A program made the position numbers and the translations under genes. Positions 1 through 64,000 of a stretch of 64,000 bases of DNA are shown here, piece by piece; position 1 is the first letter of the stretch, and the number at the start of each line of letters is the position of its first letter. Source of the stretch: an uncultured cyanobacterium (GTDB taxonomy: Bacteria > Cyanobacteriota > Cyanobacteriia > Cyanobacteriales > CAWCAG01); the NCBI GenBank assembly GCA_963793425.1, contig CAWCAG010000001.1, positions 320,001 through 384,000 on the forward strand, in the 5' to 3' direction. The notes beneath the pieces were generated by a model that was not told where the DNA came from, made no database searches, and saw only the letters and a program-made list of their open reading frames with translations.

Positions 1-1
1 C

Positions 2-1447
2 GAGAGTAATCAAATTGATGTTCTTGACCTAACAAACCCCTCTTCACCAGCCTTGAAATTTAGCATTTCCTTAGCAGGTGGAGTGAATAGCGTTGCCTAT
101 AGCAACAACATTATTGCTGCTGCTGTAGAAGCTGATCCAGCACAAGATCCTGGCTTGATCCAGTTTTTCAGCACCGATGGCACTTTCCTTAACCAAGTTA
201 CCGTTGGGGCTTTACCAGATATGGTTACTTTCACCCCCGATGGCACAAAGCTTTTAGTCGCTAATGAAGGAGAACCCAGTAGTGACTATAATGATGATCC
301 TGAAGGTTCTGTCAGCATTATTAGCATCCCTGATTTCAGCGTAACTACCGCTGGTTTTAGTAAGTTTAATGGAACTGTTCTTGATGAAAGTATTCGTATC
401 TTTGGCCCTGGTGCAAGTGTAGCCCAAGATTTAGAACCTGAGTATATTACTGTATCTAAAGACTCTAGTACCGCTTGGGTATCTCTCCAAGAAAACAATG
501 CCTTCGGCATCCTCGATATTGCTAGTGGGGAATTTACTCAATTAGTTGGCTTAGGTTTTAAAGATCATAGCCTGCCTGGAAATGGTTTAGATCCTAGCGA
601 TCGCGATGACGGCATTAACATTAACACCTTTGATCACCTTTTTGGTCTCTATCAACCCGATGCGATCACATCCTATCTTGTTGGGGATAAAACCTATATT
701 GTTTCTGCTAATGAAGGAGATGCTAGGGACTATGATGGTCTTCAAGAAGAGGAAAGAGTCAAAGATTTAGTCCTTGATCCTGATGCTTTCGGTGATGCTG
801 ACGAGTTGCAAGAAGATGAAGAATTGGGCCGTCTCACTGTGACTACAACCCTTGGGGACACAGACAACGACGGTGACTTTGATAAATTATATGCTTTCGG
901 TGGTCGCTCCTTTTCCATCTGGGATGAAGACGGCAACCTAGTTTTTGATAGTGGGGATGATTTTGAACAAATTGTTGCTGAGATATTGCCCGATTATTTC
1001 AACGCCAACAACGACGAAAACGATTTCGACAGCCGCAGTGATGCTAAAGGCCCTGAACCGGAAGGTGTTACTATTGGTGAGATCATGGGTCGCACCTATG
1101 CCTTTATCGGTTTAGAACGTGTCGGTGGTGTCATGACCTATGATGTTAGCGATCCTTTCAATCCTATTTTTGAGGGTTATTTCAACAACCGTAATTTTGC
1201 TGGCGATCCTGAAGAGGGAACAGCAGGAGATTTAGGCCCTGAAGGGTTACTTTTCATTGGTGCGGAGGATAGTCCCAATAGTAATCCTTTGTTAGTAGTT
1301 ACGAATGAAGTTAGCGGTAGTACTACTATTTATGCTATTGATCCAGAGACTGAAAAGGTTCCTGAACCTACTTCTAGTTTAGGCTTGTTGGCTATGGGCA
1401 TATTGAGTTGGTTAGGTTTTAAGCGTAAGGTTTTTGCTAATCGCTAA
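2..1447 (+). CDS. Secreted beta-propeller (choice-of-anchor I / alkaline-phosphatase-associated type) with PEP-CTERM anchor; 5' end outside window
   Basis: Frame is open from base 2 (ESNQIDVLDL...). Motifs VGALPDM, ANEGEP, EPEYI, ANEGD, KGPEPEG, DLGPEGL; C-terminal VPEP + hydrophobic helix + KRK. Confidence 0.85.
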   Translation, partial: ESNQIDVLDLTNPSSPALKFSISLAGGVNSVAYSNNIIAAAVEADPAQDPGLIQFFSTDGTFLNQVTVGALPDMVTFTPDGTKLLVANEGEPSSDYNDDPEGSVSIISIPDFSVTTAGFSKFNGTVLDESIRIFGPGASVAQDLEPEYITVSKDSSTAWVSLQENNAFGILDIASGEFTQLVGLGFKDHSLPGNGLDPSDRDDGININTFDHLFGLYQPDAITSYLVGDKTYIVSANEGDARDYDGLQEEERVKDLVLDPDAFGDADELQEDEELGRLTVTTTLGDTDNDGDFDKLYAFGGRSFSIWDEDGNLVFDSGDDFEQIVAEILPDYFNANNDENDFDSRSDAKGPEPEGVTIGEIMGRTYAFIGLERVGGVMTYDVSDPFNPIFEGYFNNRNFAGDPEEGTAGDLGPEGLLFIGAEDSPNSNPLLVVTNEVSGSTTIYAIDPETEKVPEPTSSLGLLAMGILSWLGFKRKVFANR

Positions 1448-1500
1448 TATTAATGATAAATGCGCGGCTTGCCTTTGCTATTAAGCATTAAGGTTTAATG

Positions 1501-2364
1501 TTAAGTGAGAAATGATATAAGGCTCAATTGTACAGTATCCTCAGAAGAGTTTTGTAGAACTTCGTAATTAGCAAGAAATAGTTCTTTTCCTTTAGCCGCG
1601 CTTCCTTGTTTATAGTTATTCATGCCATACTGTAATTCCCATTCGTATAGATTAGCACTCTTGAAGTAATCTCTAATTTCTGGACAATCATCATAAGTTA
1701 TTAACCAAGAAGCAGAACATTCTTTCATAAGTTGGCTAAATCTTTCGTGGTGGAAAGAAGTATGTAAATTACCTTTCTTTCCGTATAACTTTGATTTTGT
1801 AACGGAAAAATAAGGAGGATCTAAAAAGAGAAATACATCTTTATCTTTTGATTGCAATAAATGAGCATAATCTAGGTTAGTGATTTTAATTCCTGGTAAA
1901 ATAGATGCTAATTTTTCTAAGCGTTCTATAGAAGAATGGGTAAATCTTTTCAGAAAGGCTTGTTGAGAAAAGCCGCCTGATTCTACTGTTCCTGAGAAGG
2001 TGATTCTATTCAAAACAAAGAAGCGGATTGCTCTTCCAAATTCTGACAAGTTGTCTACATCAACACTAATTAATTCTGCAAAAAGCTTTTTGCCATTTTG
2101 ATGTTTGTTTTTAATATAGAAAGCTTCTTTGACAAGTTTATCTAAATCAGACTGGGCAATTTTCCAGAAGAAATATAGCTCAGGGTTTAAGTCATTAATC
2201 CAGATTTTTAAATGAGGATACTTTTGTTTTAAATAAATGAATAAAGAACCTCCACCGACAAAAGGTTCTCTATATTCAGAAAAGTTATCTGGTAAATGCT
2301 CAACTATTTTCTTAATTGCTCTGGATTTACCACCGGGATAACGAAGAGGACTTTTAATCATCAA
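1501..2364 (-). CDS. Dam-family (D12 class) N6-adenine DNA methyltransferase
   Basis: SPLRYPGGKS, EPFVGGGS (motif I), INDLN, FLDPPY (motif IV). Confidence 0.92.
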   Translation of the reverse strand: MMIKSPLRYPGGKSRAIKKIVEHLPDNFSEYREPFVGGGSLFIYLKQKYPHLKIWINDLNPELYFFWKIAQSDLDKLVKEAFYIKNKHQNGKKLFAELISVDVDNLSEFGRAIRFFVLNRITFSGTVESGGFSQQAFLKRFTHSSIERLEKLASILPGIKITNLDYAHLLQSKDKDVFLFLDPPYFSVTKSKLYGKKGNLHTSFHHERFSQLMKECSASWLITYDDCPEIRDYFKSANLYEWELQYGMNNYKQGSAAKGKELFLANYEVLQNSSEDTVQLSLISFLT

Positions 2365-2398
2365 AATAAAATGTCATTTTAGAGATAGGACTATCATA

Positions 2399-3538
2399 TC
2401 AGGATTGTGTTCTAAAATTGTTCGATATTTCTACTTCAAGGTTTTTGTTCTTTCTGCTTTCTAAAGATAACTTTCTGATTATCTCAATTTGATTTCCTTT
2501 AAATTTATTAGCAGATAAGAATGATTCTACTCTTTCGTGGTCGTTAGGTAATATAATAGAACCCACAACATTTTTTCCTGTTAATTTTAATTTGCAAACA
2601 AAACCAACAGTTTGTTTGCCTAATGCTAAAGAGTCTAAATTAGAAAACAAAATCAATTTAAATAGACCATCTTGAATATCAGATAGCTTAGGCAAAGAGT
2701 CTTGCGAGGCATTTTTAGATTCCTGAACAATATATATGCCGTTTTTGTAAAAAATTTCATCAGGAGTCAAATAATAAACACCTCCTAAATAATTTTCAAT
2801 GCTCAAAGTTGCTTTAATGCCATCGACCAAATACTCTAAGCTATGTGAAGTAAGGGCTTCTCTTTGACTAGCATATTGAGAACCTTTAAGAGATATATTT
2901 TTAAATTCTTCAAATTCTTCAGTAATTCTCTTTAAATATGTGTCCATTCCTTGTCGTGAATGAATTAAAACTCCCGTTTGCTTAGAAATAGAGTCATAGC
3001 AATCAAGCGCTTTTTTGAAGATTTGCGTAAACCTTTCTTCAAATAAACTATTGTTCCAATGAAGCGCACTTTGACGATAAGCTAATATTTATTCTATTTG
3101 AGCCTTAACGAATTGATTATTTAGTTTTTGATTATTTAATTTTTCTTTATTTTCTTGCCCTTTCTTTTTGCTTTTCTCTGCACTCTCATAATACGCTAAA
3201 ACGATATAGATATTGAGCAAATTCATCCAAGAGATTGTAGAATATTGAATCCGATCTCTATCACCGTCTTTCCCTTCATCTTTAATAACTGGAATAATTG
3301 TTATCACTTTAGATGAATTATAAGTATTATAAATTCGGGCAAAGGGATAACTTCTGGTTCTTTTTGGCGATACCCACTTTGAATAAGCTACTTCTGTTGT
3401 TGTTGACTTTATCAATCCAGATGGTTTCGCTCGATTAACATCGAAAACATCTAAATCAATCTCTTCTAAATTATTAGCTAAGAAAGTCTGATAAGTAACA
3501 CCTCTAATAAATCCTCTAAAATGTAAAACCTCTGTCAT
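2399..3538 (-). pseudogene. Putative type II restriction endonuclease interrupted by one in-frame TAA (3089-3091)
   Basis: ORFs 3089-3538 and 2399-2947 are in the same frame; the 47 codons between them are open (IE*ILAYRQSALHWNN...). PD-(x)n-ESK motif (TPDEIFYKNGIYIVQESKN); directly upstream of the methyltransferase. Confidence 0.7.
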
Positions 3539-3550
3539 GGCAAATAACCA

Positions 3551-4192
3551 TTACTTCGCTTCAATTAAATAACCACAAAGATGTTCACCTTCATTAATCC
3601 AGTGAGTCCTTTCTACGACGCAATCAGGTAAAATGGCGCTAAACATTTCCAATTCGTGACCACAAACTGTAGGATAAGATTCTGCTACATCTGCGATCGC
3701 ACAGTTATGTTCTACTAAGACAAACTTTTCTGCTTCAGGAAGGTTGTGTAACTCCGCCATATAACCTTCTTCTTTACGAAGTTGCACTAAGTTATTAAGA
3801 CGCTGGGGCAGTGAACCTTTGCCTAAATACTTGCGATAATTACTCGCTTTTACTTCCCACTGTTTGCGTAAAACTTCACTAACTTGTTCTTCTCCTACTG
3901 TTTCTACTAAAGTATCAAGAAAGGAAACTGCAAATTCACCATGACGGTTGGGAAAGCGATTTCGCCCTTGGCGACTCAGTTTGTATAAATGTTGCGGCCT
4001 ACCCATGCCAGTTTGGGTTGTATGATGTTCTAATAGTTCCGACGACTCTAATTCTTTGAGGTGACGGCGAGTAGCTTGGGGACTAATTTCTAAAGCTTGT
4101 GCCAACTGCTGGGCGCTTGCTTGACCTTGCTTCAGTAAATGGTTCAGAATATCTTGTTTGGTGGAAGAAGTTTCAGTAGTAGTGGTCATCAT
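3551..4192 (-). CDS. sufR: Iron-sulfur cluster biosynthesis transcriptional regulator SufR
   Basis: N-terminal HTH (STKQDIL...QATRRHL, GRPQHLY); C-terminal Cys motif EHNCAI...CGHELEMF...HLCGY; divergent from sufB. Start placed at ATG 4192. Confidence 0.95.
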   Translation of the reverse strand: MMTTTTETSSTKQDILNHLLKQGQASAQQLAQALEISPQATRRHLKELESSELLEHHTTQTGMGRPQHLYKLSRQGRNRFPNRHGEFAVSFLDTLVETVGEEQVSEVLRKQWEVKASNYRKYLGKGSLPQRLNNLVQLRKEEGYMAELHNLPEAEKFVLVEHNCAIADVAESYPTVCGHELEMFSAILPDCVVERTHWINEGEHLCGYLIEAK

Positions 4193-4246
4193 CTGTGCAG
4201 TTGTGTCTGTGTTACGAGGGCAAGAAAAATTTTTCTTTTGCTTTGA

Positions 4247-4304
4247 CAACACATTTGTTGTTAATGTAACCTAAAATAGACTTAAACAACAAATTTATTG
4301 TTTA
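4247..4304. promoter_or_regulatory. Paired SufR operators (CAAC-N6-GTTG and TAAACAAC-N6-ATTGTTTA)
   Basis: CAAC acattt GTTG at 4247-4260 and CAAC aaattt ATTG at 4287-4300, 26 bp apart, in the sufR-sufB intergenic region; matches the described cyanobacterial SufR site. Confidence 0.85.
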
Positions 4305-4419
4305 ACTACTAAAAGCTTCTAGAGTTGTAGGCGATCGCTATAGCGAAAACCCTTACCCCTAAGATGCTGAATTCAAAGCCGAGAACACAGAACAGTTATA
4401 GAGAACACTTAAAATCAAC

Positions 4420-5859
4420 ATGAGTGCCACAGTTAAAACCCTAGTCAATCAACCTTACAAATACGGTTTTGTCACCGATATCGAGGCAGATACTATTCCT
4501 CGCGGTTTAAGCGAAGACGTGATTCGCCTCATTTCTGCGAAGAAAGAGGAACCGGAATTCATGCTGGAATTTCGCCTCAAAGCATATCGTCAATGGCAGA
4601 AGATGACAGAACCAACTTGGCCTCATGTTAAATATCCTGCCATAGATTATCAAAATATTATCTATTATTCTGCTCCGAAGCAAAAAAAGGAGAAGTTGAA
4701 TAGTCTTGATGATGTTGATCCCACTTTGTTGGAAACCTTTGAGAAATTAGGTATTCCTCTCTCGGAACAGAAACGTTTAGGTAATGTGGCAGTAGATGCT
4801 ATTTTTGATAGCGTTTCTGTAGCCACCACTTTTAAGGAAAAATTGGCGGAAGATGGGGTAATCTTCTGTTCTATTTCCGAAGCTTTGCAGGAACATCCAG
4901 AATTAGTTAAGAAGTATTTGGGTAGTGTTGTACCTGTGGGCGATAATTACTTTGCGGCACTTAACTCTGCTGTATTTACCGATGGTTCCTTTGTCTTCAT
5001 CCCGAAAGGGGTAAAATGCCCTATGGAACTCTCGACCTATTTCCGCATCAATGCCGGGGATACAGGACAGTTTGAACGCACTTTAATTGTGGCAGAGGAA
5101 GGTGCTTCTGTTAGTTATTTGGAAGGTTGCACCGCCCCCATGTATGATAGCAATCAACTCCATGCGGCGGTGGTTGAATTGGTAGCTTTGGATAATGCTG
5201 ATATCAAATATTCCACAGTCCAAAACTGGTTTGCTGGGGATGAAAATGGTAAAGGCGGTATTTATAACTTTGTTACTAAGCGTGGCTTATGTAAGGGGGT
5301 TAATTCTAAGATTTCATGGACTCAGGTAGAAACGGGTTCGGCGATTACTTGGAAGTATCCTAGTTGTGTTTTAATCGGGGATAATTCCGTCGGGGAATTT
5401 TACTCTATTGCTTTGACAAACAACTTGCAACAAGCTGATACCGGAACCAAAATGGTACATATTGGTAAGAATACCCGCAGCACAATTATTTCTAAAGGTA
5501 TTTCTGCTGGTAAGTCCAAAAACAGCTATCGCGGCTTGGTAAAAATGGGGCCGAAAGCGAAAGGGGCAAGGAATTATTCTCAATGTGACTCGATGTTAAT
5601 TGGGGACAATGCCGAAGCGAATACCTTCCCTTATATCCAAGTAGATAACCAAGAAGCCAAAATTGAACACGAAGCTTCTACAGCAAAAATTGGCGAAGAA
5701 CAACTCTTTTATTTATCACAAAGAGGCATTTCCGAAGAAGATGCTGTCACTATGATTGTGGGTGGTTTCTGTCGAGATGTCCTCAATAAGTTGCCCATGG
5801 AATTTGCTTCTGAGGCTGATAAGTTATTGAGCTTAAAGTTAGAAGGAACTGTAGGTTAA
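4420..5859 (+). CDS. sufB: Fe-S cluster assembly protein SufB
   Basis: [44 protein letters not shown]. Confidence 0.98.
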
Positions 5860-6044
5860 AAAATATCAGTAGGGGCGGGTTTCAAAGTTAAGTTGTGACA
5901 TCAACATTAAACTAAATAAACCCGCACTAACTATGGCTTAGGCTAGATTATTGTTAGGTTACGGCCACCCGTAAGTTATCGTTTTTCTTTAAATACTTTT
6001 GCTGCCTAACCCAACCTACAAAAGTGATAAATGATAAATGTTTA

Positions 6045-6821
6045 ATGATCAATGAAATGACTATTTTATCTATTAAAAACCTTACTGCTAACGTTGATGG
6101 AACACCTATCCTTAAAGGTGTAAACCTAGAAGTTAACGCCGGAGAAGTTCACGCCATTATGGGGCGAAATGGTTCTGGTAAGAGTACTTTTTCTAAAGTA
6201 TTAGCAGGACATCCAGACTATGAAGTAACTGGAGGAGAAGTTATTTACCAAGGCGAAAACATCCTGGAAATGGAAGCAGATCAAAGGGCTTTACGGGGTA
6301 TCTTTCTCGCTTTCCAATATCCTGTCGAAATTCCTGGAGTTAGTAATTTAGAATTTTTGCGAGTTGCTTATAATTCTCGTTGTCAGCATTTAGGTTTAGA
6401 AGAATTAGATACCTTTGATTTTGAAGACTTGGTAGAAGAAAAGCTAGATATTGTCAAGATGAATCCTAGCTTTTTGGAAAGAAGTTTAAATGAAGGTTTT
6501 TCTGGTGGGGAAAAGAAACGCAATGAAATTTTGCAAATGGCATTATTAGAACCCACATTAGCCATTTTAGATGAGACTGATTCTGGTTTAGATATTGATG
6601 CTTTAAAAACAGTGGCGAATGGCGTTAATCAATTAACTAATTCTGAAAACGCAGTTATTGCTATTACCCATTACCAACGCTTACTTAATTATATTGAACC
6701 TGATTTTGTTCATGTTATGCAAGAAGGACGTATTGTTACTAGTGGTGGCAAAGAGTTAGCCTTAAAATTAGAATCTCGTGGTTATGACTGGGTGGATGGG
6801 GAAGTAATAAGTAATAAGTAA
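6045..6821 (+). CDS. sufC: Fe-S cluster assembly ATPase SufC
   Basis: [43 protein letters not shown]. Start could be 6045 or 6057. Confidence 0.97.
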
Positions 6822-6833
6822 TAAGTAATAAGT
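6802..6833 (+). repeat. Heptamer tandem repeat (AAGTAAT)4+AAGT
   Basis: Read directly; exact reverse complement of 8191-8222. Confidence 0.9.
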
Positions 6834-6854
6834 GATGGGTAATGGGTAAATGTT

Positions 6855-8180
6855 ATGACTAGTCAAGTTTCTTCTGCTGCAACTGTTACTAGGGATGAGT
6901 ATCTGCAAAGTTTATTGAGTTTATGCTCTGGGTATTTTCTTGATGCAGATTTGATTAAGGTGGTGCAGAAACCTGCTGCTACTTGGTTATCGCGGTTGAG
7001 AATGCCTAACCGCAAAGATGAAGCCTGGCGGTTTACTGATTTGTCTGAGTTGCTGGCGACTAGTTTCGTGGCCGCAGACAAGGTTACTCCTGAGAGTGTT
7101 GAAGAGTTTGTGATTCCGGAAGCAGCAAGTAGCCGGGTAACTTTTGTTAATGGTGTTTATGCCCCTGATTTATCTAACCTCAAAGGCTTACCAGAGGGTT
7201 TATTTGTTGGTAACTTGGCACAATTACCAGCAGAGTATCAAACTCAGTTAAGTCAATACCTAACCCAGCAAAAAGGGGCAGAAGAAGTTTTCACCTCCCT
7301 TAATAGTGCTGGTTTTGCTGATGTGGCTGTGGTTTGGGCTGATGCTAATACTGTTGTGGAAACACCACTGCATTTGCTTTTCCTTAGTATTGCTGGTGCA
7401 TCTCCTAGCTTCTCTCAGCCCAGGATATTGGTGGTTGCCGAAAGAAATTCTAGCTTACAAATAATCGAACAATATGCCACAAACCAAGATACTGCATATT
7501 TTACCAACTCCGTAGCAGAAATTTATCTGGCTGAGAATGCCGCAGTGCAGCATATCCGTTGCCAACAAGAAGCAACTAGTAGCTTTCATATTGGTAAAAC
7601 TGGGATCGCTCAAGCTAGGGATAGCCGCTACACCTGCCATAGTATTAGTTTGGGTGGCAAACTTTCTCGCCACAACCTGGAAGTTCACCAAACAGGAGAA
7701 CAGATCACCACCAACCTCAACGGCTTGACGGTGGTTAATGGTAAACAGCTTGCAGACTTACATAGCCTCATCGCCCTCACTAAACCTCATGCTACCACAG
7801 ATCAACTCCAAAAATGCTTAGTAGCTGGTAATGCCCGCTCTGTATTTGATGGGCAAGTTTTAGTTCCTAAAGAGGCACAATTAACCAACGCCAGCCAGCT
7901 TAACCGCAACCTCTTACTATCCCCCCAGGCACACGTAGACACCAAACCCCAACTACAAATCACCGCCGACAATGTAAAATGTTCCCACGGCGCAACCGTA
8001 AGCCAGCTAGAAGCCGAGGAACTATTTTACCTAAGCAGTCGCGGCTTAAACGAAGAAGCTGCCCGCAGTCTCCTTATTGAAGCCTTCACCGCTGAAATAA
8101 TCCAACGCATACCCATCAAATCTATACAAAAACAGCTTACTGCAAATATCAAAAAAGCCATAAAAGGCAATAAGCAATAG
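6855..8180 (+). CDS. sufD: Fe-S cluster assembly protein SufD
   Basis: EAWRFTDLS, NRNLLLS, DTKPQLQITADNVKCSHGATV; operon position. Confidence 0.96.
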   Translation: MTSQVSSAATVTRDEYLQSLLSLCSGYFLDADLIKVVQKPAATWLSRLRMPNRKDEAWRFTDLSELLATSFVAADKVTPESVEEFVIPEAASSRVTFVNGVYAPDLSNLKGLPEGLFVGNLAQLPAEYQTQLSQYLTQQKGAEEVFTSLNSAGFADVAVVWADANTVVETPLHLLFLSIAGASPSFSQPRILVVAERNSSLQIIEQYATNQDTAYFTNSVAEIYLAENAAVQHIRCQQEATSSFHIGKTGIAQARDSRYTCHSISLGGKLSRHNLEVHQTGEQITTNLNGLTVVNGKQLADLHSLIALTKPHATTDQLQKCLVAGNARSVFDGQVLVPKEAQLTNASQLNRNLLLSPQAHVDTKPQLQITADNVKCSHGATVSQLEAEELFYLSSRGLNEEAARSLLIEAFTAEIIQRIPIKSIQKQLTANIKKAIKGNKQ

Positions 8181-8190
8181 TAAATTCTTT

Positions 8191-8222
8191 ACTTATTACT
8201 TATTACTTATTACTTATTACTT
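8191..8222 (+). repeat. Heptamer tandem repeat (ACTTATT)4+ACTT
   Basis: Read directly; inverted copy of 6802-6833. Confidence 0.9.
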
Positions 8223-8228
8223 AAGAAA

Positions 8229-9488
8229 ATGCCCCTAACCCAAGAAAAAACCCTCGCTGCCAAAGTTCGCCAAGACTTCCCCATCTTACACCAGGAAGTA
8301 CACAGCAAGCCGTTAATTTATTTTGACAATGCTGCTACCTCCCAGAAACCTAAAGCGGTTCTAGAAGCACTCAACCACTACTATAAATATGATAATGCCA
8401 ACGTGCATCGTGGCGCTCATAGTTTAAGTGCCAGGGCAACAGAAGCCTATGAAGCGACGAGAGATAAGCTTGCTGAGTTTATTAATGCAGCTTCCCGTAA
8501 CGAAATTGTTTTTACTCGCAATGCCACAGAAGCAATTAACCTAGTTGCCTACAGTTGGGGGTTAAATAATTTAAAACCAGGGGATGAAATTATCACCTCA
8601 GTCATGGAACACCATAGTAACTTAGTTCCTTGGCAAATTATCGCCCAAAAAACCGGGGCAGTGATTAAACACGTTGGTTTAACCGCAACGGAAGAATTTG
8701 ACTGGCAAGCATATCAAAACCTCTTATCTGAACGTACCAAATTAGTTGCTGTCGTTCACGTTTCCAATACATTGGGTTGTATAAATCCTGTAGCAAAAAT
8801 TACTCAGTTAGCCCATCAAAAGGGTGCAAAAGTATTAATTGATGCTTGCCAAAGTATTCCCCACTTACCCATTAACGTTCAAGAATTAAACTGTGATTGG
8901 TTAGTAGCATCAGGACATAAAATGTGCGCCCCTACGGGTATTGGCTTCCTCTACGGCAAACTGGATTTACTACAAGCAATGCCACCCTTTTTTGGCGGCG
9001 GAGAGATGATTTCTGAAGTTTATCTAGATCATTTCACCACAGCAGAATTACCTCACAAATTTGAAGCAGGAACCCCAGCCATAGCAGAGGCGATCGCCCT
9101 TGGTGCTGCCGTAGATTATTTAACTAACCTTGGTATGGAAAACATCAATGGTTATGAAGAAGAATTAACCGCTTATTTATTCTCCAAGTTAGAGCAAATT
9201 TCCAGCTTAAGAATTTATGGACCAAAACCAACTAAAAACGGTCAAGGTAGGGCTGCTTTAGCTGCTTTCAATGTGGAAGGACTTCATGCCAACGATCTTG
9301 CTACTTTGATAGATCATGAAGGTGTTGCTATACGTTCAGGACATCATTGCACTCAACCTTTACACCGTATCTTAGATGTTTCTGGAAGCGCCAGAGCTAG
9401 TTTGTATTTTTATAATACCTTTGCAGAAATAGATAGCTTTGTAGTTGCTTTGCAAGAAACCATTGATTTTTTCAACCAAGCAATGTGA
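8229..9488 (+). CDS. sufS: Cysteine desulfurase SufS
   Basis: [22 protein letters not shown] (PLP lysine), FEAGTP, RSGHHC. Confidence 0.97.
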
Positions 9489-9552
9489 TAGCAAATCTGG
9501 TTACTAAAGTACCTTAATAAAATCAACCAATTATCAATTGCTAATTGATAAA

Positions 9553-12009
9553 ATGAAGTTCTGGAAACAGCCTTTAACCACTAAAGTTGCCATCTCCTTC
9601 CTGTTCCTTTCCCTCTTAACTGTAGGCATCGTGGGAGGGGTAGCTCATATTCGGGCCAGGGAGGCTCTCAAAAAGGCTGCCTTTGATCGGCTTAATGTTA
9701 CAGCAAGACTCAAAGAAAAAGAAATCGCCCGTTGGTTTGAAAATCAGCAACGAGATTTTCTTTTAACTACCCAATTTCCTGACGTACAAAAAAACCTACA
9801 AATACTTACCAGCCCCACCAACTCCAAAGCCCAACAACAAGATGCTTATGGGTTACTCTCAAAATACTTAACTCAAGTAATTGAATTTAAACCTAACTTC
9901 AGAAAAATTTCCCTCCTCAACCGCAGCAACCAAATCATTCTCTCCACCAAAAAAGCCAACGAAGGTAACTACGAAATTGGTACTAATTTAACTTATATAG
10001 AAGAAGTTGAATCAGGAGATACCTTTGCACCCATCTTCTATGTTTCCCCGATGACAGGTAAACCTGCCGTTACCTTAGCTACACCTTTGCGGAATAGGGC
10101 TGGGGATCGCCAAGGGATGATTTTAACAGAACTTAACCTCGAACAAATTGACGGCATCGTTAGAGAAAGCATGGGCTTAGGAGAAAGCGGAGAAACATAC
10201 TTAGTTGGTTCATTAGTCACCAAAAATGTCTTTATCTCCAAAGCCAACTCTCCTAATCCTAATCAACAAACCTCTGAAGGCATAACCAGTCAAGGGATTG
10301 ATCGGGCAATGAGTGGCGAAAGTGGTACTCAATTGTATCGCAATTATGCAGGAGTTCCAGTAATTGGGGTTTATCGCTGGTTAAATGACCAAGATATCGC
10401 CTTGTTGGTAGAAATGGAACAGGAAGAAGCCTTTGCCCCAGCCAGACAACTTGCTGCTACCATTGTCTTGGTTGCCTTAGCTGCGGCCGCAATTTTATTA
10501 GTAGGAGTTTATTGGTTATCACGCCAGTTAACCCTTTCTCGTCAGCAACTAGAAATCAAAGCCCAAGAAGCAGATACTGCTAACCAAGCAAAAAGTGAAT
10601 TCTTAGCTAATATGAGTCATGAGTTGCGTACTCCCCTCAATGCTATTCTTGGTTTTGCCCAACTGCTAGATCGCGATACTAGCTTAAGTTCTCAACAAAA
10701 AAAGTTTTTAGCTACCATTAACCGTAGTGGGGAACATCTCCTCGATTTAATTAATGATGTGCTACAAATGTCGAAAATCGAGGCGGGAAGGACTGTTCTC
10801 ACCCCCGATGTTTTTGACTTACATAGTCTTTTGCAAACTCTGCATACGATGTTTCAAGTTCGGGCTGCAGCAAAAGGACTTACCCTCAACTTCCATTTAG
10901 ATCCTGATTTACCCCAATATATTCTCACCGATGAAGGTAAGCTGCGGCAGGTACTAATCAACCTGTTAAGCAATGCCATTAAATTCACTCCAGCAGGAAG
11001 CGTAACCTTAAAAGCAAAGGGTAAACAATGGCAAAAACCCCCTGCCTATCCCCTCACTTCCTTACCTCCTCAACCCCAAAATTTCCGCCTCTCCTTCTCC
11101 CTTGAAGATACGGGCATTGGCATCGCCCCAGAAGAACTAAACCAGCTTTTTCGCCCTTTCGTACAAACAGCTAGCGGTGTTAAAAGCCCAGGTGGTACAG
11201 GCTTAGGGTTAACCATTAGCCGTAAATTTATTCAACTAATGGGGGGAGATATCCAAGTTCAGAGTACCTTGGGAAAAGGGTCTAGCTTCCACTTCACCAT
11301 CAAAGTTACTTTAGCTCAACCAACAGTTAATACAGAACTTGCCCCAGAAAGGAGAGTCTTGAAAATTGCTCCTCACCAACCAACTTACCGCTTATTGGTT
11401 GCAGATGATAAAGAAGAGAATCGTAACCTTTTAGTGCAATTACTGCAAACCGTCGGTTTTCAAACCCGCATTGCCACCAATGGCTCTGAAGCGATCGCCC
11501 AATGGCAGACATGGAAGCCTGATTTAATTTGGATGGATATGCGGATGCCCATAGTAGATGGTTATGAGGCAACCAAGAAAATTAAGCTACAGGCAACTTC
11601 TTCCGGACAAAAAGCTAAAATCATTGCCCTTACTGCCGCAGTTTTTGCTGAACAACAGGAGAAAATTTTTAAGGCTGGTTGCGATGATATTGTCTGCAAA
11701 CCTTTCCGAGAACAAATTATTTTTGAAAAAATAGCTCAACATATAGGAGTTAAATATATCTATGAAGGGGAATCCCAAGGTTCATTGAAAGAAGCAAAAC
11801 CAACTACCTTAAACTATGAAAACTTAAAAGTAATGCCCCAAAAATGGCAAGAAAGACTCCATCAAGCAGCGGTTGAAGTGGATGGAGAGGCAATTACCCA
11901 GCTAATTAAGCAAATTCCTTCTCACCGGGAGTCTCTAGCTACAGGGCTAGCACAATTAAATCGCAGTTATGATTTTGATGGGATTATCGAATTGTTGGAA
12001 GCCAATTAA
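9553..12009 (+). CDS. Hybrid sensor histidine kinase (TM-Cache-TM-HisKA-HATPase-REC)
   Basis: FLANMSHELRTPLN, NLLSNAIKFT, DTGIG, GGTGLGL, REC with WMDMRMP. Confidence 0.92.
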   Translation: MKFWKQPLTTKVAISFLFLSLLTVGIVGGVAHIRAREALKKAAFDRLNVTARLKEKEIARWFENQQRDFLLTTQFPDVQKNLQILTSPTNSKAQQQDAYGLLSKYLTQVIEFKPNFRKISLLNRSNQIILSTKKANEGNYEIGTNLTYIEEVESGDTFAPIFYVSPMTGKPAVTLATPLRNRAGDRQGMILTELNLEQIDGIVRESMGLGESGETYLVGSLVTKNVFISKANSPNPNQQTSEGITSQGIDRAMSGESGTQLYRNYAGVPVIGVYRWLNDQDIALLVEMEQEEAFAPARQLAATIVLVALAAAAILLVGVYWLSRQLTLSRQQLEIKAQEADTANQAKSEFLANMSHELRTPLNAILGFAQLLDRDTSLSSQQKKFLATINRSGEHLLDLINDVLQMSKIEAGRTVLTPDVFDLHSLLQTLHTMFQVRAAAKGLTLNFHLDPDLPQYILTDEGKLRQVLINLLSNAIKFTPAGSVTLKAKGKQWQKPPAYPLTSLPPQPQNFRLSFSLEDTGIGIAPEELNQLFRPFVQTASGVKSPGGTGLGLTISRKFIQLMGGDIQVQSTLGKGSSFHFTIKVTLAQPTVNTELAPERRVLKIAPHQPTYRLLVADDKEENRNLLVQLLQTVGFQTRIATNGSEAIAQWQTWKPDLIWMDMRMPIVDGYEATKKIKLQATSSGQKAKIIALTAAVFAEQQEKIFKAGCDDIVCKPFREQIIFEKIAQHIGVKYIYEGESQGSLKEAKPTTLNYENLKVMPQKWQERLHQAAVEVDGEAITQLIKQIPSHRESLATGLAQLNRSYDFDGIIELLEAN

Positions 12010-12169
12010 GTTACAAACAACCTTTGCTCGACTTAGACTCCATATTTATACATTACACTTAATGTTTAAATAGCCAGAAAATGCGTCAATTATTGAGGTT
12101 ATGATTGATAAATCATCTACTATTTAGTTAATCTCTTTTTGTTTTGAATAAAGAGAAAAAATCCAAGTA

Positions 12170-13102
12170 ATGAAAACATCCCAAAATCCATCTCAATGGC
12201 AAGTAATAATAATCCTTTGTATTGGCGTATTATCTATCTCCACAGCCGCCATTTTTATTCGTTTAGCCATTGAAACTGTCCAAATAAGAGGGGTCGGGTT
12301 TAGTCTTTTTATTGCCGCTTCTCGCCTCACCTTAGCTTCTTTGGTACTAATTCCCACTATCCCTTTCTCAAAGCAAAAAACCATCCCAAAAAAAGAATTT
12401 TATTATGCTACGGCTGCGGGAATTTGTTTGGCTTTACACTTTGCTACTTGGATTACTTCTCTGTCTTTTACCTCTATAGCTGCTTCCACAACTTTAGTAA
12501 CCACAAATCCGATTTGGGTAGCTTTATTTTCTTGGTTTTGGTATCAAGTCAAACCCCACAAATTGACCATTATTGGTATTGGAATTGCTTTATTAGGAAG
12601 TATGATCATTGTCGGTGGTGATACAGGGGAAACAGAGGTTAGTACAAATCCTTTATTAGGCAACTTCTTAGCTTTGATAGGGGCTTGGATGGCAAGTCTT
12701 TACTTAATTTTAGCCCGCCAAGCCCAAAACGAAAGTCTTAGTACCCAAAGTTATGTAACCATCGTTTATAGCACAGCCGCAGTAATACTTTTGCCTTTAC
12801 CTTTACTATTCGGAACAAGCTACTTCGGTTATCCAGGCGACGTGTATCTCTACATTTTATTAATGGCGATCTTATCTCAAGTAGTAGGCCACACTAGCTT
12901 AAATTGGGCAGTACGCTGGCTTTCTCCGACTTTAGTAACTTTAGCAATTCTCCTCGAACCCATCGGCTCAAGTTTAATGGGATTTATTGTTTTTGGTGAA
13001 ATCCCTCATAACCTAGTCCTGTTGGGGGCTGGAGTGGTATTAATGGGAGTAGCTTTAGCTATTTTTGGTGTCACAGAAGCAGGGCAAAAAAATTATCCTT
13101 AA
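12170..13102 (+). CDS. DMT/EamA-family transporter
   Basis: About 10 hydrophobic segments; HFATWITSL, LVTTNPIW, GHTSLNWA, LLEPI. Confidence 0.9.
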   Translation: MKTSQNPSQWQVIIILCIGVLSISTAAIFIRLAIETVQIRGVGFSLFIAASRLTLASLVLIPTIPFSKQKTIPKKEFYYATAAGICLALHFATWITSLSFTSIAASTTLVTTNPIWVALFSWFWYQVKPHKLTIIGIGIALLGSMIIVGGDTGETEVSTNPLLGNFLALIGAWMASLYLILARQAQNESLSTQSYVTIVYSTAAVILLPLPLLFGTSYFGYPGDVYLYILLMAILSQVVGHTSLNWAVRWLSPTLVTLAILLEPIGSSLMGFIVFGEIPHNLVLLGAGVVLMGVALAIFGVTEAGQKNYP

Positions 13103-13173
13103 CCAGAAGAATTTGGTTAAAGTCCCACATCGGGTAATAATTAAAAAGATTGGTTGGTAAAAGGAATCATTGC

Positions 13174-14103
13174 ATGGTAACGACGGACGGACGGCCGGCC
13201 TCCTCAAAAACTCCCTCAGTCTTTGATGTTAAGGGTTATTTACAAGAGCAAAAACAGATTGTTAATCAAGCTTTAGACTGCTCCCTATCTGTTACTGAGC
13301 CGGTAAAAATTTATGAAGCAATGCGCTACTCGCTGTTAGCGGGAGGAAAGCGCCTGCGTCCTATTCTTTGTCTGGCTACTTGTAACATGATGGGAGGAAC
13401 ATCAGAAATGGCTATGCCCACTGCTTGCGCCTTAGAAATGATCCATACCATGTCCTTAATCCATGATGATCTTCCTGCCATGGATGACGACGATTATCGC
13501 CGGGGTAAGTTGACAAATCACAAAGTTTATGGTGAAGATATCGCCATCTTAGCAGGGGACGGTTTGCTCTCCTATGCTTTTGAATATATTGCTACTCAAA
13601 CCACAGGTGTAGAAGCATCCCAAATTCTCCAAGTAGTTGCTCATTTAGCCCGTGCCGTAGGCGCAGCAGGTTTAGTGGGTGGGCAAGTTATGGACTTGGA
13701 GTCAGAAGGAAAGTCAGATATTTCCTTAGATACCCTCAAATATATTCATACCCATAAAACCGGTGCTTTATTAGAAGCTTGCGTAATTTGCGGGGCTACC
13801 TTAGCGAAAGCTTCTTCGCAAGATCGGCAAAGACTTTCTAACTACGCTCGTAATATTGGCTTAGCATTTCAGATTATTGATGATATCTTAGACATCACAG
13901 CAACCAAAGAGGAACTAGGCAAAACTGCGGGTAAAGATATTCAATCTCAAAAAGCTACCTATCCTAGTTTATGGGGATTAGAAGAATCAAAAAGACAGGC
14001 CCAAAAGTTAATTGATCAGGCCATTGTTGAATTGGAACCCTATGGGAAAAAAGCTTTGCCGTTACAGGCGATCGCTAAATTTATTACCGCTCGTAAAAAC
14101 TAA
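13174..14103 (+). CDS. crtE: Geranylgeranyl diphosphate synthase
   Basis: [41 protein letters not shown]. Confidence 0.95.
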
Positions 14104-14151
14104 GTTCTTTATTTTTGTTTTGCTGAAATTGCCAATTTTAAATGAGATACC

Positions 14152-14607
14152 ATGCAAGAATTTAACAACATCTTAGACAATAATGTCCTACTGATGGCTG
14201 TCCTTGCTTGTCTGAGCGCTCAAGGATTAAAGTTGGTAATTGAGTGGATTAGACATCGTAAGGTAGATATTAAGTATTTGGTTAGTACAGGAGGGATGCC
14301 TAGCGCCCACTCAGCCCTGGTAGGAGCCTTAGCCACAGGGGTTGGGCAAACGATGGGCTGGTCTAGTCCTGATTTTGCGATCGCTTGTCTTTTTGCGGTA
14401 ATTGTTATGTATGATGCGGCTGGAGTACGCCAAGCCGCTGGAAAACAAGCTCGTATTCTTAATCAAATTATTGATGAATTATTCCAGGAAGATAAAGAAT
14501 TTGATGAAGAAAGGTTAAAAGAGTTATTAGGTCATACTCCTTTCCAAGTTTTGGTTGGTTTGGCTTTAGGAATTGCTATTTCCCTGGTATTAGGAAAGGT
14601 TTGGTAA
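14152..14607 (+). CDS. Divergent PAP2 (DUF212) family membrane protein
   Basis: GGMPSAHSA, VMYDAAGVR, LKELLGHTP; usual position after crtE. Confidence 0.92.
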   Translation: MQEFNNILDNNVLLMAVLACLSAQGLKLVIEWIRHRKVDIKYLVSTGGMPSAHSALVGALATGVGQTMGWSSPDFAIACLFAVIVMYDAAGVRQAAGKQARILNQIIDELFQEDKEFDEERLKELLGHTPFQVLVGLALGIAISLVLGKVW

Positions 14608-14643
14608 TAAGTAAGCAGTCAGGTATTTAGATTATCTTGCTAG

Positions 14644-14673
14644 GGTAGGGAATAGGGAATAGGGAATAGGGAA
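14644..14673 (+). repeat. STRR heptamer array (TAGGGAA)n
   Basis: gtagggaatagggaatagggaatagggaa read directly. Confidence 0.85.
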
Positions 14674-15033
14674 ATGCTACAGATAAAGTTCTTTTAGTTG
14701 ATCTGTGGATAGATATAGTTTTATTGGGGGACTAGTTCCCCCCAAACCCGCATCTCAGGGAAACAAGTGTTTCCCCACACCCTTTCCTAACCGCTTCGCT
14801 CTTCGTTGTTTGTATTTAGCTAGGGTTATTTTAGGTTGATCTATCGTCGTAAATAGACCTCATGATAGGGCGCATTTGTACTTAGGCTCGTTGTTTATAA
14901 AGTTATTTACTAATAAGCTAAGAGCAAATAGCTTGATTCAAATTATATGTAGCGTACTTTTTTCTATTTCATATTAGTTGGCAAGTAAATTGAATAATCT
15001 GCCAGTGAATTGATCTACTACTTCTTATCACCT

Positions 15034-16535
15034 ATGAATAAAAATCTCTCTGTTATTTCTCTTGCTTTCTTTGTTTCTTTTCTTTCTCCCATTACTGCTG
15101 TTGTGGCAAACCCATCTTTAATAGAGGTTGCCCAAGAAAGTGATGCAAATACTGAAGATATTCGCGCTGTGGCTAAGGAAGCTTATCAGGAAGGGTTGCA
15201 GCTTTATCGAGAGGGGACAGCAGAGTCTTTGAGGCAGGCGATTGTTAAATGGGAGGAGGCGCTTAAGCTTTGGCAGCAGGTAGGAGATCAGTCTCAACAA
15301 GCTTTAATCCTCAACAATCTTGGCGCTGTTTACAAGAATTTAGGAGAAAAGCAAGAGGCACTTAATTACTATAACCAAGCTTTACTTCTACGTCGCGCAG
15401 TAGGAGATAGAGGAGGAGAAGCAGTTACTCTCAACAATATTGGTGCTGTTTACAACTCATTGGGAGAAAAACAAAAAGCACTCGATTACTATGACCAAGC
15501 TTTACCTTTATATCGTGCAGTAGGCGATCGCAGAGGAGAAGCAACTACCCTCAACAATATTGCCCTACTTCAATACAGACAAGGCAACCTCGTTGCTGCT
15601 TCCGAAACCATGCAGCAAGCTATTGAAAAAATAGAATTCCTCCGTAACCAAATCCTTAATCCCCAACTGCAAACTTCCTTTTACGAAACCGTTGAATTCT
15701 ACTACGACTTCCACATCAACCTGCTGATGGAATTGCACCAACAAAACCCCACACAAGGATACAACGCCCAAGCACTCCATTACAGCGAAAGAATCCGCGC
15801 CCGTCAACTTCTCACTGAACTTCAGGAAGCCAGTGTAGATATTAAAGAAGGGGTAGATGCAGAACTTTTGGCAGAAGAAAAACAACTTAATCAACAACTT
15901 ACTGCTGCCCTACAAAATCAAGGGCAACTCCTACGGGGTTCCTATAGCAACAAAGATGCAGAAAACCTTAACAACCAAATTAACAATCTCCTTACTAAAC
16001 TAGACCAAGTGGAAGCATCCATTCGCTTACAAAGTCCTGCCTACGCTGCTATTAATCAACCGACTAAATTCACCCTGCAAAGCCAAGAAATTCAACAACT
16101 TCTTGATGATGATACTCTCCTCCTGGAATATTATCTCAGCGAAAAACGCAGTTATCTTTGGGTAATCAGCAAAGACCAAGTTAGCAGTTACGAATTCCCT
16201 CCCCAGGCTGAAATTGAACAACTTGCCCAACAATTCCGCAACGACATTGCTAGCGAAACCGAAAATAACCCAGAATTAGGACAACAACTCAGCAAAATAC
16301 TTCTTGCCCCTGCGGCCCCAGAATTAGGCAAAAAACGCCTTTTAATTGTCGGCGACGGAACCTTAATGATCGTTCAACTTCTGAGTTGATGAGCAAGTTT
16401 TATGAGAAAATGTACCAAGAAAACCTCCAACCTGCTGCGGCTTTGAGAGAGGCACAATTAGAGATGTGGCAAAGTGACGGTGACTGGCAAGATGCTTATC
16501 ATTGGGCAGCTTTCACTGTGCAAGGAGAATGGTAA
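15034..16535 (+). pseudogene. Secreted TPR-CHAT protein with internal deletion of the CHAT core and a frameshift
   Basis: Signal peptide and TPRs (LNNIGAVY...EKQKAL), then the CHAT start (RLLIVGDGTL). It jumps near 16363 to the CHAT C-terminus in another frame (NDRSTSELMSKFYEKM...ALREAQL...YHWAAFTVQGEW*, stop 16533-16535). Confidence 0.85.
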
Positions 16536-16663
16536 TTTCCTTGGATATTGAAGTAAGTTTGAATAATAACGGTAGGATCGGGTTTTGGTAAATATTAATT
16601 AATCTGCCCCTACATTCATATTCCAAAAAAGACTACATTAACTTAGTGCTAATTTAGGGGTTT

Positions 16664-17563
16664 ATGGTGAATAAAGAAGTTATCGGTATTGATTTAGGGG
16701 GAACTGCCATTAAATTGGGGCGGTTTCAAGAAGATGGGACTTGCTTACAGTCTTTGAACATTCCCACCCCCCAACCTTCAACCCCAGAAGCAGTGTTAAA
16801 AGCAATGGTGGCTGGGGTGCAGCAACTTAATTGTCAGCAGCAAGCTGTGGCTATTGGTGTGGGTACTCCTGGCCCTGCGGATGCAGAGGGTAAAGTTGCT
16901 CAGATAGCTATTAACTTAGTAGGTTGGCGGGATGTTCCTTTGGGATATTGGTTGGAGGAAAAAACCGCCTTACCAGCTATTCTTGCTAATGATGCTAACT
17001 GTGCTGGCTTGGGGGAAGCTTGGTTAGGGGCAGGTAAAAAATTTACCAACCTCATCCTCTTAACCTTGGGTACAGGAGTTGGGGGTGCGGTGGTTTTGGA
17101 TGGTAAGCTGTTTACGGGGCGATTAGGGACAGCAGGAGAGTTAGGCTTAATCACTTTAAACCCCGATGGCCCACCTTGCAACAGTGGTAACAATGGTTCT
17201 TTAGAACAATATGTTTCTGTGGCTGCTATTCGGCGACAAACGGGGCAGGAGCCTGGGGAATGGGGAAAAAGGGCTGAAGCAGGAGATCCGGTTGCGTTGG
17301 AGTTTTGGCGCAACTATGGTAAGCTTTTAGGGGCAGGGTTAACCAGTTCCATTTATATTTTAACCCCGGAAGCTGTGGTGATTGGCGGCGGCATAAGTGC
17401 TAGTGCAGAGTTTTTCTTTCCTACTGCTTTGGCAGAGATTGAACGGCGAGTTATGGCTAGTTCCCGCCTTGGTTTGCAGCTTGTTAAGGCAGAGTTAGGT
17501 AATGATGCAGGGATGGCTGGTGCAGCAAAGTTGGCTTGGCAGAAGTTGGTTAATGTTGATTAG
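16664..17563 (+). CDS. ROK-family sugar kinase
   Basis: GIDLGGT, NDANCAGLGE, TLGTGVGG, CNSGNNGSLE. Confidence 0.93.
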   Translation: MVNKEVIGIDLGGTAIKLGRFQEDGTCLQSLNIPTPQPSTPEAVLKAMVAGVQQLNCQQQAVAIGVGTPGPADAEGKVAQIAINLVGWRDVPLGYWLEEKTALPAILANDANCAGLGEAWLGAGKKFTNLILLTLGTGVGGAVVLDGKLFTGRLGTAGELGLITLNPDGPPCNSGNNGSLEQYVSVAAIRRQTGQEPGEWGKRAEAGDPVALEFWRNYGKLLGAGLTSSIYILTPEAVVIGGGISASAEFFFPTALAEIERRVMASSRLGLQLVKAELGNDAGMAGAAKLAWQKLVNVD

Positions 17564-17715
17564 ACTTGTGTTTCATACCAACTCCGGTTCATAAAGTACC
17601 TTAGCTACTATTCAATATCACTTTGCAGCACCGACTATAACTATTTCGCCGCCAATTCTAAAAATATACGCAAACCAGAAACTTTTAATTTCTGCTACGC
17701 TAAGACGCATTTAAG

Positions 17716-18537
17716 CTAAATGCGACAGCTTGTTTTTTTGCTCTTAATACTAAGCATAAGCAAACTAAGTAATGCTAAAGCTAGAGTGATATTAGGCTCA
17801 GGTACGGTTTCTGTTAAAGGAGCTTCGGTGTGAACAAAATTTGGAGTAGGCTCATCTTTATAAGGCGCTGAGAGAGTCGCTAAAGCAAGGGACAAGTCCC
17901 GACTAGTTTCATCAATAAGAAGCTGCAAAATGTCCTCATAGTGACGGGGTTGAGTATCTCTTAAATCTGCCATGAGACTATCTGTGAAAATATTGTCAAC
18001 ATCTGGGTTAACAGCACCGCCTTCATACTCGTCATATAATCCCAACATATGTCCAAATTCATGGGCAGCAATCTCATCGTGGTATTCTTCTCCCCAGCTT
18101 GAAGAAAGATCAAGAAACCAATTAGTCATGTTGGTGTGACCAGCCTCAGCATGAATTGTCACAACTTGGTCAGCATCTTCATTAACAAAGTTTACATCAA
18201 ACAGCAGAGGGTAAGCGAAGTTGCCGTCAATAATGTCATATGTGTTACCCCAGGTATTTTCAATGCCTTCTTCCCAGATATTAACCAAATGCCCTGGATC
18301 ATCACCAATAAGAGCAATATCCAGACTAATTTTCATCATTTGATCGATAAATTCCCATTCATATTGGTAATTCCAACCAAAATCTCCAGAAGTTTTGGAG
18401 CCTGATACAATCTGAGACTGAATATTAGCAATAGGCTCTAAAGATGTACCAATATTAAAATCCGCAGCAACTGCATTGTGGGAAATACCCAAAAGAGAAG
18501 CAGCGACGATGCCGGACAAACTACTGATATTTTTCAT
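17716..18537 (-). CDS. PEP-CTERM zinc-metallopeptidase-like protein
   Basis: Signal peptide; AAHEFGHMLGLYDEY zincin motif; SLM Met-turn-like segment; VPEP-TM-basic tail. Confidence 0.8.
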   Translation of the reverse strand: MKNISSLSGIVAASLLGISHNAVAADFNIGTSLEPIANIQSQIVSGSKTSGDFGWNYQYEWEFIDQMMKISLDIALIGDDPGHLVNIWEEGIENTWGNTYDIIDGNFAYPLLFDVNFVNEDADQVVTIHAEAGHTNMTNWFLDLSSSWGEEYHDEIAAHEFGHMLGLYDEYEGGAVNPDVDNIFTDSLMADLRDTQPRHYEDILQLLIDETSRDLSLALATLSAPYKDEPTPNFVHTEAPLTETVPEPNITLALALLSLLMLSIKSKKTSCRI

Positions 18538-18643
18538 ACAAAAACTTCTTATTGGCAGTGTTGACTTATAGATATTTCACCGCCAACCTTGAAAAAATAC
18601 GCAAACTAGCAAAATTTTGTTTTATTGACCCGTAGATGAATTT

Positions 18644-20218
18644 TTATGAATCTTTCTGAAAAAGCCATTGCCAAATTTTAATTACCCTCTCTTCTAACCA
18701 AGCCAAACCCTGATCAAGGAAATCGAGGATAGCTTCTAAGGGGTGTTTAACGTAGCCGACATGAATTCCTTCGGTTTCAATCCAATCAAAAACCGGATCT
18801 AGTTGTTCTTGATTTGAAGTTGCTGCGGCTGTTGCTGGGGTGAAAGTGGTGATGGTTTGGCTAGTTTGTTTAGGTTTGCTTAAACCTGCATTTTTTGAAG
18901 AGAGACGGTTTTTTACTGAACTTCTTCGGGGGTTTTTGGTGGTGCGAGGTTGGCGATTCCATCCTGTTAGTTGAGAGGGGGAAACGAGAGATTCCTCTTC
19001 AGTAATTTCTGCATCTAAGGTATTACCGTACAAGTCACTCCAACTTAACCAAGGATCTGGTTCTAATTCTGGTTTTGTTTGGGGAGTGGGTTGGAAAGGA
19101 GAGAATTTAATTAAGGCGCTTTGTTGCCATAAATTTAATTGTGTTTGCCAAATATCCTTCAGTTTTGTAGGTAAAGAAAAGAAATAATTTCCTGATAATT
19201 CTTCATTTGGGCTAGATTGATTTGCTAGTTTGTGAGAAGTGGTTTTTCCGCCAAAAAAGTATTGGATTGCTGCGGTAATTAAGGCTTTAATTTGCCCCGG
19301 TTGCTGCTGAGAGTTGGGATCATAATTACTTAAGCCTACTTTAAAATTATGCAACTTTCCTCCCCAACTTTCTCTTATTCCAGAAACCACTTTTGCTATG
19401 GGAACTAACCCATTATTTTCTAAGTTAGCAACAACTAAATCAAGATTAGTTAGACTTTCTGGAGATAGTATCAATTGGTTAAAAAGATTTACTGTGGGGG
19501 CAGGAGTTAAGGAAGGGACAGTATGCTTAAGGAAAACCGCTTCTTGAAAAAGATTAATTGCTGTGGCGACGGGGCTAGTTTGCACCCAGTGCATTAAATG
19601 CCAAAATAAGCGAATGGGAGCAAGAATTTGCGTTTTCTCTCTGGGTTGAATTGGTGCATACCCTTTTGAATTAGCACTTTGCAACAAGTGTATATGGCGG
19701 CGATAGTTGGCAATTTCCCAAGCAATACGTTGCTGAAGTTTCTGTTGCTGCTGGGGGGTGAGGATATCGATTATTTCATTGCTATTGCTAATTAATACTA
19801 AGTTACGGCAGTCCAACAGAGTTGCTACTCCTTGAATAGTTATTTTAGTTTTGGTGAGAGTTGTTTCTCTTACTTGTACAGTTTGAGGAGATTGGTTAAC
19901 AATTTTCCCTGGTGGATTTAAAAGAGGTTTAATCTCTTGCAACAAATTTAGAATTGGTGTCGAAGGAATTATCTTTTCTTCAGTAGTCTCCGGTTGAGAA
20001 GAATCTGCTTCTTTGACAGCTTGGCTAAATTTGCGTCCCGTTGCCCGTCCACTTTGCACCAATAGGTAAAGAGGATAAAGTAAAATCTGCCCTCCCCAAG
20101 TCGCTGCCACCTTGAGGTTACGCAAACCACGCCCAATGGAATCGCCCCAACGCAGAGATTGCCGATTAATAAAGTTGAATAATCGGCTTTTATAGGGGCC
20201 AAAGGATGCAGAGGACAT
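18644..20218 (-). CDS. Conserved cyanobacterial hypothetical protein
   Basis: 524-aa ORF; PYKSRLFNF start, WIETEGIHVGYVKHPLE near the end; no function recognised. Confidence 0.75.
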   Translation of the reverse strand: MSSASFGPYKSRLFNFINRQSLRWGDSIGRGLRNLKVAATWGGQILLYPLYLLVQSGRATGRKFSQAVKEADSSQPETTEEKIIPSTPILNLLQEIKPLLNPPGKIVNQSPQTVQVRETTLTKTKITIQGVATLLDCRNLVLISNSNEIIDILTPQQQQKLQQRIAWEIANYRRHIHLLQSANSKGYAPIQPREKTQILAPIRLFWHLMHWVQTSPVATAINLFQEAVFLKHTVPSLTPAPTVNLFNQLILSPESLTNLDLVVANLENNGLVPIAKVVSGIRESWGGKLHNFKVGLSNYDPNSQQQPGQIKALITAAIQYFFGGKTTSHKLANQSSPNEELSGNYFFSLPTKLKDIWQTQLNLWQQSALIKFSPFQPTPQTKPELEPDPWLSWSDLYGNTLDAEITEEESLVSPSQLTGWNRQPRTTKNPRRSSVKNRLSSKNAGLSKPKQTSQTITTFTPATAAATSNQEQLDPVFDWIETEGIHVGYVKHPLEAILDFLDQGLAWLEERVIKIWQWLFQKDS

Positions 20219-20348
20219 TTGCTTAAGGGAATGGTTGAGGATAACTTTTATTTTATCTGGTTAGTTGTCAAAAGTAGCAGTTATTTCCAAACCTCTGATC
20301 ATTGAACATTAAACATTAAACATTGAACATTTTAGCCCTCGACATAGA

Positions 20349-21077
20349 TTATTTACCTATTACTTGCTTCTTACGACGAGTATAAGCGGCAAAGCCGCCC
20401 AGTAGCCCCAGAGAAAGCAGAGAAGTAGGTTCAGGTACAGGCTTAGTCATTGACCCCACCTTAATCTGATAAGCTAGCCTAGAACCCTTGGGTAAATCTC
20501 CATTCCAAGACAGAGTAGATGTACCAGTCATGACAAAGCTATTACCAATATCAGTGACCTTGAGATAATCAATAGTATCACCATCTTCAGAACGTACTAC
20601 ACCGTTATAAGCCATACCGTCTACAACTATATCGCTTAGTTCCATAACGCTACCATCATTATTGGAACGGGTGCGGATTAACATAGAATTGATCTTAGGA
20701 AGTTCCTGAAGATTATTCCCGACTAAAACCTTATTACCAACAGTATAAGTAAGCTGAGAGCCATCGTATTCTAGCTTAAACGCCACAGGTACACCATTCT
20801 GCCAGAGAAACTGTGATGTATCCACAGGAGGCCCTCCAGGACCAGGTGGTATCACATCTTGAATATCTATTTCAAAGTCTCCAGAAAGCCCATTTCTGCC
20901 ACCACGACTTTCAGCAATAAAATCTTCAGCAAACAACCCGTTAGTCAGCAAGTCATTGAACTGTTGATCTGTTAAATTTGGTAAAGCTTCAAAGCTGGCT
21001 GCATTCGCCGTAGTAGCCCCTAGGGTAATTCCGATTGTTGCTACAGCTACTGTAGAAATTGCTTTTATTTTATTCAT
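20349..21077 (-). CDS. PEP-CTERM surface protein (possibly choice-of-anchor W type)
   Basis: Signal peptide MNKIKAISTVAVA...ANA-AS; VPEPTSLLSLGLLGG...RRKK. Domain name tentative. Confidence 0.8.
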   Translation of the reverse strand: MNKIKAISTVAVATIGITLGATTANAASFEALPNLTDQQFNDLLTNGLFAEDFIAESRGGRNGLSGDFEIDIQDVIPPGPGGPPVDTSQFLWQNGVPVAFKLEYDGSQLTYTVGNKVLVGNNLQELPKINSMLIRTRSNNDGSVMELSDIVVDGMAYNGVVRSEDGDTIDYLKVTDIGNSFVMTGTSTLSWNGDLPKGSRLAYQIKVGSMTKPVPEPTSLLSLGLLGGFAAYTRRKKQVIGK

Positions 21078-21152
21078 TATTAATATTAACTTTTTAGATG
21101 AGGAACTTTTTTTTCTAATCCTCATCAATCTAGACAGAGGCAAAAATAGATG

Positions 21153-23870
21153 TCAAGAGGAATTCGTTAATTTCACACAATCTTCATTAAACAAAACTTC
21201 TGCGTGAATTAACTGATTAACTTTTTCTCGCTCAAACTCTATTTTCTCTTTACTCTGTCTAACTTGCTTTAAATCCAACCCTTGCTTAAATATCTCTGCA
21301 ATAGGTAGCATTTTCCCAGCTTGGGTCATAAACTTATGGTCTTGGGTTGCCTTGATTTTTGAACCATCTTCTAAAAGATATTCAAAAACTGCTTGTTCTC
21401 CACGATCATGCCATTGAGAGATGGGTTGAGTATAAATAAAGCCATTTTCATCAACACTATAAACCTGGCAAACTAATTCTTTTTCCACAATTTTTCCAAT
21501 CGCCACAGCCCCATATTCCACCGTTAAAACTTCAGTTTCATAACTCAAACAGTATTCCGCAAACTTAATCATTTGCCCAAACAAATCTTCAGCAATGGCA
21601 CGCTTAACCCCATTTTTACTCGCCCCATCGATAAACATTTCCTGATGTTTCTTCATCTCAGAAATCTTCTTTTTGCCCATAGCACGGCGCAACAAATCCG
21701 CCTGACCTAAAGAATACCCGGCTAAGTCTTGAGCCATTTTCATGATTTGCTCTTGGAAACACAAAGTTCCGTAGGTTTCCTTAAGAATTGGCTCCAACAA
21801 AGGATGTTGATATTCAACTTTTTCACGACCATGTTTGCGGTTAATAAACTTAGGAATTAAACCAGCATCTAAAGGTCCCGGTCGATATAAAGCTAAAATA
21901 GAAGAAATATCTTCAATACCAGAAGGCCGCAAATCCCTAACAATTTGTCGCATACCTTCTGATTCTAATTGAAATATACCTTCTAATTCTCCTCTTTCCA
22001 ACAACTTATGGGTCTTTTGAATATCTTCAGGTAACTTGTTAATTGTACCTTTCTCTAAAATTTGTAGGGCTTTTCTTTCTTCTAAAGGTAACTGATCTAA
22101 ATTCAGTTCATCCCCTCTATTCTCTTTAATTAAATCAGCACTTCTTTGAATTAAAGTCAAATTCTTTAACCCCAAAAAGTCCATCTTCAACAAACCCATA
22201 GACTCAATATCTTCCATAAAATATTGAGTAATTACCGCCCCGTCATTATTCTTTTGTAAAGGTACAACTTCATCTAATGGTTGAGAAGAAATAACCACTC
22301 CCGCCGCATGAACCCCGTAGGTTTTGTTAGTACCTTCAATACGCATAGCCATATCTAACCAACGGCGAGTTTGCGGATCTTGTTCATATTTTTCTTTAAA
22401 TTCTGGTGCAGGGGTTTTATCGGAGATCATCACTTTTAACTTCGCCGGCTTCCCCCTGGTAACAGGAATTAATTTCGCCATGCGATCTGATTCTGCATAG
22501 GGAATATTCAATACCCTAGCCACATCTTTCAACACCGCTTTAGAAGTCATACGGTTAAAAGTGATAATCTGAGCAACCTTATCTTTACCGTATTTTTCCG
22601 TTACATATTCAATAACTTGATCTCGCCTTTCAATACAAAAATCTGTATCAATATCCGGCATAGATTTCCGTTCAGGATTAAGGAAACGTTCAAATAATAA
22701 GCCGTGATGAACCGGATCTATATTAGTGATTTTTAAAGCATAAGCAACCAAAGAACCGGCCGCCGAACCTCTTCCTGGCCCCACGGGAATATGATTATCT
22801 CTAGCGTATTTAATATAATCCCAAACTACTAAAAAGTAGGTGGAAAATCCCATACGCTGCATCATCTTTAATTCATATTCCAACCTTTCTTTATAAATAG
22901 AATCAATTTCTGAACGGCGGCATTTTAACCTTTCTTTTAAGCCTTCCCAAGTAACTTCCTCTAAATAACTATCGGCTGTATGCCCTGAAGGGACAGGGTA
23001 ATCTGGTATCCGTGGCTCTCCTAAAATTTTGTAAGGACGAATCTTTTCGGCCACTTCTAAAGTAGTAGCGATCGCCTCTTCAATAATCTCTTGCGGAAGA
23101 TGATCCTGAAACAATAAAGCCATCTCTTCAGCAGACTTTAAATATTCCGTTCCGCTGTAACGTAAGCGCTTATCTTCAGTAATTAACTTATTAGTTTGAA
23201 TGCACAATAAAGCATCGTGAGCCTCGACATCATGACAAGATATAAAATGAGAATCATTAGTGGCAATAATCTTAATATCTAATTCACGGGCAATCTTAAC
23301 AATCTCAATATTAACAATCCGATCTTCTTGAGAACCATGATCTTGTATCTCTAAATAATAATCTTCTCCAAAAACCTTTTTGTACCATTTAGCAGTTTGA
23401 CGAGCTAACTTCACATCTCGCCTGAGAATTGCCTGGGGAACTTCTCCCCCCAAACAAGCACTCGTAACAATCAAACCTTCATGATACTCTTCTAAAAGTT
23501 CTTTGTTAATACAAGGTCGTCCAAACAACTTGTTACCACGAAAGCCTTGTAAATGAGAAATTGTCGTTAGTTTAACTAAGTTTTTATAACCTTGCTTATT
23601 TTTCGCTAAAACAACCTGATGATACTTTTTCAACTTACGTTTATCATCAAGTTCACCATTAATCACATACATTTCATTGCCAATAATCGGCTTAATACCC
23701 TTATTACGGCAGACTTTAATTAATTCCACCGCACCATACATAACCCCGTGATCCGTAAGGGCGATCGCCGGCATGGCTAATTCTACGGCCCTTTCTACTA
23801 AAGGATTAAGTTGAGAAGCCCCATCTAAAAGGCTATAGTCGCTATGGATATGTAAACCAACGAAAGACAT
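21153..23870 (-). CDS. dnaE: DNA polymerase III alpha, N-terminal half, with split intein N-fragment
   Basis: PHP motif [26 protein letters not shown]; ends [18 protein letters not shown] (DnaE IntN). Confidence 0.98.
21156..21551 (-). other. DnaE split intein N-fragment (132 aa including C-terminal tail)
   Basis: Starts at Cys of CLSYETE (21549-21551); block B ATQDHKF. Confidence 0.95.
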
Positions 23871-24372
23871 AAAAAAGGCACAACGCTATATATGGTGTTT
23901 GTTAATTTTACTGCAAACTATATTTACAGAGCCAATTAATTTTTTTCTTTGTAGCTCTTTAATTTAGTATAAATGTATTGAATCAATATTTGTCCTACTC
24001 GTCGATAATAAATTAAAAATATAGGGTATCGTTAGCCCTGGGCATAAGATACCACAAACTTTGATATTCCGTGGTTACACTATAGCCCATCCATCCTACG
24101 AAATAAATAATCGCAGGCGTTTCTAATTCTACAGCCCTTTCTAGCATAATTAATTAGTAACTACGGCCAAACAATATTTCTAATACAACCTCTGTAACCC
24201 CCTGTTCCCCGTTCCCCGTAGCCTACGGCAAGGCTAACGCCAACCCTGTTCCCGACGGCTGAAACTATTGATTTTTCCTTTCACTGCGTAAGTCCTATTA
24301 TGATAGCGAGAATAGTTTGATCACTCTCTTTCATCGGTTTAAGATTAGTTGATTTGTGACTCTAGAAACCAT

Positions 24373-25542
24373 ATGATGAGACTTTGTTTTTTGACAGAAT
24401 ATAACTTGAATGAAACAGTCGGAGGCGGATTGTTAAATGCCATTAAAAGCACAGGTGAATTTCTAGCTAAACATCACCAAGTATCATTTGTATCACTCGG
24501 TAATAAAACACAAATTATCAAATTAAATAGTTATGAGAATCTAGAAGTAGAAAGTACTCCTGCCGACGGTCAATTAGATTCAAATGGCAAATCCCAAGAA
24601 AATAGAATCGCAGTTTTTAATAGTCAAAATCTTAAAACAATATCTAATTTTTTAGATAAAAATCAACCTGAAGTAATTGTTGTGCATTTTGATGCAGTAT
24701 TTGGATACTTAGCTTTGAATTGGGCCAAGAAAAATAACAAAAAGGTTTTGTACTGGTCTCATATGCTGGTTGATAGAGGACATGAATTTCACCAAGAAAA
24801 CAAAAAAATACTTAAGTTACTAAGCATCTTTGCTTCTCGATTTCTAATCTTGATATTTTGTAAACAAATCGCTGGCGTTATTGCCATAAACAATGCAAGT
24901 GTACAAAGTTTTAGAAATATTGGCTATAAGGGTCGAGTTTTCGTGATGCCAAATGCCAGAGATATGGATACCTTTAACAATTCCAATAACTTGAAATCTT
25001 TTCAAGCAGAAAACTTGGTTTTTATTGGTCATATTTCTAAAAGAAAAAATCAAGAATTTTTGATTAATTCGATGAAATTCATTAAAAAAAAATATAAATT
25101 GAAATTGATAGGTAAGATTTTTGAGAAGAAAACTTACTTTAAGCTCAAGAAAATAGTTGAAGATAATGGCTTGAATGTTGAATTTGTTGATAGAGTTGAT
25201 TACTGTCAAATACCTAACATACTAGAAAATACAAAGCTATTTTTGAGTGCTTCAAAAACCGAAGTCCAAAGTTTAGTGGTTTTGGAAGCTATTGCATCAG
25301 GAATCCCAATTGTCGCTCTGGAAAATGAAACTACAAAGGAATTTAAGGAACAGCAGTTCATTGAAGTTTTGCCTCCCATAACTTCACCACAAGATTTCGC
25401 TAGAATTGTTAATCGGAAACTAAAGATGGACGAAGGAGAATACTTAGAGCTATCAAAATTAGCCAAGGATTTCTCTGAAAATTTTAGTTTTGAAAATCAA
25501 GAAAAAGTATTTAAAGACATATATTTTCAAATTAACTCTTAG
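24373..25542 (+). CDS. Glycosyltransferase family 4 (GT-B)
   Basis: FIGHISKRKNQ, SKTEVQSLVVLEAIASGIPIV (EX7E); AT-rich coding. Confidence 0.88.
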   Translation: MMRLCFLTEYNLNETVGGGLLNAIKSTGEFLAKHHQVSFVSLGNKTQIIKLNSYENLEVESTPADGQLDSNGKSQENRIAVFNSQNLKTISNFLDKNQPEVIVVHFDAVFGYLALNWAKKNNKKVLYWSHMLVDRGHEFHQENKKILKLLSIFASRFLILIFCKQIAGVIAINNASVQSFRNIGYKGRVFVMPNARDMDTFNNSNNLKSFQAENLVFIGHISKRKNQEFLINSMKFIKKKYKLKLIGKIFEKKTYFKLKKIVEDNGLNVEFVDRVDYCQIPNILENTKLFLSASKTEVQSLVVLEAIASGIPIVALENETTKEFKEQQFIEVLPPITSPQDFARIVNRKLKMDEGEYLELSKLAKDFSENFSFENQEKVFKDIYFQINS

Positions 25543-25733
25543 TGCCATTACTTTACACCAATCTTCCTTCTGCTTTTCACACTTTGCAACCGTAGTCAAG
25601 CTTAAATGTTCTAGTCCCAAAGTACTAAGAGCAAAAGGTACTTCAGAACTATTGATCTTGGGAAAATAGTACCATGCTGTTCCTTTACAAGGTCGCCTAA
25701 GCTGTAAGCAGGCAATCTTTGGGGATAAGAAAA

Positions 25734-26600
25734 ATGCGAAAAATGCTTCCGCTATTTGTAGCAACTCTTCTGCTACTGGCAGTTTTTTCACCAGTCTTTG
25801 CTAATGAAAATAGTAATGGAGCTTTTCTCCTCGGAGATGGTAAAATAAGCAACCAGCCCAAGCGCGGTAGTGTTATGGCTTGCCAGTCTATGTTTCCGGG
25901 TGGAGGCGGGGCCCATCGAGTTGGCGAGTGGATTAAGAACGGCTACTGGTATCCTGAAGAAAAACCAATGGTTGAAGGGCGTATCAATTGGTCTAATGCA
26001 GAGATTTCAGTTTCTGTGGAGGGTGACTTTCGTGTGTTCCGCTCTAATAAATTGCCTGTGCATTCAACTGGCAAATTTCCCATTCAGCCAGGGACTGAAG
26101 CCTACAAATATGACCGCAATCCTAACTCAATTCGTGAACAAAGCCTAGTATTAAAATTACCAGCTACCCCTGTGGTTGCAGAAACACCAGACTGTGTACC
26201 AATGGGGCTAATTGGCTATTCTCTCACAGGATCAGCAATCTTCAATGCTTTTGACGCTGCTGGGCGAGATGCACCCGCCTATGAAATTCAAGACCACTGT
26301 AACGCTCACCCAGAGAGGGGTGGGACTTACCACTACCATGACTGGTCTGAATGTATTCCAGATAAGTCCGGCGACTCAGGAAACCATAGCGACATTGCTG
26401 GGTTTATGCTCGATGGTTTTCCTATATTCGGACCGAAGGGTGAAAATGGAGTTACTGTCACCAATAATGAGCTTGATGAATGCCACGGACATACCCATAA
26501 TATTGTCATAGACGGCAAGACAGTTTCTCTGTATCACTACCACTTCACCCACGAATTTCCCTACACTATTGGTTGTTTCCGAGGGAGTAATGTTGCTTAA
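25734..26600 (+). CDS. Secreted YHYH-domain protein
   Basis: Signal peptide; DHCNAHP...YHYH, DGFPIFG, LDECHGH...YHYH, FPYTIGCFRG. Confidence 0.9.
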   Translation: MRKMLPLFVATLLLLAVFSPVFANENSNGAFLLGDGKISNQPKRGSVMACQSMFPGGGGAHRVGEWIKNGYWYPEEKPMVEGRINWSNAEISVSVEGDFRVFRSNKLPVHSTGKFPIQPGTEAYKYDRNPNSIREQSLVLKLPATPVVAETPDCVPMGLIGYSLTGSAIFNAFDAAGRDAPAYEIQDHCNAHPERGGTYHYHDWSECIPDKSGDSGNHSDIAGFMLDGFPIFGPKGENGVTVTNNELDECHGHTHNIVIDGKTVSLYHYHFTHEFPYTIGCFRGSNVA

Positions 26601-26760
26601 GCTGAGACTATCTGCATCTGTGCAACTCCGAAAATAAAGTCTTCATTCAAACCAGAAACAGCCATGAAATCACATCTGGCGTGGAATCCCTCTCAATTCT
26701 AGCTCACCCATAAATTCATCTGAACTCTCAGTCAGCAACGATTATCCGTAAGCAAAAACT

Positions 26761-29700
26761 ATGTCTTTCCCTGCAATAAGACTATTAACAGTCTCTCTTC
26801 TCCTTTCCCTATTAGGATCAAACCTCAAAGTTACCGCCCAATCCATCACCGCCACACCAGATGGTACAGGTACAATCATCAATTACAACGGCAATACCTA
26901 CAATATCACTGGAGGAACACAAGCTGGGGAAAACTTATTCCACTCCTTCACTGAATTTGGTTTAAACCCCCAGGAAATAGCTAACTTCCTTTCTAATCCA
27001 GCTATCAACAACGTCTTAGGCAGAGTAACCGGAGGAAATCCTAGTGTTATTCAAGGGTTAATCCAACTAAGTGGGGGCAACTCCAACCTCTTTTTAATGA
27101 ACCCTGCGGGTTGGGTATTTAACCAAGGGGCAAGTTTAGATGTGCCGGGTAGTTTTGGTGTCACTACCGCCACGAGGATGGGTTTTGGAGATAATTACTT
27201 CAACGCTTATGGAGACAACACCTACAGTGAATTAACAGGAGATCCCACTAGCTTAATCTTCGACCAGAATAACCCCAGTTGGATAATTAACGAAGGGAAC
27301 TTAGAAGTTAACTCAGGAGAAAGTCTCTGGGCTGTGGGAGGGGGTATTATTTCCACAGGTACAATCACAGCAGAGGGAGGGCAAATAACCTTAGCTGCTG
27401 TACCGGGGGAAAGTCAGGTGAAACTTTCCCATGAGGGTATGATATTAAACCTGATCCTCGAAGCTGCCCCAGTAAGCGGGAGTAACATCTTACCCAATAC
27501 CGTAACTGGGATTCGGGCAGTAGATATACCCCGTTACTTAACGGGTGGTAGTAATGTTGGTCATGTTAACAATGCTATTGTCGAAGTAGATGGTACTGTA
27601 CGCCTTGTAAATAGTGATACGGTTATTAACGGAGGGGATACAGTAATTGCTGGGGCAGTTAACGCCCAAGATATTGTTTTTACCGCAACAGAGAAGGTGA
27701 AACCCACCGATAATAACTTAGTTAGCAACAATCCTCTAGTAGTTTTGTTCCCCGAAGAAATAGGAACTAATGTAGAAACTACCTTTATTGATGAAGGGGT
27801 AGAAGATTATCAAAGCTTCCTTTACGGCGGGAAAAAAGGGACGATTTCTCAAGTAGTTACCCACCAAGAAAATGGCATTTCAGTTATCAGTGAGCAGTTA
27901 GCAGTTATCAGTGACAATGGGGGAGATGTTAGTGCTGTTCATCTGCTTACGGAAGGGAATGAAGGGGAATTTTGGTTAGGGAGAGATTATGTATCCTCAG
28001 AAAATATTGGGAATTATGAACAGCAATTAAAAGCTTGGGCTGGGGTTTTAACTGCTGAGGCGGATTTGCTGCTTTATAGCTGTTTGACAGCTTTGGGTTA
28101 TGAAGGAGAAGAGTTAGTCAATGCCCTAGCTGGCTTTACTGGGGCTGATGTGGCGGCTTCTACCAACTTGACTGGTAGTGAGGCTTTAGGGGGAGATTGG
28201 GTTTTTGAGTCTCAAACCGGAACTATTGAGGCGGGGTTAGGGTTTGAACAACAGGTATTAGAAGACTTTGCAGGTAAGTTGCAGGTGTTTACTGCTAGTG
28301 ATGCGGCGAGTTTAATTAGCGCAATTGATACAGCAAATAGCAACAGTGAGACGGATACAATTAATTTAGCCGGGGATATTACTCTGACCACAGTAGAAGA
28401 TAGTACCGATGGGCAGAATGGCTTACCTTCGATTACGGCATCTGAGAAACTAACCATTAATGGCATGGGGAATACCATTGCACGGGATACTTCTGTATCT
28501 GCTACTTTCCGTTTGCTGCATATTGCAGGAGAAGCCGAGGTAGAGATTAATGAGACTACTTTTTCTGGTGGGGTAGCTGATGGTAGTAATCTAACTCAAA
28601 AGAGTGGTGGGGCAATTCTTAATCGAGGAAATCTCACCCTAAACGATAGCACTATTTCTGGTAATACATCAGATTTCGGCTACGCTGGTGGCCTCTTTAC
28701 TGTTAGGACTTCTAGAGATGATACAACGAGTTTAACTTTGAATAATAGCACTGTCTCTGGTAATACGACAGAGGGCGGTCCTGGTGGCGGCATCGCCATC
28801 TTTGGTCGTTATCAAACGAGTTTGACATTAAATAATAGCACCGTTTCTGGCAACTCTTCTATTGTAAGTAGCAGCGTTGGTGGTTTCGGTGGTGGTATTT
28901 TCAGCGCTGGATTAAGAGCTAATGCCGTTACGGTGACATTGAACAATAGCACTATTTCTGGTAACACTGCTACGCGAGATGGCGGTGGTATTTACAACTA
29001 TGCAAGTGCAAATTCTGGAGTGAAGTTGATTGTTGGTAACAGCATTATTGCTGATAATACCGCTAATAGATCAGAACCCGATGTCGCCAGAAATAACACC
29101 TCCAGAGTACCCATCACTGACCAAGGAAACAATATCATTGGTATTGACACTACAGGGGCATTTACCACCAGCACCCTGGTAGGAAGTTCAAGTACACCTG
29201 TTGATGCGAAACTTCAACCCTTGGGAGACTATGGCGGCTCTACCCAAACCCATGCCATCCTTTCTGATAGTCCGGCTTTTGATGCTGGAAGTGATACCCT
29301 AGCAACAGGATTAAGCACTGACCAACGTGGGGAAAGTCGCACTAGTGGCAAAGCCTTAGATATTGGGGCGTTTGAACTGCAACAACTATTAAGTATTTCG
29401 AGAGGTGATAACCAAGAAACTACCGTTAATACTACTTTCAGCAATAACCTAGAAGTTAAAGTCACCGATGAATTTGGCAATGCAGTATCAGGAGTAACTG
29501 TTACCTTAACGCCTCCAGGCACAGGGCCGACGGCTAGCTTAGGTAGTACCTCTTTGATAACGGATGCTACCGGTGTTGCTACTACTACCGCCACAGCTAA
29601 CATTGTAGCAGGAGACTATCAAGTTGAAGCTAGTTCTACTGGACTCACAGAAGTCAATTTTGATCTTACCAATAATCCTGGTGCAGCTAATCTCCTTAGT

Positions 29701-30294
29701 ATTCTGGGAGGCAATAACCAAGAAACTAACGTTAATACTGCTTTTACCGATAATTTGGAAGTTAAAGTTACCGACGAATTTGGCAATGCAGTATCGGGTG
29801 TAACCGTCACCCTAACTCCTCCAGGTACAGGGGCAACTGCTAGCTTAGGTAGTACTTCTTTGACCACCGATGCTTCCGGTGTTGCTACTACTAACGCCAC
29901 AGCTAACACTGTAGCAGGAGACTACCAAGTTGAAGCTAGTTCCACAGGACTCACAGAAGTCAATTTTGACCTCACTAATCTTGCTGATGACTCCGATCTT
30001 ACCATAGATACTGGAGATTCTCAGACAACGATGGATACTAGCGACACTGACCCAATTGCTGATACTAGCACCTCCGACACAGACACTGATTTAACTGACT
30101 TTATACCTATCTGGCAGTCAGTCTTAGATAATTTATCAGAGTCAGATTCAGAACAGGTTATTTGTCAATCTCCCCCAGAAATAGCCATAGAATTTACTGA
30201 AGATGATGAAGAAATCATCGTAAATGAGGAAATAGAAGAAGAAATGCAATGGGATGAATATTGTCGGCCCATTACTAATGAGGAGGAAAAGTAA
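26761..30294 (+). CDS. Filamentous-haemagglutinin-N protein with DUF4347, Pmp-like GGxI/choice-of-anchor-Q beta-helix and two Big_1-like Ig repeats
   Basis: NLFHSF, NLFLMNPAG; GADVAAS...GGDW; NSTVSGN/GGGI repeats; DQRG...DIGAFE; duplicated VTDEFGNAVSGVTV units; acidic tail. Confidence 0.85.
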   Translation: MSFPAIRLLTVSLLLSLLGSNLKVTAQSITATPDGTGTIINYNGNTYNITGGTQAGENLFHSFTEFGLNPQEIANFLSNPAINNVLGRVTGGNPSVIQGLIQLSGGNSNLFLMNPAGWVFNQGASLDVPGSFGVTTATRMGFGDNYFNAYGDNTYSELTGDPTSLIFDQNNPSWIINEGNLEVNSGESLWAVGGGIISTGTITAEGGQITLAAVPGESQVKLSHEGMILNLILEAAPVSGSNILPNTVTGIRAVDIPRYLTGGSNVGHVNNAIVEVDGTVRLVNSDTVINGGDTVIAGAVNAQDIVFTATEKVKPTDNNLVSNNPLVVLFPEEIGTNVETTFIDEGVEDYQSFLYGGKKGTISQVVTHQENGISVISEQLAVISDNGGDVSAVHLLTEGNEGEFWLGRDYVSSENIGNYEQQLKAWAGVLTAEADLLLYSCLTALGYEGEELVNALAGFTGADVAASTNLTGSEALGGDWVFESQTGTIEAGLGFEQQVLEDFAGKLQVFTASDAASLISAIDTANSNSETDTINLAGDITLTTVEDSTDGQNGLPSITASEKLTINGMGNTIARDTSVSATFRLLHIAGEAEVEINETTFSGGVADGSNLTQKSGGAILNRGNLTLNDSTISGNTSDFGYAGGLFTVRTSRDDTTSLTLNNSTVSGNTTEGGPGGGIAIFGRYQTSLTLNNSTVSGNSSIVSSSVGGFGGGIFSAGLRANAVTVTLNNSTISGNTATRDGGGIYNYASANSGVKLIVGNSIIADNTANRSEPDVARNNTSRVPITDQGNNIIGIDTTGAFTTSTLVGSSSTPVDAKLQPLGDYGGSTQTHAILSDSPAFDAGSDTLATGLSTDQRGESRTSGKALDIGAFELQQLLSISRGDNQETTVNTTFSNNLEVKVTDEFGNAVSGVTVTLTPPGTGPTASLGSTSLITDATGVATTTATANIVAGDYQVEASSTGLTEVNFDLTNNPGAANLLSILGGNNQETNVNTAFTDNLEVKVTDEFGNAVSGVTVTLTPPGTGATASLGSTSLTTDASGVATTNATANTVAGDYQVEASSTGLTEVNFDLTNLADDSDLTIDTGDSQTTMDTSDTDPIADTSTSDTDTDLTDFIPIWQSVLDNLSESDSEQVICQSPPEIAIEFTEDDEEIIVNEEIEEEMQWDEYCRPITNEEEK
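29386..29979 (+). repeat. Intragenic tandem duplication, 306-bp period (two Ig-like domains)
   Basis: 29386-29673 and 29692-29979 encode near-identical domains. Confidence 0.9.
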
Positions 30295-30624
30295 AAAGCA
30301 GGGTGTCGTTAGCCGTAGGGGTAACGCACCACAAACTTAAATATGCGGTCACTAATGAGCATTTCTTGGCTAGTTTGACGAGTATTATTTATTCTCCCGT
30401 TAAGAAGTAAAATCTACGCCTCGACTTTACTTTACCTTCAATAAATATTAGCGATTGCAGTTCTAATCTTCAAGATGAGGGTTTTTGTAATAATCACACA
30501 GCAAGCAACAGAGAATTTCTCAATTAACCCAGTAAAATCAACTTTAGTAACTTGTCTTCTAGGATAGTAGTTAGGAAGTCTGTAAATATAACTTCTTAAC
30601 TTGTAACTTTCCTCTTCCCTTTGT

Positions 30625-32397
30625 ATGTCTGTTACTAATGCCCTCTACTGTATTAACCCTGATTGTCATGGGCCTCACCAAGCGGGAAACAATCGCTTTT
30701 GTACCACTTGCGGCACATCTTTGTGTTTAAATAACCGCTACCTTCCGCTCAAAAAATTGGGGGCAGGAGGATTTGCTGCGATTTATACAGTCTGGGATCT
30801 TCAGTCCCAAGAAGAAAAAGTTCTCAAAGTACTTACGGTAACTTCTCCTAAAGCTAGGCAACTATTTGAGCAAGAAGCAGAAGTTATGGCTACTTTAAAC
30901 CATCCTGGCATCCCTAAAGTAGAAAGGGGAGGTTATTTTTATCTTAAACAAGGCGGCAATCAACTTTCTCAACTACCTTGTTTAGTCATGGAAAAAATTA
31001 ATGGTCAAACCTTAGAAGATATTTTAGACAAATACCCCCAAGGCTGCCCAGAAGAATTGGTTTATGATTGGTTACGCCAGGGCATTGAAATTTTACAGGA
31101 ATTACATCAACGGCACATCATCCATCGCGACATTAAACCATCTAACTTAATGTTGCGTACTCCTTCACCTCCCAGGGCAACAACCCCCGGTAAAACCATA
31201 CCGCCCCTATCTCCCTCTGCCATTGGTATGGCCCAATTAGTCTTAATTGACTTTGGTGGTGCAAAACATACAGGTTTGGTACAAGGAGAAATCAACAACA
31301 CTTCCACCCGTTTATTTTCCTCTGGTTACAGTCCTCCGGAACAAATTTCTGGGCATCGAGTTGCACCAGCAACAGATTTTTATGCTTTAGGACGTACCGC
31401 CATTCATTTACTCACAGGCAAGCATCCCCTGGAATTAGAAGATATCATGACCGGGGAATTGCAGTGGCGACAAGAAGCAAAAGTTGGAGACGAATTAGCC
31501 AACCTTCTCGACAATTTAGTCCGTGTAGATGCCCGCCAAAGACCCCCTACAGAAGAAATTAGCCAACGCTTAAATAGGCTACCCCAACCAGCATCTACCC
31601 ACTCTCCTTCCCCCACTTTAATAATTTCTGCCCCTGCCTTTACTCAATTTGGCCAACAAGTTGGCCAACAAATTACTCAAAAATCGGGGAATCTTCTTGC
31701 TGGGGTAGGCAAAGCGATCAAAAAATCACTGCGCTTAAGTTGGGACTTAGTTTGGGGAACTACCGTTGGTTTAATTGATACCATCGGAGAAATTATTTTT
31801 GGTATCTTAGGAACCAGCATTGGCGCTACCGTAGGCTTTGTGTTAACCTACGCCACAGTTTTGGGTAGCAGGATGGAATTGCTAGCCAGTACTCTTTTTC
31901 CCGGAGGAGTAATCAACGAAGGCGCAGAAGCAATTATCTTCGCTATGGCAGGGTTAGGGGCAGCTTGGGGCTTAACTTTACCCGGTGGATTCGGTCAGCG
32001 TCGCCGTTTCTTGCTATCTGGATTATTAGCGATGGTAGGTTACGGCATGGGGTGGCTGTTATGGCAAGCAACGCCCTTAACCATGGGGGAACGGTTTCTG
32101 GTCTTAGTTTCAGCAACAGCAGTTTCCCTAACCCTTGGTTTAGGCTTATCTAGCCATCGTCTGGCCCATATTTTTGTAGGAGGCTTAGGAAGTTGGACAA
32201 TCCTGGCTAGTTGCGTCAAACTAGGCTTTTTACCTGTGGATGTATTGCAAGATATTCTTTCTTTTGCTGGCCCTTTATGGTTAGACTTTATTCAAAGTAT
32301 AATTTTGTTTATTTTGTTGGTAATAAGTCTCGGTTTATCTCTAGGAGTAAGTCATTATTTATTAGTACCGATTTTGCGTCAGTTAGGTTGGAAGTAG
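30625..32397 (+). CDS. Hanks-type Ser/Thr protein kinase with N-terminal 4-Cys motif and C-terminal multi-TM region
   Basis: YCINPDC...FCTTCG, LGAGGFA, HRDIKPSN, IDFG, GYSPPEQ; hydrophobic C-terminal third. Confidence 0.93.
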   Translation: MSVTNALYCINPDCHGPHQAGNNRFCTTCGTSLCLNNRYLPLKKLGAGGFAAIYTVWDLQSQEEKVLKVLTVTSPKARQLFEQEAEVMATLNHPGIPKVERGGYFYLKQGGNQLSQLPCLVMEKINGQTLEDILDKYPQGCPEELVYDWLRQGIEILQELHQRHIIHRDIKPSNLMLRTPSPPRATTPGKTIPPLSPSAIGMAQLVLIDFGGAKHTGLVQGEINNTSTRLFSSGYSPPEQISGHRVAPATDFYALGRTAIHLLTGKHPLELEDIMTGELQWRQEAKVGDELANLLDNLVRVDARQRPPTEEISQRLNRLPQPASTHSPSPTLIISAPAFTQFGQQVGQQITQKSGNLLAGVGKAIKKSLRLSWDLVWGTTVGLIDTIGEIIFGILGTSIGATVGFVLTYATVLGSRMELLASTLFPGGVINEGAEAIIFAMAGLGAAWGLTLPGGFGQRRRFLLSGLLAMVGYGMGWLLWQATPLTMGERFLVLVSATAVSLTLGLGLSSHRLAHIFVGGLGSWTILASCVKLGFLPVDVLQDILSFAGPLWLDFIQSIILFILLVISLGLSLGVSHYLLVPILRQLGWK

Positions 32398-32409
32398 TTA
32401 TCAAAGTGA

Positions 32410-32511
32410 CGGAGAGATGGGGAGATGGGGAGCTGGGGGAGCTGGGGAGCTAAGGAGCTGGGGAGATAGAATAGTTAGCAACTAGCCATTAGCCATTAGC
32501 AACTAGCCATA
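32410..32511 (+). repeat. Composite STRR: (GGGGAGA/CT)n followed by (TAGCAAC/TAGCCAT)n
   Basis: Read directly; similar arrays at 43761-43875, 45380-45455, 45796-45820 and 57110-57160. Confidence 0.85.
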
Positions 32512-32523
32512 AGGACAAAATCT

Positions 32524-33198
32524 ATGTTAGTTCCCTTAACGCGGGAGAAATTTGAACAAATTGTTCCTCTTATTGCCACCGGCAGCCAGTATGCCAGTGT
32601 TTTGGGCAAAGTGCGGGATATTTTAAGGAGAGTCCTAATTTCTGTAGTTGGGGTTCTCGTAGTTTGGTTATTAAGTACTTTTTTAGGAGACAATGTTGGC
32701 GGGCTGAAGATTATTCTTGGTTCCATTGTCGGTTTATATTGGCTATGGTCGCCTGTTTATTGGGCTAGTAGACGTAACGCAGCTTATCGTAAATTCCCTT
32801 ATAGTGGCTTCTGGCGTGGTCGTGTCACAGATGTTTTTGTCACTGATGAATTAATCGGCGAAGAAGAAACGGTCAATAATCGTGGAGAATTGGTGATTGT
32901 TGAAAATCGAGAACGCAGAATTAACATAGAAGTAGCAGATCAAAGCGGTTTTAGAGAACTTATCCAAGCCCCTCTCAAACGCTTACATAAGGGTATTAAA
33001 CCGGGACAGATAGCCGAATTAGTGGTGTTGTCTAAACAGCCGGATTTGAGTCTTATAGCCGCTGTTACAGATGTTTACCTTCCTAATCTCAATCTTTGGG
33101 TTGGGGCCTATCCTTATTTACAAAGAAACGTTTTCGCCCAGGTTAGTAGTGAGTTGAGAGAAAATTACAACTATTCTTATTCTTCAAAGAGGAGATGA
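32524..33198 (+). CDS. Conserved cyanobacterial two-TM hypothetical protein
   Basis: MLVPLTREKFEQIVPLIATG, LYWLWSPV, GELVIVENRERRI. Confidence 0.8.
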   Translation: MLVPLTREKFEQIVPLIATGSQYASVLGKVRDILRRVLISVVGVLVVWLLSTFLGDNVGGLKIILGSIVGLYWLWSPVYWASRRNAAYRKFPYSGFWRGRVTDVFVTDELIGEEETVNNRGELVIVENRERRINIEVADQSGFRELIQAPLKRLHKGIKPGQIAELVVLSKQPDLSLIAAVTDVYLPNLNLWVGAYPYLQRNVFAQVSSELRENYNYSYSSKRR

Positions 33199-33199
33199 G

Positions 33200-33385
33200 A
33201 GCATTGAACATTTGACCGGAATCTTGCCAGACTTTTTGTGCGATCGCCGATGGATTTTCCAAGAAGCCAGGATGATTGACAACGGTGTAGAAAGTTCGCC
33301 CCATACCCATACCAAAGCCGAGGGCATCACCAATAGCTTGCCCAAAGATAATACCTTTAATCTGATCAGCTAGATGGTGATTCAT
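33200..33385 (-). pseudogene. ADP-ribosylglycohydrolase remnant
   Basis: IKGIIFGQAIGDALG fused directly to GMGRTFYTVVNHPGFLENP...VWQDSG; no TDD or NG-xx-MR motifs follow. Confidence 0.7.
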
Positions 33386-33415
33386 TTTCTGATTATGGGG
33401 AAGAGGAAAGCAAAA

Positions 33416-33694
33416 TCAGCGACGACGCTTCACTGCAATTCGGCGATCGCCTGGTTGTTTACGTAGCCAATTCAAAAACTTAATCATATCTGGGTGTTCG
33501 CTGAGTGTTTCCAGGCTATTTAATTCTAAAGCAAGTTGTTGATGAGTAAATAAAACGTGAATTTGGCGATGACAGGCGGGGCAGATTTCTACGGTTACCC
33601 CTGGGGAGAGTTTTTTGCGCCGAGTATATTGGCGAGGAATGAGATGATGAGTTGTTAATTTATAGCATTCTCGTAAACACAATTGGCATTGCAT
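33416..33694 (-). CDS. Small HNH-family protein
   Basis: CQLC...TTHHLIP...ICPACHRQIH. Confidence 0.85.
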   Translation of the reverse strand: MQCQLCLRECYKLTTHHLIPRQYTRRKKLSPGVTVEICPACHRQIHVLFTHQQLALELNSLETLSEHPDMIKFLNWLRKQPGDRRIAVKRRR

Positions 33695-33769
33695 ATCCAA
33701 AAGTTTAAGTTCATTTAGGTCAATGTAGGGCAGGTTAACCCAATTATTAATTTAACCTACCCTCAACTT

Positions 33770-34972
33770 TTAAGCGTCGTCCAAAGCAACAATACCAGGT
33801 AAAGTTTTACCCTCAAGTAACTCTAAACTTGCGCCACCACCAGTAGAAATGTGGCTCATTTTATCAGCAACACCAACCTTTTCTACTGCTGCTACGGAGT
33901 CACCACCACCAATAATGGTGATAACTTCTTTCTCTGTTAAATCGGCTAAGGAATTGGCGATCGCTTCTGTCCCTACAGCAAATTTATCAAATTCAAATAC
34001 TCCCATGGGGCCATTCCAAATTACGCACTTACAATCAGCAAGGGCTTCTTGGAAAGTTTTAATTGAATCAGGACCAATATCTAAACCCATCCAACCATCA
34101 GGTATATTTTCGGCACTAACGGTTTGAGATTCCGCATCAGGGGCGAAGTTATCAGCTACCACAACATCGGCAGGTAAAAGCAGGGCAACACCTTTTTCTT
34201 TGGCTTTCGCTTCCAAGGATTTAGCTAATTCCAGCTTATCTTCTTCTACCAAAGATTTACCAACATTCAAACCCCTAGCTTTATAAAAGGTGAAAATCAT
34301 GCCGCCACCAATTAGCAACTTGTCGCACTTATCCAACAAAGTTTCAATAACACCAATTTTACTAGATACTTTTGAACCGCCAATAATTGCCGCGAGGGGA
34401 CGTTTGGGGTTATCTACGGCGTTTTGTAGATAGTTGAGTTCTTTTTCAATTAAGTAACCTGCTACGCTGGGGCTAAGATAGTTGGTTACTCCTTCGGTGG
34501 AAGCATGGGCGCGGTGTGCCGTACCGAAAGCGTCGTTAACGTAAAGATCCGCATTAGCAGCTAACTTTTTGGCAAATTCAGGATCATTACTAGTTTCTTC
34601 GTTATAGAAACGGACATTTTCCAATAAAGCCACATCGCCGTTAACCATTTTGCTAACCGTAGTGGCGACAGAATCACCAATACAGTCATTACAAACAATT
34701 ACTTCTTTCTCCAATAACTCAGACAAACGCTTAGCCACCGGAGTTAAGCGTAATTCTTCTTTCACCTCACCCTTGGGACGACCCATATGACTAGATAAAA
34801 GTACTTTAGCCCCGTTTTCAACCAAATAATTAATGGTTGGTAAAGCGGCCCGAATGCGGGTATCGTCAGTAATCTTACCTGACTCTAGGGGGACATTAAA
34901 ATCCGCCCTTACTAAAACTCGTTTTCCTTTTAAATCAGCCTCTGTTAAATCAGCTACAGTTTTTTTTGCCAC
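33770..34972 (-). CDS. pgk: Phosphoglycerate kinase
   Basis: [49 protein letters not shown] start preceded by AGGAGG. Confidence 0.99.
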
Positions 34973-35161
34973 AGTTTATAACCTCCTGAACTCAAAAATT
35001 ATTACTTTTTTTTCTTTACTAAAGCATTAAATCAGCGTATCGCCGCTTGCTATTCTTCATTCCCTTGGAGTTTAAAGCTAAATCCATGATTCAATAAAAT
35101 AAATTAGGGAATTGCTCTTGTGCAGATTGTACCGGAGCGAGTGTACCGGAGGTTAGATAAA

Positions 35162-35572
35162 ATGTTTAATATTGTCATTTTCCCCATTGACCAAACCAGA
35201 GAAAGTCGCGATGCGGCCGAAACTGTAGCCAATGTTGTTCAAACATATAACAGCAAGCTATATATTCTGTCTGTGGTGGAAAAACCGACTCCAGGAGAAG
35301 CAACTGAAGTTACTCCGATGAATTCAGCAGAAAACGTCGAAAAGTTACTTCAGGGGGCTAAAGCCATGTTTGCTCAAAAAGGTATTCAAGCTGAGGTGAT
35401 AGAAAAAGAAGGAGTTCCTGCTTTCGTTATTTGTGATGTGGCTGATGAATTAAAGGCGAATCTGATTGTGATGGGTTGCCGGGGTTTAGGCTTGACAGAA
35501 GAAGGTTTATCTGAAAGTGTGACTAACCGTGTGATTAATCTTTCTCCTTGTCCGGTTTTGATTGTACCTTGA
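35162..35572 (+). CDS. Universal stress protein
   Basis: FPIDQTRES, LIVMGCRG, SVTNRVINLSPCPVLIVP. Confidence 0.93.
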   Translation: MFNIVIFPIDQTRESRDAAETVANVVQTYNSKLYILSVVEKPTPGEATEVTPMNSAENVEKLLQGAKAMFAQKGIQAEVIEKEGVPAFVICDVADELKANLIVMGCRGLGLTEEGLSESVTNRVINLSPCPVLIVP

Positions 35573-35705
35573 TGGGGAGATGGTGTGACTGACAAAACTT
35601 CTGGAATATGGGATTTCTTGTAGGTTGGGTTAGGCGTAAATAAACCTAGGGGGAAATCCAACAATCACCCTTGTTGCCGTAACCCAACGTTGTAGGAAAT
35701 TGGTA

Positions 35706-36056
35706 ATGGGCATTTTAGTTGATACGAATATTTTACTTCTCTGGTTTGTAGGTGCTGTTAATCGTTCGCGCATCTCAAAGTTTAAACGGACAAAGCAATT
35801 TTTACCAGAAGATTATGATTTATTAGTACGAATTCTCTCGTATTTTTCAAAAATAGTAACAACTCCAAATATTTTGACAGAAGTTAATAGTTTAGCGAAT
35901 CAGCTTGGTCAACCCGAACGTTTTCAATGTTTTTCTAAGTTTGCCCAAGGAGTAGCTAAATTAGATGAATTTTATGTTGAGAGTCAAACAGCCGTTAGTG
36001 TTAAAAACTTTACCGAGTTTGGTCTAACTGATTGTGGAATTAAAGCAAGAAATTAA
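35706..36056 (+). pseudogene. PIN-domain protein, C-terminally truncated
   Basis: ILVDTNILL, TPNILTEV, FGLTDCGI, then a stop inside a palindrome; the final acidic PIN motif (LT-D-D) is absent. Confidence 0.7.
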
Positions 36057-36125
36057 TTTCTTGACTCAAACAAAAAGTCCGTTTAAACGGACTTAACATA
36101 TTAGACAGAGAATTAATTCTCTGTC
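36046..36125. repeat. Three consecutive perfect palindromes (18, 20 and 22 bp); REP/MITE-like
   Basis: caagaaattaatttcttg 36046-36063; aagtccgtttaaacggactt 36075-36094; gacagagaattaattctctgtc 36104-36125. Confidence 0.9.
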
Positions 36126-36189
36126 CGTCTATTGTCTGTTGTCTGTCTCTATGTGTCTCTTCTTTCCTAACAGTCTCATATCTTTGCTT

Positions 36190-38752
36190 CTAACGTCGGA
36201 ACAGAGAATAGAAAACGTGCTGCAACCAACTCAGAAAGCGGGATATTTGTTTAAGGCAGGCTTTGATAAAAATTGAGAAAGGATTATTCGGCTGCGAAAG
36301 GTTTTCAATAGCTTTATTTGCCATTTGGCTATACTCTTGATGACCTATAGCTTGAAAGAATTCTTGCGCCTTTACATAGGCTGCTTTAGCTTGGGATTTT
36401 TTGCCTAATTTAGCTAACGTATCACCATAGTTGTACCAAGAAATAGCTTCCCCACCGCGATTACCTATTTCCCTTTCTATCTCCAAAGACTGCTGCTGGA
36501 ATTCAATCGCTTGTTGGTATTGTCCTAGGGAATAGTAAGCATTGCCTAAATTGCCTAAAGAAATAGCTTCCCCACGGCGATCACCTATTTCCCTATCTAT
36601 CTCCAAAGACTGCTGATGGAAATCAATCGCTTGTTGGTATTGTCCTAGGGAATCGTAAGCATTGCCTAAACTTGCCTAAAGAAATAGCTTCCCCACCGCG
36701 ATCACCTATTTCCCTTTTTATCTCCAAAGACTGCTGATGGAAATCAATCGCTTGTTGGTATTGTCCTAGGGATTGGTAAGCATTGCCTAAATTGCCTAAA
36801 GAATTAGCTTCCCCACCGCGATCACCTATTTCCCTAGCTATCTCCAAAGACTGCTGATGGAAATCAATCGCTTGTTGGTATTGTCCTAGGGAATCGTAAG
36901 CATTGCCTAAACCGCCTAAAGAATTAGCTTCCCCACCGCGATTACCTATTTCTCTTTCTATCTCCAAAGACTGCTGATGGAAATCAATCGCTTGTTGGTA
37001 TTGTCCTAGGGAATCGTAAGCATTGCCTAAATTACCTAAAGAATTGCTTCCCCACCGCGATTACCTATTTCCCTGGCTATGTCCAAAGACTGCTGATGGA
37101 AATCTATAGCTTGTTGGTATTGTCCTAGGGATTGGTAAGCATTGCCTAAATTACCTAAAGAAATAGCTTCCCCACCGCGATTCCCTATTTCCCTGGCTAT
37201 CTCCAAAGTTGCTGATGGAAATCAATCGCTTGTTGGTATTGTCCTAGGGATTGGTAAGCATTGCCTAAATTGCCTAAAGAATTAGCTTCCCCACCGCGAT
37301 TACCTATTTCCCTGGCTATCTCCAAAGACTGCTGATGGAAATCAATCGCTTGTTGGTATTGTCCTAGGGAATCGTAAGCATTGCCTAAACTAGTCAAAGA
37401 AGCGCTCATATTGCCAATCTTGCTGACTATCTTCCGGCCAAGCTACTATTAATAGCCCATAATATTCCACTCGCACAGCAGAATAACCCCGTAAGGTAAG
37501 AAATTCATCACAGTGGCGCAAAACTTTAAAAGCAGCTTTGTATTCTTTTAACTCGAAGCGATGATAGAAAACTTCTAAATATGCTTCCACATCTGCTAAA
37601 GTTTGCCAAGGTTGAGGCTTAAACTGGTCAGAAAAATAACTAATTGCCTTTTCGATGCGCCGCAATCAGTAAACTTTCTTCGGTCTGCAAATGGAGATAT
37701 TGAGCAATTAAAGGTTGAATTGTATAGCCTGCTTCTGCTTCATTAAGGAGGGAACGATTAGCCAACTGTCGCAAAGCTTGCCGCACTGCCAGATCAGAAA
37801 TATTCTCCCCAGGCAACATGATTGCAGCATTTGCGCTATTGATAGCTACTCGATAGATACTGAGGTTAAGCAAAAATTCTCGCTGCTGGGGTGTTAGCCG
37901 TGATAGATGCTGCTGCAATAACCAAAATAGCTGCACATCTTCTTTGCCGCGATGGATTCCTGTAGCTTCTTCCCCCAAGGTGGTTAACTGCAACTTCCCA
38001 GCTTGACTAATCTTACCTTGATAATATGATCGCAAAAAGCTAGCGGCTAAACGTAAACTGAGGGGATGTCCATCTAGGCATTGCACTAAGTTAGCTTTCG
38101 CTTCTGGGGAACCGACAATACCCTCGGCGGTTAAAAACTTTGTTCCTTCTTCGGTGGAAAACCCTTTTAAAGTGGGCAACCAAGTTACAAATTCCTGCCA
38201 ACCGGGAGGCTTTTCTCTGGTGGTAACTAAGATAATGCTGTTGTTTCCTCTGGTTTGCCATTCCTGGAAAAACTGGCCATAATCGGGGTTACGCCATCCT
38301 CCCAATTCGTTTAATAAAGATTCGAGATTATCTAAAACTAAAAAGTAAGGCTGTTTGTTGAGGAAACTGAGGAAAAAGTTTCGCCTTTCTTGGGAAGTTT
38401 GGGGCAGATCCTGCGGAGTAAGTCCAGCCAGTTTAAACAGTGCTTCTTCGACAAAGAGGTCGAAACTAGGTGCAGAGGCAAAATCAACCCAAAGCTTATT
38501 AACAAACTTTTCTGTATACTCCCGGAAACAGTAGGCAGCTAATGAGGATTTACCTGCACCTCCTAAACCATGAATACCGATAAGATGATGGGAAAATGAG
38601 GAGAGATAATTTTGGAGAATTTCTAGCTCATTTTCCCGCCCTTGCCAATTGCTTAAGCGAGGTGGTTCGGAAATTAATCGGGAAGTTGGTGGGGTCTTCT
38701 GCTTCTGGGATTTTTCTACTATTTTGAGAAGATCCTGCGGCCCCGCAGTCAG
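36190..38752 (-). pseudogene. NB-ARC/STAND ATPase + TPR NLR-like reading frame; no own start codon; five single-base indels in the 3' half
   Basis: WQGRENEL, Walker A GLGGAGKS (38546-38569), Walker B LVLDNLE, VTTRE, GHPLSL, then TPRs. Indels near 37650, 37406, 37209, 37045 and 36671 (real or assembly error). Confidence 0.8.
36440..37390 (-). repeat. Eight near-identical 120-bp TPR-encoding tandem repeats
   Basis: ttgttggtattgtcctaggga recurs at about 36511, 36631, 36752, 36872, 36992, 37111, 37230 and 37350. Confidence 0.95.
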
Positions 38753-39160
38753 TCAGAAGTTAGCATCACCTTTGACTTCTTTAATTTCTACATTTTTATC
38801 TCCTAGCTGTACATTACTGTTATCCTGGGCGACAAAACGTACAGAGTTATCTTCTCGTTTGTCGTTGTAAATCTGATTATAAATAGGTCGAGCCAGATTA
38901 CTAATTTCTTCAGCAAAAGTGGAATCGCTTTCCATGGCTCCCTTTAAATAAGGTACAATCACCTCAACATTGGCAGAATTTTCTACCGTTGCGATCGCAC
39001 TTTCTGCTTCCGGGTTTCCCTGCAACTTTCCTTTAATCTTCTCCTGTAAAGTTTTTGCCTTGGCGATCGCACTTTCTGCCAGTTTACCGACTCCTAATTC
39101 CACCGCTGCACCAAAAGCAACTTCAGCAATTTTTTCTGCGGCCAAAAATTCCAATGTCAT
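38753..39160 (-). CDS. Small helical Bell/HeLo-like protein with C-terminal RHIM-like putative amyloid motif
   Basis: Hydrophobic N-terminal helix, KLQGNPEAESAI...MESDSTFAEEI helical core, N/Q/V/G-rich tail VAQDNSNVQLGDKNVEIKEVKGDANF; in frame with the downstream NB-ARC frame. Domain name is by resemblance only. Confidence 0.65.
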   Translation of the reverse strand: MTLEFLAAEKIAEVAFGAAVELGVGKLAESAIAKAKTLQEKIKGKLQGNPEAESAIATVENSANVEVIVPYLKGAMESDSTFAEEISNLARPIYNQIYNDKREDNSVRFVAQDNSNVQLGDKNVEIKEVKGDANF

Positions 39161-39244
39161 CCATCTTGAGGGTAAGGTTTACATAAATCTTCGCACCCGT
39201 AAGATATATTTTCCCACATTTGTCAAGATTACACAAAATCAATT

Positions 39245-39407
39245 GTAGGGTGGGAATTGCTTGCTAAAGCCATCAAGCAATTTACCAAAAAACCAAACAA
39301 GCAATGCCCAGCAATCTTCGTTATAAAGAACTTATTAATTTTAGATATGGTGGGCAAATATAGATTAATTTCTGATGCTTATATCTTATTAGTTTTGCCC
39401 ACCCTAC
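39245..39407. repeat. GTAG-family REP doublet (REPIN-like)
   Basis: GTAGGGTGGG...TGCCCAGC ... GGTGGGCAAA...TTTGCCCACCCTAC. Confidence 0.75.
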
Positions 39408-39529
39408 AAAAGCTTACTCACCAACCCTTATCCCTATTTCTGAAAAATCCATAACTTTGGCTTGTCTTTTCCCACAGCAACAACCCCAATCTCTTGCATA
39501 CTGACCTCTTTCTACAAATCTTGTAAAAC

Positions 39530-40060
39530 TTTTTGTACCTGGTGATTGATTGGTTAATGTTAAGGCGAAACGTCCTTTGGCATCGGCTGTAACTGTGGCG
39601 ATGCTTTTGTTTAAGGGGCCGCGATTGTTTTCTGTTTCTAAAACCTGATAAATGTCAATTTGTGAACCAGGATCGGCTGTACCATCAAGATTTACTTTGC
39701 CCTCTAGAAGCAAAAATTCTTGACTTAACCATTGGGGAGTGTTAATCGCCCGGTTTCCTGTATCTAAACTACGGTTGCGAGAATCTCTTTGAGGGTTTGG
39801 CCCATCTCCCCTTTGATAATTTTGGCGGTTGGAACTATTCCGGGTAGTTAAGTTGATGCTGAGGCCTTCTAAAGCAGCAAAGTAATTATTTTGAATGAGG
39901 TTGCGGTTACTTTGGGGATAGGCAGCAACAACAACCCCAGGCCCAAGTTGACTGACAATACTATTATTAGTAACTTTGTGGTCATTGCCCATGAGGTAAA
40001 TAGCAGCACGTCTAAGGCGACGACCATTATATTTAATTTTGTTATCGCGAATGGTTACAG
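39530..40060 (-). pseudogene. Internal fragment of a parallel beta-helix protein (last gene of the DUF11 cluster)
   Basis: Open frame SVTIRDNKIKYNGRRLRRAAIYLMGNDHKVTNN...GTADPGSQIDIY...TADAKGRF with no signal peptide; runs into unrelated sequence after PGTK. Confidence 0.7.
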
Positions 40061-40151
40061 ATATTGGTTTTTAATTAATATTCTTTTCATAAATTGAACT
40101 ACCAATATTCAAAGTGCTATATTTTTCTTTACTCCCCATTTCTACATCTCC

Positions 40152-43100
40152 CTACCTCCCCACAGATTCTCCTTGCTGTTGTGGTGCAATGCTAGTTTGC
40201 CCAAAGCCGCCGAATAAATCATTAAGTTTGACAGTGAAAGTCACATAAGGGCCTCCGGCTGAACGGGAACCTGTGAAATCGCGATCGCTGACTTCCCCTA
40301 ATGAGTAACCCCCAGCGAGACGGAGGTTGGGGGTGAGGTAGTAACCGAGTTCTGCGGAAAAGGCGGTTTCTGTGTAACCAGCAGAGGGTTGAGTAATCCA
40401 TCTTGCTTCTCCTACGAGATCGAAGTTGTAGCCAAGGCGATAGGTTGCTCTGAGTTGTGCTAAGGAGACGGTGCTAGCGGCTACAAAGTCATTGGCTAAG
40501 TAGGTGGTGCTGGTGCGGAAGGCATACTTGCCGTAGAACTCCCAGCGCCAACTGGGGGCGTAAATAGCTTCGGCAGAGAAGAGATGTTCCTCCGAACCAG
40601 TGCCGCCACCAAAGAGGATGGTGTCAGGGATGGTGGCGGGGTTGCGACGATATTCGTATTTTAATAAAGCATTCCAAGTATCGTTATGGGGATCGCGGTA
40701 AGCTAAACCCAATTTTAGGTCGGTTGATGCTCCTAAATCAGCGAGGGTTGTGTTGGCAGAGTGAGCTTGACGAAAGTTGAATAAGGCGGAAATGCTAGGG
40801 CTGATTTTGCCTAATGCCGAAGCAGAAATAACGGTGTTGCTGCCTTGGGAGGAGGTGCGATGTTCAAATAAGGCGCTGGCTTTGAAACGAGGATCGTCGG
40901 TATATTCTAAACCAACACTGTAGCTATCTCCGTCGGTTACTCCTAATAAAGAACCATTTTCCCCTGTGGCAATGGTTTGATTGATGCCTTCTCCTACTAC
41001 ATTGGAGTTGAAGCTACCGAAAACCCTTTCATAAGTGAGGTTGAGTTTTAACCCAGGGGTGATGTCCCAACGATGTTGTAAACCGATGCCTCCTTGAGCG
41101 GTATAATTGTTGGCACTGCCCAGGACTGTATAACGACCAGTTAGGCGGGTGTTGTCGGTGAGATTATAATCTCCTTTAACCCCTAAGCTAGTGATAGATT
41201 GTCCGGCAAACTCTCCACTAGTGTAAAAGTTTTGCCCTAAAGTAACATTCACCCCCGGCACAACTCCCCAATCTAATTCAAAAGCGGTGCGATCGCCGCG
41301 AGAAGCGTTACTATTTCCTAAAATGGTAAGTTCATTGAGAGCTTTGAAGGTAAGATTATTAGTGAGGGGAACGGTGAGGCGCGATCGCAGTTGATGGGAT
41401 TCACCATTAAAATCAGGGTTGATTCTGTCTTCCCGGTTGCGATAAATCCAATCTAAATCAACGGTCGATGTACCCAGCTTTTGTTGAATACCTAAAGAGG
41501 CGGTGGTGAGGGAGTTATCAACAATGCTGTTAGACTCAAAACTATTGAATCCTCCTTCTAAATTAAAACCTTCCAAGACATCGCCAATGGGAGTAAGGGT
41601 TTGTCTGCGGATGCCTTGATTTTCTGTGTGGTCGTATTTGGCCCGCACCCTGGTACTTTCAGAAAGACGGGCTTCAACTTCTGCCCCGTAGCGAGTTTGC
41701 CCAGGAACAAAACTTACTGTCGCATTGTTAGCAAAGCCGCTATCGGTGGAACTATAATAGGCACGTCCTCGGAAACTTTCTCCTAGCTTACTTTCCAGTT
41801 GGAAGCGATAAGCTGAACCAGAAACAGAACCCAACTCCGGGGAAGTATTGTTGGAATGGGCATATTCACCAATAAAGCGAGAACCTTCTCCCAAGGAAAC
41901 TAGGAGATCCGTTCCATAGAGTTCAAAGTCGCGATCGCCTTGATCTTCTTTGAAATAAGTAGCCCCCAACCAGCTTTCGCTATTTAATCCTCTAGCAAAG
42001 TTGTAACGCAATCTGCCGCCATAAATATTGGTGTTGCTAGCATCTCCTTCATATTGATAGGTGGCAACAATCCGCCGGACTAAAACGTTTCCCTCTTCAT
42101 CAATATCAGTACGGAGTATGGGTTCGCGGAAGTTTACCGTCCCTCTATCATAATCAATTTCATAATCAGCCCCTAAAATTAAGCGTTCCCGTTGCAGAAC
42201 AATTCCGGGACGTTCTAATTCTTCCAATTCTAAATAAATATCTTCACTACCAGGGACAACTAGGCGTTGGGAAAGGAAGTAAATACCGCTTGTACCGTCA
42301 GGATTAAGGGTATCTCGTTGAAAACCTTCGACATTGTTGGCATAGAAGCCGCTAATTTGCAGATTGCCTAAATTAAAGTTGCCACTGAAGCCGTGGAATT
42401 GACGATTCAGGGCAGTGAAAAGTTGGGAATTAGTGGCAAACTCCTCTGTGTTATAGTCTCCCCACATAAAGTAGTCGGGGCTAGCATTGGGAATACCGGG
42501 GGAACGTTCTAAGCGTAGGTACAAACTATCTGTAGAGGGAGTTAGCACTTCGGAAGTGGAACTATCGCCATAAATTGAGTATTGATTTTCTGAGGTTTGG
42601 TACTCCCGAAAGATACGGTTGCGGCAATCGCAATCAAGATTTAAAGGACGTTGATTGTTATATGCCCCAGTGTATAACCATTCCCCAATTGTTCCTGTAG
42701 CAAAAACAGCCGTACTAAAATCCAATTCTGTGGAGTTGTCACCATCAGCAGGTAAAAAGTCTTTAAAGCTACCATGAAAATCTGTACCGCGAGATCCCCA
42801 CCGCAGGTTAATCACCCCAGAGATTAAACTAGGACGCAAGGATGTTTCTAATTGCAGTTGGGTATAAGCTTCTAATTCATTAGTTTGTGCTTTAATAGTA
42901 ACGGTTTGCGCCTTGGTGACGGAACGTAAATTAGTGGTAAAACGTCCTTCTAATACCTCCAACTGAAAGCCAGGTTGATCTGGTTTATAATCTGCTTCAA
43001 TAAACTCTCCGGCAGTGGAAGTTAAGGTAACAATACCATTCCAATTGGAGAGGTTGCCATTTTCATCTAATAATTGTCCCTGAACCGTAGCAGTGGAACG

Positions 43101-43745
43101 ACCGTTAGCTTGAATAGCAGTTTCTCTAGTATCAACAATAAGTTGGGTGGGTTGCCCCTTAACTTGTACTTCCACAGAAGCGGTTTCCGAGTTGGCAATG
43201 CTAGCAGTGATAGTGTTGTTGCCAGCCGTAAGGGGAACACCATACCAAGTTTGAGTAATAAGATTATTAATATTATCTGTTTCTGTACGTCCAATTAAGG
43301 AAGAATCTACAGCATTGCCATTGACTTTAAGTTCTACTTCTGTTCCTACTCTGTAGCGAAGAATGACTGTGGCAGCAGGGTTATCAAGGATACTGCCAAC
43401 GGTAGGAGAAATTATGGTTAGGGGAGATTGTTCAGTATTGAGAACAGTTTCTACATTTTCTGTTGTCTCTTCTGCCAAAGGAATAGTTGTTTCGTTTCCC
43501 TGCATCTCTTCTGTAGAAGAAACAGCTTCTACATTTCCTGTTGTCTCTTCTGTAAAAGGAATAGTTGTTTCATTTCCGGTTATCTCTTCTGTAACAACAA
43601 AAGTTCCTGTTCCCTGTTTCCCGTTTCCTGTTTCCTCTTGAACAAAAACATCCTGAGAAGCTTGGGCGATCGCAGGAAAGAAAACCAAATTCGCACCACC
43701 TGCGAGCGCGCCAATTATTTTTACTTTTTGTTTTCTTAATTTCAT
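40152..43745 (-). CDS. Large outer-membrane beta-barrel protein with N-terminal Ig-like domains (DUF11-cluster barrel)
   Basis: Signal peptide; Ig-like segment ANGRSTATVQGQLLD; YSIYGDSS, DYEIDYDRG; long alternating beta-strand C-terminal half ending GPYVTFTVKL. Confidence 0.8.
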   Translation of the reverse strand: MKLRKQKVKIIGALAGGANLVFFPAIAQASQDVFVQEETGNGKQGTGTFVVTEEITGNETTIPFTEETTGNVEAVSSTEEMQGNETTIPLAEETTENVETVLNTEQSPLTIISPTVGSILDNPAATVILRYRVGTEVELKVNGNAVDSSLIGRTETDNINNLITQTWYGVPLTAGNNTITASIANSETASVEVQVKGQPTQLIVDTRETAIQANGRSTATVQGQLLDENGNLSNWNGIVTLTSTAGEFIEADYKPDQPGFQLEVLEGRFTTNLRSVTKAQTVTIKAQTNELEAYTQLQLETSLRPSLISGVINLRWGSRGTDFHGSFKDFLPADGDNSTELDFSTAVFATGTIGEWLYTGAYNNQRPLNLDCDCRNRIFREYQTSENQYSIYGDSSTSEVLTPSTDSLYLRLERSPGIPNASPDYFMWGDYNTEEFATNSQLFTALNRQFHGFSGNFNLGNLQISGFYANNVEGFQRDTLNPDGTSGIYFLSQRLVVPGSEDIYLELEELERPGIVLQRERLILGADYEIDYDRGTVNFREPILRTDIDEEGNVLVRRIVATYQYEGDASNTNIYGGRLRYNFARGLNSESWLGATYFKEDQGDRDFELYGTDLLVSLGEGSRFIGEYAHSNNTSPELGSVSGSAYRFQLESKLGESFRGRAYYSSTDSGFANNATVSFVPGQTRYGAEVEARLSESTRVRAKYDHTENQGIRRQTLTPIGDVLEGFNLEGGFNSFESNSIVDNSLTTASLGIQQKLGTSTVDLDWIYRNREDRINPDFNGESHQLRSRLTVPLTNNLTFKALNELTILGNSNASRGDRTAFELDWGVVPGVNVTLGQNFYTSGEFAGQSITSLGVKGDYNLTDNTRLTGRYTVLGSANNYTAQGGIGLQHRWDITPGLKLNLTYERVFGSFNSNVVGEGINQTIATGENGSLLGVTDGDSYSVGLEYTDDPRFKASALFEHRTSSQGSNTVISASALGKISPSISALFNFRQAHSANTTLADLGASTDLKLGLAYRDPHNDTWNALLKYEYRRNPATIPDTILFGGGTGSEEHLFSAEAIYAPSWRWEFYGKYAFRTSTTYLANDFVAASTVSLAQLRATYRLGYNFDLVGEARWITQPSAGYTETAFSAELGYYLTPNLRLAGGYSLGEVSDRDFTGSRSAGGPYVTFTVKLNDLFGGFGQTSIAPQQQGESVGR
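43437..43592 (-). repeat. Two 78-bp intragenic repeats encoding a Thr/Glu-rich linker
   Basis: TEEITGNETTIPFTEETTGNVEAVSS / TEEMQGNETTIPLAEETTENVETVLN. Confidence 0.85.
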
Positions 43746-43871
43746 AATCTAAAGTCCATTGGGAGACGGGGAGGGGGAAACGGGAAAGTAATAAGTAATA
43801 AGTAATAAGTTGGGAATTTACTATTTTTTACTCTCTTGCACGATTAGCAACTAGCAACTAGCAACTAGCCA

Positions 43872-45371
43872 TTAGTTAATTTCTTCTTGAAAAGTAGGTG
43901 TCACTGCAAAGTTCATCCTTGCCATGCCGCCGGGGGCGAGACGTACTAGCCTTGATTGGCTGTTGCGTTCGCTGAATTTGATATTTGGGGCGATGGTATA
44001 ACCAGGAAGACTAGTAAAATCTAGAGTTCCGGCATGATAACCAGCGTGTACCGAAGCAACGGAAAACAAACCATCGGCATCTGTTGTAATGCGGTTGCCG
44101 TCTTCCAACATAATTACCGCATTGGGAACTCCTGGTTCATTGTTTTGCTGTTCCCCATCAAAGTTTTTATCTACAAAAACTCGACCAATCAAAGTACCAC
44201 AGTCAGCGAGGATGCCGGGGTCAACCCGTAAGCGATGGTTGGTTGGGCCATCCTTAACCCGGAAGTCATTGTCACTACGTTGGGCATTAACAACCGCAGA
44301 ATTAATCCCGGAACCTCTCAAAGAATCGGGAGTTAACTGGGCGGCGTAAACAATATTTAGTACTTCTCCTGGAGGAATTGCTGCGCCTAGTTGCATTGTC
44401 ACCGAACTACTTTCTCCGGTGGTAGTAACCTCAACAGGTTGTCCCTGCAACTCTCCCTGCACAGAGTTCGGCAAAAACTTAAACCCAAGGGGCAAACGGT
44501 CATTAATAATTGCTCTATTTAAAGGTACATCTGACTTATTCCTGATACTAATGCGGTAAAGTATCGTATCTCCGGGTTCAGCCGTAGCGCGATCGCCAGT
44601 TTTAACAATATCAATTTGGTCAGCTTGGCACATTACTGTGTCAAACTGCAAAGCAAACAAAGTTAGTCCTTGTGCTTCTGCATTGAATACTTCCACCATT
44701 TGATCAGTAATTTGCGTTCCCCCTGATACAGAGATGGGTTGCCCATCCAAGGATGTAGCCCGGTAACGGACAATACTATTGTTACTACTGCCAACACTGC
44801 TAAGGATTTCAATTTTGATTCTGCGCTGGGTATAAATAGAATCAGTAGGAGGATTAATAACCAAAATATAAGTTTGACCAGGGTTTGTCTGCCCTTTAGC
44901 CGGATCAAAGAGGAAGTTGTATTGCCCTTGATTAATATTGTCAAGGGGAAAAGGATTGATATTTGTACTGTTAGGATTCCTTCCCCCAGGTACACCATTA
45001 TTTGGAGTGTCAGGAAACTCTGTCTGGCTTAAATTCACCAACCTACCTAATTCCGAACCTGTAGTATCTCCAGGGTTTGGTTCATAAAGTGCAACGGTAA
45101 AGCCACCATAATTATCAAGCACATTGCCGCCACAACCGAGAATGCGACCAAGAGGATCAACTAAAGACTCTGGCTTAGTACCTAAAGTTGTAGAAAAGCC
45201 TTGAAACTTAGTATCTGTGCTAGGGTCTTGGTATTCCACTTGGGCTTGGTTATTAATAGCTGCACGAATAGTCTCAGCAGAGGTTTGGGCCAACACAGAC
45301 ATTTGAGTTGAGATAACAGTCCCGATTGCTAATGCGGCAGTGATAGGTTTTGAGAAAGTAGAGATGTTCAC
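43872..45371 (-). CDS. Secreted DUF11 + SdrD-B-like domain protein
   Basis: IVKTGDRATAEPGDTILY...INDRLPLGF...GINSA; GRVFVDKNFDGEQQNNEPGVPN...TDADGLFS. Confidence 0.85.
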   Translation of the reverse strand: MNISTFSKPITAALAIGTVISTQMSVLAQTSAETIRAAINNQAQVEYQDPSTDTKFQGFSTTLGTKPESLVDPLGRILGCGGNVLDNYGGFTVALYEPNPGDTTGSELGRLVNLSQTEFPDTPNNGVPGGRNPNSTNINPFPLDNINQGQYNFLFDPAKGQTNPGQTYILVINPPTDSIYTQRRIKIEILSSVGSSNNSIVRYRATSLDGQPISVSGGTQITDQMVEVFNAEAQGLTLFALQFDTVMCQADQIDIVKTGDRATAEPGDTILYRISIRNKSDVPLNRAIINDRLPLGFKFLPNSVQGELQGQPVEVTTTGESSSVTMQLGAAIPPGEVLNIVYAAQLTPDSLRGSGINSAVVNAQRSDNDFRVKDGPTNHRLRVDPGILADCGTLIGRVFVDKNFDGEQQNNEPGVPNAVIMLEDGNRITTDADGLFSVASVHAGYHAGTLDFTSLPGYTIAPNIKFSERNSQSRLVRLAPGGMARMNFAVTPTFQEEIN

Positions 45372-45453
45372 AGTTGGCGTTGGGGAGATGGGGGGCTGGA
45401 GAGATGGGGGGCTGGGGAGCTAGAACATTTGGCGACTAGCCACTAGCCACTAA

Positions 45454-45759
45454 CTAATGATCAGCCTTAACATCCCCGGAGTTTTCCCCACTAACCACAT
45501 AACGTAAAGTGTCTCCTGGTGCAACCTTAACCTTTCCCTCTAAAGCTTTCCAGCTAACTTGCTTGTCAGCATCCACAACTTTTTGTTCAGCTTCTAAAGT
45601 GAGTTTAACTTCCGGACGACGAATTGCTTCAACAAGCGCTTCTCCCATTTCCTGGAGTTGTGCCAACACTGGCTGCCCACTAATTAAGGGAACTGCACTA
45701 ACTAAAGCAAGCATTCCGAATCCAACTAACAAACGTTTTTTACTTAATAAAGCTTTCAC
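45454..45759 (-). pseudogene. Truncated small DUF11 protein (paralogue of 52392-52949)
   Basis: RPEVKLTLEAEQK...PGDTLRYVVSGENSGD aligns with the paralogue, then stops at an STRR array. Confidence 0.8.
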
Positions 45760-45820
45760 GTATATAACTCCTAATGCAAACTTTCAAATGAACTATTAGC
45801 AACTAGCAACTAGCAATTAA

Positions 45821-48331
45821 CTAATTCACCCGACGACGGAAAATCAAGAACCCTTCTTTTTGTGGTTCCAAAAGTCCTGTCACCTTGTCTATGTATTTAG
45901 TGACATCGTTATTAACTGTGACACCGGATTGATCAATAGTTGAGGTGCTTGCTGGGCTGCCACTGAAATAGCTGATGTTGCCGCCGCGGGAGTCACTGGC
46001 TGAACCAACAATATTGCTAGTGTCGATTTCGCTATTATTGTCGTTGTCTAATGCCCAATTATTCGGAGCAGTTACACCATCTTCTGTAATCACAATGTTG
46101 TCGGCTTTCAGTGATACATTGCCACTACCTGCGGGAGGTTCAGAAATGTTTTTGTAGATAACTTTGTATTCAATAATGTTGCCCGAAGAAGGAGTTCTCA
46201 GTACATCCGCAACAGTACTATTAGGATCATTCCCATTAGCATCAGTAGGAGTGGAATTAAAATCACCTTGCCCAGCCTTAACTAGTTCCCCATCTCCTTG
46301 TAAGATACGGGAGAGTTTGGTTAACTTCAAATAACCAGTGTAAACCCGATCAATGGTTGTATTTTTATTCAGGACAGCACCTCCATTACTAATGGTTGCA
46401 GTTAAGGGTACGGGATAACCAGGCTCATTATCACCAGAGGCTGCATCCGTTGAAAGGGAGGTATTGTTAGGTAAGTCGATTTCTACACCGTAGTTAAATT
46501 GCTGGTTAGGAGCAACATTAGGAACAACAATGGGAGTACCTGTTGTCGTGAATGTATTATTAACTTGATCGTAAGTATAAGTTGCTGTAGCGCCAAGAGG
46601 ACTAATAATTGTTACTTTAGTACCGTTAGGTAAGTCGTTGGGGTTAGCTAGAGGTGAGGGTTCTATGGTTATATTTCCTTTGGTTTGCCCATTGTTAATA
46701 ATAGTATTCGTGAAGTTGACCGGCCCCGGATCATAGGTGCTTCCCGGAGTCGCTTTAGCAGAAGGTAAAATCGCTGATTTGTTGGTAAAATCATCATTGT
46801 TACTGTTAGGGCCGGTTGCACCAGGGGCATTGTCAGGGCCATTAAGCAAGTCGTAGACTTTGGCAATCCCCAAAGGTAGTATATTAGCTTCACCAGCAGT
46901 TCCTGTACCAGTGTTGTTGTTACCGGGGTCAGTACCTACAGTCCCTAACTCATCAGGTTGCCCGTCGCCGTTACCATCAGGTAAATAACCATCGGTAGCA
47001 GGGTCAAAAGCACCAGCAGTTTCATTGTAGTTGCTAGGAGTTTGGTCACCAGATTCATCAACTACAGGGACAGTTCCCGCCGAATCAGATGCACCAAAGA
47101 CTTGAGCAATATTAGCAATAGTAGCTGAATTGCCAGGAACATTGCTGGTAAGAACTTGGACACGGAAGGTTTGTACCGTTGTACCGGGACCAACAGAAGC
47201 TACAGAGTTGTTGTTGATGAAACCAACTCGTTTAACTGCACTAAAATTTCCCCCTGGCACTGTTGTTACCCACCGTGCCTTGGTTGCATCGTCGTAGGGA
47301 GTTGTTGCCGGATCATCAAGGGTATAAACAGCTGTCCAACCAGTAGGTGCAGTGGTAAGACCAGTTAGGACAGTACCCGCAGGAATCGCATCGGAAACGA
47401 GGATATGCTTCTCAGGCGTGCCATCAATATTGATATTACTCAAAGGTAGCAACGGAGCAGGAATAAAACCCCCAGTTGTCGGGTCGTTTTGTTCTACCCT
47501 AAACTTCAAATCATAGGTGATTCTGTCATCGGTGATAATAGAAGAGTCTCCTGGCAGATATTCTGACCTAGTTTTCTCGATAGTTACCAAAGGCTGGTTT
47601 TTAGCTGCATCTCCTACCTTAATTCCCTGAGTATCGCTAGCTTCCCGCACCCCGTTAGCAGGAGCGCCAGGTGTTTCACCAATCGTACCGTCAGCAGCAT
47701 CAACAGTGTAGACATCACCACCATTGGTAATAAAGTCTTGGTTTTGACTATTACCAGGAGTGTTACCTAACTGAACGTTGATGGTATCTCCTGATTGAGG
47801 ACTAGAATCAACGGTAATTGGTACTCGAACCAGAATAGAACCTCTTGGTGCTAGAGGAGTAGTATCTAAAGACCCGGCCGTAATCGCCTGCCAACCATTG
47901 CCATCATTGTAATTAACTTCTAAGCTACCACTAATAATACCTGGCCCTGTGAGGTTTGCAGTGTTAGGAATGCGGAACTTGGTTGTATCGTTACCAACGT
48001 TTGTAACTGTATATGTGTAGTAAAGTTCGTCATTTTTTGCGATGGGAGTGGTAGAGCCATCTTGCTTAGCAATACCTGATGCCTTCACAGTAATACCAGC
48101 AATCTCTGCAACTTCCACAGTCACTTTGTTGGACTTAGAAGTTAACTTCGCAGAAGGATCATTGGGGTCATTATAGGTTGCTGTTGCTGTGTTATCAATT
48201 TTCGTGCCAGCCGCCGTGTCTGGATCTGCAAGGGCTGGGAGAATGAGTTGCAAGTTACCACTGAGAATTAGTAGAGTACTTATAATGGGCAAGTAAGACT
48301 TGCGCGATTTAGTAGTGATGTTTTTAGCCAT
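45821..48331 (-). CDS. Large secreted multi-Ig/DUF11-like protein (putative fibre subunit A)
   Basis: Signal peptide; AGTKIDNTATATY; YTVTNVGND; SDAIPAGT; NDDFTNK; GYLKLTK...IEYKVIYKN...FRRRVN. Confidence 0.8.
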   Translation of the reverse strand: MAKNITTKSRKSYLPIISTLLILSGNLQLILPALADPDTAAGTKIDNTATATYNDPNDPSAKLTSKSNKVTVEVAEIAGITVKASGIAKQDGSTTPIAKNDELYYTYTVTNVGNDTTKFRIPNTANLTGPGIISGSLEVNYNDGNGWQAITAGSLDTTPLAPRGSILVRVPITVDSSPQSGDTINVQLGNTPGNSQNQDFITNGGDVYTVDAADGTIGETPGAPANGVREASDTQGIKVGDAAKNQPLVTIEKTRSEYLPGDSSIITDDRITYDLKFRVEQNDPTTGGFIPAPLLPLSNINIDGTPEKHILVSDAIPAGTVLTGLTTAPTGWTAVYTLDDPATTPYDDATKARWVTTVPGGNFSAVKRVGFINNNSVASVGPGTTVQTFRVQVLTSNVPGNSATIANIAQVFGASDSAGTVPVVDESGDQTPSNYNETAGAFDPATDGYLPDGNGDGQPDELGTVGTDPGNNNTGTGTAGEANILPLGIAKVYDLLNGPDNAPGATGPNSNNDDFTNKSAILPSAKATPGSTYDPGPVNFTNTIINNGQTKGNITIEPSPLANPNDLPNGTKVTIISPLGATATYTYDQVNNTFTTTGTPIVVPNVAPNQQFNYGVEIDLPNNTSLSTDAASGDNEPGYPVPLTATISNGGAVLNKNTTIDRVYTGYLKLTKLSRILQGDGELVKAGQGDFNSTPTDANGNDPNSTVADVLRTPSSGNIIEYKVIYKNISEPPAGSGNVSLKADNIVITEDGVTAPNNWALDNDNNSEIDTSNIVGSASDSRGGNISYFSGSPASTSTIDQSGVTVNNDVTKYIDKVTGLLEPQKEGFLIFRRRVN

Positions 48332-48892
48332 ATTTGCCTTTCATTAAGAAAGATAAAATAGAAGTTTGTCGGTTTGATATTTTTCTTTGCTGAACTTATA
48401 TTCATTATTTGTTCTCAGTGTTTATGATGATGTGTGTTTAAACGTATACTTTGAATTTAGTTGGATACCTCACCCTTTTGCTCTGTAGTTTTGTAAGGTA
48501 AATGCCTTCACAGGAAAGTCATACCTGCAATCCTCAGAAAAAATCATTTCAGGAAAGAAAAATTTTGAGGCAACAAAAAATAGACTTTAAACAAACACAA
48601 AACAAACATTTTGGCTAACTTAGGGTTCATAAATAAGTACTTTTTGGTACGCTCACCTGCCTAAAGGAGTATTGAGGCTTGCATTTTTGGGGATCTTTAT
48701 CTCCCCATAGTTGAAAGTTTCTGAGATTATTCTTTCTTAAGGCTCAGGGTTTGTTGATATTTATTATGTTATCTTGTCAAGCTAGACCCCAATAATTTTT
48801 TTGATTTTAATAACAATTTCCCTTAACAAGAAACACAATTTAGTATTTTTGGGTCTTTCAATAATACGAGAATAATTTAGGTCAATATCCCC

Positions 48893-51800
48893 ATGAAACT
48901 ATACAGGCGGCATCTTTATTGGTTGTTGTTCCTGCTTTCCTTCACTGGAAATCTTTATAGCCAAAAAGCTGTCCAAGCTCAAGTAATAATACCTGCTAAT
49001 GACGGTACTGGTACGATTGTTACCCCAGAAGGGAATCGCCTTGATATTTCTGGCGGTACTCTAACTCCAGATGGAGCAAATCTTTTTCATAGTTGGCAAC
49101 AATTTGGCTTAAATGCAGGGCAAGTTGCTAACTTTATTTCTAACCCAGAAATTAGCAATATTCTAGGGCGAGTTGTGGGGGGAAATCCTTCGGTAATTGA
49201 TGGTTTGATTCAAATTAGTGGCGGCAACTCCAACTTATTTTTACTTAACCCCGCAGGAATTGTTTTTCTTAATAATGCTCAATTAAATGTTCCTGGAGAT
49301 TTTACAGCTACCACTGCTACAGGAATTGGTTTCGGTAATAATAATTGGTTTGATGCTTTTGGTGGCAATAACTACCAAAACTTGGTTGGTGATCCGACTC
49401 AATTTGCCTTTGATTTATCCCAACCAGGGGTAATAGTTAATGCAGGTAATTTAGCTGTAGCAACAGGAGAAAACTTAAGCTTATTAAGTGGCAGTATTTA
49501 TAACACCGGAAACCTCAGCGCCCCAGCCGGGAAAGTAACCTTAATGAGTGTCCCCGGAAGCAGTGTGGTGAGAATTAGCCAACCAGGAAACTTGTTAAGC
49601 TTAGAAGTCAAACCTCCTGGTAATACAGGATTTCGTGCTTTAGATTTACCTGCTTTGTTAACTGGATCTCTGCAAAATATTGATACGGGTTTAGAAATTA
49701 ATCAAGGAAAAGTACAACTGGTTTATTCTGGAGAAACCATTCCTACCCAACCAGGTACAACCATAGTTTCTGGCAACATAGATGTTTCCTCCCCTACTAA
49801 TCAAGGGGGCAATGTAGATATTTTGGGTTCCCGCGTCGGTATAGTGGGAGCAAATATTGATGCAGTGGGTAATCAGGGCGGCACAGTGAGGATTGGGGGA
49901 GATTACCAAGGCAAGGGCGGCATACCCAATGCTGATTTTATTTATATTGGTAGCAACTCCCTAATCAACGCCTCTGGAAGCAAAGGAGATGGGGGTAGGG
50001 TAATTGTTTGGGCAGATAAGACAACTAATTTCCAAGGTGACATTGTTGCTAAGGGAGGAATGAATGGAGGTGATGGGGGTTTTGTGGAAGTTTCTGGTAA
50101 GCAAAACCTTTGGTTTCGGGGGAAAGTAGATTTAAGCGCCCCCCAAGGAAAATTGGGAACCCTCTTATTAGATCCTGAAGATATCCTCATCATTAATAGT
50201 GGTGGTAATAATAGTGCTTTAGCCGATAATCAAATTCTTTTTAGCGATCGCCCCAATGAAACCTTCACTATTTCTGCTGCCACCCTTGAGAGTTTAAACG
50301 GTAACATTTTATTAGAAGCTACCGAAAATATTATCCTCGACTCCGCCCTCTCTTTAAAATTCGTTCCTGGGGGAGATATAACCTTTACAGCAGACTCTGA
50401 TGGCAATGGTAGTGGTGCTTTCACCATGGGTAGTAACCAATCCCTAACTACATCAGGAAGGGATCTAACTATCTCTGCTGCAACCATAGAAGCCGGGAAT
50501 ATTAATACATTGTCCGATTCTGGTAGTGGTGGTGCGGTGCTATTAAGCGCTAACCAAGGGAGATTAAAAGTAGGAGATATTAACACCGCCTCAACTGCCC
50601 CCTTAACTGCCAGTACCAAAGATGGCGGAGAAGTTAACTTAGAAGCAACTGCGGGGCAAATACAAGCCGGGAATATTGATACTTCTTCTACTTTTGGTAG
50701 AGGGGGGGCAGTGCAACTATCTACATCCAACATTGCTACCCTCAAAACCGTCAACACTCAGGGTAGGGAAGCCGGGGGCAACTTCACTAGTAATAGTCTC
50801 TTGCTACGGGTAACAGACACTTTTCTTAACAACAACAACATCACAGCTAGTATTTCCACTACTGCTTCTTCAGGTACAGGAGGATTGATCGATATCAATC
50901 ACCGTAGCGGCGAATATAACATTCCCTTCATTGTCGGCAAAGCGAATTTCAATGGTACTACCGGAGCGGTTACTAGCGGCGACTTTACCATTTTGCCCGA
51001 TCCCCAAAACTTCCCCTCTTCCTTTAACTCAGGTTCTGTTAACCTAACCACTCCTGAACCTGTGACTGCTTGCCCCCCAGAATGCGAAGAAAGCGAAGAA
51101 GAACAAAAAGTCGAATCCCTTGAACAAGTACCTGCTGTAACCATGGTAGGGCAAATAGAAAGCACTTATACCGAAGAGTTTACTGATTTTCTTGGTACTA
51201 CCGCCCCCCAACCAGTCAGCGTCGAAGAAACCATAGATACCTTGCGCGAAAGCCAAGAACTTACAGGCAAAAAATCAGTCGTTATCTATGCAGAGTTTGT
51301 TGATGATAACTTAGAAATTGCCTTAGTAAGTCCTAACAGACAACCCGTTAGGTACAAAATAGAAGGGGCAGAAAAAGAAAAAGTCATAGAAACCGTCCTC
51401 CAATTCAATCGCGCCCTTGCCAATGTACGCCGCCCTCAAGTTTATCTTCCTGCTTCCCAACAACTTTATGAGTGGATTATCGCCCCAGTTGCTCAAGAAT
51501 TAGCAGCGGAGGATGTGGATCACCTCAGTTTTGTTATGGATGCTGGCTTGCGTTCCTTGCCTCTAGCGGCTTTGCATAGCGGCAAAGGCTTCTTGATTGA
51601 GGAATACAGCGTTGGCTTATTACCAAGTATTTCTTTAACTAACTTTAACTATTTAGATAGCCAAGAACAACAAGTCCTCGCCATGGGGGCAGAACATTTC
51701 ACTCGGCAAATTTCTTTACCTGCCGTCCCTTTGGAGTTACAATCAATTGTTGGTAGCTTATGGTCTGGTAAGTCCTTTATCAATGAAGCTTTCACCTTAG

Positions 51801-52330
51801 AAAACCTCCAACAAGCTCGTGCTTCCCAATCCTTTGGTATCATTCACTTAGCTACTCATAGTAAGTTTCGCCCCGGCAAACCGAGTAACTCTTACATTCA
51901 GCTTTGGGATACTAAGCTAGGATTAGACGACTTACCTAAGCTAAGTTTAAACAGTCCCCCAGTAGATTTATTAGTACTTTCTGCTTGTGAAACTGCTGTA
52001 GGAAGTACCGAAGCAGAGTTAGGCTTTGCGGGCTTGACAGTGCAAGCTGGGGTTAACTCTGCCCTTGGTAGTCTTTGGGCTGTTAGCGATGAAGCAACTT
52101 TAGGACTCATGGGAGGTTTTTACGAACAACTAAGAGAATCTCCTAAAGCAGAAGCACTACGCCAAGCACAGTTAGGAATGCTGCAAGGGAAAGTTAAGTT
52201 GGAAGATGGCTATGTGGTTACAGGTTCGAGGAAGTTACCTTTACCTGCAAAGTTAAGAAAGTTAGGCAATCAAGACTTTTCTCATCCCTACTATTGGAGT
52301 GCTTTTACCATGATTGGTGATCCATGGTGA
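48893..52330 (+). CDS. Filamentous-haemagglutinin-N + CHAT (caspase-like) protein
   Basis: [34 protein letters not shown] with IHLATH and [19 protein letters not shown]. Confidence 0.92.
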
Positions 52331-52391
52331 TGTTCATTGAACATTGAACATTTTTCCTAGGAGGATAATTCTTGATTGCCAGCTATTTATC

Positions 52392-52949
52392 CTACTTAAT
52401 TGAAACTTGGTAGGAAGCTTGTACCTGCTCCTGTGCTACTATAGCCTGTTCAAAGCTCCAACGAATGTGAGTATAGGACTCGGCAGGAGCTGGTTGCTCG
52501 ATGATTGTACCATTGTTATCTACTTGGATAGTTGGTTCTGTACTGAAAGTTGCACCGTTATCGATACTGTAGGTGATAGTAGCAACATTGCTACTATCTG
52601 CTGAATCTAAAACAAAGATAGTTTGTGTAGGAATAGGCTGGGTAATTACAAAGTCGTTTGCTGTAGCATCACCAGTATTTTCACCACTAACCGTGTAACG
52701 AAGAACATCCCCTGGTACAACCGTAGCTTCTCCTGCCAGTTCTTGCCAGTCAATTTGTTCATTTCCAGAACCATCAACTGTGATCATACGCTTAGCTGCA
52801 TCCAAGTCTAACTTAACTTCAGGGCGATTCAGAAGTTGGGCGATTTTGGTTCCTGCCTCGCGGATACTAGCCCGCACTGGTGAACTAGCTAAAACTGGAA
52901 CTGTAATAACAAGAGCGATTGCACTGAGACTAAGAACGAGACGTTTCAT
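52392..52949 (-). CDS. Small secreted DUF11-like protein
   Basis: Signal peptide; VVPGDVLRYTVSGENTG, ITQPIP, YSIDNG, YTHIRW, YQVSIK. Confidence 0.85.
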   Translation of the reverse strand: MKRLVLSLSAIALVITVPVLASSPVRASIREAGTKIAQLLNRPEVKLDLDAAKRMITVDGSGNEQIDWQELAGEATVVPGDVLRYTVSGENTGDATANDFVITQPIPTQTIFVLDSADSSNVATITYSIDNGATFSTEPTIQVDNNGTIIEQPAPAESYTHIRWSFEQAIVAQEQVQASYQVSIK

Positions 52950-52993
52950 GATAAACCTCTATTATCTACAAATTAGTACTTTGAAAGAAAGTC

Positions 52994-53016
52994 GGCGAGA
53001 AAAATTTTTACTCGCC
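52994..53016 (-). terminator. Intergenic stem-loop after the 820-aa gene
   Basis: GGCGAG-11 nt-CTCGCC about 25 nt after the stop codon; terminator or mRNA stabiliser. Confidence 0.5.
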
Positions 53017-53041
53017 AATTGTGTCTGCTGTAACCAAGATT

Positions 53042-55498
53042 TTAATTAACCTTGCGTTGGAAGCTAAACTCACCCGATACACCAGGAGCAACATTGCTGA
53101 TTGTGTCTATATATTTAGTAATATCTACACCCACTGCATCTAAGACGCTACCACCACCAAGGTCAAAGTACGCAACAACACCGCCGTTATCATCGCTAGC
53201 TTGCCCAACAACATGGCTGGTATCAGTTTCGCCATTACTGTCGTTGTCTAAGGCCCAGTTGTTATCGATAGCTACATCAGCACCATCTTCAGTAATTATT
53301 ACTGTGCTGGCATTTAAGCCGATGTTTCCTACACCACCACCAGGGGTAGAGATATTGCTGTAGGTGACAGTATATTCAATGATATTACCCGGTGCAGGGG
53401 GGTTATCAGGATCGCTAACTATTGGGCCATCTCCTTGTAGAACTTGGAAAGTTTTTTCTAGTTTTAAATAACCAGTGTAAAGCCGATCAATCGTGGTGTT
53501 CTCTGCTTCAAAAGTTCCGTCACCATCGGTATCTAGTTTAGCAACAACTTGTACAGGGAAACCAAACTCTGTATCTCCAGTGTAATCCTCAATTGTGTCG
53601 GTAGAAAGAGGTGTGTTGGTAGGTAAATCAATTTCTACATTGTAGGCAACAGGAACATTTGGAAGTACTCCTTTTCCTGGACCACCGACAAGAGGCAGCG
53701 AGTTGTCAAAGACAATCGCTACGCCATTAGTGAGAGTAAAGGTTCCTGTGGCTTGAACATACTGGTAAGTGGCAGATTTAATTGGATTAGTAGGGTCAAG
53801 AATATCTGCTGCGGTTATAGTAACCACAGTTTGATCTGGCAGATCAAGGGGGTTAACTGGGGCAACAGGTTCTAGGGTAACATCAGCAGACTGGCCACTC
53901 TGATTGACAAAAGTGTTCACAAACGTTACGGGATCGGGGTCAATGGTAGAACCTGGTTTGGTGTATTTGATAATTGGTGTAGATTTGTTGGTAAAGTCGT
54001 CGTTACTGTCCGTTGGTCCAATGGCATCCACAACATCTTTGGGACCATTTAAAATATCTCCCACTGCAGGTAAGGCAATCTCGATAAAGTTTGCTTCACC
54101 ACCAGGACCATCACCAGTGTTGTCGTTGTTGGTATCAATACCAATACTAGCAGTTAAAGCTGCTAAATCCGTAGCATCAAGTAAGCCGGTATCAGTGATG
54201 GGGTCAAAAACATCTACAGTACCATTAGCAGGGTTGTAGTTATTCGGATTTTGGTCACCAGATTCATCATAAACAAGAATGTCAGGAACTCCGTCTGTAG
54301 CACCAAAAGCTTGGACGATGTTGGCTACATTTAAAGGTGAAGTTGCAGTGGCAATAACTCCTAACTGGAGAGAAAAACCGTTAACAGTTTGCCCTGGAGT
54401 AACAGTAGCTACTGTACTGTTGATGAAACCAACACGAGTTACAGGACCAGTCAAATCTCCTATATCTGTTCTCCAGTTGGCATCTACAGCAGCAGTAGCG
54501 ATGAAACTATCTGTGTAAACAGTTATCCAGCCGCTAGGGGCAACCGGCGTGCCTTGTAATTCTGTTCCTGCGGGAATAGCATCCGAGATGAGGATATGAG
54601 CCTTAACGACACCATCAACATTAATATCTATACCAGCCAGAGGTGCAGGGTTAAGCCCTATACCTGTTGGATCACTAGATTCAACCTGCAAACTAAGATC
54701 ATAGGTAAGAACATCGTCGATAATATTGAGAGGATCGCCCTTATCGTGGTTAGTTTGGGTTTTAAGGACTTTTGCTAGGGCTGTTGGTGAGGCTTCTACT
54801 GTTGCTTCTTGAAGAACACTGGTTTCGCTTTCACCATTAGCTGGGGCCGGAGTACTATCATCAATTGTTTGTAAGTCGCTACCATCACCAGCATCAACTA
54901 ATGACTGACTTGTACCATCGTTATTGGCTGCATTACCCAGTCGAACACCAATGGTTTCTCCGGAATTAGCGTTGCTGTCAACACTTACTGTCACCCTGAC
55001 TTTAATTGAGCCATCGGCAGCAATGGCAGTAGTCGTAGTTAGACCGTTCGCAGGAACTGACGTTTCAAACGTACCATCTCCATCTAAATCTACATCTACA
55101 GAGGTAATAGTACCAGGGCCTGTGATATTGATACTGTCCTGGTCGGGGATAAATAATTGCGTTGGATCATTACCAACGTTAGTAATGGTGTAGTCGTAAA
55201 AGATTTGATCATTCCGAGCAATTTTGCCACCATTATCATCAATTACACCAGCATTCGTTGCTGTAATACCAGAAACTTCTGCTACGGTGACGGTAATAGT
55301 ATCAGAAGTTGCATTGATGATATTAAGAGGATCGGTTAAATCAATATAAGTTGCAGTTGCAGTGTTTTTAATCTCTTGGCCAGCTTGAGTGTCAGCTAGA
55401 ACAGGAGAAATCAACCGAAAGTTACCGCTAACTATCAAAGCAGTAGTAAGGAAAATCCAATATAATCTGCTTGTCTTTCTGAAGGTTTGACGTGCCAT
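53042..55498 (-). CDS. Large secreted multi-Ig/DUF11-like protein (putative fibre subunit B, paralogue of 45821-48331)
   Basis: AGQEIKNTATATY, ITNVGNDP, SDAIPAGT, DESGDQNP, NDDFTNK, GYLKLEK...IEYTVTYSN...FQRKVN. Confidence 0.8.
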   Translation of the reverse strand: MARQTFRKTSRLYWIFLTTALIVSGNFRLISPVLADTQAGQEIKNTATATYIDLTDPLNIINATSDTITVTVAEVSGITATNAGVIDDNGGKIARNDQIFYDYTITNVGNDPTQLFIPDQDSINITGPGTITSVDVDLDGDGTFETSVPANGLTTTTAIAADGSIKVRVTVSVDSNANSGETIGVRLGNAANNDGTSQSLVDAGDGSDLQTIDDSTPAPANGESETSVLQEATVEASPTALAKVLKTQTNHDKGDPLNIIDDVLTYDLSLQVESSDPTGIGLNPAPLAGIDINVDGVVKAHILISDAIPAGTELQGTPVAPSGWITVYTDSFIATAAVDANWRTDIGDLTGPVTRVGFINSTVATVTPGQTVNGFSLQLGVIATATSPLNVANIVQAFGATDGVPDILVYDESGDQNPNNYNPANGTVDVFDPITDTGLLDATDLAALTASIGIDTNNDNTGDGPGGEANFIEIALPAVGDILNGPKDVVDAIGPTDSNDDFTNKSTPIIKYTKPGSTIDPDPVTFVNTFVNQSGQSADVTLEPVAPVNPLDLPDQTVVTITAADILDPTNPIKSATYQYVQATGTFTLTNGVAIVFDNSLPLVGGPGKGVLPNVPVAYNVEIDLPTNTPLSTDTIEDYTGDTEFGFPVQVVAKLDTDGDGTFEAENTTIDRLYTGYLKLEKTFQVLQGDGPIVSDPDNPPAPGNIIEYTVTYSNISTPGGGVGNIGLNASTVIITEDGADVAIDNNWALDNDSNGETDTSHVVGQASDDNGGVVAYFDLGGGSVLDAVGVDITKYIDTISNVAPGVSGEFSFQRKVN

Positions 55499-55568
55499 AT
55501 TCATTCACTAGGAATAAGTTTGAATTAAATGCTGATGTATTGTCTTTAGGGAAGATAGGATGAGACTT

Positions 55569-55595
55569 ATAGCCTCATTTAGTTAATGAGGCTAT
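55569..55595. promoter_or_regulatory. Perfect 11-bp inverted repeat upstream of the 820-aa gene
   Basis: atagcctcatt-tagtt-aatgaggctat; function unknown. Confidence 0.5.
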
Positions 55596-55953
55596 GTAGC
55601 AGATCCACAGTTTGTCTTTGTGATATTTTCAATTCAGTTTCTCAAGATTTGTTTTTCTCTAGACAACATTAAATTCATACTAATAAGCTGATGTGTGCGT
55701 TAATGTTGTTGCAATCTGTAAATATTCAAATCTATCTTTTGTTTAGGGGTTTATTTTCTCTTTCTCTGGAGCAAAATCCCTTACACAAGGATAAATAGAA
55801 GACTTTGCTAAAGTTGAGAATTCAAGAGAAAATATTTTCTGACAACCTGCATTAAGTAAACAAAACAAACAATAAGCAAACAGATAAATAAACAATGACT
55901 AACTTTATATTTGTCATTTTTAAAATGCTAAATGACATTTTAAATTTAACTTC

Positions 55954-57051
55954 TTACCCATGGGTGATAGGTAAAGAAAAGCGGAAGGTACTGCCTTCAC
56001 CTAACTCACTTTCTACCTCAATTTTGCCCCCTTGCAACTCTACTAAATGACGAGCGATCGCTAAACCAATTCCTGTACCTCCTGAATGGCGCGATCGCGA
56101 ACGATCTGCTCTCCAGAAGCGTTCAAAAACATGACTTAGGTTTTCTGGGGCAATTCCTGGCCCTGTATCAATTACAGCTATCCAAACATAACTATTGTCT
56201 GCCCAAGCACGAACGGTAATAGAGCCTTTTTCGGTGTAAAGTAAGGCATTACCAAGTAAGTTAACTAAAACCTGTTCTGTGCGGTCAATATCTGCTACAA
56301 TTGGCGGTAAATTTTCAGGACAATCTAACTGTAAAGTAGGGCCTTCTTCCCAGAGTTGATCGGCAAATCTTGCTACTAATGATTTCAACAAAGGTAACAG
56401 AGGCAAAGGTTTGAGGTCGATTGGTAAATAGCCTGCTTCCGCTTTAGATAGTTCCTGCAAGTCATTAACTAACCTCTCTAAGCGTTTTGTTTCTCGTACC
56501 AAACGCAGATATACTTCCGGGGATGATTCAATGCTGCCATCAGCTAATTCTTCTAAATAACCCCGTACCACCGTGAGAGGAGTACGCAATTCGTGGGTCA
56601 TATCCCCAATTAACTCCCGCCTCTGCTGTTCTACTCCTTCTAAACTATCAGCCATACGATTGAAGCTTTTACCCAATTGATTTAACTCCGGAATTTCTGT
56701 ATCTGGCATTCTTTCTTGTAAGTTACCTGCGGCTAGTTTCTGGGTTACTTCTTCCATTTGTTTTAGGGGTTGCATGATACGCCGAGAAATTAAGTAACTG
56801 AGTCCCCCTGCTGCCGTTGCACCCACAATAGCCGGCCAAATGATACTGCGATTCCAAGCAGCTTGAAAACCCCGAATTAAGAAGGTGCGGGAAGAACGAA
56901 CAGTAACAAAGCCTCTTCTTTCTAACTGTTCGAGTTGCAAGACAAATGTTTTGGGAGAAGCGAATTTAGAAACTAAGGTAAGACTACCAAAGCCGACTAC
57001 TATTACTAGTAGGTGCGAGAAGAATAAGCGTTTACCTAAGCCTAATGCCAT
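55954..57051 (-). CDS. HAMP-domain sensor histidine kinase
   Basis: Two TM segments, HAMP, DMTHELRTPL, NLLGNA, DTGPG, GGTGIGL. Confidence 0.93.
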   Translation of the reverse strand: MALGLGKRLFFSHLLVIVVGFGSLTLVSKFASPKTFVLQLEQLERRGFVTVRSSRTFLIRGFQAAWNRSIIWPAIVGATAAGGLSYLISRRIMQPLKQMEEVTQKLAAGNLQERMPDTEIPELNQLGKSFNRMADSLEGVEQQRRELIGDMTHELRTPLTVVRGYLEELADGSIESSPEVYLRLVRETKRLERLVNDLQELSKAEAGYLPIDLKPLPLLPLLKSLVARFADQLWEEGPTLQLDCPENLPPIVADIDRTEQVLVNLLGNALLYTEKGSITVRAWADNSYVWIAVIDTGPGIAPENLSHVFERFWRADRSRSRHSGGTGIGLAIARHLVELQGGKIEVESELGEGSTFRFSLPITHG

Positions 57052-57165
57052 TTTTCATTTAACATTTAACATTGATCATTTATCAGTAGTTTGAGAAAGG
57101 AAGGTAAGGCAATTAGCAATTAGCCACTAGCCACTAGCCACTAGCCGTTAGCCGTTAGCAAAGTT

Positions 57166-58557
57166 TTAAAATTCTGCACTTAAAGGAGTACGAGGAAAAG
57201 GAATAACATCGCGGATATTATTCATCCCGGTCATAAACTGTACTAACCTTTCAAAGCCTAAGCCAAAACCAGCATGGGGAACTGTTCCGTAACGACGCAG
57301 ATCGAGATACCACCATAAATCTTCTGTGGGAAATTCTTGTTCTTTAATGCGTCTTTCTAAAACATCAAGACGTTCCTCCCGTTGTGAACCGCCGATAATT
57401 TCACCAATTTTGGGGGCTAAAACATCCATGGCAGCAACGGTTTTTTCATCGTCATTTAAACGCATATAAAAAGCCTTAATTCCCACAGGATAATCAGTGA
57501 CAATGGTAGGTTTTTTAAATAATTCTTCTGCTAAATAACGCTCATGTTCTGATTGTAAATCTATGCCCCACTCTACAGGATATTCAAACTTCCTTTCTGC
57601 TTTTTCTAAAAGTGAAATCGCCTCTGTATAAGTAATCTTAGCAAACTCACTATTAATAATATTATCTGCGGTGGCTAAAACAGTATCATCAATGCGTTTG
57701 TTGAAAAATTCCATATCTTCAGGACATTTTTCTAACACAAACTTAAACACATATTTAAGGAACTGTTCCGCTAAATCTCTGTCCCCTGCTAAATCACAAA
57801 AAGCCATTTCTGGTTCCACCATCCAAAACTCAGCTAAATGGCGGGAAGTATTGGAATTTTCTGCCCGAAAAGTGGGACCAAAAGTATAAACATCTTTAAA
57901 AGCCATCGCCATCACTTCCGCTTCTAATTGCCCACTGACGGTCAGATAAGCCTGCCGACCAAAAAAGTCTTGGCTAAAGTCTATTTCCCCATTATCGAGG
58001 CGGGGGACATCTTTTAAATTCAAACTCGTGACATTAAATAACTCCCCTGCCCCCTCACAATCACTCGCGGTTATAACCGGGGTATGAACCCAGAGAAAGT
58101 CCCTCGCTTGGAAAAATTGATGGATCGCCTCAGAACAAGCATTACGTACCCGAAAAACCGCTCCTAAAGTATTGGTACGCGCTCTTAAATGGCCAATAGT
58201 ACGCAAAAATTCAAAGGAATGACGCTTTTTTTGTAAAGGATAGGTTTCTACCTCCGCTTCTCCATAAACTTCTACCTTAGAAGCCTGTATTTCTACCCGC
58301 TGCCCTTTACCCGGAGAAGCAGCTAAAACCCCGGCAACTTCCACCGAAGCCCCTGTATTAAGCTGTTTAAGCAAGTCCTCATAATCTGGTAAATCAGGAT
58401 TAAGTACCACTTGAATACTTGCTAAGGAAGAACCATCATTAACTTCTATAAAAGCAAAATTTTTCAATTCCCGCTTAGTACGCACCCAACCCTGAATTGT
58501 GACCACATTATCAGGTTGCCCTTGGCGCAAGATTTCTCTAATCCTTTTTGTAACCAT
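57166..58557 (-). CDS. asnS: Asparagine-tRNA ligase
   Basis: [53 protein letters not shown]. Confidence 0.99.
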
Positions 58558-58615
58558 AGATTTTTCTTTTTATCGAACTCGCAGCTATATAGCAATATAG
58601 CAATGTTTGAGGGAG

Positions 58616-58767
58616 CAGGGAGTGGGGAGTGGGGAGTAAAGTTAGGGCTGGGTTGCCATTATGCTACTAATTCAACTTTGGAGTTAAACTCTTCTGCCAC
58701 GACTCTACAATAAAGGTTATTGTTGAAGCAGTCTGTATCCCTCCTACTCCCTACTCCCTACTCCCTG
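58616..58767. repeat. Inverted pair of (GGGAGTR)n / (ACTCCCT)n STRR arrays in the asnS-kinase divergent intergenic region
   Basis: cagggagtggggagtggggagt at 58616-58637 versus actccctactccctactccctg at 58746-58767. Confidence 0.75.
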
Positions 58768-58777
58768 TACTTAATCA

Positions 58778-61700
58778 ATGATTGGAAAACTCAAACTGGG
58801 GACAAAATTTACCGTCTTGTTGCTACTGATTTTTCTGGGCGGTATGGTACTGAGTAGCGTAGCTTTGTCTGGGGCTATGCAAAGTCGGGCTGAGAATGAG
58901 GTGGTGGCTAAAGCAGAAATTCTCATGCAAACTATGAGTTCGGTGAGAAATTATACCAGTAATAATATTAAATACCTTCTTGATAAACATTTGAATTGGT
59001 CTTCTGAATTTGCCCCAGAAACTGTCCCTGCCTATTCTGCGAGGGAAGTTTTTGAAGATTTTCGCCACCAACCAGAATATAAAAATTTCCTTTATAAAGA
59101 AGCTACCCTCAATCCGACTAATCTTCGGGATCAAGCAGATGAGTTTGAGACACAATTAATTGAACAATTTAAGCAAGATCCGATTACCAAAGAAATTAAA
59201 GGCTATCGCCAAGGTTTAGCAGAAAAGTATTTCTTTATTGCTCGCCGCGTAAGTGTAGAACAGGAAAGTTGTCTTCAATGTCATAGTTTACCTCAACTTG
59301 CTCCGGAGCATATGCTCAAAACTTATGGTAACGAACATGGTTTTGGCTGGAAGTTAGGAGAAATTGTTGCAGCACAAACTATTTATGTTCCGGCTAGCCA
59401 AGTATTTGCCCAAGGTTCTAGATATTTAATCTTAGTTATTAGCATCTTTACGAGTATTTTTGCCTTAGCTATTCTTTTCATCAACTTATTATTAAATCGC
59501 ACTGTAGTTAAACCCCTCAAACAGTTAACCAGAATTGCTCAAAAAGCTACTAACCAAGAATCTGAACCTACCGATCTGTTGCAGAATCTGGCTATTTTAG
59601 GGGATGAACCAGGACAGTTAGCCAAAGCTTTTCAGGATATGAAGCAAGAGGTTAGTGCAAGGGAACAAAGACTAAAGCAAGCCCAAGCAGCCCTGCAAGG
59701 CAGTGAAGAGTATTTTCGTTCCTTAATTGAACAAGCTTCTGATATTATTGCTATTTTAAATAGCGATCGCACTATTCGTTACGTTAGCCCAGCTATTCAA
59801 ACCGCCTTGGGATACAAAGCTGAAGCTGTTATAGAACGAGATATTTTAGATTTTGTTCATCCTCAAGATGATAGAAGAATTAAAATATTTTTCCGTCTGA
59901 TTAAACACCGCCGAGATATTTCCGCCCCTGTAGAACTACGCATTAAACATCAGAATGGTTCTTGGCAAACCATAGAAGCTATTGGTCATAATCGTCTTGA
60001 CGATTCTATTGTTGGTGGTTTTGTGGTTAATGCTCGTAATATTACAGCCCGGAAGTTAACAGAAAAGCAACTCCAAAGAAGCGAAGCTTCTATTCGTTTA
60101 CTCCATGAAGTGACCACAAAACAAGAACTCAACTTTGAACAGCGTTTGCAACAGCTATTAATTATGGGTTGCCAGCAGTTTGGTTTAGAAGTAGGTATTC
60201 TTAGTGTCATTGAAGAAGATCATCATTTAGTTGCAGCCCTGCAAACCCCAGAAGCTTTTGCTCCGATCATTAAGTTAGGATCTGCATTTTCCTTAGTAGC
60301 AAAGAGTGATGACAAAGCCCCCCAGAAATTAAGTTTCAATAACACCAATCTTTTTCTCCAAGCTTACATGACAACTCAAGTGTTTATAGAGGAGGAACCC
60401 TACGGCAACCTCAGCTTTGCAAGTCTTACTCAACATAATGCTAGCTTCAACTCATCAGATGAAGAACTTCTTAACCTAATGGGACAGTGGCTGGGTAGTG
60501 AATTGCAACACCAGCACTCTGAATTTAAGTTAGCACAGGCAAGGGATGAAGCTTTAGCTGCTAACCGTTCTAAAAGCGAGTTTTTAGCGATTATGAGTCA
60601 TGAAATTCGTACCCCTATGAATGCTGTTATTGGTATGACAGGATTATTATTTCATACGGCTTTAACTCCTCAACAACAGGACTTTGTAGAAACAATCCGC
60701 AGTAGTGGCAATGCTTTATTAACCCTAATCAACGACATCCTCGACTTCTCTAAAATTGAAGCTGGCAGATTGGAGATGGAGGAACAACCTTTCTCCTTGC
60801 GTAGTTGCTTGGAAGAAGCCCTAGATTTAGTTGCCTCGGAAGCGGCAGCAAAAGGGTTAGAGTTGGCATATTTAATTGATAGCCACACCCCCAAAACCAT
60901 CATTGGTGATGTCACGCGGGTTAGACAGGTTTTAGTTAATCTTTTAGGCAATGCTGTCAAATTCACCAAAGCAGGGGAGATTGTTGTTTCTGTCGGCAGC
61001 AAAGCCCAAAACGACAATACCTACGAAATTCAATTTTCCGTTAAAGATACAGGCATTGGCATTCCCCAAGAAAGAATGAACCGCCTTTTCCAATCCTTCA
61101 GTCAAGTAGACTCCTCCACCACCCGTAAATATGGAGGTACAGGGTTAGGATTAGCTATCAGCAAGCTCCTCAGCGAAATGATGGGGGGAACAATGTGGGC
61201 GCAAAGCCAGGTAGGGTTTGGTTCTACTTTTCACTTTACTATTGCTGCCCAAGCTTCTTGGGAGTTAACAGAAAGAGAATCTAGCCAACTTTATCAACTA
61301 ACCGGTAAGCAGATTTTAATCATCGACCAAAACCTAACTAATCAGCAAATCCTCACTCGACAAACTCAATCTTGGGGAGTGGTAAGTCAGGGAGTAGAAT
61401 CAGGAACCCAAGCCTTAGATTGGCTCTGCCAGGGGCAAGAATGCGACTTAACTATAGTAGACATTGAAATCCTCCAGGAAGAAGGATTTGACCTGGTTAA
61501 AGCTATCCGCCAGCAATCTGGACAAGAAAATTTGCCCTTCGCGATCTTAACCCCTGAACATAGTCCGGAATTAAAAGAGCAAATTGAGGAGTTAGCATTA
61601 GTTACAGTCCTGAAAAAACCGGTACAACCTTCCCAACTTTACAATCTCCTCATCACAATTTTTGCCGAAAAACCGATCCGACTACAGCAAGGATTTATTA

Positions 61701-62503
61701 AAGGTGAAACCGAGGTTATTCCCCATGAAACTAAACCTTTACGTATTCTTCTAGCAGAAGACAATGTAGTTAACCAAAAAGTTGCTTTACTGATGCTAGG
61801 AGAATTAGGCTACCGTGCAGACTTAGCCGGGAATGGTTTAGAAGTTTTAGAAGCTTTGCATCGCCAAAACTATGATGTGATTTTGATGGATGTGCAAATG
61901 CCAGAAATGGATGGCTTGACAGCAGCAGAACATATTTGCCTACAATGGAATCCTCACTCTCGTCCCTACATCATTGCCATGACAGCCAATGCTATGCAAG
62001 GAGATCGGGAAAGATGTCTTCGGGCCGGCATGGATAATTATATCAGCAAACCTATAAGTTTAAAGGAGTTAACGAGAGCATTAAATGAATATAAGCCAGA
62101 AATAGCAAATGACTTAAAGTCAGATTTCCCCGAACAACAGCAACAAGACTCTACTTCTGTGTTAGATTTGCACATTTTTGCTTCCTTACGTCGTATGGCA
62201 GGGGCAAAGGCAGATCAGGTGATTGCTAATCTGATTGGTAACTATCTCGAAGATGCCCCGCAATATCTCCAACGTATGAACAAAGCTTTAGAGATAGCTG
62301 ATCCCCAAGAACTTCGTCAAGCCGTCCATTCCCTGCGTTCCTCCAGCGCCAATTTGGGGGCTGCGGCACTAGCTGAACTATGCAGGGAGGTAGAAAATAT
62401 TGCCCGTTCCGATACAATTCAAGGAGTTGCGGAAAAGCTTGTTGCCATAGAAGAGGAGTATGGCAAGGTTGAGGAGGCTTTGCATGAGGAAACTGGTCAA
62501 TGA
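58778..62503 (+). CDS. Hybrid histidine kinase: DUF3365-type haem-c sensor, HAMP, PAS, GAF-like, HisKA, HATPase, 2xREC, HPt
   Basis: YKEATLNPTN, CLQCH, GFGWKLGEIVAAQ; FVHPQD; MSHEIRTPMN; LAEDNVVNQ; HSLRSSS. Confidence 0.92.
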   Translation: MIGKLKLGTKFTVLLLLIFLGGMVLSSVALSGAMQSRAENEVVAKAEILMQTMSSVRNYTSNNIKYLLDKHLNWSSEFAPETVPAYSAREVFEDFRHQPEYKNFLYKEATLNPTNLRDQADEFETQLIEQFKQDPITKEIKGYRQGLAEKYFFIARRVSVEQESCLQCHSLPQLAPEHMLKTYGNEHGFGWKLGEIVAAQTIYVPASQVFAQGSRYLILVISIFTSIFALAILFINLLLNRTVVKPLKQLTRIAQKATNQESEPTDLLQNLAILGDEPGQLAKAFQDMKQEVSAREQRLKQAQAALQGSEEYFRSLIEQASDIIAILNSDRTIRYVSPAIQTALGYKAEAVIERDILDFVHPQDDRRIKIFFRLIKHRRDISAPVELRIKHQNGSWQTIEAIGHNRLDDSIVGGFVVNARNITARKLTEKQLQRSEASIRLLHEVTTKQELNFEQRLQQLLIMGCQQFGLEVGILSVIEEDHHLVAALQTPEAFAPIIKLGSAFSLVAKSDDKAPQKLSFNNTNLFLQAYMTTQVFIEEEPYGNLSFASLTQHNASFNSSDEELLNLMGQWLGSELQHQHSEFKLAQARDEALAANRSKSEFLAIMSHEIRTPMNAVIGMTGLLFHTALTPQQQDFVETIRSSGNALLTLINDILDFSKIEAGRLEMEEQPFSLRSCLEEALDLVASEAAAKGLELAYLIDSHTPKTIIGDVTRVRQVLVNLLGNAVKFTKAGEIVVSVGSKAQNDNTYEIQFSVKDTGIGIPQERMNRLFQSFSQVDSSTTRKYGGTGLGLAISKLLSEMMGGTMWAQSQVGFGSTFHFTIAAQASWELTERESSQLYQLTGKQILIIDQNLTNQQILTRQTQSWGVVSQGVESGTQALDWLCQGQECDLTIVDIEILQEEGFDLVKAIRQQSGQENLPFAILTPEHSPELKEQIEELALVTVLKKPVQPSQLYNLLITIFAEKPIRLQQGFIKGETEVIPHETKPLRILLAEDNVVNQKVALLMLGELGYRADLAGNGLEVLEALHRQNYDVILMDVQMPEMDGLTAAEHICLQWNPHSRPYIIAMTANAMQGDRERCLRAGMDNYISKPISLKELTRALNEYKPEIANDLKSDFPEQQQQDSTSVLDLHIFASLRRMAGAKADQVIANLIGNYLEDAPQYLQRMNKALEIADPQELRQAVHSLRSSSANLGAAALAELCREVENIARSDTIQGVAEKLVAIEEEYGKVEEALHEETGQ

Positions 62504-62614
62504 TGTCTACGACAACGGCAAGCCGAACAATAATGATTCAGTATAGCTCCCCAGTATGAGAATTGCTATTAAGATATAAACTTGATGTTAAATCCAATAA
62601 TTATCTTTTGCCCT

Positions 62615-63169
62615 ATGGTTCGCCGCAGCTTTCTTAGTGCCATTCTTGCCAGTTTCTTTGTCTTCTGTAATTTCTTTGTCTTAACGCCTCCTGCCGAGGC
62701 TTTAGGGGGGAAACAACCACTTCTTAACGAACCTGCCCCAGAATTCACTTTACCGACAAATACAGGAGATGGAGAAATTTCCCTCTCTGACTATCGCGGC
62801 AAATGGGTTGTCCTTTATTTTTATCCTAAAGACTTTACCGCAGGCTGTACCTTAGAAGCGCGACGCTTTCAAGAAGATTTAGCAGAATATATTAAAAGGG
62901 ATACTCAAATTCTGGGGGTAAGTGCTGATGATATCGACTCCCATGCTGAATTTTGCGACTCTGAAGGGTTGAAATTCCCTCTTTTAGCAGATACAGATGG
63001 TTCAGTTAGTAAAGCTTATGGTTCTTGGATGGGTTTTGTATCCCTGCGTCATACTTACTTAATTGATCCTCAAGGTATTTTACAGCAAACCTATCTCGGA
63101 GTCAGACCGGTTATTCATAGCAAAGAAGTTTTAGCCCGCCTTGATGAATTGCGTGGAGAATCTTCTTGA
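62615..63169 (+). CDS. Peroxiredoxin Q / BCP family with N-terminal signal peptide
   Basis: VVLYFYPKDFTAGCTLEA, GVSAD, FPLLAD. Confidence 0.93.
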   Translation: MVRRSFLSAILASFFVFCNFFVLTPPAEALGGKQPLLNEPAPEFTLPTNTGDGEISLSDYRGKWVVLYFYPKDFTAGCTLEARRFQEDLAEYIKRDTQILGVSADDIDSHAEFCDSEGLKFPLLADTDGSVSKAYGSWMGFVSLRHTYLIDPQGILQQTYLGVRPVIHSKEVLARLDELRGESS

Positions 63170-63229
63170 ATTAATGGGCAATGTTTCAGGAAATAGGATA
63201 ATCTATCGAGGTCTAATCTTAAGAAGTAT

Positions 63230-64000
63230 ATGAGTGCGTCAGAAAACTATCGCCTTGAGAAAGATTCTATGGGAGAACGCCAAATTCCCCAAGAAGCTTA
63301 TTATGGCATCCAAACTTTACGGGCTAAAGAAAATTTCCCGATTAGCGGTATTAAACCCTTACCTACCTACGTTGATGCTTGCGTACTAATTAAAAAAGCT
63401 ACGGCGATCGCTAACGGAGAGTTGAAGTGTATACCCGCTGATATTAGTCAAGCTATTGTCCAAGCGGCAGATGAAGTATTAAAAGGTCAGTTTCGGGAAC
63501 AGTTTATTGTTGATGTTTATCAAGCTGGTGCAGGTACTTCTCACCATATGAACATCAACGAAGTCTTGGCTAACCGTGCTTTGGAAATATTAGGGGAGGA
63601 GAAAGGGAATTACCAAAGAGTTAGCCCCAATGATCATGTTAATTATGGTCAGTCTACCAATGATGTTATTCCTACTGCTATTCGTATTGGTTCCCTATTA
63701 GCTTTGGAACATTCCCTCTATCCTGCCTTAGAAAGTGCGATCGCCACTTTAGAAGCTAAAGCTGAAGAGTTCCAAGAAATTGTCAAATCAGGCAGGACTC
63801 ATTTGCAAGATGCTGTACCAGTGCGTTTAGGGGAAGGATTCCGGGCCTGGTTTCATATTCTTAGGGATCATCAAAAACGCATCAAGCTTGCGGCGGAAGA
63901 TTTATTTATCTTAGGTTTAGGGGGAAGTGCTGCGGGGACAGGTATGAATACCCATCCTCAATATCGCTTTCGGGTAGCAGAAATCCTCACAGAATTAACC
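63230..64000 (+). CDS. aspA: Aspartate ammonia-lyase (runs off window end; not in the ORF track)
   Basis: Translated by hand: MSASENYRLEKDSMGE...YYGIQTLRA...QAGAGTSHHMN...HVNYGQSTNDVIPT...KSGRTHLQDAVP. Confidence 0.92.
   Translation, partial: MSASENYRLEKDSMGERQIPQEAYYGIQTLRAKENFPISGIKPLPTYVDACVLIKKATAIANGELKCIPADISQAIVQAADEVLKGQFREQFIVDVYQAGAGTSHHMNINEVLANRALEILGEEKGNYQRVSPNDHVNYGQSTNDVIPTAIRIGSLLALEHSLYPALESAIATLEAKAEEFQEIVKSGRTHLQDAVPVRLGEGFRAWFHILRDHQKRIKLAAEDLFILGLGGSAAGTGMNTHPQYRFRVAEILTELT

Follow-up and report, generated by a model that had tools for sequence, protein, structure and literature searches.

How can a receptor be made whose reading frame has no start codon of its own and opens directly behind the stop codon of a small upstream gene? 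This question is raised by a locus in the window, which is the whole stretch of 64,000 nucleotides of DNA from an uncultured cyanobacterium that was analysed here. On its minus strand an ORF of 135 codons ends in the context TTC TGA CTG A, and the same frame runs on behind the TGA into an NTPase domain of the kind found in NLR receptors.

A start-less receptor frame behind a stop codon

The features of the locus are the following.

38756..39160, minus strand (38753..39160 with the stop): effector ORF, 135 codons, from the ORF list
38756..38824, minus strand: C-terminal motif DNSNVQLGDKNVEIKEVKGDANF of the effector, with a V-Q-L-G tetrad inside
38752..38755, minus strand: in-frame stop TGA (38755-38753) followed by C at +4 (38752), the candidate read-through site
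38735..38748, minus strand: GC hairpin CTGCGG-GG-CCGCAG, beginning 4 nt past the stop, an inverted repeat
38648..38752, minus strand: linker of 35 codons (LTAGPQ...PPRLSN) from the stop to the W-Q-G-R motif at the beginning of the NTPase domain, without ATG, GTG or TTG
38030..38635, minus strand: NB-ARC NTPase domain (Pfam NB-ARC E 4.3e-08, AAA_16 E 2.1e-09)
36190..38029, minus strand: rest of the receptor, a winged-helix/linker region and a TPR array (three-frame translation, Pfam TPR families)
36075..36094, minus strand: terminator-like hairpin and T-run about 95 nt past the receptor stop (consensus scan)

As assembled, the frame behind the TGA is open for 370 codons (LTAGPQDLL...WQGRENEL...GLGGAGKS...LVLDNLE), and the first ATG, GTG or TTG in it is a TTG at codon 149 (38305), past both Walker motifs (Walker A, GLGGAGKS, 38546-38569). 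The initial annotation had described the 135-aa ORF ending with TGA, the frame running on, the lack of any of these starts for 149 codons and the GC hairpin, and all of this is confirmed in the sequence. Further downstream, the TPR array at 36438-37389 consists of 7.9 copies of a 120-nt unit, and the receptor frame ends at the stop 36190-36192; PADLOC gave no match for the NTPase part. The consensus scan detected no terminator-like site between effector and receptor on the minus strand, and as it found 3 sites versus 3.8 +/- 2.4 in shuffles, the site behind the receptor is weak on its own.

In the window the receptor is broken by five single-base indels (37649-37655, 37405-37407, 37207, 37043-37044 and 36674), which is why the copy had initially been suspected of decay. 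This caveat is largely removed by contigs from four public runs (X1-X4), which contradict all five indels, the runs being from one study that may include the sample behind the window's assembly. With the indels corrected, 853 codons are open behind the focal TGA, and the focal copy thus looks intact. Nor do these contigs speak against the TGA itself: the X2 contig matches the region with 0 differences and the X1 contig with a single one, at 39116, and both keep the stop. The public runs listed as containing the locus include none of RNA.

The small protein and its C-terminal motif

The effector is predicted to have five helices in an N-terminal domain (residues 8-104), followed by a C-terminal tail that is disordered. 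In the AlphaFold2 model, which was built from 69 sequences and has a mean pLDDT of 73.9, the helices comprise residues 8-21, 29-45, 50-62, 69-78 and 80-104, and residues 103-135 have a pLDDT below 50. The N-terminus reads MTLEFLAAEKIAEVAF, with an acidic residue at position 4; the N-termini of the relatives are of the ME-P-[LIV] type, many with an acidic residue at positions 2-3. By its size, its modelled helical make-up and the acidic residue near the N-terminus, the protein fits the description of Bell/BASS effectors, which are small (about 120-140 aa).

The C-terminal motif DNSNVQLGDKNVEIKEVKGDANF resembles the motifs of bacterial amyloid signalling (BASS). RHIM (PF12721) gave no Pfam match at this site at E <= 0.1, though V-Q-L-G fits the core tetrad [IV]-Q-[IVL]-G. 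Five relatives (L016, L071, L069, L045 and L084) share the focal motif type, ...S-T-[VLF]-K-[QM]-V-G-[KS]-I-x-A-[DE]-x-V-[NS]-F-stop, and in all five the adjoining receptor starts from an ATG of its own and bears the motif a second time. Such a second copy is absent from the focal receptor frame.

Neither a Pfam nor a PADLOC family was found for the effector, and the 69 members of its family gave 0 meaningful matches to Pfam. Against the PDB, the effector profile had nothing below E 0.13 and the modelled fold a best Foldseek E of 0.76. A wide comparison with VIA-align reached a best Z of 5.5, and the CC domain of ZAR1 scored Z 4.7, level with unrelated helical bundles. These searches gave no clear structural relative, and they justify no claim for the effector to a Bell/HeLo/CC-type fold or to a new one. 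PF20701 (HetE-N) was considered as an assignment, as it is carried by 24% of one neighbouring protein cluster, and was rejected after hmmscan of the 69 members at E <= 0.01 was negative. A search for longer homologues representing a fused form found none, which by the search tool's own rating is weak evidence. At one locus (L088) the effector domain lies in one frame with a membrane segment and WD40 repeats, without an NTPase, a fusion that gave no pointer to the residue at the stop position.

The junction in related genomes

An alignment-based genome search detected effector homologues in 125 of the 401 genomes that were sampled from the focal cyanobacterial order. Of the 150 matches listed (there are 26 further ones), those in loci L001-L160 were analysed; they contain 131 unique effector frames, and the set covers a minority of the matches weaker than about E 1e-16. 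Fragments (12), loci with <600 nt downstream (4) and loci without a nearby G-x4-GK[ST] frame (22, including 3 stop-type junctions with a variant P-loop) were dropped, which left 93 effector/P-loop-NTPase pairs. In 46 of the 93 pairs the junction is of the stop type, that is, the NTPase lies in the effector's frame, opens directly behind a single stop and has no start >=60 codons ahead of Walker A. These 46 loci are spread over 40 genomes, 23 genera and 13 families, and their receptors are both of the NB-ARC-TPR and of the nSTAND1-WD40 kind. A sense codon that joins effector and NTPase does not occur in the sample, the longest open effector frame among the 131 having 220 aa, and the focal stop is thus no private nonsense mutation.

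The nucleotides around the stop are strongly biased, and as the loci are related (about 30 clusters at 70% identity), P-values for context and codons would be overstated. The stop is TGA in 38 and TAG in 8 of the stop-type loci and never TAA, which is used by 13 of the 34 pairs whose receptor has its own start; C follows at +4 in 43/46 versus 6/34. Stop and context are of the leaky kind. Where the first codon past the stop encodes Leu it is CTN in 37/37 cases, versus 39% within the same ORFs, and Ser or Pro at the third codon is NCG in 27/28, versus 14%. This codon choice indicates that selection at the junction acts on nucleotides, beyond the protein level. The stretch that follows is itself under coding constraint, as judged from its substitutions: in the start-less part past the stop, frame 0 has a pN/pS <1 in 22 of 25 computable pairs and <0.5 in 17, and three near-identical pairs give values >1 from few substitutions, while in the other two frames pN/pS is mostly >=1.

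These data bear on the possibility that the focal locus is a dead remnant, in which a deletion has taken the receptor's start and motif copy and has left the two frames in phase by chance, so that the TGA would be the ordinary stop of the effector and no receptor would be produced. The focal motif type is indeed otherwise seen in two-gene pairs, the window has its five frameshifts, and the same-genus genome G001 retains no receptor and, of the effector, only a piece with a frameshift. In addition, six related loci look decayed: L087, L079, L116, L096, L132 and L147 have the same stop context and a broken or missing receptor frame, and the arrangement hence decays in some lineages. Yet the frameshifts are missing from the public contigs and the corrected frame is long, the focal TGA-C context is the one common to nearly all stop-type loci, and a chance in-frame fusion does not explain 46 loci in 13 families. 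It is thus unlikely that the focal locus is merely a remnant.

A hairpin behind the stop

The focal hairpin, taken alone, is inconspicuous. RNAfold predicts a 5-bp stem with a 4-nt loop, which does not stand out from shuffled sequences (z 0.26; 117/200 shuffles fold as well or better), and its weight therefore comes from the family comparison only. In this comparison, an RNAalifold analysis of 32 aligned relatives, a hairpin is predicted 8 nt past the stop with compensatory changes in 3 of 4 pairs; the focal one, with a spacer of 4 nt versus the typical 8 nt, is not aligned with the family helix. In the 5-bp family helix, 83.8% of cells pair, versus 71.1 +/- 1.9 in shuffles, and the covariation score is 0.416 versus 0.233 (0/500 shuffles reach the observed value in either case), with slid controls at 20-52%. 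Structure just 3' of the stop is conserved at the family level, and most stop-type loci carry a covarying hairpin. A stop conserved in frame, a hairpin behind it and intact start-less NLR frames had been named in the initial annotation as what relatives should have in common, and all three were found.

The bacterial SECIS element, too, is a hairpin shortly 3' of a UGA, and the focal arrangement resembles one. The stop could accordingly be decoded by dedicated machinery, as selenocysteine with a SECIS-like hairpin, as pyrrolysine or by a suppressor tRNA. Against this idea, ARAGORN found 50 tRNAs in the genome G000, among them none with the anticodon UCA, CUA or UUA and none for Sec or Pyl, and the eight loci with TAG share the downstream context and the hairpin of the TGA loci. 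The chance of dedicated decoding is thus very small.

Other routes from effector to receptor

Besides the stop type, two more arrangements are found. In 34 of the 93 pairs, the receptor carries both a start and an amyloid motif copy of its own, and these own-start pairs show no preference for a frame (14/14/6). In 12 of the 93, a start-less receptor, which can also be a NACHT receptor, is reached in the -1 frame, and 11 of these 12 have a phased X_XXY_YYZ heptamer (A_AAA_AAG in 7, G_GGA_AAG in 3, C_CCA_AAG in 1) that is positioned 0-4 codons ahead of the effector stop; the overlap is devoid of start codons. Single-sequence folds downstream of the heptamer are heterogeneous (0 to -21 kcal/mol), and no conserved stimulator is established by them. 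A tree of the NTPases with 85 rows has the junction types intermingled, and for the stop type its well-supported branches require at least 13 changes. In its NTPase, L071, whose receptor has both a start and a motif of its own, is almost identical to the stop-type loci L074, L075 and L077. The tree indicates that the type of junction is interchangeable among relatives.

It may also be asked whether the receptor is made separately, by termination and immediate re-initiation or from a non-canonical start (CTG, ATA and ATT are present in the focal linker), with the hairpin holding the ribosome. A CTG directly behind the stop in 25 of the 46 loci would agree with this, and so would the main text of Dyrka et al. 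(10.1101/2020.01.06.895854), according to which a Bell gene and its NLR gene frequently overlap or have <=10 bp between them and polycistronic expression has been proposed. However, ten other codons are found behind the stop in the remaining 21 loci (CTA, CCC, CCG, CCA, CTC, CTT, CAG, AAG, GCG and ATA), and the -1 loci combine slippery heptamers in phase with an overlap that offers no start. Separate synthesis, moreover, needs neither a common frame nor a stop-free gap, as the own-start pairs with their indifferent frames illustrate, yet among the 59 pairs without an early NTPase start the receptor frame directly adjoins the effector stop in frame 0 in 46 and overlaps it in the -1 frame in 12, with 1 arranged otherwise. 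That 58/59 of these start-less frames connect to the effector frame in this manner is explained only by recoding, and the independent initiation that had initially been considered as a refutation is not what the relatives point to. In 25 of the 46 stop-type receptors, the first ATG, GTG or TTG comes <=14 codons ahead of Walker A or behind it (behind in 10). Some other stop-type loci hold a start 25-48 codons ahead of Walker A (e.g. an ATG at +21 in L010/L011), and independent initiation may occur at these. For the junction as a whole, separate production of the receptor is quite improbable.

A model for the expression of the locus

As the same junction is present in dozens of related genomes, it is probable that ribosomes read through the stop. 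The best explanation, to which we assign a probability of roughly two in three, is a programmed read-through that results in a free effector and in an effector-NLR fusion. The locus would be one transcription unit with two readings. Most ribosomes would halt at the UGA-C and release the 135-aa helical protein with its amyloid-type motif at the C-terminus, which would be a Bell/BASS-like cell-death effector, and a fraction would decode the UGA by a near-cognate tRNA and continue for 853 codons to produce effector, motif, linker, NB-ARC and TPR in one chain. Since the receptor lacks a start codon, read-through would be the sole route to it, and as a fused product it would bear the effector's own motif on its N-terminal side, where the published two-gene systems use a separate second copy. 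Upon ligand-induced oligomerisation, the tethered motifs may nucleate the amyloid fold and convert the excess of free effector, which may then act on the membrane, and in sister loci a -1 ribosomal frameshift at X_XXA_AAG would lead to the same kind of fusion. Read-through and the rate at which it occurs, templating through the amyloid motif and any part in defence or cell death are what we infer; the suggestion of the initial annotation that a free effector is accompanied by an occasional read-through receptor gains support from this comparative evidence.

The recoding could also be real and have another purpose, namely to hold an all-in-one effector-NLR at a very low and safe level, the free 135-aa protein being a by-product or an inhibitor without any templating. 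This fits the same anatomy as the two-product model, and all-in-one NLRs with N-terminal Bell-type domains have been published, as described in the main text of 10.1101/2020.01.06.895854. On the other hand, stop-type effectors retain the motif types of two-gene pairs, in which the receptor duplicates the motif; compare ...TNYIGGTHTHNHQT-stop in the stop-type locus L056 with ...NTNYFGGTHNHGK-stop and its receptor copy in L138/L144. A motif that is kept between effector domain and NTPase suggests that it is used, and a mere low-level all-in-one receptor has only a modest chance of being the right explanation.

The preferred reading, recoding with two products, can be broadened to the family. Cyanobacteria may possess a dedicated and conserved cellular cassette for read-through that consists of UGA or UAG followed by C, an 8-nt spacer with the conserved sequence CUR-NNN-YCG and a hairpin, that is interchangeable with -1 frameshifting at X_XXA_AAG, and that yields two products per mRNA, a free effector of the pore-forming type and that effector linked to a STAND/NLR receptor. 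In this way, recoding would replace the second copy of the amyloid motif and fix the ratio of receptor to effector. We consider this generalisation somewhat probable.

Implications

If the read-through is confirmed, the current annotation is wrong for a large class of NLR-like genes in cyanobacteria, which are filed as truncated or start-less genes or as pseudogenes beside 'hypothetical' small genes. For chromosomal genes of bacteria, this would establish a conserved signal for read-through, with a hairpin and a defined context, of a sort that to our knowledge has so far been known mainly from viruses and eukaryotes. The cassette would yield the first immune receptor known to be built by recoding, and it would be one of the rare instances in which a chromosomal gene family of bacteria uses programmed read-through. 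It would also represent a third solution that links the 'all-in-one' and the 'two-gene amyloid' NLR architectures and in which the ratio between sensor and executioner is fixed during translation, a ratio that is important to any signal-amplifying and potentially suicidal immune pathway. As the junction is short and portable, it can be tested directly by reporters.

Comparison with known systems

The closest described relatives are the Bell/BASS pairs of filamentous bacteria, in which, according to the main text of Dyrka et al. 2020 (10.1101/2020.01.06.895854), a small effector is encoded collinear with and directly upstream of an NB-ARC or NACHT receptor with TPR or WD repeats. The focal locus is alike in having a helical protein of that size class with a C-terminal motif beside such a receptor, as in the pairs that the main text describes from multicellular cyanobacteria, and the 34 own-start pairs of the present sample correspond to the published form with its motif duplicated on the receptor. 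In contrast, the focal and 45 further loci have a start-less receptor without a second motif, which is joined to the effector by a single in-frame leaky stop and a hairpin. The words frameshift, readthrough, read-through and stop codon are absent from the main text of that study, and its pair search, as described there, demanded the motif on both proteins, so that the stop-type form would have remained uncounted. More generally, no literature linking recoding to Bell/NLR genes was found in what was looked up (bioRxiv articles without supplements, PMC5009743 in its earlier part).

A functional precedent for the proposed output of the focal locus is Bab/Agp of E. coli ECOR25, where, as reported in the main text of 10.1101/2024.11.07.622273, a Bell-related effector with a C-terminal BASS11 motif is converted by a receptor that bears the same motif, and where defence against phage T5 by abortive infection has been shown. 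Bab/Agp differs in that no recoding is involved, recoding words having 0 occurrences in that main text. Between Bab/Agp and the focal effector, no match of sequence or fold was found by PDB profile search, Foldseek or VIA-align.

The expression strategy itself has its parallels elsewhere. In viral read-through of the gag-pol type, and in the coat/A1 case of phage Q-beta, one mRNA yields, at a set ratio, plenty of a short product and small amounts of a fusion that is extended at its C-terminus, and the retroviral signal consists of a leaky UAG or UGA with a structure about 8 nt downstream. The stop-type junctions are alike in having a leaky UAG or UGA and a downstream structure, but those cases concern viral genes, whereas here the junction lies in cellular, immune-type bacterial genes, is conserved across 13 families and has a simple hairpin in place of a pseudoknot. 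For the -1 form, the counterparts are dnaX and the IS3 family, with programmed -1 frameshifts at A_AAA_AAG. In G000, ARAGORN detected tRNA-Lys(UUU) as the only tRNA-Lys, and to have this tRNA alone is the condition that makes AAG shifty in E. coli. Both the gammaretrovirus read-through and the dnaX frameshift are mentioned in the earlier part of PMC5009743. It is the sister -1 loci, 11 of 12 with X_XXA_AAG heptamers, that resemble dnaX and the IS3 family, whereas the focal locus uses frame 0.

A start-less receptor frame behind an in-frame stop

At the focal locus, the effector gene and the receptor frame behind it are joined by a single stop codon, with the following features:

38753..39160, minus strand: effector ORF of 135 residues, C-terminus ...NVQLGDKNVEIKEVKGDANF, then TGA
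38755-38753, minus strand: in-frame stop TGA, the base directly after it being C
38748-38735, minus strand: inverted repeat CTGCGG-GG-CCGCAG

Past the TGA, the effector frame is open for 370 further codons in the window sequence as assembled, and Pfam detects NB-ARC (E 4.3e-08) and AAA_16 in it, with TPR families further downstream. The earliest ATG/GTG/TTG of this receptor frame is a TTG 149 codons past the stop, behind both Walker motifs. Everything that the initial annotation had stated about the ORF, the TGA, the start-less frame, the C at +4 and the inverted repeat was found to be correct on re-reading the sequence. Its interpretation, that occasional read-through of the stop produces the receptor, is at the level of sequence supported by the comparison it had proposed, as a conserved in-frame stop followed by a start-less receptor frame was found in 46 of 93 effector/NTPase pairs from cyanobacteria.

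Junction types among relatives

Homologues of the effector occur in relatives and also elsewhere in the genome that the window comes from, and a profile built from 13 homologues has matches in 125 of the 401 genomes sampled within its order. The matches in the analysed loci (L001-L160) comprise 131 unique effector frames, including 12 fragments, 4 frames with less than 600 nt downstream and 22 without a strict Walker A frame nearby, which leaves the 93 usable pairs. These were divided by a frame-independent criterion, the presence or absence of an ATG/GTG/TTG at least 60 codons before Walker A, and the distance from start to Walker A is bimodal among them (≤48 vs ≥72 codons).

Table. Junction types among the 93 pairs (type; n; effector stop; base at +4; receptor frame)
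Receptor with its own start (72-143 codons ahead of Walker A); 34; TAG 16, TAA 13, TGA 5; T 12, G 9, A 7, C 6; frame 0: 14, -1: 14, +1: 6
Early start absent, effector frame continued directly behind the stop; 46; TGA 38, TAG 8, TAA 0; C 43/46; frame 0: all
Early start absent, -1 frame, overlap 13-73 nt; 12; TAA 12; T 4, C 4, G 2, A 2; frame -1: all
Early start absent, remaining case (L087); 1; TGA; C; frame +1, apparently broken

In the 34 own-start pairs the architecture is the published one, with a receptor that opens with its own copy of the C-terminal motif of the effector. A phased X_XXY_YYZ heptamer is found in 11 of the 12 pairs of the -1 class (A_AAA_AAG in 7, G_GGA_AAG in 3, C_CCA_AAG in 1), and three more same-frame junctions with a variant P-loop exist beyond the 46. 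A sense codon at the position of the stop, named in the initial annotation as speaking against read-through, was not found joining effector and NTPase in any homologue, the longest effector open frame among the 131 being 220 aa; a search for longer effector-containing proteins, which is weak evidence, also found no fused form.

The stop context of L087 is that of the same-frame class, and like in L079, L116, L096, L132 and L147, the TGA-CTR context is kept there while the receptor frame that should follow is out of register or absent; all six probably represent decay of a stop-type junction.

Constraint and signals past the stop

In 25 of the 46 same-frame loci, the first start codon lies at most 14 codons before Walker A or behind it (behind in 10). 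For close pairs, pN/pS was computed over the segment from the stop to whichever start codon comes first in the two sequences. Of the 25 pairs that gave a frame-0 value, 22 are below 1 and 17 below 0.5; the pairs are non-independent (about seven groups), and three near-identical ones have values above 1. In the other two frames of the same segments, pN/pS is mostly at least 1. Judged by these substitution patterns, the start-less stretch past the stop is coding.

The choice of stop and the base at +4 fit with weak termination as documented in bacteria. The first codon past the stop encodes Leu in 37 loci and is CTN in all 37, with TTA/TTG making up 61% of the Leu codons in the same ORFs, and of the 28 loci with Ser or Pro at the third codon, 27 use NCG, against a background of 14%, the P-values for this bias being overstated because the loci are related. 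Such codon usage indicates that the constraint past the stop is also one on nucleotides. A hairpin 8 nt past the stop is predicted by RNAalifold from 32 aligned junctions, with compensatory changes in 3 of 4 pairs. In a 5-bp version of the helix, 83.8% of cells pair vs 71.1 ± 1.9 in shuffles, and the covariation score is 0.416 vs 0.233 (0/500 shuffles as high in both cases); slid controls pair at 20-52%, and one column pair has GC 10, UA 8 and CG 7. The conserved downstream hairpin expected in the initial annotation is thus found as a covarying helix in related junctions, but the focal inverted repeat lies 4 nt past the stop, did not align to that helix, and alone is not better than shuffled sequence (z 0.26).

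The peptide flanking the stop is also conserved in the same-frame class (e.g. L056, L066, L101), reading ...P-P-x-x-stop-L-x-[SP]-P... and leading into a linker rich in Pro, and by its sequence this junction may also constitute a defined flexible linker within the fusion.

Integrity of the focal copy

In the window, the reading frame of the receptor is shifted at five places by one base each (near 37650, 37405, 37207, 37043 and 36674), three of them within or adjoining a TPR repeat (7.9 copies, 120 nt), and the initial annotation had therefore considered a decaying copy. The focal locus is present in Logan contigs of four public sediment-metagenome runs (X1-X4) of one study, possibly including the source sample, and at all five sites these contigs have an indel relative to the window:

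37207: inserted T, 4/4 runs, full depth
37405-37407: deleted base, full depth
37649/37655: deleted base, full depth
36674: deleted base, X2
37043/37044: inserted base, X4

Contigs may be misplaced inside the TPR repeat, which does not affect the two indels in unique sequence. When the five indels are applied by script, a single frame results, with 135 codons, the TGA, and 853 open codons up to a stop at 36190, which makes consensus errors of the metagenome-assembled genome, or differences between strains, the most likely source of the window frameshifts. Reads against the TGA, another possible objection, are not seen in X1 and X2, as an X2 contig (38673-38896) is identical to the window across this region and an X1 contig (38673-39247) differs only at 39116. 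The TGA is the sole interruption of the frame that the reads retain, decay is unlikely given the run contigs, and the focal copy is probably intact. The window's genome is a 9-contig metagenome assembly, and further apparent frameshifts in it may likewise be consensus errors.

Effector protein

Neither Pfam nor PADLOC assigns the focal effector to a family. An AlphaFold2 model (69 sequences) has a five-helix domain at residues 8-104, mostly with pLDDT above 80, and a disordered tail. No specific relative was found with this model by Foldseek (best E 0.76) or VIA-align (best Z 5.5), the ZAR1 coiled-coil domain scoring at Z 4.7, level with unrelated bundles. By its size, N-terminal helix, genomic context and C-terminal motif the effector is a putative Bell/BASS-like protein, and the focal type of motif is duplicated on a separately initiated receptor in five relatives. 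Of the proposed RHIM-like motif, the V-Q-L-G tetrad is present and presumably fits the RHIM/BASS3 core, but Pfam RHIM has no match in the focal effector.

Spread and exchange of junction types

The same-frame class occurs in 40 genomes, which belong to 23 genera in 13 families, and falls into about 30 clusters when grouped at 70% identity; the -1 class occurs in 8 genomes of 7 genera and 5 families. Receptors behind the stop are NB-ARC-TPR and nSTAND1-WD40 proteins, those behind the -1 junction NB-ARC, nSTAND1 and NACHT proteins. A tree of 85 NTPase-domain rows, from a quick search with SH-aLRT as its only support measure, has all three types intermingled; the minimum number of changes required by its well-supported branches is 13 for the stop type, 6 for the -1 type and 12 for the own-start type. 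The NTPase of L071, which has its own start and motif, is nearly identical to those of the stop-type loci L074, L075 and L077, and the same receptor body can thus be served by either N-terminal solution. All four are from one genus, L071 having a matching effector and the stop-type loci a different effector tail, which in sequence looks like cassette exchange.

The window's own genome (G000) also carries a canonical two-gene pair, L006 (G000:C1:14300-18301), with a 129-aa effector ending ...DMYVINNPTGNLRLGG-stop and a 661-aa NB-ARC protein starting MSQRNESHIGDLYVINNPEGEL...; both share a frame, with two stops between them, and the receptor has its own ATG. A third homologue there (L002/L051, G000:C9:339195-342590) has 188-190 aa with an extra hydrophobic C-terminal extension and no NTPase frame within 1.4 kb downstream. 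In a genome of the same genus, only a frameshifted effector remnant without receptor is left (L027, G001:C4:279841-283005; 87% identity, residues 1-55), and presence of the locus therefore varies between close species. In L088 (G388:C478:3500-6200), one open frame joins an effector domain to a predicted membrane segment and an extended array of WD40 repeats, and contains no NTPase domain.

Decoding and possible mechanism

No suppressor tRNA or tRNA-Sec is found among the 50 tRNAs of G000, and its sole Lys tRNA has the anticodon UUU. Selenocysteine is ruled out as a general explanation, because TAG and TGA loci have the same context and hairpin.

The terms frameshift, readthrough, read-through and stop codon are absent from the accessible text of two key Bell/BASS papers (10.1101/2020.01.06.895854, 10.1101/2024.11.07.622273), and NB-ARC and NACHT are unmentioned in a frameshift catalogue and in the first 300,000 characters of a large recoding review (PMC5009743). 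Literature searches found no paper combining readthrough with the Bell domain, and nothing relevant on recoding with NLR, STAND, NACHT or cyanobacteria.

Termination at the leaky stop would release the free effector, and read-through would give a fusion of effector, motif, linker, NTPase and repeats, such that recoding would set the receptor-to-effector ratio, because the receptor has no other route of production. The tethered motif would do the work that a second copy of the motif does in the two-gene systems. In analogy to Bab/Agp, as far as described in the accessible text (10.1101/2024.11.07.622273), we infer as the final two steps that receptor activation would nucleate the amyloid fold, and that the nucleated fold would then convert the pool of free effector.

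Follow-up and report, generated by a model that had tools for sequence, protein, structure and literature searches.

The 64,000-nucleotide stretch of cyanobacterial DNA analysed here (the window) probably encodes a system for making surface fibres, based on a split isopeptide domain of the CnaA type (DUF11/CLIPPER). Computation shows the domain to be split and conserved, and yields the operon, natural fusions and a model in which inter-chain insertion is preferred; around this basis we infer the covalent bond, the polymer length, the direction of growth, the transit of the chain through the barrel and the function of a small protein, P0126. All features named in an earlier, sequence-only reading were recovered in place, on the minus strand, and the underlying sequence observation is real, with features far beyond chance. 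The interpretation offered in that reading is supported computationally and contradicted in no element, with three amendments: a CnaA-type fold, E750 as the catalytic acid, and P0126 as an added component. Such a way of building pili has not been described for bacteria with an outer membrane, and we found no description of such a system in print.

The two major subunits, P0003 (836 aa; 45821..48331, minus strand; from translation, Pfam, AF2 and VIA-align domain ranges) and its paralogue P0004 (820 aa; 53042..55504, minus strand; from translation and Pfam), are 46-48% identical, and P0003 has 1217 homologues at E<=0.001. Each of these ~830-aa proteins carries an N-terminal beta-hairpin with an invariant Asn and a C-terminal domain of the DUF11 type (CnaA-like) from which precisely this hairpin is absent. 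Downstream of the signal peptide, P0003 reads AGTKIDNTATATYNDP...SNKVTVEVA and P0004 reads AGQEIKNTATATYIDL...SDTITVTVA; their C-termini read YTGYLKLTK...GNIIEY...ITEDG...FLIFRRRVN and YTGYLKLEK...GNIIEY...ITEDG...FSFQRKVN, respectively. With coordinates checked, the donor hairpin of P0003 covers residues 41-75 (AGTKIDNTATATY...SNKVTVEVA; 48107..48211, minus strand; Asn47 codon 48191-48193), and its unfinished acceptor domain, residues 664-836 (45824..46342, minus strand), contains Lys672 (codon 46316-46318) and Glu750 (codon 46082-46084) and stops at the strand preceding the missing hairpin. The corresponding parts of P0004, also on the minus strand, are a hairpin at 55280-55384 (Asn47 codon 55364-55366) and an acceptor domain at 53045-53479 (Lys684 codon 53453-53455; Glu739 codon 53288-53290). 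With ranges taken from VIA-align, P0003 is ordered as signal peptide, donor hairpin, D2 (~75-238), DUF7925, D4 (~492-667) and unfinished C-terminal acceptor. The internal DUF7925 domain is complete and CnaA-like (47027..47590, minus strand; Pfam at residues 248-435, E 1e-57; E 3e-60 in P0004), and the full Lys/Asp/Asn set once proposed for such a domain maps to K253/D314/N407 in P0003 and K248/D308/N395 in P0004.

Among 80 homologues at 34-75% identity, N47, S67 and K672 are present in all 80, I45 and Y53 in 76 each, and position 750 is always acidic (78 Glu, 2 Asp). The Lys and Asn proposed earlier as bond partners are also both kept in 172 of 172 scorable split forms. Conservation of the split-domain triad is stricter than that of the internal DUF7925 triad (61/71, 64/72 and 65/72).

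Profile comparisons connect both halves to DUF11. By hhalign, the hairpin profile aligns with hairpins from a family that spans phyla (99.0%, E 3e-18), in line with the claimed resemblance of the N-terminal segments to the last DUF11 strands, and with the N-terminus of a third protein, P0002 (94.5%, E 8e-8). The C-terminal domain aligns with that of the same family over 124 columns (98.3%, E 2e-14) and ends at the same residue; the family's domain corresponds to Pfam DUF11 profile positions 14-84 of 114 (31.7 bits). In relatives, a major subunit and a cargo protein, the DUF11 match breaks off at profile position 83-84 of 114, 1-2 residues from the C-terminus, as expected from the claim that the domain stops where the missing strands should begin; complete DUF11 domains extend to 104-107 of 114. 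When the hairpins and C-terminal domains of the window were given to Pfam alone, none of the four pieces returned a DUF11 hit, and the DUF11 link of the window's own pieces is the profile-profile comparison, in which E750 corresponds to the canonical DUF11 Asp. The fold had been called CnaB-like, but DUF11 is CnaA-like according to PMC12617251.

Natural fusions join the two halves in a single chain. In five proteins the C-terminal domain immediately precedes the hairpin, and because one of them, P0231, keeps the hairpin and then continues into a different domain, the hairpin is part of the C-terminal domain rather than of whatever domain follows. Lys is missing in two of the five fused forms, so the bond is unnecessary for the fold. 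These sequence comparisons support the view that the hairpin and the C-terminal domain together constitute one domain.

Structure predictions bear on which chain the hairpin completes. In VIA-align, the P0003 range 244-488 matches the CLIPPER domain 9ifr (Z 8.3, rmsd 2.7, 122 aligned) and also SpaD/BcpA/RrgB (Z 8.0-9.0); among PDB sequences, no credible relative was found for the major-subunit alignment or for the barrel, alone or as an alignment. The AF2 monomer of P0003 has a mean pLDDT of 88.1 and a pTM of 0.70, with its own hairpin at pLDDT 88-96. These values are as expected if the hairpin is docked on its own chain, forming a circularly closed, possibly covalently cyclised monomer while donor-only and acceptor-only proteins pair together. 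Short inter-domain linkers make a four-domain ring conceivable, and the one donor-only and one acceptor-only protein of each operon could pair 1:1. However, a competition fold in ESMFold2 gave the opposite preference. It combined the whole short-form subunit P0158 (36-567, own hairpin included), a homologue ~50% identical to P0003, with the hairpin and first following domain of a second copy. In three of three runs, the second copy's hairpin (36-73) entered the C-terminal domain (414-506, 552-567) of the hairpin-bearing chain, with ipSAE 0.84, 0.85 and 0.85 against 0.19 for the best of three controls. The runs share at least 99% of contacts, the partner has a pLDDT of at least 90, and strands 481-484 and 420-422 pair with 47-51 and 63-66, respectively. 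Of 157 solved complexes, 116 attain this ipSAE mark, as do 2 of 215 mismatched pairs; these counts apply only roughly because a custom alignment was used. Strand insertion with Lys, Asn and acid juxtaposed had been anticipated; the insertion was obtained, for this homologue, and for the residues the model lists K422, E485 and hairpin residues 41-73 in the interface.

Insertion between chains thus appears to be preferred over self-insertion in the predicted complex, which, together with the existence of donor-only and acceptor-only proteins, favours the claim that a hairpin completes the next subunit's C-terminal domain. Further points count against closure on the same chain: the ~10 residues that join D2 to D4 in short-form subunits would strain a three-domain ring, fused relatives carry the same domains linearly within long adhesins, and acceptors outnumber the single donor-only protein, since the operon of other phyla has a cargo acceptor plus the small protein. 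A self-closed monomer is therefore judged unlikely.

In the favoured fibre model, P0003 and P0004 would be exported by Sec. The N-terminus of a major subunit would supply the last DUF11 strands (the hairpin with Asn47) and its C-terminus the rest (Lys672, Glu750), and one subunit's hairpin would enter another's unfinished C-terminal domain to give a complete domain. Because insertion rebuilds a complete domain, the chain would form a continuous string of Ig-like domains. An autocatalytic Lys672-Asn47 isopeptide, aided by Glu750, probably locks the subunits covalently without a sortase; the 98.6%-complete genome yielded no sortase, usher or PapD chaperone, consistent with the sortase independence postulated earlier. 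At the cell-proximal end, P0002, which has a hairpin and no unfinished domain, would terminate the chain and tie it to the barrel P0001, through which the chain probably threads. At the distal end, hairpin-less proteins terminating in the same kind of unfinished domain are likely cargo or adhesins; this genome has genes for them at its second barrel locus, and other phyla carry them within the operon.

P0002, the putative donor-only base or anchor subunit (499 aa; 43872..45371, minus strand; from translation and Pfam), sits directly upstream of P0001. Its N-terminal segment, INNQAQVEYQDP, forms a hairpin (45168-45266, minus strand; Asn41 codon 45249-45251) in which N41 and Y47 are kept in 81 of 81 sequences, followed by a prealbumin-like region, a complete DUF11 domain (253-351, profile 2-104 of 114) and an SdrD_B-like domain. 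The hairpin, the complete DUF11 and the position upstream of the barrel described earlier all stand, and the SdrD_B match is weak (25.4 bits, below the 29.7 cut-off). Its own DUF11 triad is well kept (K257 81/81, D291 80/81, N357 79/81). P0001 (1197 aa; 40152..43745, minus strand; from translation, AF2 and Foldseek), with 1544 homologues, comprises a signal peptide, variable acidic repeats, two Ig-like domains and a very large predicted outer-membrane beta-barrel. Pfam gives a weak Invasin_D3 match, the AF2 model of residues 105-1197 is all-beta with ~37 strands of >=9 residues at low confidence (pLDDT 60.4), and Foldseek matches include SlpA, LptD, MtrB and FimD. In 16 of 19 long soil-metagenome loci, a P0002-type protein and the barrel form a single polypeptide of 1815-1884 aa, which supports the earlier assignment of P0002 as base adaptor and P0001 as its barrel.

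The operon order is major subunit, small DUF11 protein, 499-aa protein and 1197-aa barrel. The gene-neighbourhood survey called for by the sequence-only reading covered 80 loci and found the small gene downstream of the major gene in 80, the anchor in 80 and the barrel in 78, with order and strand constant. NCBI calls many P0001 relatives 'TonB-dependent receptor', and an Atlas cluster bears the same automatic name, so that P0001 might be such a receptor and the DUF11 proteins generic adhesins using other export routes. This is very improbable given the strict synteny and the anchor-barrel gene fusion, and Pfam finds neither Plug nor TonB_dep_Rec in P0001 at E<=0.01.

P0126 is a small secreted DUF11-type protein (185 aa; 52392..52949, minus strand; from translation) and a fourth conserved component that the earlier reading overlooked; the span 40152-55504 includes two genes absent from that reading, 52392-52949 and 45454-45759. 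P0126 consists of an unfinished acceptor-type domain without a hairpin of its own. It matches Pfam DUF11 at 73-150 (profile 9-91 of 114; 24.4 bits, cut-off 24.6) and also TIGR01451, and it aligns co-terminally with the unfinished acceptor profile (hhalign, 97.7%), with Q104 on the catalytic Asp. Q104 is kept in 81 of 81 family members and K53 in 80 of 81. Because an unfinished domain here carries Gln at the catalytic position, P0126 is probably a non-reactive hairpin receptor, which would bind hairpins reversibly as a periplasmic chaperone or cap. Retention of Lys53 without the acid also means that a conserved Lys need not signify a bond, and it could favour strand complementation of the chaperone-usher kind, in which Lys, Asn and Glu serve only packing or hydrogen bonding. 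A purely non-covalent fibre is nevertheless quite improbable: the three positions are the DUF11/CnaA isopeptide triad, this triad is kept more strictly in the split domain than in the internal one, and it is only in the small protein, in two lineages far from each other, that another residue (Q; T) takes the acid's place.

The window carries the small gene of the operon itself in truncated form, which counts against the fibre model. This copy, P0127 (101 aa; 45454..45759, minus strand; from translation, DNA and small-protein profile match), occupies the canonical small-gene position, ends after a PGD..RY..N motif and covers only profile positions 3-100 (E 3e-27); orthologues have 182-248 aa.

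The split-domain family occurs across many diderm phyla. The short-form major subunit is found in the same operon type, and a deep-branching relative carries the same parts. Donor-only proteins are represented by P0002 and barrel-fused forms, and acceptor-only proteins by P0126 and the DUF6923 proteins encoded at the second barrel locus of this genome; in all 12 metagenome loci that extend far enough to include it, an acceptor-only gene comes after the barrel. Anchor-plus-barrel operons without a major subunit also exist, 11 of 31 barrel-positive genomes being without DUF7925, and the core module thus does not require polymerisation. Such operons, with anchor, barrel and cargo but no donor-plus-acceptor subunit in this genome and others, fit a fixed stalk in which the split domain would act as a covalent plug-and-socket joint linking the anchor, one major subunit and a cap or cargo without long homopolymers; P0126 could cap the first major subunit's hairpin. 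This arrangement is rather unlikely, since chain growth is open-ended for a subunit whose donor and acceptor share one specificity, insertion in the competition fold was homotypic, nothing in the sequences limits copy number, and the genome keeps two major-subunit paralogues.

The proposed fibre would share its parts logic with the chaperone-usher pili of Enterobacteria (type 1, P). According to PMC11821415, in these pili an incomplete Ig-like subunit is completed by its neighbour's N-terminal segment, and the parts are an acceptor-only tip, a donor-plus-acceptor major subunit, a donor terminator and an outer-membrane barrel. There is no homology, however: neither the genome nor P0001 matches Usher or PapD_N. 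The donor here is a hairpin with the isopeptide Asn rather than a single strand, the completed domain is CnaA/DUF11, subunits have ~830 aa in 4-5 domains, the candidate chaperone would offer the donor a socket rather than a strand for a groove, and the link is probably covalent.

The 'exchange and lock' of BsaA, from biofilm-matrix fibres of Clostridium perfringens, resembles the proposed insertion and Asn-Lys lock without sortase. According to PMC11580942, the monomer's N-terminal segment enters the next one's sheet, a Glu-catalysed Asn-Lys isopeptide forms without a sortase, and substituting each residue abolished oligomers. BsaA is TasA-like, single-domain, Gram-positive and SipW-processed, with no outer membrane or barrel, whereas the window encodes a split DUF11 in multi-domain diderm subunits plus anchor, barrel and candidate non-reactive receptor; no Pfam match pointed to a sequence relation. 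Archaeal threads (Saci_0406, Sulfolobus acidocaldarius) likewise combine donor-strand complementation with proposed covalent inter-subunit links (PMC9715654), but the bond proposed for them runs from the Asp24 N-terminal amine to Asn57 two subunits along, there is no Lys-Asn-acid triad, the fold differs, and the organism is an archaeon without an outer membrane.

Sortase pili of Gram-positive bacteria (SpaA, SpaD, BcpA, RrgB) are also strings of CnaA/CnaB-type Ig-like domains with Lys-Asn bonds. Those bonds are intradomain, within one chain, and a sortase makes the inter-subunit bond at LPXTG. Here there is no LPXTG (the ends are RRRVN and QRKVN) and no sortase, and the inter-subunit bond would be the domain's own autocatalytic bond. 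In SpyTag/SpyCatcher-type pairs (PMC5487036), the pieces of a split isopeptide domain react spontaneously. As in the split domain described here, the short piece holds one reactive residue and the large piece the other plus the acid. These pairs are laboratory constructs, mostly CnaB, in which a catcher with Glu changed to Gln binds without reacting, whereas the window would hold a natural CnaA-type split used for assembly, with P0126, unlike the engineered pairs, a natural non-reactive 'catcher'.

Two further genes touch the locus. P0128, a 192-aa ORF (39414..39992, minus strand; from translation), has homologues of 494-743 aa downstream of the barrel in 11 of 80 loci, and the genome's second barrel is followed by a 570-aa copy of this type; it is probably a remnant of a beta-helix/Ig protein, and its membership of the system is uncertain. 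The span 40152-55504 also contains an unrelated plus-strand TPS/CHAT gene (48893-52330).

The two major subunits, P0003 (836 aa; 45821-48331, minus strand) and P0004 (820 aa; 53042-55504, minus strand; first in transcription order), begin after the signal peptide with AG..I.NTATATY...S..VTV.VA and end with YTGYLKL.K...GNIIEY...ITEDG...F.F.R.VN. Their translations agree with the sequence-only reading on both segments. The sole Pfam domain seen in either protein is DUF7925 (PF25546), with 195.3 bits (E-value 1e-57) in P0003 and 203.5 bits (3e-60) in P0004 against a cut-off of 26.5. This family was founded on AlphaFold models with a predicted within-chain Lys-Asp-Asn isopeptide bond, its example being a Nostoc protein (PMC12617251). 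The full K/D/N set claimed earlier for an internal domain is present as K253/D314/N407 in P0003 and K248/D308/N395 in P0004, and coincides with the set predicted in the family's seed protein, Q8YS00 (K264, D326, N415; table in PMC12617251). According to the same source, DUF11 ('CLIPPER') domains are classed as CnaA-like, one such domain having been solved; the fold earlier called CnaB-like should therefore be called CnaA-like. In an alignment of 80 major-subunit homologues (34-75% identity), the Asn and Lys proposed to join neighbouring subunits are invariant (hairpin Asn47 and Lys672, 80/80 each), and position 750 is always acidic (80/80; 78 Glu, 2 Asp). The internal DUF7925 triad is less strictly kept (K253 in 61/71, D314 in 64/72, and N407 in 65/72).

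Pfam detects DUF11 (PF01345) in 0/4 of the isolated hairpins and C-terminal domains from the window. The C-terminal domain matches the DUF11 domain of the anchor protein P0002 weakly (hhalign, 48%), and the hairpin, too short for such a test, scores below 1% against the end of either the complete DUF11 of P0002 or DUF7925. Because the window's own pieces go unrecognised by Pfam, the case for DUF11 was made through relatives. A search from a deep-branching relative (locus L099) retrieved a wide family of proteins of 811-1691 aa, assigned by source names to Sericytochromatia, Thermus, Deinobacterium, Verrucomicrobiae, Candidatus Angelobacter, Deltaproteobacteria, Krumholzibacteriia, and Gracilimonas. 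Among the matches listed, the hairpin motif occurs in the first 110 residues of 116 out of 120, and the C-terminus of nearly all 120 falls just past a '...F.V.I(Q/N)' strand. For example, the last 150 residues of the major subunit at one such locus (L100) give a DUF11 match of 31.7 bits (cut-off 24.6) that spans profile positions 14-84 of 114 and stops 1 residue short of the C-terminus. In the adjoining cargo-type protein, which lacks a hairpin and ends in the same kind of unfinished domain, DUF11 matches residues 794-890 of 892 (profile 2-83); complete DUF11 domains in the same systems extend to profile positions 104-107. The window's pieces align closely with those of the wide family, both for the hairpin (hhalign, 99.0%, E 3e-18) and for the C-terminal domain (98.3%, E 2e-14, 124 columns, same end residue), where Lys is aligned with Lys and Glu750 with the canonical Asp. 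On these profile comparisons, the C-terminal domain of the window's subunits appears to be a DUF11 domain that ends before its last strands. At the sequence level, K672, E750, and N47, each kept in 80/80 homologues, correspond to the DUF11/CLIPPER pattern of a first-strand Lys, an acid in the 'D.lP' strand, and an Asn in the penultimate strand.

Natural fusions present the two halves in one chain. Five proteins (P0144, P0160, P0182, P0192, and P0231) run contiguously from C-terminal domain to hairpin through a junction of the form ...F.F.R.VN-x6-9-I.N.A.A.YED..., and in four of the five D2, the domain that follows the hairpin in major subunits, comes next, as expected in a head-to-tail chain. 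In P0231, the fused hairpin is followed by a different repeat domain. The hairpin thus goes with the C-terminal domain, since P0231 keeps it without D2; that it belongs to D2 is ruled out both by this protein and by the contacts of the hairpin with the C-terminal domain in the fold described below. Both Lys and Asn are kept in 172/172 scorable split forms, and Lys is replaced by Thr in 2/5 fused forms. Small as the fused sample is, this loss would be expected if the bond mattered most where separate chains are joined. Two giant ORFs, of 2711 aa (G023, L094) and 2451 aa (G230, L095), carry the module in permuted, contiguous form, and neither has a gene of the small, anchor, or barrel type within 10 kb. 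They may represent an ancestral or derived single-chain version of the same stalk.

Whether the hairpin completes the C-terminal domain of its own chain or that of another cannot be separated by the AF2 monomer model of P0003 (mean pLDDT 88.1, pTM 0.70, hairpin 88-96), for which whole-model Foldseek and VIA-align searches returned domain-level matches only. In a competition fold (ESMFold2, own alignment), a whole mature short-form subunit, P0158 (residues 36-567), in which both the hairpin and the C-terminal domain are present, was combined with the hairpin and D2 of a second copy (36-240). The ipSAE was 0.84, 0.85, and 0.85 in three runs and 0.00, 0.00, and 0.19 in the controls; at least 99% of contacts were common to the runs, and the partner pLDDT was at least 90. 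Partner residues 36-73 contact chain 1 at 414-506 and 552-567, including Lys422 and Glu485, as well as at 266-276, with strand pairing of 481-484 with 47-51 and of 420-422 with 63-66. The ipSAE mark (116/157 solved complexes against 2/215 mismatched pairs) is a rough guide only, own alignments having been used, and the pass supports binding, backing it rather than demonstrating it. Memory of a solved structure is an unlikely source of the pass because the family has no sequence relative among PDB sequences, none having been found there for the major subunit. The model thus picks insertion between chains even with the chain's own hairpin present, in line with the earlier proposal that the N-terminal hairpin of one subunit completes the C-terminal domain of another.

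In the rival arrangement, the chain would fold back so that its two ends close on each other. Residues 436-480 of P0003, considered as a long flexible linker that could permit this, are ruled out in that role: they form a loop, because VIA-align places strand 481-487 within the DUF7925 domain. Short forms lack DUF7925 altogether, with about 10 residues linking D2 and D4, so that a self-closed ring would probably be strained in them.

The gene-neighbourhood survey that the sequence-only reading had called for covered 80 genome loci retrieved by major subunit. The small gene follows the major gene in 80/80 loci, a P0002-type gene comes next in 80/80, and the barrel gene is present in 78/80, the other two contigs ending first; gene order and strand are constant throughout. 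The same operon houses a short-form major subunit, and all four gene types (small, major, anchor, and barrel) recur in the deep-branching relative. In a soil-metagenome set of 19 loci of at least 9 kb, scanned with a closer alignment because the 34-sequence one was too diverse, the small gene lies ahead of the major gene in 17/19 (the remaining two begin inside the major gene). It is a single ORF of 1815-1884 aa that comes next in 16/19, the other three contigs ending first, and this ORF comprises an N-terminal hairpin, the DUF11 and SdrD_B domains of the anchor, and then the barrel. P0002 (499 aa; 43872-45371, minus strand) had been proposed as the base adaptor beside the barrel P0001 (1197 aa; 40152-43745, minus strand), and its fusion to the barrel in these loci fits that role and argues that the two work as one unit. 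The fused gene is followed, in 12/12 loci with at least 3.3 kb beyond it, by a gene for a protein of 892-1432 aa with a signal peptide, a DUF6923-like N-terminal region, and no N-terminal hairpin. Its C-terminus is of the same unfinished type (...LRLEK...NDDTPAYT...TVTFVVKIQ), and this fourth operon gene of the soil loci would accordingly encode an acceptor-only cargo protein or adhesin.

The strongest comparative argument comes from proteins that carry one half only. The hairpin of P0002, likened to those of the major subunits from the outset, resembles them by hhalign (94.5%) and keeps Asn41 and Tyr47 in 81/81 homologues each, yet every domain of P0002 is complete, its own DUF11 triad being K257 (81/81), D291 (80/81), and N357 (79/81). 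The opposite half is found in P0126 (185 aa; 52392-52949, minus strand), the intact small protein encoded beside P0004, which has an unfinished domain without a hairpin and ends together with the acceptor profile (hhalign, 97.7%). Its family keeps Lys53 in 80/81 and has Gln104 on the catalytic Asp position in 81/81. The acid is swapped in distant lineages too, for Gln in the deep-branching relative (LQPVGNIP) and for Thr in the small protein of the soil clade (VVATLPVP). With its shape kept and its acid missing, the socket looks designed to bind hairpins without reacting, and P0126 could serve as a chaperone or cap. The Glu-to-Gln form of SpyCatcher, a parallel case, is non-reactive.

DUF7925 was found in 20/201 sampled genomes of the phylum, and the barrel profile in these 20 and 11 others (31/201). 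Those 11, and contig 5 of the present genome, carry a shorter operon composed of an anchor-like protein, a barrel, and a beta-helix protein. At the contig 5 locus (about 1236054-1248199; L096, L156), these are a 317-aa anchor-like protein, a 1226-aa paralogue of the barrel, and a beta-helix protein of 570 aa, and two DUF6923 proteins follow. The 317-aa protein has DUF11 and SdrD_B domains behind an N-terminus that is hairpin-like by eye only (hhalign, 3%). The DUF6923 proteins (826 and 804 aa) have no hairpin and a co-terminal unfinished C-terminal domain (hhalign, 96.8%), and may be cargo or adhesins of one system or the other. Over the whole genome, the inventory comprises two each of the major-subunit, anchor, and barrel genes, together with an intact and a truncated small gene. 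Because the shorter operon occurs in 11 genomes and on contig 5, the core of the system is the anchor-barrel pair, with the major subunits as an optional extension. That the major subunits are optional supports joining between chains. The same occurrence of anchor and barrel without them keeps alive a different outcome of such joining, namely a short stalk of fixed composition in place of a polymer.

The barrel has 1544 relatives at E<=0.001, named by their sources 'TonB-dependent receptor' or 'Ig-like domain-containing protein'. The first name is a source annotation, and P0001 is rejected as a TonB-dependent receptor on the absence of Plug and TonB_dep_Rec Pfam matches. At E<=0.01, Pfam gives weak Invasin_D3 and GH2 Ig-like matches only; no NCBIfam match and no sequence relative among PDB sequences were found. 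The AF2 model of residues 105-1197 shows two Ig-like domains (pLDDT 70-85) followed by a region built of beta-strands throughout, about 37 of them at least 9 residues long; overall confidence is low (pLDDT 60.4, pTM 0.40). The best Foldseek barrels for this low-confidence model are SlpA/SDBC of Deinococcus, LptD, and MtrB, generic matches at TM 0.12-0.20, with FimD at rank 33 of the list. The Atlas neighbours of P0001 fall in outer-membrane-type clusters. The protein is provisionally taken for an outer-membrane barrel of very large size, from a family not described before, and synteny together with the anchor fusion suggests that it may conduct or hold the fibre. Residues ~36-105 (43430-43640, minus strand) contain the acidic near-repeats TEEITGNETTIPF / TEETTGNVEAV / TEEMQGNETTIPL / AEETTENVETV, which are unaligned in most orthologues, matches beginning near residue 109. 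The barrel matches in three related genomes have in-frame stops (TGA in G098; TAG in G059; TAG plus TAA in G035); these genomes have a DUF7925 gene, but their barrel gene may be broken.

To our knowledge, the pili of outer-membrane bacteria (chaperone-usher, type IV, type V, and curli) are held to be non-covalent, and covalent pili are held to require sortases and a Gram-positive wall. The present system, as read here, would depart from both. No sortase (PF04203) was found in the 98.62%-complete genome, and the C-termini of P0003 and P0004, ...FRRRVN and ...FQRKVN, lack both an LPXTG motif and a hydrophobic tail, in keeping with the sortase independence proposed earlier. Nor does the system belong to the chaperone-usher pili: no usher (PF00577) or PapD-like chaperone (PF00345) was found in the same genome, the control genomes being matched, and neither P0001 nor P0126 has a usher or PapD Pfam match. 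The likeness to those pili lies in an incomplete fold completed by the N-terminal segment of a neighbour, here as a prediction only (ipSAE 0.85 against 0.19), and in a shared logic of tip (socket only), shaft (plug and socket), terminator (plug only, tied to the barrel), and barrel, built from unrelated parts.

Closer in chemistry is BsaA of Clostridium perfringens, a TasA-like matrix protein of a Gram-positive bacterium, for which strand insertion followed by a Glu-helped autocatalytic Asn-Lys lock has been described, a principle both proposed and mutation-tested (PMC11580942). Archaeal threads combine donor-strand complementation with a proposed bond between subunits (PMC9715654). Neither these two nor the chaperone-usher pili are homologous to the present system, and none of the three has multi-domain subunits and a split CnaA domain together with an outer-membrane barrel and a socket that does not react. 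The routes given in a 2026 review are chaperone-usher, type IV, sortase, and curli (PMC13721041). Our literature search found no description of the operon or the mechanism in print, and found DUF7925 or Q8YS00 mentioned in one paper only, the isopeptide survey PMC12617251, whose supplements may list these proteins.

The proposal that emerges, which we regard as evenly balanced, is of a previously unrecognised class of pilus or surface-display system in many diderm phyla, built on a natural split CnaA/DUF11 domain that would serve as a built-in 'tag and catcher'. The socket alone would be carried by cargo or adhesins, both plug and socket by shaft subunits, and the plug alone by the anchor, which is at times fused to the giant outer-membrane barrel. 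These parts would click together and then lock covalently without a sortase, and the catalytically dead socket protein, with Gln or Thr for the acid, would restrain plugs in the periplasm. By analogy with chaperone-usher pili, growth by addition at the base is favoured, and the hairpin of the anchor would end it. Relatives named by their sources under this reading come from Cyanobacteria, Sericytochromatia, Thermus/Deinobacterium, Verrucomicrobiae, Candidatus Angelobacter, Deltaproteobacteria, and Krumholzibacteriia. Donor-strand fibres with a covalent lock are a kind already known, and the system would deserve a pilus class of its own if confirmed. It would then give diderm bacteria a sortase-independent, self-locking fibre, and would add a natural non-reactive 'catcher' protein and a new family of outer-membrane barrels of very large size, whose role would resemble that of the usher or the autotransporter barrel. 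The family includes, by source names, Nostoc and Anabaena strains and Thermus thermophilus, and the idea is therefore directly testable. Natural CnaA-type plug-socket pairs of differing specificity are possible protein-ligation tools, and in filamentous cyanobacteria one may speculate that the fibres could affect adhesion, mat formation, or symbiosis.

Several features of the window surround or interrupt the operon, whose minus-strand series is transcribed as P0004, P0126, P0003, P0127, P0002, P0001, and P0128. Between the two major-subunit genes lies a gene on the plus strand (48893-52330; 1145 aa) whose product carries a TPS/haemagglutinin secretion domain at its N-terminus (E 1e-44) and a CHAT protease-like domain at its C-terminus (E 2e-67). 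It is placed outside the system because a counterpart was found in 0/80 related loci. The small gene in the canonical operon position is P0127 (101 aa; 45454-45759, minus strand), a cut copy with 83 bases between its end and the next gene; together with the intact P0126 beside P0004, it looks like part of a partly reshuffled duplicate system. A promoter and terminator scan gave fewer sites than in shuffles, and its result was set aside. The last ORF in transcription order, P0128 (192 aa; 39414-39992, minus strand), matches the C-terminal part only of beta-helix/Ig proteins of 494-743 aa. Such proteins are encoded behind the barrel in 11/80 loci, as they are in this genome's second locus, and P0128 is probably a gene remnant of this family. 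Immediately upstream of P0004, on the same strand, are genes for a HAMP/HisKA/HATPase sensor kinase (55954-57051, minus) and a class II (Asp/Asn/Lys-type) tRNA synthetase (57166-58557, minus).
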